Source: Balanoglossus misakiensis (taxonomy: Eukaryota; Animalia; Hemichordata). Taken from it: a stretch of DNA of 64,000 nucleotides. The notes beneath the pieces were generated by a model, which saw only the letters and a list, made by a program, of their open reading frames with translations, did no database searches and was not told the origin of the DNA. Where the stretch lies: assembly GCA_040954595.2 (NCBI GenBank), contig CM082593.2:7786043-7850042 (forward strand), in the 5' to 3' direction. Both the position numbers and the translations under genes were made by a program. Positions 1-64,000 of the stretch are shown piece by piece. Position 1 is the stretch's first letter. Every line of letters starts with the position of its first letter.

Positions 1-114
1 GCCACAGGTTACAGCAGAAGTATGATAATTTGTACTGTCAAAAAAAAATTATCTGTTGTACCGGTACAGATGGTTTGCTTTATTTGAATATTGGACAACT
101 TGGAATTTATTTAC

Positions 115-375
115 CTTGTCGAGGAACTCTTGCAGTATTCTACATTTCTTCTTGTTTTTCTTGGCAGCCATACTCTCTTGCAGAGCATGCGTCAGATGTT
201 CAATAGTAACTCTCGATCTGTATCTCCACACTGTCAGGTTGTTGTACAAGGAGTCCATGACCAGGTCTTGGGACGAAGGATCGACTTCGTGTAGCAATTT
301 CAACAAAGGGTTGTTTCCAAGTCTCTTGTCATCATGCACCAGTTTGTTGGCTGTCTGAAGTTCTGGAGTGGCATT
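115..375 (-). CDS. RNF213: RNF213 exon 41 in window
   Basis: DDKRLGNNPLLKLLHE...VWRYRSRVTIEHL...ILQEFLDK. Confidence 0.9.
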
Positions 376-3300
376 CTGTGACAAAAGCATTGTTGAAACG
401 ATTTTATTGTTATCATTATTTTCGAATTTTTATGAAACTTGCAGTGAATGGACAGTCAGACTCCACACTGAAACCCTACAATCAGTCAACCACATGTTGT
501 ATGCATGTTCCAGAGCTAAATCAATTTTTTCAAATTATTGTACATTTTGTTGAATTTCTGTGGTACAACACATTAAACTCCATCCTGACTAGCACTATCT
601 CATCCATTAATCTGTGACTTTCCTGCCGTCTGCACAGAGTGAAATCTAATTTCACGGAAGAGACCTTTTTTCCATGAATATCACTGCTGATGGATATCAC
701 TTGCATTTCCTGAGTCGGTCCAATCAAACATGGCATGACTAACCTGTATGATGGGATTGATGAAGTTCCTTGTGAATGAATCCTCCCACTGATGTCTGCA
801 TTTCTTTGAAGTAAGTAGTGGGTTGAACTGCTCATGACCTGTTGTTCAAATGACATATTCAAATTTAAATGTCATAGTTATTCCAGAAAGCTGGCTAGAC
901 ACATGCTATCCTGTTACTGACAAAAGTCCATGATTTCAGACTTTAACTTGAATCAGCAGAAGCCTAGTAATAGAAACTGGCAAGAAAATTAATGTTATTG
1001 ACAAGTTTTGTATGCCAGACTCCTTGCTGGATGAATTAGCACGCCGGAGGCAAGTCCTGAATTAGAGCCCTACAAAATTAAAGAAAGAATTAACAATGAT
1101 TACCAAGTTTTCCAAAGTCTTTTACAAGTCAAGCAAGTGATTATAGACTCAACATCGAAATTGGTATTAATGCAAATTCATTTCCATCTGACTGATGAAT
1201 TAATCAGCAGTATTAAAGTTCTCAATTGTGCAGTTGCAGCTCAAAGACAATTTTGCCAACCAGGCACATGCGTTTTAAGGGTCCACATGGCTATACCTAA
1301 CAGAAACATGTCTTATTTTAATGCACTGATTTGAATCAGAAGACATACATGTACTGAGTATAAAGTCCGTTCTCATACAATACTGACTGAGTATTATCAT
1401 GGCAAACTCATACCTTGCGGTTTGGTCGTCAACATTCTATGGAGAACCATGTGAATGATCAGGGCCGAATCATCTACACTCTTTCCGCTTGCACGGGACA
1501 ACAGTTGAAGATCAAACTCCAGATGTTGCCACAGAAACTGTGGAATACCATTGGCATTCACTGTCGGGTGAATGACACCAACCAGATTCTACAAATAAGA
1601 AATGTACTGATTTTGGTTCATGTCAGTTTTTGCATGACTGTGATACAAACTTAACCAAATACATATTTTTTCATAGTATTTCTATTCTATCAGGGAACTA
1701 CATTTTCTTCCTTAACAGTGAATACATGTAACTAAATGTATACACATTTTTTCTTACGTTAATTTTCAGGCAACTTGCCAGTAAAATATGGCATGTAGAT
1801 CCTGGAAGATTCTTAACAATTACTGACATGTCCACTGATGTGAAAATTTGAACAGATAATGGAGTGAAGGTGTGGCGTTAGGGACACACTAATTTTTATT
1901 ATTTATATTTAATTATAATTTAGGATTTAAATGTACATCCTATAGAACAGGTAAAATATTTATATTAAGATAACAGCACAGATACAAAAGACAGCATTAA
2001 ATTACAATTAAAACAACACAAGACAACAAACAAACAAAAACAATAAAAAATGTAAAACAATAATGATGATAGCCAATAAAAGTCAATAAAAAGACAATAA
2101 AAAGACAAAAACAATGGTACTTATACTGACACTTATCAAATATACATCAACTTTCGGTAGACCTGTTAAAATTTTGAAAAAAAAAACAAAGACGTCAGAG
2201 TTGATTATTTTGTTCAAAATACTATTGCCACTGTTGTAAATTCTGACATGTATAAGTCGGAGTAATATTCGCCTCAGAGTATCGAATGACGGAACATTGT
2301 TTGATAAACACATTCCATTAGCACTGCAACCCTGTGGTAGGCAAAACAGAATACAGAAGGCATTTTATTACATGCTTACCTCTGGTGCTTTAGTTGCAGC
2401 TCCAATCATGGATGCATGCATCAACATCCTGACGATGGCAACGGCAACTGGAGACATCTGTCTCTCCGGGACAGGAATCTCGTTGTGTCGTCTTTCAGGA
2501 GCACCAAGTATGTGTCCTTTCTGTGTTGTGTCATGTCTATGAATAGGGAAAATGACAGTATATTTTTACCTCGCGTGATAGAAAGGTAATGTCATCACCA
2601 TTTCTGTGTTTGTGTGTGTCTGGCTGTAAGCACGATATCTCAAGAATGGCTGATACACTGGTTCTATTTGAAAATGACAAGAGCTGATTAGTTTTCAGAG
2701 ACTCAGGCGCCAGTCAGGAATTAATCAAGCTATGAATAAGATCAAAATTAAGACGAGGACACTATAACTGAATGAGTACAGCATGGGTGACCACAGTACA
2801 TGTACTTGCATGGGTGCAGGCCACTAAATGAGTCCTGCCAGTCACAATCACATGATCCATTTTCCACGGTACATCCCAGGTGAACCTGTGAATGCTAACT
2901 AAGCAGATTGTGAGCTTTGGTGACAGTGTGGGCAGCGGATTAATCAAATTGTAAAGAAAAGAAAATTCACCATCATTCAATCCTATCATCATGCATTATT
3001 TGAAGATGTATCTATCACAGGTCCACTTTCTAGCAAATATGTTGCTGTCAGCATTGTTGAATTCTCCACCATCAGTACCCCATTTCTGTTTTGATACTTA
3101 CTCTCTAGCCAATCTATTGCCCTTAGCAGCTTGATTGTAACGTACGCCTCCGATTTCTGCACCGCAATCCTTACACTGTCCACGACCATTTGGTTTGCCG
3201 CACTACAGCACAGAAAGCATGGGAAAAAGAGTCATTTTTTCGACAATTAATACACTTACATTCTAGCGATTTTATTGCCAGCAGCCGGCGTGTGGCTTTG

Positions 3301-6300
3301 TCCACCGATTTGTTGACCACAATCTTTGCACACACCGAGGCCATATTGACGACCACACTTAACAACAAGATAAAAGTAATGAAGAGTGTGATGTAGTATG
3401 ATTTTGTAACTCTGCATGCTATTCTTGCTACAATGTGACTACCAGACCCTAAGCATAAATGGGGAATGCACGGTTGGCAGATCACTGCCATCATTCATAT
3501 GCTCCTCAGGGAATGTGACACAACTTTGATGACAGTCATGTAATCAATAGTCCCCAAGTCAAAATTACCACTGTAAAGGGGGCTACATTTACGGTTGATC
3601 CCTTTGTTATTGAATGAAATTTATATATAATCCCATATTTTTCTTTGTTTGATGTGATCGTATATGAGTGGTTTTCGCGGAGTCATTGCAACTTCGAGCC
3701 GCAGGCGAGAAGTTGTACGCCGGCCTTCACGAAAACCACAAGTGTACAATGACGTTTAACAAAGAAAAATATCATGGGATTATAATATTTATCACATGAA
3801 CAGTCTTCTTATTTTTTTGTTAGGAGAGGCAGGACTAAAAAAAATTCAGTATCTAGCTGAAATATTGGAGCGGCCTCGTTTTTTTACTTAGCAGGATTAT
3901 TTTTCAGTGGCGCAAGGATCTGTAGTCCACACAAGATATGAAAATTAGAAAGCTGTTCATTCATAAAAAACTGGCAAGGCATGGCGTTCAATTGAGCTCA
4001 GTTCGCCCGCAAAGTCATGACGCCGGTTGCATTTTATACGGGGAAATGACGTACTTCATGTACAAGTTTATACAAAATTAAAGCTGCAAGCAGCATTGGC
4101 GGGGCACAAGCGATTCCCATGGTAACCAGCAAATGCCAAGGCTGTATCTGCTGTGGATACCAAGATATAAGAAAGTAGGTCAAAGGTCACCTGAGGTCAC
4201 CCAAAATTTGGGCAAAACATTTTTACACCGTACAGGTCCATGTCCACCAAAAACCAAACCTCTAGCCCTGTTGGTTAGCTTGGAATTAGATACATGTATG
4301 CACATAATTAATGAGGTATTGTGTAAGACTCCATTTATGTGCTCAATCCCCAAAAGCCAGGGCTCTCACTGCTCTGGATGCTGAGATATGGAAAAGTAGA
4401 TCAAAGGTCACCCAAGGTCACCCAAAATTTGGGCATAAAATTTTGACCCCATAGTGGGCCATGTCCGACCAAAACCAGACCTCTAGCCCTATTGGTTAGC
4501 CTGGAATTAGACATGCAGAAAATGATGTATCAGAAATAGGTCAAAAGTCATTGCCAAAATTACCAAAATATTTGTGTCATGTCCTGGCAGCAGTGGTACC
4601 CATGTCCACAAAATTCATGACTGTGGTACCTTTACAAGAGGAGGTTTAATGTAAAATTAGGTTTTTTAAAAATTGCGTCAAGGACACGGTGGTCCCATTG
4701 AGTGATTACACAAGAAAAAGTCTACACCGGAGTACATGGCCATATACAGACAGACAGACAGACACACACACACACATAGCGAGAGATCAATGGGCAAACA
4801 CTGACTGACCCATAAGCTGCCAATGGCATATGTACTGTACATACACTAAATAGAACAGCTGGCCTCTTTAAAACTTAGCCAGTTATGTAAAAATTCAGGA
4901 ATTTGCTGTGTTTATATGAATCACATAGGGCAGTTCCTGCCTAATTAAAACAACTCAATAAAGTACAGTAAAACCTGTCAAAACCGGACCCTGGTAAAAC
5001 CGGACCACTGTCCATACCGAACGATTTTTTCAGTCCCTGCCCACTCCCATAGACGCCCTGTGTTAAAAAACCTCTGCAGACCGGCCACTGTCTACTGTGG
5101 AAACCGGACGGGATTTCGAGCGAAAACCGGACGGAACGACTGTTTGAAGACGGCATCTTTTCAAGTTTCTTTGTTTTTGCTACATTAAAGATATGATGAA
5201 TCACTGTCTTTTGTCTTTGAGTTTTGTTTTGACCAATTTAACAAGCAATCAACGGCGTGGAGCTGTCACTCAAGCAAGGCGTGAACGCATTCTATTGTTC
5301 GACTCGTTTGTCGCATATTTTTGACAAGTGGAGTGTCACCGCAGTAATGAGCTCTGTTGTCGGCTGATCAAACATAACGTTTCCCCGTGTCATTTTTTTT
5401 CGGACGGTCAAAGCTATGAAGGCACATTCAATCAGAGCGATGTATACGAGCGCGTCTGTCCTGGCTAGCAACGGAGTCGTACGATCGTCTGCCGCGCGCG
5501 CTGGGCCGGGCGCGTGCGGTTGTAGATTGCTCCATCACTTCCGCGTTCGGCGGCGCTAGTGCGTTCGCTCGCATATTTTGCGAGTCCAGCTGTAGCTAGG
5601 CCGTTCGTGAGTGTAGTTCTCGTTCACATAAAAAAAAGGAAAAATATTTATTGTGTATTCGTTTAGACCTATGCTAAATTATCCATACACTTTATTGTTC
5701 CATGACGCCCGTGGTCGTACGTGCGTATGTATGTATACGGTCGATGTGTGAAACACGGCCGGATCGGAAAACTTTTGACCACGCCCACCCCTCCAAACCG
5801 GACCACTGTTCAAACCGGACAGATTTCTCAGTCCCCCCAGAGTCCGGTTTTGACAGGTTTTACTGTAAATACACACCACTTTGCAAAGCAATCTGACCAG
5901 TAGTTCTTGAGTTACTGAGTTTTGCCCAAATTCACATTTTTCCAGCTAATTTGCATATTTTGGGCAATGGCAACTTCATTTGAACAAATTCCCATCTACA
6001 GCCCAGCCTGCACCTACACACCAAATATCAAGGTGATACACGCAGCGGTTTTCAAGTTTTTGATGTGGACGGACATACATCCATACATCCATACATACAT
6101 ACAGACGCAACCCATCCCATAAGGTCCCATGGTACATACCAATGGGACCCAAAAACTGGGTCAAAGGTCATGTGAAAATTGCCCCCCAAAATTGTGACAA
6201 GTTCCGGTCATATGATGACTCATATCCATGAAAAGAATTTCTGTGCTGTCAATATTTAGGCTAGAAATTGGAATTTAAAATTTTTCATCAGGTTTCAGAA

Positions 6301-9300
6301 AATCCAATATGGCCGCCATAATGATCAACAAATCACAATGCGCTTCGCAAATTTGATAGACACGGGTTAGGTGACCAAATACCCCAAATCCCGTGACTCG
6401 GCAGTTGCCGGTTCTGGAGAAGAAGATTTTTAAAGTTTTCATGAGTTTTTTCGAAAATTCAATATGGCCACCAGGTCACGTGACTAATTAAATATTCACG
6501 GCCACTGTAGGTCTACTCATTGGCCCCTAGCACCCTACCAAGTTTCAGCCCTGTAGGTGCTGCAGTTTTCCAGATCTACCTGGCCGAAAATCTCGGAAGA
6601 AGAAGTGGATCGAAGAATAAAGAAAAATTCCAACAATACCAATAATTAAACCAATCTAATAAACTAAACTAAACTCCAGTGCCATGTATCCCAACACCAT
6701 TAATATGACAGGATTTTAAAAATAAGTCTAAGAAACTGTTGCATTTGCAGCATCACTGAAGTCAAGTCAGTGCGGTCGGTCAATGTTTCCACAGAATACA
6801 CATTGTCGTGGCGACAGAATCTCAGCCTTGGAACTTACACACACAAATGTAATCGGTTCTCTAACAATTTTACTGCAACTTATTTCCACGTCTTATGCAA
6901 TACAATGACCGTTGAAATATATAGAGTTTCAGTCTTCACGAACTTAACTGGCTCAAAACCATCAAGTCTCACTCGGACCGGACTGAGTTGAGGCGCTCAC
7001 TCGGCGAATCGGTGGAAATAGTTCCAGTTGATGATGTGGAACAGGGGGTATATGGATTTTTCTTCTGTCCTTGTCTACGTCACACAGGTGGAAATATGGG
7101 CCAGTTCATGTGATAAATATACATTTCATTATCATACCAAATATGTGTATTATCCCATTCACAAGCACCATTGCAACACTGAATATCTCAAATAAAAAAG
7201 TACTTACATCTCCAATTGTGTAGGGGTGACCATTTGGACATTCTGCAAGGATAAAACAAAAACATATCAATATATATGAATATTAATACCAGGTTCACAC
7301 ATGGTAAAGTTTGATACACATGGTAAATGCAATGCAGAGTACATGTATTAATCCTTTGAGTCACGTTGTGTCCACACACACAAAGTTTATGTACAGGCAC
7401 TGAGGCTGTAGCCCCATAGACAATGGGTTGCGGAGAGGTATTAATCCTTACACCGGCTCAGGTCTGGCCGAAAACGCCGTCTCAAATCTGAGATGTTTCA
7501 ATAAACTGTTCACACATAATAATTTACGCCAGTATTTCATCTGAGATGTTTCAGAAACATCTTAATGATCCCTGGGTGACCCCATATAAGTCACGTACCT
7601 TACTATATGGTATCAATAACCCCCCCCCCCCCCATCAATAACAACAACCAAACAAACTACAAAAAAGACAAACAAATAAACAAGCAAACAAAAACAAGAT
7701 CAGCATTTTTGAGAAAGTTTAAACAATACATAATATGCATTAAAAACACACAATTGCTGGAAGAAAGCATCTACCCATGTATCTTCACATCCTTGTTTAT
7801 AAAAAACCCATTTTGATGAAAAGGGCTTAAGTTGCTTTACCATCCCACCAAGGGATGATAAAAAAAATCTTATTGCAAGGGTATCTTAAGCATTCTTGTA
7901 GTGGGTTTTGTTTAACTTAATGTTTGTGTCTGAAAGGTAAAAAATGAGCACAGAGTCTGTGGTAAATGAGATATTGGCAAGTCAGTACATTTCAAACTTA
8001 CCATACCACTGGACATTTTCTCTTTCAAGTGCTGCTTTAGCTTCTAATATTAAATCTTCCTGCATAGTTGGAAAATAAGAATTCTGCAGCAAAAAAGACA
8101 AAATAACAACCTCTTCAGGATTTATATTAAAAATCTCCACTAATTAAAACAGGATTAAGTTCATATGCTTCAGTTTATCAGTTGAACTTTCTCCATGATT
8201 AACACAAAATATATGCTGCTGTAACAAAAGTGCATAATTACTCTTAACGCATTCCAAACTAATTTCAAAATTCCACAATCCGAAGATAATACCATATTAG
8301 TGAATGAATAGAAATTGGATTACAAATATTAATGTGACATTAGATTTATGTCTGAAACCCTATATTTTGCACTACACCTTTCCAAACGTGTGTGATCAGT
8401 GTAAAAATCAGCTGAATTTTCGAGAAAAAACACAAATCTGTGGAAAAAAATTGGCTGAATTTTTTAGGAAAACACAAATCTGTGAAAAATTCACCTGATT
8501 TTTTTTACAAATTACACCAATAAACAAAAAAAAATCAGCTGAACATCACCTTCAACCAAAAAATCGCGTCAAGGACACAGTGGTCCCATTGAGGAAAAAG
8601 TCTACACCGGAGTACATGGCCATATACAGACAGACAGACACACATAGCGAGAGATCAATGGGCAAACACTGACTGACCCATAAGCTGCCAATGGCATATT
8701 TACTGTACATATACTAATAGAACAGCTGGCCTCTTTAAAACTTAGCCAGTTATGTAATCATTCAGGAATTTGCTGTGTATATAAATATCACAGGATGGGG
8801 TTCCTGCCTAATTAAACAACTCAATAAAGTAAATACACACCACTTTGTAAAGCAATCTGACCAGTAGATCTTGAGTTACTGAGTTTTGACAAAATTCACA
8901 TTTTTCCAGCTAATTTGCATATTTTTGGCAATGACAACTTCATTTGAACAAACTCCCATCTACAGCCCAGCCTGCATCAGCACACCAAATATCAAGGTGA
9001 TACACGCAGTAGTTTTCAAGTTTTTGATGTGGACGGACATACAGACATCCATCCATCCATCCATACAGACGCAACCGATCCCATAAGGTCCCATGGTACA
9101 TACCAATGGGACCTAAAAATTACTTTTTCCGGAAATTACTTTTTGAGGTGTGAATGAACTTAAAAGACAAATTATGATACAGTTGCATAAAGCCTAAAGG
9201 TAATGGTAACACATACATTGTATGTCTGTTGGAGAAAATCTACGATTAAAAGGAAATTATGAAAATTGATTGGAAATTCTCAAATTGGTTTGGAACTTTT

Positions 9301-12300
9301 TTATATACAAGTATATTGCACTTAATATGCATAAGTGTGTCAATCCCTACAAAAATCTTACAATACAGCAAAGCAACACCAGCTAATGACATTGATGAGG
9401 TAAGTACCGGGTATAGTTAAACAACCTAACTTACAGCCATGTTTTGTGGATTCTCCATCATTATGACCAAAGGCTGAACGGCATGATATCGACTGCAGCA
9501 CCGCAACACAACCATAGTGTGAATCACCAGGGCTGCCACTGTTCGACACAGAGGGCGCTGATCTGGTGTTACATTTAATGTACTGCATTTACCACCTTGT
9601 CTGTTGAAGATGAGCTCTTCAGCAAAATCCTAGTAAAAGATACACAAAATGTCATTATGAATAAATTAAATTGCGGTATGAAATTTCATTATGAAAATTT
9701 TGTTAAAATGAACCATCAGAGGCAGTACACCATACAAATGTACTGACTCAGGCCATTAAAATTAATGATAATTGATAGCCAACCAACTATAACCATATTA
9801 GTCAATAGTATAATCTTATTGTTAACAAGTTCCTAAATCTTCTTCTTGCTATTTTTGTATCATTTTACAGATATGTATACTAACTTTCATAATACACAAC
9901 CTCAGAATTTTATACACAGTCACATCAAAGTGTACCAAAATACAAATTTTTTCTTGGGACCCAATGATTACATTGGCAAACTTCCAAACACGCATGCCTT
10001 TGTAGGTATTGATAGAATACAGTCTAATTTACATATTCCTATATATGGTTAATAATAAAACTTACTTTTTCATATGGCCACCCAAGTGAAAATCTGTGAA
10101 ATGTTAGATCTCAACTTTCCTTAGACAGGTGAGTACATACTTAACTTTGGTTGCAACTTCAATACAAATTTTCTTTAAAGTAGGATAAAATTACTGTGTT
10201 AATTGTAACTTCCAGCATATGGAATGTTGTGTGATCAGTGAAATGTCGACCAAATCTTTGTGATATGAAAGTCTGGGGACGAGAAGATCATGTGCTATTA
10301 AATTTGACTTGCTTGTAATATTACTTACCTCTTGTGTAACAAAATGGGCAGATTTGATGTAAGTTACAAGCTTTTGGATAACCTGCCAAGACAATACACA
10401 CAATTATATAACGAGGAATTACATAAAATTTAATATAAAAAGAAGTTCAACATACTTGAATACAAACACAAGATATAAAGCCTTATGGCAACACCATGTG
10501 ATATGTGTAAGCTGCATGTGTTCATGCTCACATCAAAATAGCATTCACTTACAACTTGCCTGTGTGAGGTTGTGTTATTTTAACTCCAGGAAGTTAAGTT
10601 TCCCATTTTCTTGCAAATTTTCAGTCTCATTCTCACAAGTTACTATACTCTGAGTCATTCAAACTTGTAAGGCTTTTCAGGACATTTATGAGCATGATGA
10701 TACATATATATACCATTAATTATTTTAGCTGACCTACACGTCCTAAATCTGTACGATTAGTTGGTGACAAGAAACAGTCACCAGGAGTAATTTAGTTTGT
10801 AATGACATACCATGACATCCTTGTGTGTGAACTCTGCAATTCTCAAGTGAAACCATATTACCTTGTTCTCATTAAGCCCTAATGTTTTACAAACCAACAC
10901 TTACATTGGCATCTACTGGTGTCTGTTGTGAGCCATCAGCATACTTGTTTGCATGACACATGGTCATCTCTCTGTATATCGTCAGCAGTAACAGGTACTG
11001 CTTTTCTTCATTGGATTTTGCCGAATTCTACAAAAGCAACAGCAAAATGATAAATTTTATACCAAAAAACACATAAATTGAATCATGATTTGCCCTTTGA
11101 AACAAGTTGGAAGAATGATTCACAATGATTGTGAAACACTAAAGGAGATGAACTGACACTGTACATCTGATGCAAAAGATTAACTGCAATTGTACTACAA
11201 TGTATTTATGAAATCTTCGAGCAGTATGCACCAACGGTCATTTGGGAGTTGCGTTATTATTTTGCAGTTGGTGTCCTCCAAATAGTTTCAAACATCATAA
11301 GACATTTTGGGTATACAAAATACTGTTTTAAGTACATGTGCTTCTGAGAAATTTATCTTTATCTTGAAATTGCAAGAAGTATCTCAGGTTCTTACCCTCA
11401 ATATCTTGTCCACCTTCTTGAAGGAAGCACTAATCAGTGTTTCTGCCATTGCCTCTCTGAGTTCCGGGTAAAGATTCCCACATGTGACAAATCTGTCTGG
11501 TACAAAGGTGACCTTCAAAATGTAGGGATGATTTCACATTAAATATTTCACAAGAATCAATATCCATATTATATGGTGGTCTCGCACTCAGTATGTTCCA
11601 GTGAATGTATGCATTCAATGTTTCTATTTGAGCAGCTTTACATGCAACAATGAAAATACTCATAGGTAACGTGATGAAATACTGTCTGTATAACAGTACA
11701 AGTATGTGGATGTTGGTTTATCAAATCATAATAAAGTTAATGGTGAAAGGAATGGTCAGTAGTAGTCTGTCAATGGTCTTGTTTCAATCGTGTATTCCAA
11801 AGGGTGCATACCCCATGTATTTAAATCCTACTTGCGAGTTTACTTTCAATACAGAGATCACTGTACATATGATAATTCAACATGTGACATGTCTCTGTGA
11901 TTACAGAATAGTGACTACACAGAGAGGCTATTTATTCAGATAACTGGTATGTTGCATTACATCATAGTTATAAAGATTACAAAGTAGTTTTTATACTAGA
12001 TCATACTTGGATACTACAGTGATCTAAAGCAAATAAATAAATGCTAATTACTTACCAGTACATTTCCTTCAGGAGGCATAATCCAATTCAAGCGAGGATG
12101 ACGTCTCACAATGGATTGTAGAGTGTCAGTTCCGTATCTCCGACACAGCTGCTTCACCAGGAATATTTTGGGCCACTTGGATTTGATGCTTTCACAGAAC
12201 CGCTGTGTCATGTCCAGCAGTCTCCTGGCCTCTTTGTACAGGTCCGGATGATTCTGTTGCTGCGTCTCGTTCTGCTGGTCGGAACCCCCAAAGAACAGAC

Positions 12301-15300
12301 GGATCTGCTCGGCAACTACAACCAATCCAAACCTAGCACTGGCTACTGAATCCAACTGTGCCACATTGATGCCAGGATGCTCTTGATCGTGCTCGTGGAT
12401 TGCAGGGTCCAATCTCTCAGTGGCACCTCTCACCAAGGCCAGTTTAGCATCAGCTCCAGTCTGGATCAAGCGATTGTGGTGGGAATCCTACAGTGAATTA
12501 AAGACAGTTCAGGCCTATCATTTGAGAAATATTGTATTTTTGAATTTTGGTAGTAGTCAATATGGATGCATATCTCAAGAGGAAATTAAACTCCCCTACA
12601 CATAAAGAGGCAAACCATTACACAGGTACCAATAAATATGCAGTTATCATACAGAAATTATGTATGAGGTAATTATACCAGGTTTTCTTTCTTTCACTAC
12701 GATTAATTTTCAGTCAGACCAACACATGACTTAGTTCTACACTGCCATTTGCTGAATCGATATAATTCTACTTATCGTTAATAAGTTTTACAAAAATCTA
12801 CTCCCAGTATCTAGATTAAATAATAAGAGAGACAACTCACCTCAATGCACTGTATGCAAAGCAAGCACAGTTCAAGTACTTCCGCATCTGTCCTCATAAA
12901 GGTACGTGCTTCAGCAAAGTAGAGCTCAAGATGTTCAAAGACCTGTTCAATGCTAGTAAAAAGAAATAAAACACTTTGTTACCTTGCCTTATAGAATTGT
13001 CAATCATGAAGTACTAAGCAGTGAAAATTAACATCAGTCCTGTGGTGTGGTGTGGACTGAGACTGACTATTTTCATGGAAAATAGTAACCTGGCCATTCA
13101 CTTGGCCAAATACGTCACAGAATGCATGAATTTACGGCAAGAATTTTATAAGTCACAGTGATTGGTTATTCTTTCAAAATTTCACAATCTATGTATCTTC
13201 TATTTCTCACTCTTTCAGTTTTCAGAGTATTTGAATTTATTTATGTACCAGGGTATATTGTATTTTTTTAGACTTTGTATAACCCTTTTCACCCCAGCCA
13301 CGGGATGATGTGTGTTAAGTAAGTATATATAGATGTCAAACCAAGAGATTGGCCATGCAGGTGGTCCTTTTGACTGACGGTGACCCAAAATACACAATGT
13401 ATGCTGGACTAATCGATACTGTACTATTCTCGCAACCAATTGGTACGCATGCTTTTGGTTTTGCTATTTCTGCTGTCTGGGATTTCCTTGCACACACTAC
13501 TGTAACATGTTTAAGTATCATAACAAACAAGTGACCTGCTCAGGGCAATTTTCAGTACATTGTATTTTTGAACAGTGTATACAATTGGTCAATTGCTCAT
13601 GGCTTTTCAAAATTTCAACCTGTGAAATTAATCAAAATATCAAAAATATGTGCCAATTGGCACCATACTGCTTGAAGCTTTCATAATTTCTTTTACATTG
13701 CAGTACAATTACAGTTAATCTCTTGTATCAGATGTACAGCTTTACAGTTTCATTTGTAACAAATATGTCTCTCATGCATTGCGTGATTCTGATGGCATTT
13801 GAGTATTTTCCCTTCCAAAATATGTGGAGATTATAACTAGAAGGCTGTGAGTCACCTAAGAAAAGCTGCGGTAATGAACAGAGTACAACCAAAATGGGAG
13901 AAACAGAAAAAATAGCAAAACTAAATGCAAGTTAACCAATTGGTTACTGACTTATGTTTTTGTAACTTCTATATTTATTTTGCTTGACAGGTTTTAGGGC
14001 TGGTAGGTAAACATTACAACATGCTGGTTATCAAAATCCCTTGGTCTGATGAAACAACCTACTGTTCATTTATAATTTCATGTATTCTCCATTTGTCAAT
14101 GGTAGAAGTGTTCTCACGGTCGTCATCTCACCTGGACCTCAGCAGCAGCTGTAACAAAAACGATCTGACAACTGGGTTTGGATCAATGCAGTCTTCTTGG
14201 AATGGTGTGAATCCTCTGGTTTGCTGTTCTTTCTTTTCGGAATGTCTGATCACATAGCCCATCAGCATTGTAATCAGTTCCGGTTCTGGCGGCTCTCCTT
14301 CTGCAAAGCAGTATCTGGATACGAGCTCCATGAAGAAGGTATTGCAATGCTGACGGAAAACATTGTGAGCGTCGATTGCTTCTCTGGAAGATGGAAACAT
14401 GATGTTGTCATTTACAAAAGAGAATGTATGACAGACACAGAGAAAAAACAGATATGAGCTCAGTGGCTGAATATACTAAATGTGCTTATAGTTTGATAAA
14501 AACTGAAATTTGCAAATAAATTAATTATCATCATATTCAACGTTCTTTCAACGCAACTGACCTCTATTATCCATTGCTATTTTTTCGAAATATTAATTAA
14601 ACAGTAACCCCTTGCCGAGATACCATGAGATATAGCACAATTAACAACATGCACAAGCCACTATAGGCAAGTGCATACCGGTATATGGTGTGAATTGTGC
14701 TATATCAAGTGGTATACATGTACCCACTCTCTGCAGAGGGTTATTGCTATGATATCAACTTCATTTGGTTACTTTGTAGACATTAAAATTAATAATAACC
14801 TGGGCCAAATTCAAATAAAGGTGTTTCCTCTTTACAGTGGTTAAATGAAATGGACCCCATTACAAGCATTTTAACCCTCTCTAGAAATATTCACACACTC
14901 CAAATATTCATATTACATTCATTATCAAACAAATGTTATTTTTAAGGAGACAGAAATGTTTTTCGTTGATATCTGAATCTTGCCTTCCCTGGTTGTTTGA
15001 TTACGCATTCAACTACTCATATTCTGGGTAACAGTGAATTATGCTCTATGTAAACACAGCTTGCATAAATTAAAACAGGGTCTCAACCAATCACAATGAT
15101 GTATTTGTGGCCATGTTACACTGACAAAAAATATAATCTTTAGTAAATTTCATAAAATATGTTCAATAACCCCCTGATAAGTATGTATAACTATAATCAT
15201 TTGGATCATGTCACCAGAGGATTGTACAACATTGTACTGTATGTACACTTACCTAGACCTTTGTGAACTTTGAACTATAAATTCATCATGAACTACAGTT

Positions 15301-18300
15301 TTGCATTTTGGACATGATCTGTGTTGTAAATGTTTAAACGACTGCTTGATGCAGTCAAGGCAGAACACGTGTTCACATGGCAACGCCACTGGTTCTTTGA
15401 TGGCTTCTCGACACACCTCGCATTCATAGACACCAAATCTAGAAAAAACACATCACCATTCTTATATACGTGTGAAAAACTTTGTGGCTTAAATGTTAAT
15501 ATAATTCAATAATGAAACATGACTCATTTAATGAGTTTCCACTGTAATTCAACAGATTACAAAACAATGCAGTCATGTTGTTTGAGTAAGTGTTCTGCTG
15601 ACGTTTTATTACATGATGTTCTGTCCCACTGCGAAATCTAAAGGCATCAATTGACTATCCTTAATAATAAAGAATCTATTTCACTTTAATTTTGAACAAT
15701 CATTTCTGTGACTAACAGATATAAAGCCAGGTGTGTGTGTTCCCTTTACCCCAAGGGGGATGAGCAAATTTCTTTACAGATGCAGTGCAGTTCTCAGGTA
15801 TTAGTAACAAACAAAAAGATCACTAGCCAACCTTCAGCTCAACTAGTAGCCCACCATGCAGATTGATGTCAGTGTTTAATTCGCTAGTCTGACGGACTAT
15901 TAGCAAAAACACTACTAACCAGGTCATAAAAACTGTTAGTCCTTGACAGACTAGAAGCTTTGTTTACCCCTGCCTCTACAACACTACATATTTTGTGGTA
16001 CGTACGTTCAGTGTACTGAGTGCAGTACTTACTTGAAGTGTTGTCTACTTGCAGTTTCATTGCAGCTCTTTAAGACTTTTTCAATGACTCTCATTGACTT
16101 TACTCTTTTCAAATTAACATCTTCACCAAGAGCCTGAAACAAAATCTCAGTAAGTGTCAGAGTAGTGTTACTTTAATACGTCAAACCAAACACAGTAAAA
16201 TATTTCTAAACCAAACCCTTGCTAATCTGGAAACCTGTCTATACCGAACACATTTTCCTGTCCCTTTGACACAAAACCACATATTAAAAGAACCTCTATA
16301 AACCAGGCACCTCTCTGCAAACTAAACAAATTCTTCAGTCCCTTTGGTATTCGGTTTAGACAGGTTTTACTGTATACCAGTAGTACTACCGGTAGTACAA
16401 TCAGATTACAATTAAGTCTTTATTATCACTTAATCTTACATGTTGAGAAATATCTTCATCAATGACAACCTGTATACGCTAGAACTACACATGTACATAT
16501 TATGGTGTTGGACATACTGTAGTCAATTTTCCATTTTAAAGTCAAATTTAAGATTACAAAGAAAAACATGCATCGAATACTTATACCAGCTGTTATTACT
16601 TCGTAACTGAATTCTGGTTTAAAGTACAATACACACCTCATACAGATTTCTGGTAGTCAAGTCCTCCAAATAAACCTTACAATTCTTTGATATACATGAG
16701 TGCAGAGAATAAATGAGGGTGTTCACTATCTTGTTGTCATAAAAATCTTTCCAAAGTGTTAACACAAAGTTTGGCAGCCTTTCAAATTTGAGACAATTTT
16801 GCTCTCTGTTTCAAATTTTACTCATTGATTTCTCATTTTTATTCTCAGTTTTAAGAGAAAATTATCTAACGTTGTCATTAATAAAAAAAATAAAAAGTTC
16901 AAGACTTTCAATTTCCAAGCAAATATAATCTTGTGATCAATAAATATGAAAATGATCAGATGATGACCCAGATACTCACAAGGCTCAGTTGATTAATCTT
17001 CTTGATAATCTCCTCACCAACTTTAGTGTCTGGGGGACATACATGGTCAACAAACAGCTTCAATACACATATACGTATCCATAGCGGTCTACAGCAAAAC
17101 AAACATGAGGAAAAAGTTCATTTAACCCTTTCACCACCATGGTCCAATCCAAATCCATTGCTTTCTATGGTAAGGTTGGACCTCTATAGCGGTAACTGGG
17201 GGTGAAAGGGCTAAGATTGAGATCTGACAAGACTTTCTTTACACAGAACCTTGGCCTACTCAAGATTTGCGTATTGTTATTGTCGGTGCATTACATTTTG
17301 TGCATGTACCGATAAGAGAGTTAAAAACAAAAGCAAAACTTTATGGAACATATATAAAACAAATTCAATTTTCACACACCACAATATACTGAAGTACTCT
17401 AGTTGATGCAGTATAGGGTACCATGGAATAACCAGTAACAGCTTTATTTAGCACTCAGATATTACTTTGCCACAGCTGAAAAATACTCCCACACTGCTGA
17501 TGAGTGACTACTCCTCACCTACACTGCTGGATGTAAATTCTACTTTTGTCACCATACACTTTTCCATCTGTATCCTGCTTCTCAGAATCTAGAATCCTTT
17601 CAACTATTGGCCTGGCATCTTGTACTCTCTTCAGCCACATCACCCTATCATTGACGTCATTCAACTGGTCTCTTTGGGGTGTTAGAGTTTCCAGGAGAGC
17701 CCTGAGAGCCTTGGCATCCAAGACCTACATGTATGGTATATGAAATGAGAGAGTTGTATCGAGTCAGATTCTTGTATGTGGTGAGTGACATTACTACAAT
17801 GAAGCCTAAAATTTGGCAGAAAAGCAACACAAAAATTTTAGGACAGTTTTTTTCAGTGATGGTTATGAAGCCTGCTACGCCATCACTATTTTCATTAACC
17901 TTGAACATTGCTGAAAAAAGTGTCCTGTGAATATTCCTGGTTTAAGTGAGGTAAGGGTGAAAATCAATGCACTCTAGAAATTATCATACATGTACAAAAT
18001 GCATAATTATATAATAATGTCTGCTTGCTATTAGCAAAGTCATACACCAAGCACCTTTCTTGGGTAATTTTTTCCTTTAATAGAATTAAAATGACACTTG
18101 CCATTTCCTGTTCTTCCTCAGCTACTCGGACCTTCACATGTAGAGGCAACAGTCTGACAATTTGTGAGTAGCCGTCTAGGCGTCCGTGTATACGGTGGTA
18201 CAATACATGAATACTGGGAATGTCTAAGGTGAATTCAGCAGGATCATAGTCCTCTGCAATATGTTCTTCCAGGGCTGCTGTCTCTATAGCTCGACAGACA

Positions 18301-21300
18301 ACCTACAAGAATTACATTTTGAAATTCTCATACTCCTGGAGGCTGGGAGCTAATCGAGTCCACACTACAAACAACTAATACTGGCAGTTCCCTTACCTGT
18401 TGATAAGGAACGGAAGTTCATACAACGCGTCGCCAGGCAAATTAGTGACAGTATGTTTCTGTACACATATGAATATTTACAAGTAAGTTGTCGCGTGAGA
18501 AATAGAATCTCACACACCAAGGACCTGGGATCAGATTTCTCATACTTATTGGGGATATTTTGTTGAGACAAATTCATGTGAGAAGTCTGAACCGAAGTCC
18601 TCAGTAATTTGAGATTCTATTAATTAATAGTCATGCAGTGACCACAAAGCAGCCACTCAGCAGCTTCCTGACCAATATGTGCATGTTAATAATAGTCACG
18701 CATCAAACATGAAGTGGTCGCGTAGCAGCTTCTTGACCAATATAAATGTGCAGGTTGCATATTGCTATAGTTTTCCTATGGTGAAAAATCTGAACAGTTC
18801 TATCAAAAACTAAAGCGCGGTGTCATATAGCGTTTTCTTTATATCATTTAATAATACTTTTCTTTTGGCACTTTTGTGAAAATTTCAAGAAAATTACAAT
18901 ATTGTAACATTGTTTTCTGCACATTTATATATAAGGCTATGGCTTATACCTTGGTGTGACAGAGCTCAGAATTACATCATGTTTATACGGCTGTTTATTG
19001 CGAGTGATTGTCGTGCTGCATGTATCATGTGCGATAAAGGGTCCTTTTGCACTCTCAGAATCGTCTTTGTGACCTAGTCACTTGACAGCATAACAACATA
19101 GTTCCAAATTTTATTACAACAATAGTTTAACTTGAATAATTCAAATCAGTGGATCTATGATATCACACTAGTTCAGAATATTGGAAGATTCCCCATATAC
19201 AGTCTGTAATATACTGGATACACCCGTATTTTTGATGTAATTTTTTTAATCTTTAAAAGTCACTTGTTTATTACCTGATGCTCTTCTTCATCACATGCTC
19301 TATACACCATTCTCACAAAGTCACTCAGGTAGCGACGCATGAAATCATCTAAATCTTGCGGTTCCATCTGGCTTAGCAGGGTCCGGGAAAGTTCCGACTC
19401 ATCAACCAGTTTTTCCAATGTCATCCTGACAGACTGTCTGGTGGAAGCTACGGAAAAAGAAGCAGGGAGGTTCAAATCTGAATAAGGGGAGTGGGTTAAA
19501 CCCCGGTGCGGAAAGACCGGGGATTCGGATTAACGTGTGTTTGTATAGTTGTTTATTTGGGAGTGGTCGTCGTGCATAATGACTGTGTAATCGATCTCAT
19601 GTACATAGAAAATAATTGAACACTTTACACTTCCACGCGATTGACAACTGTTTGAATGGTGTGGTTAATATTGTTTCCCAGGGACGCTTCTGAAAAGCAC
19701 TGAAACCAGATTTCTCCCAAAATCATCGTTGTTTCAAAAGCTCGTGTACTTTTTCATCAATAACTTTATGTTGTGTGTGTTTATAAAGCCAACTACTGTC
19801 GTTGTGTGGTGTAATTCTTTATGCTTGGACCTGTTTGGGCCGATTTTCATAGAGCCAAGATCGTTGGTGTTGTCTGTTGTCAGTCAAACGGCATTAAGAT
19901 TCGCCACTGATTTGGGGGGTCTTTTATACCCCGCACCGGGGTTTAAGCTCTGTTTTAATTATTGTCTATTAATAATGTCTTGGATTTGGTTGAATGAAAT
20001 TTTAATGATTTCCAATGCAGTGTGGATACACCACTACCTTTATAAATGAATATGTTTCAATTGACTTTTACATGGAATATGGATTTCTATTTTTTTTTTG
20101 GGGGGGGGGGGGGCTATAGAACTACTGTAAATGTCCAGTATCTTTTTGCAAGGGTAACTGTATATGAAAGTTCAAAGCATTAATTCTTTACAGATTTTTG
20201 CGTTAGCACTTCCAAACTTTTATTTTTAAGGGTAGGGATCTACCTAGGTTGAATCCATAGCTTCTAATGCGAACAAACCTTGTCTTCAAAGTTTTTGTAT
20301 CATACGTGACATAACTGCTTCACATATTTAAAGTGGAACGACACCCACAATTTTGGGCTTCAAAGTACAAACCGGGTGTCAAAAACGGCAACGTTCCGAT
20401 GGGTTAATTCACTTTCACTTCCTGCGCAAGCAGAAGACGCACGTTGAAAATACTACAGTGACGTCAGCAACTTACACGTTCGACGTGTCATTTCCAATAA
20501 ACAGACACATTTTGTGCGGATCTGACATGGCGAAATGTCAAGTTCATGATTTTAAAAACATATTCGGAAAATCGACGGGGATAAGTTTCTTTCAAAGGCA
20601 ATGCTCTACGTGTATTGTATTTGTCGATGCGTGCAGACATAGACCCTGCAATGTCCACGATGCCATGCATGTCGACGTTTATGAACAAACCGTAAGGCCT
20701 ATACAAAGTTGTTCTAACTGCCGCTGATAATAATAAACGTACCGTTTTAAATCCTTCCTGCACGTTTTTTGGTACACGTATTTGGGTTTAATTTCCATTT
20801 ATTGACGATCGCATAGTTATCAAATGAAAGCAACTAAAAAGGGCAGTTTTAATACATTTCAAGAGACGAAACGTGCATACAATAACTATAGTATTGGCTT
20901 CCATTATACTATGGACGTACTACACCTGGAGAGCAGGACGATGCACCTACGTTCTTTTCAACTCCATAAAAGGTGACAAAGTATTTTTGTAAGAAAAGTG
21001 GTTCCATAAAAGGTGACAACGAGGGAGAGACAACAAGGGAGGGTATTGTTAACAGCATTGTCTGTTTCACCATAGACCCTAGGGTCTATGGTTTCACTGA
21101 AACCACACCAAGTGTAAGCCTTGACAAACGGGACACATCGGAGATCAGAACTGCATGAACTTTTGTCCTCTGTAAAATTCAGTCGCTTGGTCGTAGAAGG
21201 GAATCTCTGGTTCAAAATTGTAGCCTACTACCCGAGAATATGTTGCCATGCAAACGTCGTCGGTCGCGTGAGTGCAGGCGTGTATAACATGTACATGTAT

Positions 21301-24300
21301 AAGCATAAGCTCGCTCCAACACGTCGGCAGCGGACAACGGTACCACAAGTTGCTGACGTCACTCACTTCCGGGTTCGCGCGGTTTTTGGCTGGCTGTAGC
21401 TCTGTTATGCGTAAGTGAAAGTGAATGAAACCAACGTTTTTCATAGTACTTTTTAATCGCATTTCGCAGAATCGGCTCAAAAACGGATCACAACGTTCCA
21501 CTTTAAAAAATAGCGTCAAGGACACTGTGGTCTCATTTGAGGATTATGCGGAAACAGTGACACACCAGAATAAAAATTACAGGTGACATTGCAAGCAGAT
21601 ATGATCTTACCATATAGATATATGGAATGTAAACAAAATTAACAAGGAACATGCCCAATAAACTGTCATGTGTCATGGCAGTCTTACAAGTGGTGCTAGA
21701 AAAAAAATTGACCAAAAATTGTCTGTACAAACACATATGAGAAGCAACTTCTTTCAGTCAGCCCTGGAACAGACACACAGACAGACAGACAGACACACAC
21801 TGACCTGCCACTGGTAATTACAAATTTAATAGCTGGTGGTCTCTATAACAGCTGGCCTATTAAAGTTATGTAAACATGTCTTAGTTCGGGGTAACAACTC
21901 CTTGTAACTAGTAACTTTAAAAACAACTGGACAATTGGTTTCGGAGATTTGCTAACCAAAAACAAAGAAAGAAACTTATAAAAAAAACTCGCTAAATATT
22001 GAATATTTCTGATATCAGAATTGGATAAAAGTTGCAATCTGGCATGCGGTTTTAAAGAAAAAAAAAATTTGACCAAAAATGGCAAATATTGCTCAAAATT
22101 ATAAATATGCAAATTTTGCAACAATTTAAACAAAACTATGGTTACTCAGACAACCATTAGGAAGCTTCATACTAAATTTCAAAGAAGTAAGCCCATCACT
22201 GTCAGAAATGAAGACTTTTTACCAATAACATGGAAAAATACAAAAAATGCATAAAAAATGGGAAATCGATAATATTAGCTCAAAACATACAGGACTGTAT
22301 GAGGTTGACATAAGGTACATGCAAGCCAATTGTCAAATCAATATGACCAGTGGTTGTCGAGTTTTTGAGTTTTGACCAATTTCACATATTCCCAGCTAAT
22401 TTGCATATTTTTGGCAATGACAACTTCATTTGAACAAACTCCCATCTACAGCCCTTCCTGCATCTACACACCAAATATCGAGGTCATACGCGCTGCGGTT
22501 TTCAAGTTTTTGATGTGGACGGACATACAGACATACAGACATACATGTACATCCATACATACAGACGCAACCGATCAAATAAGGTCCCATTGTACATACC
22601 AATGGGACCTAAAACAAGTGACCTATTGGTCAAAAGAGCTCTGCTGACTTTAACAGTGTAACCTGGGCAATGATATGAATACAGAATACCATAGGTTTTA
22701 ATTTATAACAATTGTATTCTATTAAACAAAACCAAACATAGACATCAATATAGCTGCCAAGCAGCAATAGCGGGCACAAGCCAACATTGCACATAGCACA
22801 TAGCGGTAATCATTACAGGTGTGTGCTTATTCTTACCAAATATAAAGTCAGCAGACTTTTAATTTATGTAGTATTTCGCATTTCCGTCATATTTACATCA
22901 AAGGTCATGTGAGGTCACCAGAAATTTGGGTAATAATTTTGACCCTATACTGGTCCATGTCCCACAAGAACGAAACCTCAACCCCTATTAGTTAGCCTGG
23001 AATTAGGTATGCACATAATTAATGAGTTAAGTAGGTGTCACAGGTGACCTTTAAATTTGGTTTCTTATTTTGGTCCCATCCGTTCTGTACCTACTCTGGG
23101 TGCCGAGTTATGCAGAAGAATGTCAAAGGTCACCAAAATTTGGGCAAGAAATTTTGACCCTATACTTATCCAGGTCCAACAAAAACCAGACCTCTAGCCT
23201 GATTGGTTCGCCAAGAATTAGGTATGCACATAATTGATGAGGTAAAGTGTAAGACTCCATTAGGAGTTCCATCCCTCCAAATACCAAGGCTGTACCTGCT
23301 CTGGATACCGAGATATGGTAAAGTGGGTCAAAGGTCACCTAAGGTCACCCAAAATTTGGGCAAGAAATTTTGACCCTTTACTAATCCAGGTCCAACAAAA
23401 ACCAGACCTCTAGCCTTATTGGTTCGCCTAGAATTAGGTATGCACATAATTAATGAGGTAAAGTGTAAGACTCCATTAGGAGTTCCATCCTTCCAAATAC
23501 CAAGGCTGTACCTGCTCTGGATACAGAGATATGGTAAAGTAGGTCAAAGGTCACCTAAGGTCACCAAAAATTTGGGCAAGAAATTTTGACCCCATACTTG
23601 TCCATGTTCAACAAAAACAAAACCTATAGCCCTATTGGTTAGCCTAGAATTAGGTATGTGCATAATTAATGAGATATGCAGGTGTCACAGGTGACCCCCA
23701 TTTCGGCTTTTAAATTTTAGCCCCAACCCTCAAAACGCCAAGTCTGTACCTGCTCTGTATGCCGAGATATAGGAAAGTAGGTCAAAGGTCATCTGAGGTC
23801 ACCCAAAATTTGGGCAAATTTTTTTGACCCCATAAAATTCTATTTTTAGATCTAATTTGCATATTGATGACCCCATCAAATCCAAATTAACAAAATCAGG
23901 TAGGGACACCATAACATACATTCCTACCAAATTTCAGCTCCATCGTACATGTAGTTAGGAAGAAGATTTTTTACCAAAAAATCTATTTTTAGATCTTATT
24001 TGCATATTTATGACCCCATCAAATCCAAATTAACAAAATCAGGTAGGGACACCATAACACACATTCCTACCAAATTTCAGCTCTATCGTACATGTAGTTA
24101 TGGAGAAAAATATTTTTTACCAAAAATTCTATTTTTAGATCTAATTTGCATATTAATGACCCCATCAAATCCAAATTTACAAAATCAGGTAGGGGCCCCA
24201 TAACACACATTCCTACCAAATTTCAGCTCCATTGTACATGTAGTTGTGGAGAAGAAGATTTTTACAAAAAATTCTATTTTTAGATCTAATTTGCATATTA

Positions 24301-27300
24301 ATGACCCCACCAAGTCCAAATTTACAAAATCAGGTAGGGGCCCCATAACACACATTCCTACCAAATTTCAGCTAAATATGCCAAGTTGTTTTAAAGAAGA
24401 AGATTGAAATACCAAAAGTTGACGGACGACGGACGACAGACGACGGACGACAGACGACGGACGGACACTAATCAACCTACTGCTACAGCTCAGCTGACAC
24501 AAGTGACAGCCGAGCTAAAAAAGACAGTTATACCTTTCATACTCAATGCACTTTCCATTATGTCATTCACATAGTTTTTGATGACACTAGAGAATGGACA
24601 GAGGCACTTGAAGTGGCTGTTGTTGACACCAGTGGAGTTGACCGGAACAGCATCCCTTGGTGTATTCTTGACTGGAGACAGGAAGGATTCATATCTCAAC
24701 ACTGATAAGTTGGGGTTTCTGAGCAAGTCCAGCCACAGTCTGTACACCCAACTGTTAGGAGGCGAGTTTCTGATCAAGTCCAAGTTATCATTTCTGTCCG
24801 AGAAGGCAATAACTTCTGCCAGTAGTGGTGTCACAGTGCCAACCAGACTATGCCAAATGGCTCGCCTGTGAAAAGACATTGACAGTTAAATCTCAAGGTA
24901 GCTTAGGTGATAGTGACACTATCCACTTTGACTTTACTGAGAGAAACACACAGCTGTTACTGTAAAAATAAAAATGCCAGCACACCTGTTATAATCTAAA
25001 AATACATATACCGGTACATGCATGTATGTGAAGCACAAAATGAAACAGTTCTTAATTTGACTTGACTGAAAAATGTTCCATATTATGAAAAAAGAAATTT
25101 ACTTTATGGAAAAGGCTGATTTTAGATTGCTTTTAATACATTCTGTTTAGTTTTGTTGTCATCGTAGTATTCACATATATTTATTTCTGCGATGCTCATT
25201 TCTAATTTGACAGTCATGTAGCTTGACTCAAAATACAATCATGTAAACCATAGTACTGCCACCAACATGAGTATGGCCAATTATTCTGACATCGACAGCC
25301 ACTTGAGCCAGTCCACAATAAAGGATTATCAAAGTGGAAAAAGAAGGATGGTCATCTGATCTGTGCATGTATGACTTTTTGCACTGCACTGTTCTAACTG
25401 GTCAGACAGACCCTGCCAACCAATTCATGTTATATCAAATTAGTAACTTGGAAATGATAAAAAATAATTACTCATTGTTTGCCATTATATACAAGTGGCC
25501 ATACTATGGTCTACGTTGGGTCAAATACATTGTAGCAGTTGTACTTCATGCCTACACTTTGACTTGCTAGCAACTGTGTCCTATGAGACCCATACCTGCA
25601 ACTATGCAACTACAGACCAGAGGACCCCCACCCTTAAAAAAGTTTTCTTACTGTATCATGAAATCACCAAGTAACAAGTTTACCTGAATGTGCCATGTAC
25701 CTGAACCCATTCTCCAGTTACAGCTTCTCTGCTCAGCCAAGTGGAGGCCATGTCACCTGCCCTTTCATCCTTCTCTTTGAGTAGCTGACAGATGCGTTCT
25801 TTCAATACACTTACAAATGTTGTTGTATCTAGGAAAAACATGAACATAACAGACGGTACTTGTACTATTTTGACATACCAATGACATCATTGTAAGTAAT
25901 AAATCAGGCTAATTCATTCCAGTTCAGTGGCTGTGCTAATCATCACTTGATCCTAAACAAGGAATGCATGATTCAAAGTATTCACAGCAACTGGGCTCTG
26001 TCAGGGTGTGGTAGATGCTTACCAGGGAAAGTGTTGAAATTTTCAATAACAAAAAACAAACATAACAGAACTTCAGTTGTCATGATTAAGATCCAAGGAG
26101 TTTCTATTCCCATTCTCCTTCATTTAAGCTCCAACAGGTAGACCTGACATTGTCACATTTTATCCTAAACTGATGTGCGCCCACAAAGACATGAAAGTCT
26201 TGGCAACACTGTGTGCCAAGAATAGCAATGCCATGTCGAAATTTATAAATAGTACAGTGCTGAAAATGGTTTTATAGCACTCCTTTAGTACATGTATGTG
26301 CAGCAAGTTGGTTTATCAAATGACCTATGAGCTTGATGACCCATGATCAAGCACCAGCTGTGAATGTTTAACCCTTTCACCCCAGGTTCACTCTATGGAG
26401 GTCCAACTTTACAATAGAAAAGAGTGGAACAAACCATGATAGTGAAAGGGTTACGACTTACGCCTAAGTTCAAATAATTTCAGGAGCCCCCAAAATGTGA
26501 AACTGAAGCTAAATTGAAGGAATACAATCATGTGCATGAGTTAATGCAACCCCTGTACTTTACCCTGAGAGGAATCAGCCTGTTTGAACAACTCCAACAC
26601 AATTTCAATCCTCTCAGTAGATCTCTGCATCCTGTCCTCATCATCTTCCAGCATAGCAGTAGCAGCGTGAATACAGTTTTTCAGCAGAGCACTAGTGTTG
26701 AGAAGAGCAGCCCTGGTAGGTTTATCTTCCACTTGATTCACTCGTTCACAAACATCTGGACGGACATCAATCATCTCGTCCTTTCTGTCTGTTGTAATGT
26801 CACTCTCAAAGACAACACTGACTTTCTGGTCTTGTAGAGCAGTAATCTGTGGCAGGTTTTCATGTGGAGGTCGAAGTTCATCAATGTGAACAGACAGCCA
26901 TTTCCCACCTGGACACAAGTTAAAATTTTGATAAAACAATGGAGTTTGCCCTTAGGAGGTTGCTAAAATTTAAAAGCAATATTTCATTACTGACAATGAA
27001 TGAAAAAATGCTAAAACGTCATCATTGTTAATGGAACAGACAATTAAAAAGAATTTATGCCACTTCATATGAATTTGCATGCACCACAGCATAAATGAAT
27101 ATGTCATTGTAAAGTGACTGAAAATACAAATCGCATAATGTTATAATTATAAGTAACAAAGCCTAACAACCAGCAGAGTTTTTCTGAAGACTCCATCGTC
27201 AGTAAGTGAACTAGGAAGTGATAGAAGTAAGAATCACTGCACCGAACAAAGAACCCAGTCAGTCACATGCGCATTGATTAAATGAACAAACAATGGCAAC

Positions 27301-30300
27301 CAGTAACTTTCCAATTCCAACAGCCATGGACATGAAAGGCAATCTCTTAAAGAATTAGTCTAACTTCGCCCACAATGTTGAGGCTATGAAGTTGCAACAT
27401 CTCTGGAATTGCAACGCTATGCTTTGTACTGGGAAAAGACTGCCTGAGAGTAAACAAACACCTCGACTTGACTGAAGATGGCAGAAAGAATGTCAAATAA
27501 AGTTTAGATGTGCCACAGATACATTTCAAGCCAACTGGAAACGTGATCAATGAACAGTATGTATTCAATACCAGCAATCTTGAATCCCAGAAAGATGACT
27601 TTACCAGAGAATAGAACTATAATTGGTACAAAAAATAATGCTGCACGAGCCAGAGTGCTAAGAGAATTTGAACCAGCCATAGAAATGTGTGGTAGCAGTG
27701 AAGCCACACAAATGCAGATGGAAGAGCAAAACAAGGGACAGCCAACTACCGGTATATACACACATGACAGTACACAGGCTTAACAGAAAGAGAAAAAATA
27801 GTGTCAAGGACACTGTGGTCCCATTTGAGGATTACATCAGGTATACACCAGAATAATAATCACAGGTGACATTGGCAAGCAGATATGACCTAACTATACA
27901 TAAATATGGAAATGTAAAAAGAAATTAACTATAGGCCAATCAAGTGTCATGGCAATCTTAGAAGCAGTGCTAGAGAAATTGATCTTTGACTAAAAATTGT
28001 CTGTACAAACACATATGAGGTGGTTTCGTTAATCCAAAATCCTGCGTGTTTCTCACATTTCTGACCATAATTACAAAAAGATGATGAGGGATGTGTACAC
28101 CAGTATGCATTGACTTTAGCCACTAGCGATATGCAAATTGGGCTGAGCAAGGCTTACGTAACTTTGCAACATTTACACACAATAAAACCCATTACGAGAG
28201 ACAGCTATAAATGGGAAAAAGGAGAGCACAAAATTGTGTTTCAGAACTTATCAATGCTCCTCCATACATGTCATCAATTATCAAAGTGAAAAATTTAGAC
28301 AAGCTGTTGTAAAATTAACTCAAATAAGGAACACTGAAACAGTGAAGAAGAAACAATCACAAGAATGTCGTCTGTAGAAAACATTGCCCACAGTACCGGT
28401 ATTTACACTAATGAAAACAAGTTAGAAATTAAAGCTGCGAGCAGCATTGTCGGGCCCAAGCGCTGATCTTGAATTATATATGCACAGTATGAATGAGAAG
28501 AAACAGAATTTTTTATCGTATGTTTTATCTCATGACATAACAAGGATGTGTGTATTTTTGCTGCTGAAATAGGGTGAAGTAGGTCAAAGGTCACCTGAGG
28601 TCACCCAACATTTGGGCAATTTTTTTTTACCCATACTGGTCCATGTCCAACAAAAAACAAAATTCTAGCTCTATTGGTTCGCCTGTAATTAGGTATGTGC
28701 ATATTTAATGAGGTCAGCAGGTGTCACAGGTGACTCAAAAATGTGGCTTTACATTTTGGTCCCATCCTACCAAATGCCATGGCTGTATCTGCTCTGGATG
28801 CTGAGATATGCGAAAGTAGGTCAAAGGTCACCAGAGGTCACGCAACATTTGGGCAAAAAATTTTGATCCCATACTGGTCTGTGTCCAACAAAAACCAAAC
28901 CTCTAGCTCTATTGGTTCGCCTGTAATTAGCTATGCACATAATTAATGAGGTCAGCAGAGGTCAAAGGGGTCATGAAAAGAAGCAAAATATTTTGATCAC
29001 ACACTAATCCACATTCATCTAAAACCAAACGTCTAGCCCTATAGGTTAGCCTGGAATTAGATATGCAGAAATAATAACGCGTGATAAGTAGGTCAAAGGT
29101 CATGTGAAAAATCGCCAAAAAATTGTAACATATTTTAGTCACATGACGATTGATATCCATAAAAAGAATTTGTATGCTATCAATTTTTAGACTAGAAAAA
29201 GGAATTTCAATTTTTCACTGCTTTTTACAAAATCCAATATGGCCGCCATAATCTTCGACCAATCACAATGCTCTTTGCAAACTTGATAGACATCAGTGTA
29301 GTGACCATACTCCCCGAATCTTGCGACTCAGTCATCGCCCGTTCTGGAGAAGAAGATTTTTGGAGTTTAACTATGGTTTTTCTAAAATCCAATATGGCCG
29401 CCATAATCTTCGACCAATCACAATGATCTTCGCAAACTTGATAGACATCAGTTAGGTGACCACATACCCCAAACCCCGTGTCTCGGTTATCACTGGTTCT
29501 GGAGAAGAAGATTTTTGAAATTTAAGCCAGATTTCAGAAAAAAATTTGTAGCAAAAAAACTGCAACATTGACAGCAAAATTTCCAATTACAGAAATGATG
29601 GGTAGAAGGTAGTCTACCTGCATGCCAAATTTGAAGTTGATCTGACTTGTAGTTTGTGAGATCTGAGATTTGCATTTTTTCAGAAAATCCAAGATGGCCG
29701 CCAGGTCATGTGACTAATTAAAAATTCAAGGGTTCAATGCACGACTACTCATTGACCTTGACCACTGTAGCAAGTTTCAGAAGTGTACCTGCAGCGGTGT
29801 CTGAGATCTAGAGCGACAAAGAATTGACACAAGAATAAAGAAAGAATTAAAGCTGCAAGCAGCATTGTCCGGGCCCAAGCTCTATTATCTGATCTGATAT
29901 TAGATATGCACATAATTAATGAGTAGAAACATAATGCTGTTTTATCCCATGAAATATCAAGGTTATATCTATGTTTGGTGCTGTTAAAATGTTAAGTAGG
30001 TCAAAGGTCACCCAGAGGTCACCCAACATTTGGGCAGAAAATTTTGACCCATAGTGGTCCATGTCCAACAAAAACCAGACCTCTAGCCCTTTTGGTTAGC
30101 CTAGAATTAGGTATGCACATCATTAATGAGTCAAGCAGGTGTCACAGGTGACCCAAAACTTTGGCTTTTCATTATGGCCCCATACCTCCAAACGCAAAGG
30201 CTGTATCTGCTGTGGATGTCGAGATATGCAAAAGTAGGTCAAAGGTCACCCGAGGTCACCCAACATTTGGGCAAAATATTTTGACCCCATACTGGTCCAT

Positions 30301-33300
30301 GTATAACAAAAACAAAACTTCTAGGTCTATTGGTTCATCTGTAATTAGGTATGTGCATATTTAATGAGGTCAGGAGAGGTCAAAGGGGTCATGAAAAGTA
30401 GCAAAATTTTTGGATCACATACAAATCCACATACATCAAAAACCAAACTTATAGCCCTATTGGTTAGCCTGGAATTAGATATGCAGAAAAATCATGCGTC
30501 AAAAGTAGGTCAAAGGTCATTGCCAAAATTACCAAAATATTTATAGATTATTCTTGGCATATGATGATTCATATCCGTAAAAAGAATTTCTGTGCTATCA
30601 ATTTTTAGGCTAGAAAGGGAATTTTTACTTTTTAATCGTTTTTCACAAAATCCAATATGGCCGCCATAATCTTCGACCAATCACATTCACCTTCGCAAAC
30701 TTGATAGACATCTGTTCAATGACCACACACACCAAATCTTGTGACTCAGTTATCGCCTGTTCTTGAGAAGAAGATTTTTGAAATTTTACTAGGGTTTTTC
30801 GAAAATCCAATATGGCCGCCATAATCTTCGACCAATCACAATGATCTTCGCAAACTTGATAGACCTCAGCTTGGTGACCACATATCCCAAACCGCGTATC
30901 TCGGTTATTGCCGGTTCTGGAGAAGAAGATTTTTGAAATTTTGACCAGATTTCAGAAAAACAACTGTAGCCAAAAAACTGCAACATTGACAGCAAAATAT
31001 CCAATTACAAAAATGATGGGCAGAAGGTACACTACCAACACACCAAATCTGAAGTAAATCTGACTTGTAGTTTCTGAGATCTGAGATTTGCATTTTTTCA
31101 GAAAATCCAATATGGCCGCCATGTCACGTGACTAATTAAAAATTCAAGAGTTCAATGCACAACTACCCATTGACCTTGACCACTGTAGCAAGTTTGAGAA
31201 GTGTACCTGCGGCGGTGTCTGAGATCTAGAGCGACAAAGAAATGACAGAAGAATAAAGAAAGAAAGAAAGACAGATTAAAGCTGCGAGCAGCATTGTCGG
31301 GCCCAAGCGCTGATCTTGAATTATATATGCACAGTATGAATGAGAAGAAACAGAATTTTCTATCGGATGTATTATCTCATGACATAACAAGGATGTGTGT
31401 ATTTTTGCCGCTGAAATAGGGTGAAGTAGGTCAAAGGTCACCTGAAGTCACCCGACATTTGGGCAATTTTTTTGACCCATACTGGTCCATGTCCAACAAA
31501 AACCAAAACTCTAGCTCTATTGGTTCGCCTGTAATTAGGTATGTGCATATTTAATGAGGTCAGCAGGTGTCACAGGTGACCCAAAAATGTGGCTTTAGAT
31601 TTTGGTCCCATCCTACCAAATGCCATGGTTGTATCTGCTCTGGATGCTGAGATATGCGAAAGTAGGTCAAAGGTCACCAGAGGTCACCCAACATTTAGCA
31701 AAAAAATTTGATCCTATACTGGTCCATGTCCAACAAAAACCAAACCCCTAGCTCTATTGGTTCGCCTGTAATTAGCTATGCGCATAATTAATGAGGTCAG
31801 CAGAGGTCAAAGGGGTCATGAAAAGTAGCAAAATATTTTGATCACACACTAATCCACATTCATCAAAAACCAAACGTCTAGCCCTATAGGTTAGCCTGGA
31901 GTTAGATATGCAGAAATAATAACGCGTGATAAGTAGGTCAAAGGTCATGTGAAAAATCGCCAAAAAATTGTAACATATTTTAGTCACATGACGATTGATA
32001 TCCATAAAAAGAATTTGTATGCTATCAATTTTTGGACTAGAAAAAGGAATTTCAATTTTTCACTGCTTTTTACAAAATCCAATATGGCCGCCATAATCTT
32101 CGACCAATCACAATGCTCTTTGCAAACTTGATAGACATCAGTGTAGTGACCATACTCCCCGAATCTTGCGACTTAGTCATCGTCGGTTCTGGAGAAGAAG
32201 ATTTTTGGAGTTTAACTATGGTTTTTCGAAAATCCAATATGGCCGCCATAATCTTCGACCAATCACAATGATCTTCGCAAACTTGATAGACATCAGTTAG
32301 GTGACCACATACCCCAAACCCCGTGTCTTGGTTATCACTGGTTCTGGAGAAGAAGATTTTTGAAATTTAAGCCAGATTTCTGAAAAAAAATTGTAGCAAA
32401 AAAACTGCAACATTGACAGCAAAATTTCCAATTACAAAAATGATGGGTAGAAGGTAGTCTACCTGCATGCCAAATTTGAAGTCGATCTGACTTGTAGTTT
32501 CTGAGATCTGAGATTTGATTTTTTTCAGAAAATCCAATATGGCCGCCAGGTCATGTGACTAATTAATTATTCACAAGTCACTGCACATCTACTCATTGAC
32601 CTTGACCACTGTAGCAAGTTTGAGAAGTGTACCTGCAGTAGTTTCAGAGATCTCGTTGGCCGAAGAATTGACACAAGAATAAAGAAAGAATTAAAGCTGC
32701 AAGCAGCATTGTCCGGGCCCAAGCTCTATTATCTGATCAGATTATTAGATATGCACATAATTAATGAGTAGAAACATAATGCTGTGTTTTATCCCATGAA
32801 ATATCAAGGTTATATCTATGCTTGGTGTTGATATAGTGTTAAGTAGGTCAAAGGTCACCCAGAGGTCACCCACAATTTGGGCAGAAAATTGTGACCCATA
32901 GTGGTCCATGTCCAACAAAAACCAGACCTCTAGCCCTTTTGGTTAGCCCGGAATTAGGTATGCACATAAATAATGAGTTAAGCAGGTGTCAAAGGTGACC
33001 CAAAACTTTGGCTTTTCATTATGGCCCCATACCTCCAAACGCCAAGGTTGTATCTGCTGTGGATGTCGAGATATGCAAAAGTAGGTCAAAGGTCACCCGA
33101 GGTCACCCAACATTTGGGCAAAATATTTTGACCCCATACTGGTCCATGTATAACAAAAACAAAACCTCTAGGTGTATTGGTTCATCATTAATTAGGTATG
33201 CGCATATTTAATGAGGTCACCAGAGGTCAAAGGGGTAATGAAAAGTAGCAACATTTTTTGATCACATACAAATCCACATACATCAAAAACCAAACTTATA

Positions 33301-36300
33301 GCCCTATTGGTAAGCCTGGAATTAGATATGCAGAAAAATGATGCGTCAAAAGTAGGTCAAAGGTCATTGCCAAAATTACCAAAATATTTATAGCTTATTC
33401 TTGTCATATGATGATTCATATCCATAAAAAGAATTTCTGTGCTATCAATTTTTAGGCTAGAAAAGGAATTTTTACTTTTTAATCGTTTTTCACAAAATCC
33501 AATATGGCCGCCATAATCTTCGACCAATCACATTCCCCTTCGCAAACTTGATAGACACCTGTTTAATGACCACACACACCAAATCTTGTGACTCGGTTAT
33601 CGCCCGTTCTTGAGAAGAAGATTTTTGAAGTTTTACTATGGTTTTTCGAAAATCCAATATGGCCGCCATAATCTTCGACCAATCACAATGATCTTCGCAA
33701 ACTTGATAGACATCAGTTAGGTGACCACATACCCCAAACCGCGTGACTCAGTTATCACCGGTTCTGGAGAAGAAGATTTTTGAAATTTAAGCCAGATTTC
33801 AGAAAAAAAATTGTAGCAAAAAAACTGCAACATTTACAGCAAAATATCCAATTACAAAAATGATGGGTAGAAAGTAGACTACCTGCACACCAAATTTGAA
33901 GTCGATCTGACTTGTAGTTTCGGAGATCTGAGATTTGCATTTTTTCAGAAAATCCAATATGGCCGCCAGGTCACGTGACTAATTAAAAATTCACAGGTTC
34001 AATGCACGACTACTCATTGACCTTGACCACTGTAGCAAGTTTCAGAAGTGTACCTGCAGCGGTGTCTGAGATCTAGAGCGACAAAGAATTGACACAAGAA
34101 TAAAGAAAGAATTAAAGCTGCAAGCAGCATTGTCCGGGCCCAAGCTCTATTATCTGATCTGATGCTGATATAGTGTTAAGTAGGTCAAAGGTCACCCGAG
34201 GTCACCCAACATTTGGGCAAAATATTTTGACCCCATACTGGTCCATGTATAACAAAAACAAAACCTCTAGGTCTATTGGTTCATCTGTAATTAGGTATGT
34301 GCATATTTAATGAGGTCAGCAGAGGTCAAAGGGGTCATGAAAAGTAGCAAAATTTTTTGATCACATACAAATCCACATACATCAAAAACCAAAATGATAG
34401 CCTTAAAGGTTAGCCTGGAATTAGATATGCAGAAAAATGATGCGTCAAAAGTAGGTCAAAGGTCATTGCCAAAATTACCAAAATATGTATAGCTTATTCT
34501 TGTTATATGATGATTCATATCCATAAAAAGAATTTCTGTGCTATCAATTTATAGGCTAGAAAGGGACTTTTTACTTTTTAATCGTTTTTCACAAAATCCA
34601 ATATGGCCGCCATAATCTTCGACCAATCACATTCCTCTTCGCAAACTTGATAGACATCTGTTTATTGACCACACACACTAAATCTTGTGACTCAGTTATC
34701 GCCGGTTCTTGAGTAGAAGATTTTTGAAATTTTACTAGGGTTTTTCGAAAATCCAATATGGCCGCCATAATCTTCGACCAATCACAATGATCTTCGCAAA
34801 CTTGATAGACCTCAGTTTGGTGACCACATACCCCAAACCGCGTGACTCGGTTATCGTCGGTTCTGGAGAAGAAGATTTTTGAAATTTTGACCAGATTTCA
34901 GAAAAACAACTGTAGCAAAAAAACTGCAACATTGACAGCAAAATATCCAATTACAAAAATGATGGGCAGAAGGTACACTACCCGCACACCAAATCTGAAG
35001 TAAATCTGACTTGTAGTTTCTGAGATCTGAGATTTGCATTTTTTCAGAAAATCCAATATGGCCGCCATGTCACGTGACTAATTAAAAATTCAAGAGTTCA
35101 ATGCACGACTACCCATTGACCTTGACCACTGTAGCAAGTTTTAGAAGTGTACCTGCAGCGGTGTCTGAGATCTAGAGCGACAAAGAAATGACACAAGAAA
35201 AAAGAAAGAAAGACAGAAAAACCCCAACGAAACCAATAGGGCCCAAGCGCTGGTATGCGCTTGGGCCCTAAAGAAGAAAGAAAAACCCCAACGAAACCAA
35301 TAGGGCCCAAGCGCTGGTATGCGCTTGGGCCCTAAAGAAAAATTCCAACGAAACCAATAGGGCCCAAGCGCTTGCTTGCGCTTGGGCCCTAAAGAAGAAA
35401 GAAGGAAAGACAGAAAAACCCCAACGAAACCAATAGGGCCCAAGCGCTTGCTTGCGCTTGGGCCCTAAAAAGGAACAGAGATTGCTTATAAGCAACCACT
35501 AGACTAATCCAATGACAGAAGATGTATGCACACTCATACCGGTACATGTATATGTACAGTTCTTGTACCACATCATTTCTTCAACATCTCTGAAGTGGAT
35601 AAAAAACTCACCTTGTAATCCATCAAAACAGCCTCCAGCGACTCTGGGAAGTTGAATAATGAACACTACATGAGCAGTCTGCCATTCTTCTTTCAATGTT
35701 TGCTTTACAGCCTGTGATCTCTCATCTTGGACAATGTACCTGGAGCATGCGATCAGGTTGGTGTTCTCATTGCCAGAGTCACACTGAACTAACAGAAGCT
35801 TCTCGACCTGAGCAGGGTTGGATACATGGAAAAATTCTCTACAGGAAAAGATACATAAAGGTATTTATTGCATATGTACTGCAGATTATTACTTTGGTAT
35901 TGCCTATCATTACTGTGATAATGAACAAAAAATAGTCCCTTGGTATATGAACTATTGACAAGCAAACATATTACACTTGCTCAAGGTGACAGGGTTCACG
36001 TACTGTATCCTGTCTTTTTGAATAGTTTTTCATTTAAGATCTTCCAACCATGATATTACTTGTATTACTAATAACAACATATTGAAATGTGCTCATTATA
36101 AGTGCACATAAACCTGAACACTTGGCGGTTCCCAATTTCAAAAACTATACATTTACAGTATCGCCACTGTTCGATGGCAAATAAAGACAGAGGGCTGCAG
36201 CTTTATGATCCTGCCAAGCAATGGCTATTTACCTGACTTTCCTGGTGAACTGTTGTTCGGTTTGGAACTCCTGCAAGGACACGCTGTTCTTCAACAGGAC

Positions 36301-39300
36301 TCTTGGTGCAAACCCCAGACAGGCAGCCAAATCCTGCACATCATTTCTAGAGAGTAGTCTTGAGTGAGTTGTCACCTAAAAGTACAGAGGACAAAATGAA
36401 TGCAACCATAGGATAGGATAGGTACAGGTATCGTGTTACATGTGGAGTTGTAAGACTGGCTGCAATGCATGTGTGTACATCGCACTGTATTTTTACTTGA
36501 TGGTGTCTTTACTGTGTATATACCGGTATGCTACAGCTCTTTGCCATCTTTGCTAACACACACCTGTGTAACAGGTTAATTTTGACAGGTAGGGCCTCTG
36601 TGGGGCATAATTAAGTAGAATGCTCCTTGAAGATCAAAGTGTTAAACTTTTTTCTCAATAATAAAAGGAAAAATTCAAAATGGCTTTACATTAATTCTGC
36701 AAACAAAGAAAACAAACAAACAAACAAACAAACAAAAAATACTTAAAACTGCATTAGTTGTTTTTAGATTACACTTACCTGAGCAAGAATACCACTCATC
36801 TGTGCCTTCTGCTTGGCCAGGTTGATTTGATGTTCAAGATACCCAGCTAAAGAATCATGCTTCTGTTCAGCATTGTACTTTTGCCACAGTCTCTCAGCTT
36901 CATTGCCAAGACCAATTTGTGAAAGACGAGACACAGCATCAGGTGTGGCACATTGCAGCAACAGATCCTGCGATTGTTCGGACACCTACCGGAAAACAAA
37001 GAATCAAAAAGTATCTCACTTTGATGGACGGCGGTGGCTGTGGTGTGTAGAAAATGTGGAGCGACTAAAAATGCAGACTTTCTATTGTTTCCATTTTTTT
37101 TAGAAAATCTCCTTCCCTGCAAGTCTTCAAAGAAATGGTGTGACTTATGATACAGCCCCTGCAACTTATAAAAATGACTTTCATGGTATGTACCCTTAAC
37201 CCTTGATAGCACTTCTGATCAGTGAAGAATTGGGCCTACCTTCTGATGCCAATTCTCGTCTCCTTCATGTTGGTTCATCTCAGAACAAACTTGCAGAACA
37301 ATAGATGCTATTGTGTCCTTGTTGAAACCAATGAAAGCATCTTCTACCTTAAATTTTTTCAACAGTCTGTTAAAGTTACAATATGTAAAATTGGAATAAT
37401 TGTTCTATGACCAATGTGATGCAACTTTTGGGATCCCGGATGACTATTATAAAATTTATTAAGCAAACTGTAACATTATCCCATACAGATGAACCTGTAC
37501 TGAAGTGTATATAAGTATTATTAACCCCTGCAAATGGAAGTTCATAAGCTAATTTGGTTTTCCTGACTGAGGCGGGGGTTATTGCTATTATATTATATCA
37601 ACAATTGCTTTTGTGGCATATCAGTGTCATTTTCTTACCGAAACGGCGTCAGAAAGAGAAATTACATTCGTGAACCAACATGGCAACGATGTATGTAAAC
37701 ACGAGCGGCCGGGATCGAACATTAAACATGAAGCAGACGACAAAAAGTGACAAGACGGGCATCGCGCGTGGCAAAGTGACAAATATTTCCTCAGAGCAGT
37801 TCTAAAATAAAACGTCCGTTAATTCAACAGTATTTTTATTTTATTTATTTGGTTTAAATACACGCGACTGTGGTTTAACCGCACATTTGTGCTGCCGTAT
37901 GCTAGTTGGATTGAGCTCTCGTACAATCAGAATTGCGGACGGCAGCATGATATAATATAATTTTTCTTTTACAATTGCGGGAAATTTCAAATGTACTTAT
38001 ATTTCTCTATTTTGTTTTGCCATTTTGTCGCAAATAAGTGTTGACTTGATATAGTATAGTATCAGGGAGGCAATATCATTTCATAGAAACAATTAAAAGC
38101 ATTTCTCAGATTACAGAAGATATGTAAAGCTTAAATTTTATCGAGTTGCAGCCCATGGGGCTTTAAATCAATCTGCATCTAGGGGCTAATGTCAAGTTTC
38201 AGCGGAAAATAAAGTGCAAACCAATCCTTGAAACAAATCCTTCAAAATGACTGACGTTTTATGAAGTTTTGTTCTCTCCAACAATAATCAGAAGGACTAG
38301 CATTGCAACATACCTTTGTCTCTGGTGTACAGTTGCAAATCTTTCTACCCACTTGGCTAATTCTTTAACAACTTTCAATTCATCTGGTGTCAACATGGTG
38401 GTCATGGCGAGGAAGTGCTTCTCCAGGCGATTGATGAGTGGTATGGGAAATCTCTCGTACACAACTTCCTTGTCCGCTACCACTATCAACCTATCATATG
38501 GAAATTCAAAGTTACTTCATTTTATTCAAAAGCAAAATGAGAAAATTTAAATTCTGTACGTTACAAGTGTCCACATGAATTTAAATTTTCTCATTTTGCT
38601 TTTGAATAAGTTTATCTTATGTTCATGAATCTGGTCCTCCAGCTAGGTCTTTTAATATATCTGTGTGTGAATGCCAAGTTGCAAAGCATAAGTAACAATA
38701 ACTGACCTGAAATCATTGTGCACTCTGCACTTGACTCTATGAGTTCCGAGTCCCAAGTCAATGTATCGCTGACCTCCAAAGTACACATAATACTGATTCA
38801 GTGCGTCGTACAAGCTCTCGTACAGATTTTCCAGATTTAGCAACACAACAGTACGCCCTGTTTCCATACACACTTTGATGCGATTGATGTTACGACACAC
38901 CTACATGCACAAAATGGAACAAAGACTCTACACGTCAACCAATTCCAACAGTGAATTTTCTAGAAAAAAGTGAGAAGTGCTATACACAATACCAAATATA
39001 CATGTATGCAACAGAAATCATGATTAGCATCTGAAAAATGTTGGTGTAAAAAGTTTTGGTGTAAAATTCCTATCAAACGCCTGGAGTGTGTATTTTGGGC
39101 AAATGGTTGGCATCCATACATTAAAAGCTTCTAGAGCTGCCACTTTTTCATTATTTTCATGATTTTATTTTCCAACATAGATTGGTTCATCTAAATAAGC
39201 TTACTGATAGGTATAGGGAATATATACATGTATAATGACACAAAATTACTTTGAGAATAATCATACTGTAACACTTTGGTTTGAGGTCTCTGAGATGTGA

Positions 39301-42300
39301 TATGGCATGCCACTTCATGTTGCAATTGTCAGCACTGTATGAAAGTAGTGTATAACAACAACCAAATTAAATTTGTCTGTTAAAATAATACAAACACCTC
39401 AATTTTTACATATGCCAATATATTGTTAAAATGACTTGTACAAGTCCATGGTAATCCTGCGTCAGACTTTGCGTAGGTGACTGCATGTGTATACCTATAG
39501 GTAAATGGTAATCTGATGGAAATTTAAGCAATGTCACCATGGAAACTGTCCTGATACATTACCAGAGATCATTAACATAATGTTGTTTGAGTTCATTAGC
39601 GTATTGTGTAACCTGTGCATGCATAATGAGAGTGTTCTGGAACATGTGTACGTGGATCATTGTTGTACTTGACATGACTAGTTTCAGTGATCTTGAATAA
39701 ATAGTTTTTGGAAAGAAAAGGACTAGACTCGGAATATTTTTGTGACAGAAACTTGAGATTCACAGATTTTCAGTGGATGGTCACATGAAAAAAGTGCTGA
39801 ACCACATGGTCATTAGAAATGCCCCTTTAGCTTTGACCGCATGTAAGTGTATTTTGATAGACCACTTAAATTCACTTTCTGAAGACAGTATTTAAGCTTT
39901 GGTGGACAGACGATTTTTAATGTTCTACTTGTGATCATAGAAACACAACCAAAACTACAACAATGTGCCTGTCACACTATTCACACAAACTGTTGGCTGT
40001 TATTAATTAAAGGTACATGTATATGGTCACCTATGGAAAATTAGCAATAGTTACCATGCCACCATATGTTCTTTAGAATGCTCAAATACGCCATTTCAGC
40101 CATATATGGGCATATGTAAATTGGAGGTGACTGTATACCTTTAACAGGCCACTTTCATGACCCCTATGTGACCGTTATATCCTGGTATTTTGTTGGTATG
40201 AGTTTTATCATTTTGAGTTTAAATTTTGAAACTGTCAACTATACTATTAGTCTATGTACTCTAACTCATCCTAAGACAAAAATTTTGAATTAGGTCTTTT
40301 ACAAAAGGGGTGAATGCTGTGTGTATATGATGAATGGCGTAATGGTATGTCATACCAACAAAACACCATTGATGTACATGTAGGGGTCATGAAAGTGGCT
40401 TTTTAGACGTGGCCATATACATTAATTTAAGGCCAGGCTCCACCCTCATTTTTGATGCATTTTAGTGGTACAATTTATACCACTATTTTGCTAAAACTTG
40501 TTCAATATTGATGAAATTTGGTCATGTGATGCATCATGAACTTCTCTGAAATTTGACTAAATGTCAAGGTCATTGACCTCTGTTGACCTCTTAAAATATG
40601 CAAATTAGTCCACAGTATGAGAAAAAGTTTACTTTTTTGTTATTCTTCTTATATAAGAGCTCTGTGTAGGTGTACAATGATTTAAATACCACAAATTCAG
40701 TACTTTGTGGTATATTTAACATATTTTATTCATATTTCTGTACAGAGTGATGAATATTATTTGTTAATTTTCTTCATCCTGGCTGGGTAATACACTGTTA
40801 CAAAAAGTGATTTTTGTTGAAATTGACTGCTATCTTGTCAAAGATTATGAACCAATTGTAAGTTTGATTTTTATATAACATTATATTATAGCTTTATCAA
40901 TACCAGTGAATTTTGTGACGTCATAGCTATACATTATTACTGATAATGTATCGTGTTATTCGATGGACGCGCGACGCACCCAAGAACCAGTGGACGTGTA
41001 CAATTTCCGACTGAATAACGGAAGTTTTCAGACAATGCGAACATTTAGAGGGCTAAAAAAGAAATGCAAACGTACACAGAATAAATACGGCGATATTTAT
41101 TAATTTCCAAATCTGTCCTCGACTGGCGTTTTGTTTATTTTTTCTTCCTACGGCTGCAGTACATGTCGTCTGCTCTTGAATCACGCGCAGTCAACATGGC
41201 TCGCTCACGCACGTAAAGCAAACCTCTCCATGATGCTGGATTTGACATTCGTTCACCATACATACCGTGTACCATGTACCAAGCAGTCATGTCAACGAAG
41301 CTATACGTAAAAAAAAATATGCCGCAAGTGTCATTTGTCATGTTGTCTACGCGGTACGGAGGGTCGATCGAGGGCGAGTTTGTTTATGTATTGCAACCTT
41401 CCGAGTGCCCGTATACGTGAACTTCCCTGAGAACGCGAACGAATTCAAATATTCCCCGAGTCCTCCCCAAGATTACACAAAAATCGAAACTTTTTCAGAT
41501 ATATTTCAGCAGAACCCTTAAATGAATTTTCACATGCGTTAATAAACCTTCATTATTTATTTCCTGATGTTTGAATATGATACTAGAAATGTACAGTACA
41601 CTGATACACCGCGATCAGGTGACCTTTTGTTTACGCGTACGCCATTGCTCTGTTCTCGATCTCCGTGTCCGAGTCTGAATTGTTCGCACCTATACTTTTT
41701 GAAGTCTTCAAATTCACTGGCATTGACAAAACTATAAAATAATGAGAATAATGAACGCCCCAAAGACCCATAATGGACTCAAGCACACATTGTGCTCCAT
41801 AATATACTCGGCTTTGCCTCGTATATTATGACGCACAATGTGTGCTTTCGTCCATTATGGGTCTTGTGGGCGTTCATTATTCTCTAAATAACATACATTA
41901 CCCAAATATTCAGAAAATGTGTGTTTTGGGGTTTCCATGAACTCATTTGCATAATTAGTCATGTGACAAATATGGCCGCCAACGCTAAATTGACTTTTAG
42001 AAAAAACGTGATATCTCAAGAACCATTCAACCTAGTGACCTGAAACTTTGCACACATTTACTTGCATGTATTTAGCATTAAATGAACTATTATCTTTGGT
42101 GTATATCTTTTTTTTCAAAAGTTAGAGCAAATAATTCAAAAAATTGAGTTTGCATCTTGCAACAATGTAACACAATCCATTGTATCTTAAACATTTTTCC
42201 ACTTTGCACAGTGATCTTAGTTCATTTGATAGAAAATCACATCATGAACAATCACTGAAAATTTCAAGAACATTGCTTTAAAATTACTTGAGATATTTTG

Positions 42301-45300
42301 CATACCGTGCCTACAGAATTGCTGAAAATACCATTTTGAGAAAATCGCATTCAAAGTTGGTAATTATGTTTCTACTGTTTATAATGGATCAATACTGTAT
42401 CTAGGTCAAATATATGCATGTATAAGATGGTGAACATTCACCTGATGCAGTTATGAAGTAAAATTTATGATAATATACAGTGAGGGCAGGTTTTTTGTGG
42501 AAAAAAAACAGGAAATGGATCAAAAATTCACCAGGACCATAGTCTGGGTCATTAGCTGTTCATGTGCAGCACGAAGACGTCTGCGGCCCGATGAATATAT
42601 CTTTTCTATCTGTTGAATCTAAACCTTCCCTAGTATAGTATGTAACTGGCTTTCATTTCTTACTTCTAAAATGAAAGTAATAGTCCCAGTTCCCTCTCAT
42701 TTATAAGTACACTATGACAGCATCTGCTACTGCAAGCTCAAGCCGAGGACGCCCAACAAAATTCTCCTTGGGACAACGGTCCCATATGGGGTTGTGTAAT
42801 GTCATTTGTGTTCTGTGTTCCTCCATGCACACACCTCATCAGCAAGTTGTTGTCAGACAGCTTTACAAATATTGGCAGAATTCCTTTTTTCAGGTCACCA
42901 TACCCAGATTGCATTGGATACCACTTGCCACAATCATGAGTGCCAGTGGTCCCTGTTTTAGTGTTTTCATATGGCCCAGATACTTGTACATGCATATAGC
43001 TTGTAGATGACCTATGTTCTCTCAGCTGCACATCCTGAGAGAAGTGTCTTCCAATGGCAAACATGGATAGTGGGAAACAATGATTTACATCATAAAATCG
43101 GCCAGATCTTCTAGATGCGTTCATTACAATCCTGCACACAACGTCAAACCCCAGCGTCAAACTTAGAGTTCAGTCCGAATCTCTTTGACATCTATGTCAC
43201 ATCATCACAACCAAAGTTTTCAGGGGTGCATTTGGGACAGGAGAATTGTTAAATAAACTCAATGAGCAGTTCAATATCAAGGAATCTGTATCTCGAGAGT
43301 TCATCATCTGCGTCTCATTCAGTATCTGGAGAGTCTCTGTGAATCTTTTCCAACTACATAAACTTTCAGAAGATGAAATCGATGACTGGCCCATAGGCCC
43401 AATGCATTCAATGGCTCAACATGTGTTGGCTTCCTACCACCGGTTGTCTGGTTGAATACGATCCTGTAAATCTGTTGCCACAAAATGCTCGCTTTTTTGG
43501 TCGATGACAAGTTTTACCTGGCTTGCTAAGGGCCATCCGTATGATTCGAGTCAGTAAATAGGTGCTTCGATTTTGTTTTCAAAGACGAAGAGATCGACAT
43601 ACATGCAGCAGAGTGCAGTATAGTTTACGTTTACATAACAAAAGACTTTCATGGCGGCCATCATTCAACTGTAAAAATAGTAGCCCCACTCTGATTGGCC
43701 GATGTTCCTGGGCTACTGTAGGTATAAGCAAGTAGACTGACCAATGAAAATAGTTGTTACAGATAATAATAAACGATTAACTGAAGCAATTCCACATTTA
43801 TAGCCCAGCATTTTACTGCAAGAATTTTTTCAATCCGACAATGCAAAGCCAAATTACGTGAATTACAGATTCATGAATAATTAATTAGCTATTTATTAGT
43901 CATTGTTTGAGCGTTTTTTGGTTGCATACTTTCTGAAAATGTTATTTTTCATACCTAAGGGAAGAAGTAAGGGCTATAAAACACCTTCTATGTGAAAGCA
44001 CAATAACCAAAGTTCACAATAAAACAAAAACATGAAAGTTGGTCAGGTGAAGGAAAATTGTGTTTTTTTAGGGTGGTAATGCCATTCAAGGTAAAATTTC
44101 TATCTACCTGTGTGTATTCCTGGTCTTTGGGAAAGCTACTTCCAAATATAATCACAGTATCCTCCATGCTCAGCAACTGCTGCTGCAGTATACCAAGAGC
44201 TGCATAGTTCTCAGTCAGAATCAACAAATACCGGCTTTCACTGTTTTGCAAGCAAAAAATATAAAATACTCAATCAAAAACTTTCATAGAGATCTTTATA
44301 TATAATTCCCCCGTATTTCGAACGAGTGTGCCTGCGTCGCGGACGAGTGATTCCCCGTATAGCGGCCGTATCCCTCCGAGCCGCAGGCGAGGAGGGATAC
44401 AGCTATACGGGGAATCACGAGTTCGCGACGCAGGTACACGAGTGAGGAATACGGGGGAATTATATGTTTATCACATACATAGATCCGCTAATTTTTATTT
44501 TCAAATAAATCTCTTTGTGGTTGCGATAAAATTTGGAACTATTTTGTGCAAAATTGAAGATCGATGTTATGCGGTCTATCTGTCAGGTGACTCAGGTCAC
44601 GACCTGGACGATTCTGGTTTTGGCGAGGACCCGTCTATCGCGCATCAGCTGGATTTCATCGTCCGTCACGGTTTCACTGGAGCAGGAAACCTTTCGTATG
44701 CCTTTTGCTTTATGACTAGACCGTTTTGCTCTAATCGTCGCATCAAAATTTTTGCGAATACTCAGTTTTGTACCTGTCGCTCGTTCGACAGCGCGACGAC
44801 ATTGGCTCAGCACTGACGACCTCGCGACAGTTTTGGTGCGATAAAAATGTACACAGGTAAAACTAATCGTCGATCGTCCATATTTACACATACGAAACAT
44901 TTTATTTATCTTTGCTTATTTTTAATATCGAAATAAAACGAACAATTGAACTGAATTTTGTCGCCCTAAGAGGACTTTGTTTACAAGTTTAAAATAGTTC
45001 CGTTTGGTGACGTCAGAGGGATGGGTATTACAATAATGCTTGGTGCAAATTTACCTACGTCTGACGTCATACTATGGTATATGCGGAGCTATGTATGTGA
45101 TAATTACATATAATCCCATGATATCTTTCTTTGTTTGACGTCATCGTATACGAGTGGTTTTCGCGGAGCAGTGCAACTTCGAGCCGCAGGCGAGAAGTTG
45201 TACGCTTCCGCGAAAACCACGAGTATACGATGACGTTAAACAAAGAAAGATATCATGGGATTATATATTTATCACATGAACAGTCTTCTTATTTTTCGTT

Positions 45301-48300
45301 AGGAGAGGCAGGACTAAAACAATTCAGTACCTTGCAACAATTTTGGAGCGGTGTCGTATTTTACTGAGCGGGATTATGTCCCCCAGGAGATATATGTTGG
45401 GAGATTTTATGAATGATCAGCGATAGTTCATCATTTGCATATACGCAAATGGTGCACTATCGCTGATCATTCATAAAATCTCCCAACAAGTCGTCCCGTT
45501 GAGTTCCGTTCGCTCGAAGTTCGGCCTTACACAAATGTAATCGATTCTCTAACAATTTTACTGCAACCTGTTGCCACGTCTTATACATTTCGTTGACCGG
45601 TGCAATAGAGAGGTTCAGTCGTCACGCTGAACTGGCTCGAAACAATTCCCCACGCTGATTCGACTCGGAACGTACCGGACTTGCGCCTAGCCTAGGCTAT
45701 GTACACCTGACCCAAAACTTTGACAGCCACGATCGTCCATGATCGTTGCGTCGACTGTCTTCTTTCCAAATTCCACCTTTCTGTTTTGAGCTTACAAAGC
45801 GTTATTGTCATGGAACCGTAATTTTTTTTATTTCATTTCTGTATTGTAAATGCCGCGCGCTACACGTACTGTTTCTGTTTGACAACAAAGCTACGGCGAA
45901 TCGGTGGAAATAGTTCCGGTTGATGACGTAACACAGGGGTGATCAGGATTTTTGATCTGTCCTGGTCTACGTCACACAGGTGGTGATCAGGGCCAGTTCA
46001 TGTGATAAACATGTATATCTATTTTAAATTTGTTATCTTTACTTATACATTACAAAATAAAACAAACATTATTTGTTCATACAATGCAAACATGAAATAT
46101 TAATAAATAAATAAATAAATAAACCTTCTGTTGTTCTGGTTGCATGACTCAAGTATGATATTTTAGCATGGGACTTGCATATATTTAAGATGGGGCACCC
46201 ATATCTTTTTGCCCTTTGTTTTATGGGTCATTTGGGGAAATTGGACCATCCTGTTTTCAGAGTCTAATAAGGGTCTGATAACCAGTCGAAAAATCTGCGT
46301 GATTGGGAGTGTGCACCCCCTGACGACATATGCAAATCGGGTACTACGGTAGATCAAATAAAAAAAAAAAAACTAAAGGCTTTTACTAGTCTGTGACCCC
46401 AAAACCAAACTTGATACACGAACCAAAGAAGGCGATAAGTGTTTTGTTTCTGAATATAGTTGCCTCATCTGTGGATTTCACCATACACGTACTATCCCTG
46501 AAAAATCATTGATTTTGGGTGTTTTCAGACACTCTGGTATTGCTTCTTAATTAGTGTGAGGATATATATAATCCATAAAAACAATCCCTTGCATAGCATG
46601 AAGGATTGTTCTCTGTTAACAGGTCAAATTTGACTGGCGTACGTGGCCTGTGAAAAACAGCCTTAGGGATTTTTGTGTACGATCCAGAATCTCAGTTGAC
46701 AAAATCATTGGATTTTTAGCAGATAGCAGACACACACGCTACCACTGACTGACGCTTTACCCTTGCATAGCCATATTCGGACAGGGTGTGCTCACAATCA
46801 CACATATTTTCAACTAGTTACAAGCCCCTGGTACAGCGTTCATAGCAGTTTCTTCCAAAACTGAGTGTACTGTCCTATAAAGGCCCATAGCAATTGGCAA
46901 AAGATATGTTTTCAGTGATACAAAAGTCAAAATCCAACTTTCAATATTTGAAACATGAAGTTGACTGTGAAACCTTTATAAAGAAGACCACAAATAACAA
47001 TGCATAATAATGCCTTTAATTGTAATAACAAAATTTATGGTAGTTGTCACAGGCGTATGTACGTATATAAACAGTAAAACTCCAATTATCCGAACTCCAA
47101 TTATCCGAATTGTTTGGTTATCTGCACTGCTGTCATGTCCCACAAACAGTTCTATTGTACCCCCGGTATATGATCGTTATCCGAATAACCGAACTGTCTG
47201 CATATCCGAACAATGTATGTATGTATCATGTATGTATGGTTAATAGCTAACTCCCTAACTTTTCAGTAAAAGAACACACAATTGGTAGAACTGTGAAACC
47301 CTGTTTGTAATTCGATTTTCGAAAATCGAAAAACGAAATACAATATCAAAACCCAAATGCCAACTTGTAGATTCACTCGACATTTTAGAAAGTGAATACG
47401 TTATAGTGCTTTGGTATTCGAAACAGATTATAGATAGGGGTTTCACTTGGCCGCAATTGGCCACGGACCCCGTACATGTAAGTGTGCATACAGACACTAA
47501 CCTGTCCATATCTAGAATCTCCTTGTCAAGTCCTTGAAGACTGGCTCGAATGAGAGCAGCTGCACTGCACTCAGGATCATTTGATCCCTGAAAAAAAAAT
47601 CACCAACATTTAAATGGACATAAACAGTGTTCTTTTCCAACGGATCATTTAGTAGTTGTTTAGAGTGAAACAACTTCTGAAATAGCAAACATTTATCACT
47701 GTAAAGTGAAGGTAGTGACCATAATACCCAAAGAAGGTACAGGTAAAATTTGCCAAATTACATGTTATGTTGAATATATGATGGCCGGTTGTTTGTATCA
47801 GTTTGGAATAAATGTAAAGCAATGGGTTGTACCGGTATACTCTCAGAAGACTGGCTTATTTTGAGGATGACACTTACTCTTTGAACATCTCTGGTCACAT
47901 GTTTATGAAGTCTGTCAAATCGTTTGACAGGGTCAATCTGGTCATCACGGCCTCCAAAATTGCGCCTGATGGCATGTTCTAGCTGTGGCCATGACGGTGG
48001 CTCACCGGATGCCTTGGAGAATCCATACACCATTTTGATAAGGCTGTTGTATTCAATTATAAAAATGTCATCATTCGTGAAATTTTTCTAGTCTGTTACT
48101 GGTCTAATGTAATCTGATAAATATTCACATGGTTGAGAAATCTATGCATTTTAATATGAATTGATCAGACTTCTCAGGTTGTTTTGGCAGTAAACTGCTG
48201 CATATAGGCAGTTTTGATTAAACCCTTCACTTTTGAAAATACGAATGGAATCTAGTGACCATACACATACCGATTTCAAGTAAAACAAACCTGAATTATC

Positions 48301-51300
48301 ACACAATAAAATAAAATGATACCCTTGAATATTAAAACCATTTTTGAAAGTGTGATAATTTGTGACAAATAAATTCTGTGTTTTAAATTTTATGTGTGAA
48401 ATGCATTATATATGTACAGTACATACCTGTAAAAATCTCTCAACCCAAAGAATTCCTTCTCTTGTTTTTTGTAAAGTTGAAAGTAGCCATGTGCTAGGGC
48501 AGGAATGATTGGATTTATGCGAGTCAAGACAAGTTTATCTGTTGAGCAAATACCTCTGCAAAAGAAAATCGGGCATCATTTTCATGTTTGTTTCACATTT
48601 AAAAACAGGATGGCCTTGCATTGCTATCAGTATTTCTCAGATCTTAAATTTTTTGAGATGAATGTATACCCACAAACAGCTGCAAGAGAGTTTTTTTTTT
48701 CATCATGATTACACCTGTATGGCACTAGAAAGGAAGTACTGTCCATAAAAAAGAGACATTAACAAGTACAGGTTACTTATGAATGTTTGAATGCATGCCA
48801 GGGCTTTTGTAAATAAAGACTTAAACACAGCTTAAAGCTCCATTAGCTGTAACTTTTAGCTATACTATCTGTCTTGTGTATTTTCTGCAGTTTCTTGTTC
48901 AAATCCCTGAAGCAAAATGAAATGCCCAGTACCCAGTCAGGTCGCAACTGGGGTAATTACACAGCAGGGGATTATGCAATGCAAACACTTGAACTGGCCA
49001 GTAACGTTTGAATTCCTCATTTACATACAGTTTTTCAACTTTTTTCAGAACGAAAGTTTAGCAACTTGCAACCCATTTCTGACAATAATTTCACCCCAGG
49101 CACATTACTGGTACTATGAGTGTACTACATGTGATTTTTCATGAAGTTTTATTGAGAAGAATTTCTTTACTTCCACTGACAAAATTGTGATCACGAAATT
49201 CAAAGTGACCTTGAAGTTAAAAAATCAAAAAAAAAATATCAGCCATACCCACACAAAAATTAACCCCCTCAGGTTTTAGAAACATTATTAAACTCCTCTA
49301 TTCATAATTTTGACATGAATATATCCATGCCGAGAGTCAAGGACCACAATTTACAGTGCCATAGGTCAGTCCTGTAGTAGTCAGTCAGCGTGAATAGTGT
49401 ATAGAGTCCATATGTAATATGCTAATGAGAGATAACTTGGCGTTGAAAAGGAAGCCATTACGTCATGGGTCACATGCGTTGACCTAGTTCAGTGCATACA
49501 CATATGGAATACACGGCTGTACTCGTCGATGGCGAAGGCAATTTTTACAACGTCATTACTCCACAACGGAGCGGCTCACAACATTATAATTTCACGGTAA
49601 CTTAGTTCAATATCTTCCTAACCTACCCAATTTTTTTCAAGACAAGAAATCTTTGCTGAGAGTCAGGGACCACAATTTCAACCAACATACCGAAACTGTC
49701 TATCTCGGGAACGCGTCGTTAAAACTTCACGAAAAATCATCCTATCATTGACTGTGGTGTTTCATACACGTCTTAGAAAAATGGATGCACTACGATCACT
49801 TGTAGTACCGAAAATATCTGTTTGAAAATTTTTCGAACTGGCTGTAACTGCCACTCAGTGACGTTCACATTCAAATAGATCTCTTTGATCTCGCCGCCTT
49901 AATTACCCTCCCTGCGACCAGACTGGTACCCAGCTCATTCACACAATATATACAGTCATGTACAATGTATGTATAGTCAGCATTGTTATTGTGCAATATT
50001 AAAATTAAAGTCCTGGCTAGAATTACCGGTATTCTGCTTGTCCTGTATGTGCGTAACGTCCATTGTTATTGTTGTTAAATTACCCGGTACTTGGTGTATT
50101 GGCATGTTTTTCAGAGTAGAACAAGAAATTGCATTTGGTACAAGAAACGAAAATACTGAAAATGTGGCCAACAATTACCACTAATGTCCCTTTAAAGTGG
50201 AACGCTGTGATCCGTTTTTGAGCCAATTCTGCGAAATGCGATTAAAAAGTACTATGAAAAACGTTGGTTTCATTCACTTTCACTTACGCATAACAGAGCT
50301 ACAGCCAGCCAAAAACTGCGCGAACCCGGAAGTGAGTGACGTCAGCAACTTGTGGTACCGTTGTCCGCTGCCGACGCGTTGGAGCAAGCTTATGCTTATA
50401 CACGCCTGCACTCATCACACGACCGACGACGTTAGCATGGCAACATATTCTCGGGTAGTAGGCTACAATTTTGAACCAGAGATTCCCTTCTACGACCAAG
50501 CGACTCAATTTTACAGAGGACAAAAGTTCATGCAGTTCTGATCTCCGATGTGTCCCGTTTGTCAAGGCTTACACTTGGTGTGGTTTCAGTAAAACCATAG
50601 ACCCTAGGGTCTATGGTGAAACAGACAATGCTGTTAACAATACCCTCCCTTGTTGTCTCTCCCTCGTTGTCACCTTTTCGAACCACTTTTCTTACAAAAA
50701 TACTTTGTCACCTTTTATGGAGTTGAAAAGAACGCAGGTGCATCGTCCTGCTCTCCAGGTGTAGTACGTCCATAGTATAATGGAAGACAATACCATAGTT
50801 ATTCTATGCATGTTTCGTCTCTTGAAATGTATTAAAACTGCCCTTTTTAGTTGCTTTCATTTGATAACTATGCGATCGTCAATAAATGGAAATTAAACCC
50901 AAATACGTGTACCAAAAAACGTGCAGGAAGGATTTAAAACGGTACGTTTATTATTATCAGCGGCAGTTAGAACAACTTTGTATAGGCCTTACGGTTTGTT
51001 CATAAACGTCGACATGCATGGCATCGTGGACATTGCAGGGTCTATGTCTGCACGCATCGACAAATACAATACACGTAGAGCATTGCCTTTGAAAGAAACT
51101 TATCCCCGTCGGTTTTCCGAATATGTTTTTACAATCATGAACTTGACATTTCGCCATGTCAGATCCTCGCAAAATGTGTCTGTTTATTGGAAATGACACG
51201 TCGAACGTGTAAGAGCCCTGCGCGTCGACTGCAACGCAAGTTGCTGACGTCCCTGTAGTATTTTCAACTCGCGTCTTCCGCTTGCGCAGGAAGTGAAAGT

Positions 51301-54300
51301 GAATTAACCCATCGGAACGTTGCCGTTTTTGACACCCGGTTTGTACTTTGAAGCCCAAAATTGTGGGTGTTGTTCCACTTTAACTACATGGAACTTGGAG
51401 GGTTTTTTTAAAGTAATGGTATGAGCAGTCAACTGACCTGGCACTCTCCTCTAGTTCTCCTTTGTCAGGCACTCCTCTGGATACCAGTATTCCTCTGTTC
51501 ATCTTGGCTGGATCCAACGCCCAGTTGGAAATGCCTATGAAGGCCACTTTCTTATGTGGTGGTGGATTGTCATCATCATCGCAGCCATACTCCAGCAGTG
51601 GATGCAATGTCTGACAGAGAATTGACAGATTAACTGAACTGACAGTCTCATTTCTGATTAAAAGATGTAAAAATAGCATCAAGGACACTGTGGTCCCATT
51701 GGAGGATTACGCAGAAATGGGGATACACCGGAATAAAAATAGCGTCAAGGACACTGTGGTCCCATTTGAGGATTATGCGGAAATGGGGATACACCGGAAT
51801 AAAAATAGCGTCAAGGACACTGTGGTCCCATTTGAGGATTATGCGGAAACAGTGACACACCAGAATAAAAATTACAGGTGACATTGCAAGCAGATATGAT
51901 CTTACGATATAGAAATATGGAATGTAAAAAAAATTAACAAGGAACATGCCAAATAAACTGTCATGTGTCATGGCAGTCTTACAAGTGGTGCTAGAACAAA
52001 AATTGACCAAAAATTGTCTGTACAAACACATATGAGAAGCAACTTCTTTCAGTCAGCCCTGGAATAGACACACAGACAGACAGACACTGACCTGCCACTA
52101 GTAATTAAAATTTAATAGCCCGTGGTCTTTGTAACAGCTGGCTTATTAAAGTTATGTAAACATGTCTAAGTTGGGGGTAACAACTCCTTGTAAACAGTAA
52201 CTTTCAAAACAACTGTACAATTGGTTTAGGAGAAGATTTGCTAACCAAAAACAAAGAAACTTACAAAAAAACTCGCTAAATATTGAATATTTCTGATATC
52301 AGAATTGAATAAAAGTTGCACATATACATGTATGTGTTATGAAATTATATCCTAAATTTCAAAGCAATCAGAGAAAAAACAAATTTCAAAGCAATCCAAC
52401 AAGCAGTTTCACAAAAAAATATTTGTTCAAAACTGGCAAAAACACAAATATGCAAATATCACCAAAATTGTACAATATCTTACTTCAATCACTACAAGGA
52501 ACATGCTGCCAAAGTTCAATGCAATATGACAAGCGGTTTCAGATAAAACAATTTTTGACAAAAATTGCAAAAGTTTCTCGATAACACATTTATGAAAATA
52601 TCACATTTTTTTACAACATATTACTTTAATTAATAGGTTACCCCTACGAACATGCCTACCAAATTGCAAAGCAATCTGGCATGCGGTTTAAGGAAAAAAA
52701 AATTGACCAAAAATGGCAAAAATTGCTCAAAATTACAAATATGCAAATTTTGCCACAATTGGAACAAAACTGGTTACTCAGACAACCTTAAGGAAGCTTC
52801 ATACTAAATTTCAAAGAAGTAGGCCTATCACTTTCAGAAATAAAGATTTTTTTACCAATAATGTGGTAAAATACAAAAAATGCATAAAAAATAGAAAATC
52901 TATAATATTAGCTCAAAACATACAGGATTGTTTGAGCTAGACATAAAGTACATGCATACCGATTTTCAAATCAATCTGACCAGTGGTTGTTGAGTTTTTG
53001 AGTTTTGACCAATTTCACATTTTCCCAGCTAATTTGCATATTTTTGGCAATGGCAACTTCATTTGAACAAACTCCCATCTACAGCCTGACCTGCATCAAC
53101 GCACCAAATATCGAGGTTATACACGCAGCGGTTTTCAAGTTTTTGATGTGGACGGACATACAGACATACATACATACATACAGACGCAAACGATCCCATA
53201 AGGTCCCATGGTATAAACCAATGGGACCTAAAAATCAATGATTCCTACCTTAAGCGGCATCTTTGGAGAGTCTTCTGCTAATCCAACTTCATCCAAAACC
53301 ACAACAGAAACAAAGCGATCAAGATCTTTGCCTTCTTGGAAACGACTACATTGTCGGAATATGCCAACAATGCCCTCTGGTGTTGACAGTGGACTACACT
53401 GGTATGACACCATGTGTACCTGGAATTACAAATTACATGTACATTTTGCTTAGGAAATATCATGGAAAATTTTCCATTTATATAACATTACATAGGTCTC
53501 CAGTTTGGTGACTTCATCAGTACGCGAGCTATCAATGAACTTCAGACACCTACGGTTGATGCATGCATGCACACACACACACTAAGACCTACAACTTCAA
53601 CAATGTTGCTGCGCCTGTCAATAATCCGGCCACATGTTCAGTAGATTCGGAATGAGTATATGTATGAGATGTGTCATGTTGTTAAAAGTGCACTGAGATG
53701 TACCCAGAGGTCGCGCTTACGCAAAAAAGTATGTATATTTGACGCCCAAAATACTCACTTGCCAGCGAAGGTATCATAAATTTTTGCAGTAAGACTGTAC
53801 AAAATAAGACACTGACTTAGAAGCTTTTGCTCTGTGTTGGAGATCTCACCTGCTTAAACTGTCTGAACAGATCACCAGCAGCAGCGTCTCCTTGCATGGC
53901 ATCAGCAACAATGGTCTTGGCCAGGGACTTAGAGCTGCCAGGTTTACCAACTAAAAACAGAGGTATTCTCAGCTCTATGCATACCATCATCATGAACACA
54001 TTCTCCTTCAAAGCAGCATTCCTGGCAATATTTGCTCCAAGACGAAGCTGATCAAGAAACACATCCTGACATCTGGGAGAACGATTATAAAACGAAATAT
54101 ATAATGAAAACAAAATATAACTTCTTGTCCTACACAATCTACTGTAAAATGGGAAATTTTTGCAACAGGAAATTTTCGCAATATCAAAAGAGGCAACTGG
54201 AACGCGACTTTTTTATTTTTCGTTCTGGTATTTCACTGCATGGATCATTATCTCAAAAAAAAAATATTTTTATGTGACTTTTCTATTTTCACGTTTCCAT

Positions 54301-54483
54301 CCTGGAAAATGGCATTTGTACCACAAAAACTTCTGGAAAATTGCTTTCTTTGACAGAAGTGTATCAAGACCTCAGAAGAGGAGTATTGTCCACTGATAAT
54401 CAATTTATCCTACCGAATAATGATTATGACCAGTGCTGTGAATGAATGAATGAATGAATGAATGAATGAATGCACGAATGAAA

Positions 54484-54534
<51 letters not shown>

Positions 54535-56994
54535 ACAGACTTCAACTGACCTGGTTATTTCTTCTAGGATTTGGTCTGCACCACCAGGAACAGCACATGG
54601 ATCCTTGAAGTACTTTTTAACACGCTTCCTATAATTCTCTCTCTCCTTTTGCAAGCAAGCATGGTAACAGACTCCAAGTGACAGAACTAAGGCTAAGGTC
54701 AGATTATCCAGTGGCTGTACAAAGATGGACAGACAGGCATATATAACAAACTTGTGAGAAAAACTAAATATGCAACAAAGTGAGACATTTTTTATAAGCA
54801 GTCAGACTACATTATATGCACATACTGCAGGGTGTTGAAGATACAAAAGTAACTATTGGCAAATAGTGTACACATGTTAACTGGCCATGAGGGTAACAGG
54901 CTAACAACATAGGTTTGTGTCCCCTCAGTAACGTGAGTCGCCCAAAATAACTTCCAGCCTCGGGTACAGTTGTGCAATGAAAATATTTGTATTTGATGGC
55001 CTGGATTTATAGCTAGATTAGATATAAATATAAGATAATTATAACAAGCAATAAATTAATAACATGTGGATGATAGTTCTACTTGTAATTGCGTTACCTT
55101 CTTCGCTTCATTACCATACTCTTTACGGGCTGCTTCATCCATCAAATAAAAAATCTGTTCATGGTTTAGGAACCAGACCAATACATTCAGTGCTCTCTCC
55201 ACATCACGCAAGCTGACAAAACTACATTCATTCTAAATGATAGATTAGAAAAGTGAGGTTTGTCAGTCAAGTCTATCATGATATAAAAAGGTCTTTCTTG
55301 CTACTGCGCTCTTTTTTATTGGATTAATCATTAATTAAAAGGTCCACTATCTTTAACTTTCGCCTATTTTCTCATTATACATTCATTCTACAATGTATCT
55401 GTTAATCATGGTTTCAAAAGTTAAAGATAGTGGCCATTTAACCATAATAAATCAAATTATTTAGACATACATGTATATGTATACTGGTAGTGTACATGTC
55501 CATGTATGATGTCTGAATTGCCTTTAGATTTTTGAAAATTTAATGGCATATTATGCAATGAACAACTTGATGTATGCAATTTTCACTTTAAACAATGTAC
55601 AAAATGTGTGAAGATTTTTGTGGTCAGTAAAGATATGGTAAATTAAATTTCTTTATGAACATACCTGAACTGTTATCAATTGAAAGACTCAGATTGAAAG
55701 GATTTTAAGTTTTGAAAAATTCAAACCCAAAACCAATGAATATCTCGATCCACTGCCAATTTTGCAAGGATTGTGTGTAGTACATACCAATTGAAAACCA
55801 CTATACCAATGTTTCATCATTTTATGAAATAATTGTTTTACCTTCCTGTCTCTCATGAATCTCTGTGATGCTGCTAATACAGAGCTTATGACTTCTTCCC
55901 TCCCTGCCGGAATCTTCTTCAAGTCCACCTGTGATAAAATATAAAATATCTTATCTGTGCAGTTAAATTGTTGATGCTCTTCACTGTTAGTGTTATACAT
56001 CTATACACTTTATAAAATACATAAACTAAAGTTCTAGCTCTTACATTATTATATGTATGTGACACAGTAATACATGATATGAAATAACATCCTCCCTTTT
56101 GTATTTGTATGCGTATGTATGTACAGGTAGGGTAGGGTAGGGTAGGTAAGGTAGGTAGGTGGAGTGGCATGTGTATATGTATATAATATATACATGTAAG
56201 GCTGTATGTACAGATATATATATGGAATATTATATATATCATGCTACCATCCCCCGTTCTGATTGGACGAGAGTAATAATGTACAGCTATGACGTCACAA
56301 AATTCACTGGTATTGATACAGCTGTAATATAATTCTTAATAATCAAACAGTCAAATGTGATTTTTTTGCAGATAAACTCACATATCTGGCCACAATCTGT
56401 TTGATGTAGAGTTCTTCAATTTCACGGCTGAGCTGACCAAAATCCCAAACCAACGATAACATACTTGGTGGTAAGGCTTGTACTCTGTACACCAACTGTC
56501 TCATAGGTATACGGCCTTTGTGAAAAGCAAAACATCAGCGAGCTACATTACATGTTCCACTAGAAGCGATAATAGGAATTGTCTGAAGTTGTAACCCGTT
56601 GATGATATTGATTAATGTAACCACACTATTTCAAAGCTCAATGTATAAAGTAGAAAAATGAAGTATACATTAATTTTCGATGGGATTTAATTTCTGATGA
56701 CTGTTTTGACTGTTCTGATGTTTGAGGCATTTTCACTCAGTTTTAAATTCAAAGATTTGGCTATAGAACAATGAGTTCAACTGTAAATTTACATATTCAG
56801 TGGGATTTGATTAAGCGGATGTTAACAATCAACAAAAAGTGTGAAATTACAACCCAGTGAAACATTAATGCTTTTACAGAAATATGACTCAGTGGATTGT
56901 AACAAACTTACCAAGTTTATCAACTGTCTGTTCTGCCTTGATGTGGTAACCCAAACCAGCTTTCTCGAGGTGGTCTATCATTACATTTGTATGT
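115..56994 (-). CDS. RNF213: RNF213/mysterin-like AAA+ ATPase / E3 ubiquitin ligase, partial multi-exon gene (41 exons in window; 5' and 3' ends outside)
   Basis: Exons joined by hand at AG/GT (one GC) boundaries with consistent phases. Translation has RNF213 hallmarks: LVYRVQALPPS, FVSLRDVER, GKPGSSKSLA, VVVLDEVGLAEDSPKMPLK, ISNWALDPAKMNRG, FGSSFPKDQEYTQ, DLGLGTHRVKCRVH, RING and CPNGHPY RZ finger. Confidence 0.97.
744..838 (-). CDS. RNF213: RNF213 exon 40 in window
   Basis: FNPLLTSKKCRHQWEDSFTRNFINPIIQ. Confidence 0.87.
1414..1588 (-). CDS. RNF213: RNF213 exon 39 in window
   Basis: FLWQHLEFDLQLLSRASGKSVDDSALIIHMVL. Confidence 0.9.
2380..2536 (-). CDS. RNF213: RNF213 exon 38 in window
   Basis: DTTQKGHILGAPERR...RQMSPVAVAIVRMLMHASM. 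Confidence 0.9.
3102..3202 (-). CDS. RNF213: RNF213 exon 37 in window, RZ finger C-half
   Basis: CGKPNGRGQCKDCGAEIGGVRYNQAAKGN. Confidence 0.9.
4668..6155 (-). mobile_element. HINE-like element family B, interrupted by a MITE
   Basis: Homologous to 8558-9119. Subterminal ggtcccattg/caatgggacc inverted repeat, CATA/CAGA microsatellite, terminal hairpin. Confidence 0.85.
4966..5865. mobile_element. Tc1/pogo-type MITE with TA target-site duplication
   Basis: TIR cagtaaaacctgtcaaaaccggac / gtccggttttgacaggttttactg with TA on both sides. The empty site aag-ta-aatacac is seen in the uninterrupted family-B copy near 8828. Confidence 0.92.
7208..7242 (-). CDS. RNF213: RNF213 35-bp micro-exon, RZ finger N-half
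   Basis: ECPNGHPYTIGD; ttgcag acceptor, gtaagt donor. Confidence 0.9.
8002..8083 (-). CDS. RNF213: RNF213 exon 35 in window
   Basis: NSYFPTMQEDLILEAKAAL...VQWY. Confidence 0.9.
8558..9119 (-). mobile_element. HINE-like element family B, uninterrupted (~560 bp)
   Basis: aaaaatcgcgtcaaggacacagtggtcccattg ... ggtcccatggtacataccaatgggacctaaaaa; A-runs at both ends, no TSD. Confidence 0.85.
9435..9629 (-). CDS. RNF213: RNF213 exon 34 in window
   Basis: DFAEELIFNRQGG...VAALVIHTMVVL...QPLVIMMENPQNMA. Confidence 0.87.
10329..10382 (-). CDS. RNF213: RNF213 exon 33 in window (54 bp)
   Basis: VIQKLVTYIKSAHFVTQE; cag acceptor, gtaagt donor, phase 0. Confidence 0.75.
10905..11027 (-). CDS. RNF213: RNF213 exon 32 in window
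   Basis: NSAKSNEEKQYLLLLTIYREMT. Confidence 0.85.
11396..11512 (-). CDS. RNF213: RNF213 exon 31 in window
   Basis: VTFVPDRFVTCGNLYPELREAMAETL. Confidence 0.87.
12056..12487 (-). CDS. RNF213: RNF213 exon 30 in window
   Basis: DSHHNRL...LDSVASARFGLVVVAE...PKIFLVKQLCRRYG...WIMP. Confidence 0.9.
12841..12952 (-). CDS. RNF213: RNF213 exon 29 in window
   Basis: IEQVFEHLELYF...ELCLLCIQCIE. Confidence 0.87.
14132..14383 (-). CDS. RNF213: RNF213 exon 28 in window
   Basis: EAIDAHNVFRQHCNTFFMELVSRYCF...PFQEDCIDPNPVVRSFLLQLLL. Confidence 0.93.
14600..15125. mobile_element. Degenerate hairpin-tail (Crypton-like) remnant
   Basis: Decayed inverted arms (agtaacccc...gatatagcacaatt / aattgtgctatatc...gggttattg) around an aagccactataggcaa loop. 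Confidence 0.4.
15253..15438 (-). CDS. RNF213: RNF213 exon 27 in window, C3HC4 RING finger
   Basis: CEVC-x11-CEHVFCLDC-x12-CPKC. Confidence 0.94.
16033..16133 (-). CDS. RNF213: RNF213 exon 26 in window
   Basis: ALGEDVNLK...VIEKVLKSCNETASRQHF. Confidence 0.85.
16193..16372. mobile_element. Short Tc1/pogo-type MITE
   Basis: cagtaaaa...ggtttagacaggttttactg followed by TA; termini resemble 4966-5865. Confidence 0.65.
16980..17088 (-). CDS. RNF213: RNF213 exon 25 in window
   Basis: PLWIRICVLKLFVDHVCP. Confidence 0.87.
17126..17210. mobile_element. Tiny piggyBac-like MITE
   Basis: ttaa|ccctttcacc...ggtgaaaggg|ctaa; inverted sister copy at 26372-26450. Confidence 0.65.
17519..17724 (-). CDS. RNF213: RNF213 exon 24 in window
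   Basis: VLDAKALRALLETLTP...WLKRVQDARPIVERIL...QQC. Confidence 0.88.
18102..18302 (-). CDS. RNF213: RNF213 exon 23 in window (probable GC donor; alternative GT donor would end the exon at 18132)
   Basis: VVCRAIETAALEE...IPSIHVLYHRIHGRL...EEQEM followed by gcaagt. Confidence 0.8.
19275..19447 (-). CDS. RNF213: RNF213 exon 22 in window
   Basis: STRQSVRMTLEKL...RRYLSDFVRMVY...EEEHQ. Confidence 0.87.
19500..19942. mobile_element. TTAA-flanked MITE
   Basis: ttaa|accccggtgcgg...ccgcaccggggt|ttaa. Confidence 0.8.
20332..21502 (+). mobile_element. Non-autonomous Kolobok-like DNA transposon (family H, copy 1)
   Basis: ttaa|agtggaacg...cgttccact|ttaa; near-identical inverted copy at 50196-51379; THAP-like start MAKCQVHD.KNIFGK.TGISFF. 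Confidence 0.85.
21505..22614 (-). mobile_element. HINE-like element family A (internal deletion)
   Basis: Same termini as 51669-53234 and 57646-59084; lacks an internal block near 22035. Confidence 0.87.
22749..24521 (-). mobile_element. HINE-like element with internal tandem repeats (~235-bp and ~120-bp units)
   Basis: tagctgccaagcagc end hairpin; repeated ggtcaaaggtcacc blocks; ~120-bp units at 23836-24410; (GACG/GACA)n tract; terminal agctcagctg...cagccgagctaaaaa. Confidence 0.75.
24534..24865 (-). CDS. RNF213: RNF213 exon 21 in window
   Basis: RAIWHSLVGTVTPLLAEVIAFSDRNDNLDL...CPFSSVIK. Confidence 0.9.
25684..25828 (-). CDS. RNF213: RNF213 exon 20 in window
   Basis: FVSVLKERICQLLKEKDE...WLSREA...GTF. 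Confidence 0.88.
26372..26450. mobile_element. Tiny piggyBac-like MITE (inverted sister of 17126-17210)
   Basis: ttaa|ccctttcac...gtgaaaggg|tta. Confidence 0.6.
26564..26908 (-). CDS. RNF213: RNF213 exon 19 in window
   Basis: GGKWLSVHIDELRPP...LLKNCIHAATAML...RIEIVLELF. Confidence 0.9.
27794..28018 (-). mobile_element. Truncated family A HINE fragment
   Basis: aaaaatagtgtcaaggacactgtggtcccatttgagg...tgtacaaacacatatgag. Confidence 0.75.
28429..35470 (-). repeat. Cluster of five HINE-like (family C) bodies (four ~1.4 kb, one ~1.1 kb) plus four stacked terminal hairpins
   Basis: Units start aaagctgc at about 28431, 29849, 31278, 32693 and 34114. Hairpins tagggcccaagcgc-N6-gcgcttgggcccta lie at 35237, 35301, 35358 and 35434. 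Confidence 0.92.
35612..35838 (-). CDS. RNF213: RNF213 exon 18 in window
   Basis: LLLVQCDSGNENTNLIACSRYIV...HVVFIIQLPRVAGGCFDGLQ. Confidence 0.9.
36233..36375 (-). CDS. RNF213: RNF213 exon 17 in window
   Basis: VTTHSRLLS...SLQEFQTEQQFTRKV. Confidence 0.9.
36779..36985 (-). CDS. RNF213: RNF213 exon 16 in window
   Basis: VSEQSQDLLLQCATPDAVSRL...QKHDSLAGYL. Confidence 0.92.
37240..37366 (-). CDS. RNF213: RNF213 exon 15 in window
   Basis: LLKKFKVEDAFIGFNKDTIASIVLQVC...WHQK. Confidence 0.88.
38314..38490 (-). CDS. RNF213: RNF213 exon 14 in window
   Basis: LIVVADKEVVYERFPIPLINRLEKH. Confidence 0.94.
38522..38609. repeat. Perfect 33-bp inverted repeat (88-nt hairpin) in a short intron
   Basis: ttattcaaaagcaaaatgagaaaatttaaattc-N22-gaatttaaattttctcattttgcttttgaataa. 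Confidence 0.9.
38707..38900 (-). CDS. RNF213: RNF213 exon 13 in window
   Basis: VCRNINRIKVCMETGRTVVLLNLENLYESLYDALNQYY...DLGLGTHRVKCRVH. Confidence 0.95.
40011..40140. mobile_element. Short TTAA-flanked Kolobok-type MITE
   Basis: ttaa|aggta...gtcacct ... aggtgactgtatacct|ttaa. Confidence 0.6.
40147..40400. mobile_element. MITE with long imperfect TIRs
   Basis: gccactttcatgaccccta...ttttgttggtatga / cataccaacaaaa...taggggtcatgaaagtggc. Confidence 0.7.
40881..41890. mobile_element. Hairpin-tail Crypton-like element (family G)
   Basis: Inverted repeat ttatattatagctttatcaataccagtgaatt / aattcactggcattgacaaaactataaaataa, then a ~145-bp hairpin with ctcggctttgcctcg loop. An inverted end fragment lies at ~56255-56332. 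Confidence 0.75.
44108..44240 (-). CDS. RNF213: RNF213 exon 12 in window
   Basis: ESRYLLILTENYAAL...IIFGSSFPKDQEYTQ. Confidence 0.95.
44296..45103. mobile_element. Hairpin-tail Crypton-like element (family E)
   Basis: ~170-bp hairpin with gagccgcaggcga loop, then ttatcacatacatag...ctatgtatgtgataa inverted repeat. Confidence 0.78.
45104..46009. mobile_element. Hairpin-tail Crypton-like element (family D, intact)
   Basis: ~160-bp hairpin with the same loop; tttatcacatgaac...gttcatgtgataaa inverted repeat; extra internal hairpin at 45395-45488. Confidence 0.8.
47502..47587 (-). CDS. RNF213: RNF213 exon 11 in window
   Basis: GSNDPECSAAALIRASLQGLDKEILDMD; phases fit neighbours. Confidence 0.82.
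47878..48043 (-). CDS. RNF213: RNF213 exon 10 in window
   Basis: LIKMVYGFSKASG...AIRRNFGG...DVQR. Confidence 0.92.
48427..48555 (-). CDS. RNF213: RNF213 exon 9 in window
   Basis: GICSTDKLVL...KEFFGLRDFY. Confidence 0.92.
48836..50191. mobile_element. Possible Kolobok-like element abutting family H copy 2
   Basis: ttaa|agctccattagctgtaac ... attaccactaatgtccct|ttaa; imperfect TIR similarity only. Confidence 0.4.
50196..51379 (-). mobile_element. Non-autonomous Kolobok-like DNA transposon (family H, copy 2, inverted)
   Basis: ttaa|agtggaac...gttccact|ttaa; reverse complement of 20332-21502. Confidence 0.85.
51438..51610 (-). CDS. RNF213: RNF213 exon 8 in window
   Basis: TLHPLLEYGC...KVAFIGISNWALDPAKMNRGILVSRGVP. 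Confidence 0.95.
51669..53234 (-). mobile_element. HINE-like element family A with triplicated terminus
   Basis: ~67-bp end repeated at 51669, 51735 and 51802, followed by a full body. Confidence 0.88.
53249..53419 (-). CDS. RNF213: RNF213 exon 7 in window, AAA Walker B
   Basis: VHMVSYQCSPLSTPEGI...VSVVVLDEVGLAEDSPKMPLK. Confidence 0.95.
53850..54072 (-). CDS. RNF213: RNF213 exon 6 in window, AAA Walker A
   Basis: CQDVFLDQL...LKENVFMMMVCIELRIPLFLVGKPGSSKSLAKTIVADAMQG. Confidence 0.95.
54439..54533. repeat. (TGAA)n(TAAA)n compound microsatellite
   Basis: Read directly from the sequence. Confidence 0.95.
54551..54714 (-). CDS. RNF213: RNF213 exon 5 in window
   Basis: PLDNLTLALVLSLGVCYHACLQ...ILEEIT. 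Confidence 0.9.
55098..55232 (-). CDS. RNF213: RNF213 exon 4 in window
   Basis: NECSFVSLRDVERALNVLVWF...EAKK. Confidence 0.9.
55339..55437. mobile_element. ~100-bp TTAA-flanked MITE
   Basis: ccactatctttaacttt / aaagttaaagatagtgg inverted repeat within TTAA flanks. Confidence 0.65.
55842..55928 (-). CDS. RNF213: RNF213 exon 3 in window
   Basis: VDLKKIPAGREEVISSVLAASQRFMRDRK. Confidence 0.9.
56382..56515 (-). CDS. RNF213: RNF213 exon 2 in window
   Basis: GRIPMRQLVYRVQALPPSMLSLVWDFGQL...IVARY; gtgag donor. Confidence 0.93.
56912..56994 (-). CDS. RNF213: RNF213 exon (1st in window)
   Basis: HTNVMIDHLEKAGLGYHIKAEQTVDKL; ttgcag acceptor, gtaag donor. Confidence 0.9.
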
Positions 56995-57645
56995 CTGCAA
57001 TAAAACAAAATCCAGAATGGTTAAAATAAGTATATCTCTTGGTCTGATTTTCATAAGAACTCTATGAAGTTTTTCTTGGAAAAGATGTATGTTATATCTA
57101 AAAACATAGTGCCAATGGCACTGTAGATACACTAGACTTAGATGGACATCAAAACACACAGCAAAATACAAAATGGCAGGGGCAAAGGACTATTGACAAG
57201 ATCGTAACATAGAAAAACAATTGTATTGCTTACACTTAAAAAGCTAACATACATAAATAAATACATACATACCAGTACATAAATACATATACAAGTAGAA
57301 TAAAACCAAGTAAAAATGGCCAGTTTTCATGTTCGAGAAAAGAAAATTTATATAGAGGAAAACAAATGAAGGTATAACAAATTTTATCCAAGGAACCTGC
57401 GTACCAAATTTCATGGCAATCAGACAAGTGGTTTCTGAGAAAATGATTTTTGACCAAAGACTGCCCCAGTTAGAATGCATTTCCTGTAGATAAACCCAAG
57501 AAACCTGCATACCATATCAGCAAGAAGCATGAATGTGAAATTTCAGCACCATTTGAACAAATTCTTCTTAAGTCATCCAAAGGAACCTGTCTACAAAATT
57601 TCAAAACAATCGCACAAGTAGTTTTAGAGGAGATGATATTTTATC

Positions 57646-59084
57646 AAAAATAGCGTCAAGGACACTGTGGTCCCATTTGAGGATTATGCGGAAACAGTGA
57701 CACACCAGAATAAAAATTACAGGTGACATTGCAAGCAGATATGATCTTACCATAACGAAATATGGAATGTAAAAAAATTAACAAGGAACATGCCCAATAA
57801 ATTGTCATGTGTCATGGCAGTCTTACAAGTGGTGCTAGAAAAAAAATTGACCAAAAATTGTCTGTACAAACACATATGAGAAGCAACTTCTTTCAGTCAG
57901 CCCTGGAACAGACACACAGACAGACAGACAGACACACACTGACCTGCCACTGGTAATTAAAAATTTAATAGCTGGTGGTCTCTGTAACAGCTGGCCTATT
58001 AAAGTTATGTAAACATGTCTTAGTTCGGGGTAACAACTCCTTGTAAATAGTAACTTTCAAAACAACTGGACAATTGGTTTAGGAGAAGATTTGCTAACCA
58101 AAAACAAAGAAACTTACAAAAAAACTCGCTGAATATTGAATATTTTTGATATCAGAATTGAATAAAAGTTGCACATATACATGTATGTGTTATGAAATTA
58201 TATCCTAAATTTCAAAGCAATCAGAGAAAAAACAAATTTCAAAACAATCCAACCAGCAGTTTCACAGAAAATATTTGTTCAAAAGTGGCAAAAACACAAA
58301 TATGCAAAATCAGCAAAATTGTACAATATCTTACTTCAATCACTACAAGGAACATGCTGCCAAAGTTCAATGCAATATGACAAGCAGTTTCAGATAAAAC
58401 AATTTTTGACAAAATTGCAAAAGTTTCCCTGATAACAAATTTATGCAAATATCACATTTTTATACAACATATTACTTAGGTTACCCCTACGAACATGCCT
58501 ACCAAATTGCAAAGCAATCTGGCATGCAGTTTAAAGAAAATAATTTTTGACCAAAAATGGCAAATATTGCTCAAAATTATAAATATGCAAATTTTGCAAC
58601 AATTTAAACAAAACTATGGTTACTCAGACAACCATTAGGAAGCTTCATACTAAATTTCAAAGAAGTAAGCCCATCACTTTCAGAAATGAAGACTTTTTAC
58701 CAATAACATGGAAAAATACAAAAAAATGCATAAAAAATGGGAAATCGATAATATTAGCTCAAAACATACAGGATTGTTTGAGCTAGACATAAAGTACATG
58801 CATACCAATTTTCAAATCAATATGACCAGTGGTTGTCGAGTTTTTGAGTTTTGACCAATTTCACATTTTCCCAGCTAATTTGCATATTTTTGGCAATGAC
58901 AACTTCATTTGAACAAACTCCCATGTACAGCCCTGCCTGCATCTACACACCAAATATCGAGGTCATACGCGTTGTGGTTTTCAAGTTTTTGATGTGGACG
59001 GACATACATACATACATACATACATACATACAGATGCAACCAATACCATAAGGTCCCACGGTACATACCAATGGGACCTAAAAA
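57646..59084 (-). mobile_element. HINE-like element family A, full length (~1.44 kb)
   Basis: Same termini, subterminal inverted repeat and microsatellite as the other A copies. Confidence 0.88.
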
Positions 59085-59125
59085 TGAGAAGTTTGAGTTC
59101 ATTTGTATATTTGCATCAATATGAT

Positions 59126-61106
59126 AAAAAATCGCGTCAAGGACACGGCGGTCCCATTGAGGGATTACACAAGAAAAAGTCTACACCGGAGTACATGGCC
59201 ATATACAGACAGACAGACACACATAGAGAGAGATCAATGGGCAAACACTGACTGACCCATAAGCTGCCAATGGCATATTTACTGTACATACACTAAATAG
59301 AATTATTACACCTCACTCTGTATTCCGTACTATTGATTGGCTGAGACCCTACCACGTGACATAGAAAAGAACGTGATATTACATGGTTGACAGAGTATAT
59401 GGCCCGTAGGTAGGGGCTACGGGCTGGGGATACGCGCGCGCTGAGAGTATATTCCAGGCTGAGAACAGGTTTTAGGTTCTGCGCATCTTTTCTGCGCTTA
59501 ACAAACTGTCGTTCAATGGCTTCCTTTACGATCAGTCAACTCCCGCATATATGGCTTCAAAGCGACACACAGGATTAACAGCTGTTCAACTGGACGATAT
59601 TTTACCGCAAACGGGCAGTAAATACACCAAAGTCGCAACCAACAGCGCGGTTTCCTCAAGATTATCTGAGTTCGAAGTAGGTACGGCGAGATATTTTAGT
59701 TCGCTGCAACCTGCAATGTACGACATGGACGCAACCCTCTAGGCTGTATGTATGGTCAAATGTTCGGTATAATAAAATTAATAACACATGTCATGCTCGG
59801 GCAATATCATGATCTTTGGCCTGCACGAGGGATGGTGATCTCTGACCATAATATTGATGATGCCCTCGGGCATCATCAATATTATGGTCAGAGATCACCA
59901 GCACGAGGGGATGGTGATCTCTGACCATCCCCCGAGGGCATCATCAATATTATGGTCAGAGATCACCATCCCTCGTGCAGGCCAAAGATCATGATATTGC
60001 CCGAGCATGACATGTGTTATTAATTTTATTATTACACCTCACGTATTATACCGTTTTGTGATTGGCTGAGACGCGCTCACGTGATATAGAAAAAAAAGTG
60101 ATATAACATGGCTAGAGTTGATAAAGCCCTGTCGCGTGCGCTGATATTGCCTGCTGGGTTGTTTTGGTGTTCTGCGCGCGACTTCTGCGCGTTCCAAACT
60201 GTCGTTCAATGGCTTCCTTCACGATCAGTCAACTCCCGCATCTATATGGCTTCAAAGCGACACACAGGCTTAACACCTGTTCAACTGGATGATATTTTAC
60301 TGCAAACGGGCAGTAAATACACCAAAATCGCAACCAACAGCGCAGTATTTTCAAAATAATCTAAGTTCGAAGTAGGTATCGTATAATTCTTGTAGATCGA
60401 GACATTTTACATCCTCAGCAACGTACGACATATGGACGCGAGTCTACATGCTACATGCTGCAGTGTATGTACGTTCAAATGTTCGGCGTAATAAAATTAA
60501 TAACACATTATGCTCGGGCAACATCACGATTTGAAGCCTGCCCTCGGGCTGGTGATCTCTGACCACAATATTGATGATACCCTCACCTGCGGCTCGGGCA
60601 TCATCAATATTATGGTCAGAGATCACCATCCCTCGTGCAGGCTTCAAATCGTGATATTGCCCTCGCTATCATGTGTTATTATTTAAACAGCTGGCCACTT
60701 TAAACTTAGCCAGTTATGTAATCATTCAGGAATTTGCTGTGTTTGAATGAAACACAGGAGGGGGCTTCCTGCCTAATTAAAACAACTCAATAATTTAGTA
60801 AATACACACCACTTTGCAAAGCAATCTGACCAGTAGTTCTTGAGTTACTGAGTTTTGACCAAATTCACATTTTTCCAGCTAATTTGCATATTTTTGGCAA
60901 TGACAACTTCATTTGAACAAACTCCCATCTACAGCCCAGCCTGCATCTGCACACCAAATATCGAGGTTATACGCGCAGCGGTTTTCAAGTTTTTGATGTG
61001 GATGGACATACAGACATACATGTACATCCATCCATCCATACATACATACATACAGACGCAACCGATCCCATAAGGTCCCATGGTAAAAACCAATGGGACC
61101 TAAAAA
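59126..61106 (-). mobile_element. HINE-like element family B, interrupted at 59303-60684
   Basis: Flanks rejoin to the sequence of 8558-9119 (cactaaatagaa^cagctggcc). Confidence 0.85.
59303..60684 (+). mobile_element. Two tandem hairpin-tail Crypton-like elements (family F)
   Basis: Copies start ttattacacctcac at 59303 and 60029. Each ends in a long hairpin; the second has loop tcacctgcggctc. Both retain an ORF stub MASKRHTGLT.VQLDDIL.QTGSKYTK.ATNSAV. Confidence 0.78.
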
Positions 61107-62716
61107 CAAAAACAAAATGCCTGGACATATATCCATGATGCATAAACACACAACGCCGGTTCTCAAAATATTTGAGTTGACGGACACCCTCACATACAGG
61201 TACATACTGATTGATTTATTAGCATACAATAAGGCCACAGGCCCATAGAGCAAATAATTACATGTGAAATCAACTGAGAGAGAGGAACTCCTCTCGTGTT
61301 TTCATTGCACAATAAATAAAAGATGCTAAATTATTTAAATATGTCACATTACTGGTTCTCAACAGATATGTAAACTTATCAAATGAAGGATTTACATAAA
61401 GCCAGTTTGGCAGCATTTCCTTTCGAAGGTTAATATACATTGGACAAATGGATATAAAATGAAATTCATCTTCAATATAATGATTGCAGTGTTGCAGCCA
61501 GGAATTTTATAACAGGGGACACTGTGTCCCCGCACTATTTATTTTTGGGGACATTTTGCATATTTTGGGGACAACATAAACCATGGACATACATGTATGT
61601 CCATGCATAAACGTACACATACATACACAATGACATACCACATTAAATTGTATAATTTGATGTTTTTAATAAAACACTCAGACTCCTTGGTCTGTGTCAC
61701 AATGACCATATACTTTAACCTGCATTTTGTACAAATTGTACAAATCACGTGTTCACAACAGTCAAGATCTGATCACTATTGTTCTGATAATTAAAGTCAC
61801 TGCTGATTACTGTTTATGCGTCTTTGTTTTACTTTTCTGATTTTGATTACATTCAAGATCTTTTAAATCTGCTTCATTTCTAAATTTAGAGTTCTTACCA
61901 AAATATCAGAAAGATGAATAATCCCCCCTTTTTATACAAATAAGGATGAAAAACATACTTGTTGTTGACAAGAATTCTGGCTTTATTCCAAATAACCTGC
62001 TCAGCTGGAGGGGTGGAGGAAAAATGACTAATTTAAATTCTTTCAAGTCCTTTATTATTTTAGGAGTAAATTTGAGAAAACTTGTTCCCCATTAAAAAAA
62101 ATCAATAGGGTATTTCTAAAAGCTAGGGAATTCATTCCAAGATCAACTGTTGTCTGGCTAGGGGTCCTAAAGCATGTAATAAGAATACTCTCAACTCTGT
62201 CTTTTTGGAGTCTTATCCAAGAAATTAGCAGTTGAATCTACATTAAAAGTTCAGTGGGAGGATTTTCAACAAAACTGAGACTGCTGGTACTCATGTGGAC
62301 AGAGTTGGTTTCAGAGAAGCAATTGGAGTCACGGTAGTTCACTGCCTGCACAGCTGAGTCCGATATATAGGCGTGATATCGCAATGTATTACTATTACAA
62401 TTCCCAAGAGGGTGGCTGCGTGTACGTAAACTGTATCAAATTCAACGATAAACCACAGTCCCTCGAGGGACTCAAGTTTGCTACAAGTTTGCTATGAAGA
62501 TGTTATCAGTATCGATTACAGGTCGTAAGGTCATAAACTGTGACAAGTGAATCTCTTTGTACGCGTACACCCATCAGTTATCAGGAAACAATGTATGTTA
62601 GCGCCGGCTATTTTTTACACTCAGAGTGCGCCCGTGGTGACCCGCAGTATGCCAGAAAGTGCGCCCGTGGCTTCAGTTTTGGGGACATTGTCGCAAGGGC
62701 GCACGCTGGCTGCAAC

Positions 62717-63020
62717 ACTGTGATTGTTCTTCAAACAAAATTTACAGAGCCTTTCATCTGGGGGAATATTTCCGTGGCGACCTTTCTCGATTTCCAGGGC
62801 ATGTGAAGAGCAGCGGAATCTGGATAAAGCATTTCTGAATTTAAGAATATGGACACTACTGAGATATGCTTCTGGTTCGAGCATTGATTTGAATGTGTGA
62901 TACGTGTGTAACTTTGGAGATGAATGTATTCCTTCATGCCAGATCTGCCTGGCGCAATCTTTAAGTCTCTGTGTAAAGACAGATAAAAACAGACTTGTGG
63001 AACCAACACCCAGGTTCAAC
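62717..63020 (-). mobile_element. Non-LTR retrotransposon ORF2 C-terminal fragment
   Basis: KLHTYHTFKS...EAYL...RNALSRFRCSSHALEIEKGRH...ERLCKFC, the typical post-RT C-terminal region of LINE ORF2; clade not determinable by eye. Confidence 0.8.
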
Positions 63021-64000
63021 CATATGTAGGGCTCACTTCACGGTAATGATCACTGTAAGCGATTACCCAGCAAAAATCTACAGGGGGTAGGGTCGTTGAA
63101 TCCGATTGACATAGTTTGCACTGCAATGTGAGGACAAAAGAGGTACTTATATGGAAATCACACACGACACACATATGATGTAATGTTGAACACTTTGGTA
63201 TATTATCATAAATCTACCAACAATAAAGTGCACTCATGAACTTTACAAACTCTGAAAATCAACACTTATTTGTATTGAAAAAGATACAAATGTCCCCAGT
63301 GTACGATATGCTGTGAAATATCGCGAAGTCAACAGCTGTGACAGTTCCACTGGTACACAGTCCGACAAACGCAGTTGTACTTCAGTCAGGTTTCCACACG
63401 TAGCGGCATTCACATCAGGCACACAGCAAACCTTGGCAGAGGATTCCGGTGTCCGCGAGCCCGCATAACACAAAGGCAATTCTGTATGGCCAACACACAG
63501 CAGTCTATGGCTTCTCGAAATTACTGAATAATTCCTCTTCAGAATCAATGTGTTCTATACGCTGGAAATACTGAACCATCTCAGCACTCGGCGAGTGTCC
63601 TGAACTGTTGTATCACTCAATAACTCTAACACGAACGGCTATATAAACTGAGACCCGTAACGTTCTGTCTCAGTGACTGTCAAAAGTTTAGCATGAAGCC
63701 AAAGTTCCAACTACGAGAATTCCCTCACCGTGACTCTATCATGAGCATGGATCGCCTCCACACGAACAAGTCTCACCGTAAAAGATCGACAATGTCTCTG
63801 CACCCAGTGACGGCTGTTGACAATAGTTCCGTCGATAAATATACGTGATCACAGCTGGAGTCGCTGTTAGTATTACTAACAGTACAGCAGCTCCCTCGGT
63901 CGGCCACGTGATATTTCCTACCTCAGAGTCAGTTCGATGTAATACCAAAAGTCAGCTCTGAATCCTCGCTAAACTCAGTCCGCCAGATCGCTGAATGTGT

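What the first reader, a model, noticed from the sequence alone, without database searches (positions are those of the whole stretch)
28429..35470. Self-nesting 'matryoshka' HINE cluster: five bodies, then a stack of four terminal hairpins
Seen: five element bodies lie head to tail. The first four each break off in the (GAAA)n tract that precedes the terminal hairpin, and all hairpins (tagggcccaagcgc..gcgcttgggcccta, each preceded by a GAAA remnant plus ccaacgaaaccaa) are piled at 35237-35467. A plain tandem or rolling-circle array should give body+hairpin repeated. Body 3 has a distinct end variant (aattattcac...tggccgaa) shared with the solo copy at ~6490-6640. That solo copy's tail reads gaaaaattccaac, which is the prefix of the third hairpin, as nesting order predicts. 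Known: Helentron/HINE elements insert at TT sites without a TSD. Inference: the element repeatedly inserts into its own TT-rich microsatellite, building satellite-like DNA by recursive nesting. One hairpin is unaccounted for.
Basis: partly seen in the sequence, partly recalled or inferred. Interest (0 to 1): 0.8.

Follow-up and report, generated by a model that had tools for sequence, protein, structure and literature searches.

The report
Transposons nested behind their own heads
Five small non-coding repeats sit end to end inside an intron with four front-end hairpins piled after them, likely because these are rolling-circle transposons whose new copies landed in a T-rich repeat that each earlier copy carries; self-insertion of this kind was already proposed for related fungal elements, and which head belongs to which body is not settled here.

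Summary
Observation largely confirmed: five 1.1-1.4-kb bodies (28429-35236), then four perfect 14-bp hairpins (35237-35467), each with a different GAAA remnant, in an intron of an RNF213-like gene. The ends match HINE/Helitron2 read on the minus strand: the big hairpin is the 5' head, followed by a (TTTC)n repeat. All four internal junctions fall in that repeat at T|T. Contigs from public runs (one sample) show single-headed copies and further stacked-head junctions, but none bridges this locus. Best reading (0.7): a nest built by self-insertion, with one body head-less through composite mobilisation or recombination. The 'solo' copy has no hairpin and shares only 9 of 19 diagnostic sites with body 3. 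A second pairing (body1-head4, body2-head3) fits as well, and body 4 is a mosaic. A second HINE family in the window also has surplus 3' ends. Multiple 5' termini by self-insertion are in print for Fusarium Helitron2 (PMC5148889). The scan noted such nests before: 7 other pieces of this genome and 2 other genomes (unchecked AI notes). New variant of a known kind; interest 0.4.

The parts
28429..29846 (-). Body 1 (type A): 3' end of the element at 28429 (T-run, 5-bp palindrome, 3' subTIR at 28452), breaks in the microsatellite at 29846
29847..31275 (-). Body 2 (type B), breaks after the GACAG motif of the microsatellite
31276..32690 (-). Body 3 (type A, 96% like body 1) with a distinct ~100-bp segment near its break
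32691..34111 (-). Body 4: mosaic, B state at 119 of 125 informative sites in columns 1-930, A state at 16 of 25 beyond
34112..35271 (-). Body 5 (type B, ~310-bp internal deletion) contiguous with its full microsatellite and head 1 (hairpin 35237-35270, loop TGGTAT): the innermost, only complete element
35272..35335 (-). Head 2: 18-nt microsatellite/spacer remnant, CCCC spacer, hairpin 35301-35334, loop TGGTAT
35336..35392 (-). Head 3: 11-nt remnant, TTCC spacer, hairpin 35358-35391, loop TTGCTT
35393..35468 (-). Head 4: 30-nt remnant with GACAG motif, hairpin 35434-35467, loop TTGCTT; outer boundary in an A-run
29222..29525 (.). Internal 155-bp tandem repeat, two copies, present in every body (also 30638, 32067, 33485, 34584)
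4078..6640 (-). Diverged, interrupted copy of the same family (4078-4573 and 6159-6640); TTCC spacer present, hairpin absent
26562..35846 (-). Host context: RNF213-like coding segments at 26562-26933 and 35523-35846 flank the array, which lies in the intron between them

Best explanation
The 7-kb block holds five non-coding repeat bodies followed by four head hairpins, and is likely a nest of HINE/Helitron2-type rolling-circle transposons built by copies inserting into the T-rich repeat just behind an earlier copy's 5' hairpin. Shown: on the minus strand each element reads 5' hairpin, (TTTC)n repeat, body with internal repeats, 3' subTIR, short palindrome, T-run. All four internal junctions and both outer edges fall in T-runs, and the four junctions fall within the ~40-nt repeat zone. 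Inferred: a transposase from an unseen autonomous Helentron inserted each new copy at T|T in the same orientation. This split a resident copy into head and body, so bodies line up on one side and heads on the other, last in first out. Inferred, less sure: the missing fifth head reflects a unit that arrived or arose with two bodies and one head. One way is copying from an outer 3' end to an inner head. The other is recombination between A-B pairs, which would also make the mosaic body 4. The number of independent insertions is two to four, and the head-body pairing is unresolved.
For: Junction positions and boundaries. The repeat zone holds 18 of 260 TT/AA steps of the intact inner element: 0.069 per random TT insertion, 2.3e-5 for four (the locus was picked for this pattern and junctions may be inherited, so this is an upper bound on the evidence). 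The four heads differ in remnant length (head 1 full; then 18, 11, 30 nt) and in spacer/loop combination, unlike copies of one tandem unit. 45 of 49 head columns are invariant while bodies differ by 4-15%. In coded runs X1/X2, 3 of 16 listed pieces (620, 1832, 581 nt; 854 more not shown) cover one spacer plus hairpin and run on 466-1670 nt off the stack, so single-headed copies exist. Joints 34109-34111>35334 and 34111>35391 (depths 374-4000) are the un-nested form, microsatellite running straight into a head remnant (15 joints shown, 43 not). Stacked-head junctions occur at depths 61 and 84.5, and as loose ends with remnants unlike those at this locus. A second HINE family in the window has three stacked 3' ends, one body and one head at 51668-53235, with no remainder nearby; 9 3' ends against 6 heads overall. 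Literature: T|T insertion without TSD (PMC4067079, PMC11417382); TTTC and TCTT listed among Helitron2 target tetranucleotides (PMC3627910); self-insertion model for multiple 5' termini (PMC5148889).
Against: Five bodies, four heads. Three junctions (1>2, 3>4, 4>5) are identical over at least 29 nt of body end and 36 nt of next start, always A-type end into B-type start; shared ancestry explains that as well as a hot spot. Head loops follow neighbours, not body type: b2 and b5 are both type B but get different loops under either pairing. A loose end shows head 4's remnant directly after a B-type end in another copy, so it is nearly a whole microsatellite and, under inside-out pairing, body 2 would have carried two GACAG motifs. 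A loose end behind 35271 reads as the element's own start, and a joint 35335>34110 has depth 714, so plain head-to-tail junctions also exist in this genome. No listed contig bridges the locus to its flanks. The runs are one sample and may be the source of the window. No autonomous partner was seen; no genome was held.
Confidence: 0.7

Rival explanations
1. Few insertions, much recombination: one B-in-A nest was copied as a pair, two pairs recombined to give the mosaic body 4 and an extra head-less body, and one such unit then inserted into body 2. The pairing would be body1-head4, body2-head3, body3 or 4-head2, body5-head1. This is still self-insertion, but only two deep.
For: A-B-A-B alternation; three identical A-to-B junctions; body 4 is B-left and A-like right. 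Heads 2 and 4 begin with the same 11 nt, as expected for the same cut in an A-type repeat. Heads pair by loop like two dimers. Body 1 and head 4 are the two outer edges, and this pairing gives one GACAG motif per repeat.
Against: Body 4's right part shares 0 of 6 alleles private to body 1 and 1 of 5 private to body 3, and has 4 private ones, so it is not a copy of either local A body. Heads 1/3 and 2/4 differ in loop, spacer and a 12-nt indel, a lot for descent from one dimer. The exact un-nested form of an A-type cut plus head-3 remnant exists in X2 (joint 34109>35334, depth 788, shorter side only 21 nt).
Confidence: 0.2
2. No nesting: bodies and heads were amplified separately by local tandem duplication or slippage, or head-less one-ended rolling-circle products were concatenated in front of a natively multi-headed element.
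For: Adjacent heads share loops. Helitron2-type elements can be 5'-truncated with 3' surplus (PMC3627910, section 8). Elements with several 5' termini transpose as units in Fusarium (PMC5148889, section 10).
Against: Four distinct head haplotypes and remnant lengths; bodies 4-15% apart with intact termini. All breaks fall in the same 40-nt zone at A|A, whereas truncation should be scattered. Single-headed copies exist. Neutral decay after duplication would leave the head cores unchanged with probability 0.03-0.08 (weak).
Confidence: 0.08
3. Mis-assembly of a high-copy repeat.
For: The family is very abundant (6747 X1 contigs laid on 1761 bases), and no listed contig spans the stretch or joins it to its flank.
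Against: No two bodies are more than 96.3% alike and all four heads differ, so this is not a collapsed or expanded copy of one unit. A hairpin-remnant-hairpin junction is bridged by an 89-nt contig in X2 (35282-35372, 4 other letters, 3 gaps). The host gene's coding segments continue on the same strand on both sides.
Confidence: 0.04

Closest known systems
HINE / DINE-1 non-autonomous Helentrons (Thomas et al. 2014, PMC4067079, passages; oyster Cg_HINE, PMC7492417, part 1 of 7 read)
   Same: 5' subTIR with nearby inverted repeat forming a hairpin, microsatellite behind it, central tandem repeats, 3' subTIR, short 3' palindrome, T-run, T|T insertion, no coding capacity.
   Different: The passages read describe dispersed single elements and head-to-tail tandem copies, not bodies and heads stacked apart. 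No autonomous partner was identified here.
FoHeli (Helitron2) with multiple 5' termini in Fusarium oxysporum (Chellapan et al. 2016, PMC5148889; sections 9, 10 and passages of 16)
   Same: Stacked short 5' ends (31-85 nt there, 57-76 nt here), explained by self-insertion.
   Different: There several 5' ends go with one 3' end and the nested intermediate was mostly inferred (one nested example). Here the bodies are still in place, 3' ends outnumber heads, and the landing zone is the element's own microsatellite.
Maize Helitrons with multiple termini (PMC3288121, passages)
   Same: Nested Helitrons proposed as intermediates; composites with surplus 3' ends (28.7% of helA with multiple terminal structures).
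   Different: Helitron1 type (TC...CTAG ends), no self-carried microsatellite target described.
Helitron2 (Bao and Jurka 2013, PMC3627910; passages and section 8)
   Same: 5' hairpin including the ATIR, 3' ATIR 20-30 bp from the end, T-rich targets incl. TTTC/TCTT, 3' overabundance.
   Different: Their 3' surplus comes from scattered 5' truncation with long TSDs; here breaks are confined to the microsatellite and no long TSD is seen.
Lepidopteran Helitron-like elements that disrupt (GAAA)n microsatellites (Coates et al. 2010; title only, in the reference list of PMC4067079)
   Same: GAAA repeat as landing site.
   Different: Paper not read; whether self-insertion is described there is unknown to me.

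Membership tests
HINE / Helitron2 non-autonomous element | 5' subTIR/ATIR within a few bases of the 5' end, forming a hairpin with a nearby inverted repeat | tested here: met
   GGGCCCAAGC begins 3 nt from the inferred 5' end (Thomas: 2-4; Bao: 0-2); 14-bp stem, 6-nt loop; z -5.75 to -7.25 for three heads
HINE / Helitron2 non-autonomous element | 3' subTIR/ATIR, inverted, about 20-30 bp from the 3' end | tested here: met
   10-12-bp match 23-24 nt from the end in 5 of 5 bodies
HINE / Helitron2 non-autonomous element | Short 3' palindrome or stem-loop followed by Ts | tested here: inconclusive
   5-bp inverted arms with a 2-nt spacer and a T-run in 5 of 5, but folding is no better than shuffles (z 1.15, 1.29)
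HINE / DINE-1 | Microsatellite behind the 5' hairpin and central tandem repeats | tested here: met
   (TTTC)n tract; 155-bp repeat twice in each of 5 bodies
HINE / Helitron2 non-autonomous element | Insertion between T and T | tested here: met
   All four internal junctions and both outer edges lie in A-runs on the plus strand; boundary supported by a loose end reading into the element start behind 35271
HINE / Helitron2 non-autonomous element | No target-site duplication | tested here: inconclusive
   Longest possible duplication 3-4 nt for all 6 pairings tried and 3 nt for the whole array, inside low-complexity sequence; no empty allele available
HINE / Helitron2 non-autonomous element | No coding capacity | tested here: met
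   Longest stop-to-stop frames starting within the array 95-107 aa, from repeats; these were not searched against protein families
Helentron | Autonomous partner with RepHel (and endonuclease) sharing the termini | not testable with these tools
   No genome held; no long ORF of that kind in the window
Head-to-tail rolling-circle tandem array | Complete units (head plus body) repeated | tested here: not met
   Heads absent from all four internal junctions; such junctions do exist elsewhere in the runs
Strict last-in-first-out nest | Equal numbers of heads and bodies with haplotypes paired inside-out | tested here: inconclusive
   5 bodies, 4 heads; two pairings fit; loops follow neighbours

The most novel reading that the evidence does not exclude
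These HINE families carry their own preferred landing site, so they nest recursively in one orientation and can grow satellite-like arrays without unequal crossing-over. Nests are then re-mobilised as units with more 3' ends than heads (5 vs 4 in family 1; 3 vs 1 at 51668-53235 in family 2). That would be a genomic record that Helitron2/Helentron copying runs from an outer 3' end and stops at the first head it meets, opposite to the polarity shown for Helitron1.
Probability: 0.3. Interest if true: 0.7.

Novelty: new variant of a known kind. Interest (0 to 1): 0.4.

Why it matters
Target choice and replication polarity of Helitron2/Helentron elements have not been shown experimentally in the papers I read. 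A nest with bodies and heads still in place is the intermediate that was proposed for elements with multiple termini, and it suggests a route to repeat arrays by self-insertion. Counting heads against 3' ends across such nests would test polarity. This locus alone is a small, unbalanced example with ambiguous pairing, and no effect on the host gene was tested.

Tried and rejected
Whole-genome census of solo copies: no genome is held. Exact search for the hairpin in metagenome contigs: 0 matches. Laying contigs: 35480-35691 has no cover in the runs laid and no listed piece spans either stretch; a filter drops records, so this proves nothing. Joints from body 5's microsatellite were skipped by the tool as repeats (35191-35223; 35130-35223), so B-end/head links could not be tested. 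Summed depths are not copy numbers, and I did not use them to estimate how common stacks are. Body 4 as a local crossover product of body 1 or 3: rejected (0 of 6 and 1 of 5 private alleles). The 6446-6640 copy as proof of body3-head3 pairing: rejected as weak. Joint 34102>35274 as a link of an A-type end to head 2: not used, since a loose end at 35274 shows a B-like end. A motif hit at 13667 on the other strand is not this family. Earlier-finding look-ups by sequence and by nearness gave nothing. Literature: 8 searches found no paper describing an n-body/n-head Helentron nest; subscription papers (Coates 2010, Xiong 2016, Thomas and Pritham 2015) were seen as titles only and no supplements were read (FoHeli Table S6 and Figure S11 may show such cases).
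Full report
Observation. The block 28429-35468 holds five bodies starting at 28429, 29847, 31276, 32691 and 34112 and four hairpins at 35237-35467. Bodies are 1418, 1429, 1415, 1421 and about 1110 nt long. Bodies 1 and 3 are 96.0% alike (type A), 2 and 5 are 96.3% alike (type B), and the types are 85-88% alike. Body 4 has the B state at 119 of 125 informative sites in columns 1-930 and the A state at 16 of 25 beyond. Body 3 differs from all others at 17-19 of 100 sites in columns 1301-1401. Each hairpin has a perfect 14-bp stem; the three folded have z of -5.75 to -7.25. The four head units differ: head 1 carries the full repeat, and heads 2-4 carry remnants of 18, 11 and 30 nt. Spacers are CCCC, CCCC, TTCC, CCCC; loops are TGGTAT twice, then TTGCTT twice.

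Context. An exon peptide hits RNF213-like proteins, best named hit Saccoglossus kowalevskii at 88% (only proteins of 140-2000 aa searched), so the host is likely a hemichordate or similar marine invertebrate (inference). All 121 held proteins searched against the window give 20 merged segments, all on the minus strand, with 26562-26933 and 35523-35846 flanking the array. The array is intronic.

What the element is. Read on the minus strand it has a 5' hairpin containing the subTIR, a (TTTC)n repeat, a body with a twice-repeated 155-bp unit, an inverted subTIR 23-24 nt from the 3' end, a 5-bp palindrome and a T-run. This is the DINE-1/HINE layout in PMC4067079 (passages) and the Helitron2 layout in PMC3627910 (passages). 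The 3' palindrome does not fold better than shuffles, and no autonomous partner could be sought.

Evidence for nesting. All four internal junctions lie in the repeat behind the head, at A|A on the plus strand, as do both outer edges. That zone has 18 of 260 TT/AA steps in the intact inner element; four independent random hits would have probability 2.3e-5, two about 0.005 (my arithmetic), before allowing for how the locus was chosen. Three coded runs hold the sequence; they are one sample and may be the window's source. Laying them on 34040-35800 gave joints from the end of body 4 straight into the remnants of heads 3 and 4 (34109-34111>35334; 34111>35391; depths 374-4000), which is the un-nested form (15 of 58 joints shown; shorter sides 18-30 nt). 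Laying X1 and X2 on the head stack showed 3 of 16 listed pieces (620, 1832, 581 nt) leaving after a single hairpin, so copies are not natively multi-headed. It also showed an 89-nt contig bridging hairpin-remnant-hairpin at depth 61, a back-joint 35389>35338 at depth 84.5, and loose ends at 35274 and 35396 that put other remnant lengths behind a hairpin (854 pieces and 34 loose ends not shown). Stacked heads thus exist in sequence data other than this assembly, in more than one form.

Evidence that limits it. No listed contig bridges this locus. Plain head-to-start junctions also exist (loose end behind 35271; joint 35335>34110, depth 714). The TTCC spacer follows a body-4-like end and a different end type, so it is not specific to body 3. 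Two pairings fit. P2 (b1-head4, b2-head3, b3 or b4-head2) gives one motif each, explains why heads 2 and 4 start with the same 11 nt, and matches the loop pairs. Against P2, body 4's right part is not a copy of body 1 or 3 (0 of 6 and 1 of 5 private alleles), and the exact P1 form of an A-type cut plus head-3 remnant is seen in X2. Under both pairings the two B bodies 2 and 5 carry different loops, so loops are not subtype markers; conversion between neighbouring heads or a change of active head variant over time would explain this (inference).

The missing head. Three junctions are identical and always A-end into B-start, so one or more may be inherited. A unit with two bodies and one head arises if copying runs between an outer 3' end and an inner head. 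With a 3' origin, as inferred for Chlamydomonas Helitron2-type elements (PMC3627910, section 8), this needs only normal termination. With the Helitron1 polarity shown for Helraiser (PMC4778049, passages) it needs 3' bypass. Recombination between A-B pairs is the other route. A second HINE family in the window shows the same imbalance: three 3' ends 66 bp apart at 51668-51872, each joined at an A-run that the element itself carries 66 bp in. The two extra units differ from the third by 9 and 5 of 66 nt, while the third differs from two other copies by 1-2; there is one body, one head and no remainder nearby. That family has 9 3' ends and 6 heads in the window. Tandem duplication of the end is not excluded there.

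Comparison with the literature. PMC5148889 (passages and sections 9, 10) reports FoHelis with repeated 5' ends of 31-85 nt and proposes self-insertion. PMC3288121 (passages) proposes nested Helitrons as the source of multiple termini in maize. PMC7492417 (part 1 of 7) and PMC12001565 (passages) describe HINE central repeats and Helitron-derived tandem arrays. PMC11417382 (passages) gives T-T insertion for HLE2 and an element with two alternative left ends. PMC10288648 (passages) added nothing on this point. Eight searches found no description of bodies and heads stacked apart; the library lacks most subscription papers and I read no supplements. Earlier notes of this scan describe such nests on 7 other pieces of this genome (8 of 16 fits shown) and in 2 other genomes. 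I could not check them and do not count them as support; two gave the lead to PMC3627910.

Verdict. A real structure, most likely a self-insertion nest of a HINE family, two to four insertions deep, with unresolved pairing. The mechanism is known in outline; the preserved nest with a self-carried microsatellite target and 3' surplus is a new variant. Interest 0.4.

Noticed in passing
window 51668-53235: A second HINE-like family copy with three stacked 3' ends (66 bp each), one body and one head; the two extra ends differ from the third by 5-9 of 66 nt.
   Followed up: partly
window 4078-61106: All 9 3' ends and 6 heads of family 2 and all family-1 starts lie in the same orientation, 5' to 3' on the strand of the host gene. 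Both families carry AATAAA on the plus strand, so selection against the opposite orientation is a possible cause (inference).
   Followed up: no
window 6620-6650: The diverged family-1 copy keeps the spacer up to CCAATA and then lacks the whole hairpin, as a clean loss at the base of the stem would give.
   Followed up: no
window 22755-24520: A related element: family-1-like 3' end and 216-bp repeats, then 146-bp repeats x3.7, a GACG-type microsatellite and a different hairpin; possibly chimeric or nested.
   Followed up: no
window 12062-57002, minus strand: RNF213-like gene in at least 20 coding segments, best named hit Saccoglossus kowalevskii 88% for one exon.
   Followed up: partly
window 20325-21507 and 50191-51386: Two inverted copies (94% alike, 1.2 kb) of another repeat with a central palindrome; each lies near a family-2 3' end.
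   Followed up: no
window 59302-60684: Insertion inside a family-2 copy with a 600-bp duplication and 32-bp perfect palindromes at 59833-59928.
   Followed up: no
window 62621-63037, minus strand: A 138-aa frame that resembles the C-terminal end of a LINE ORF2 (recalled resemblance, not searched).
   Followed up: no
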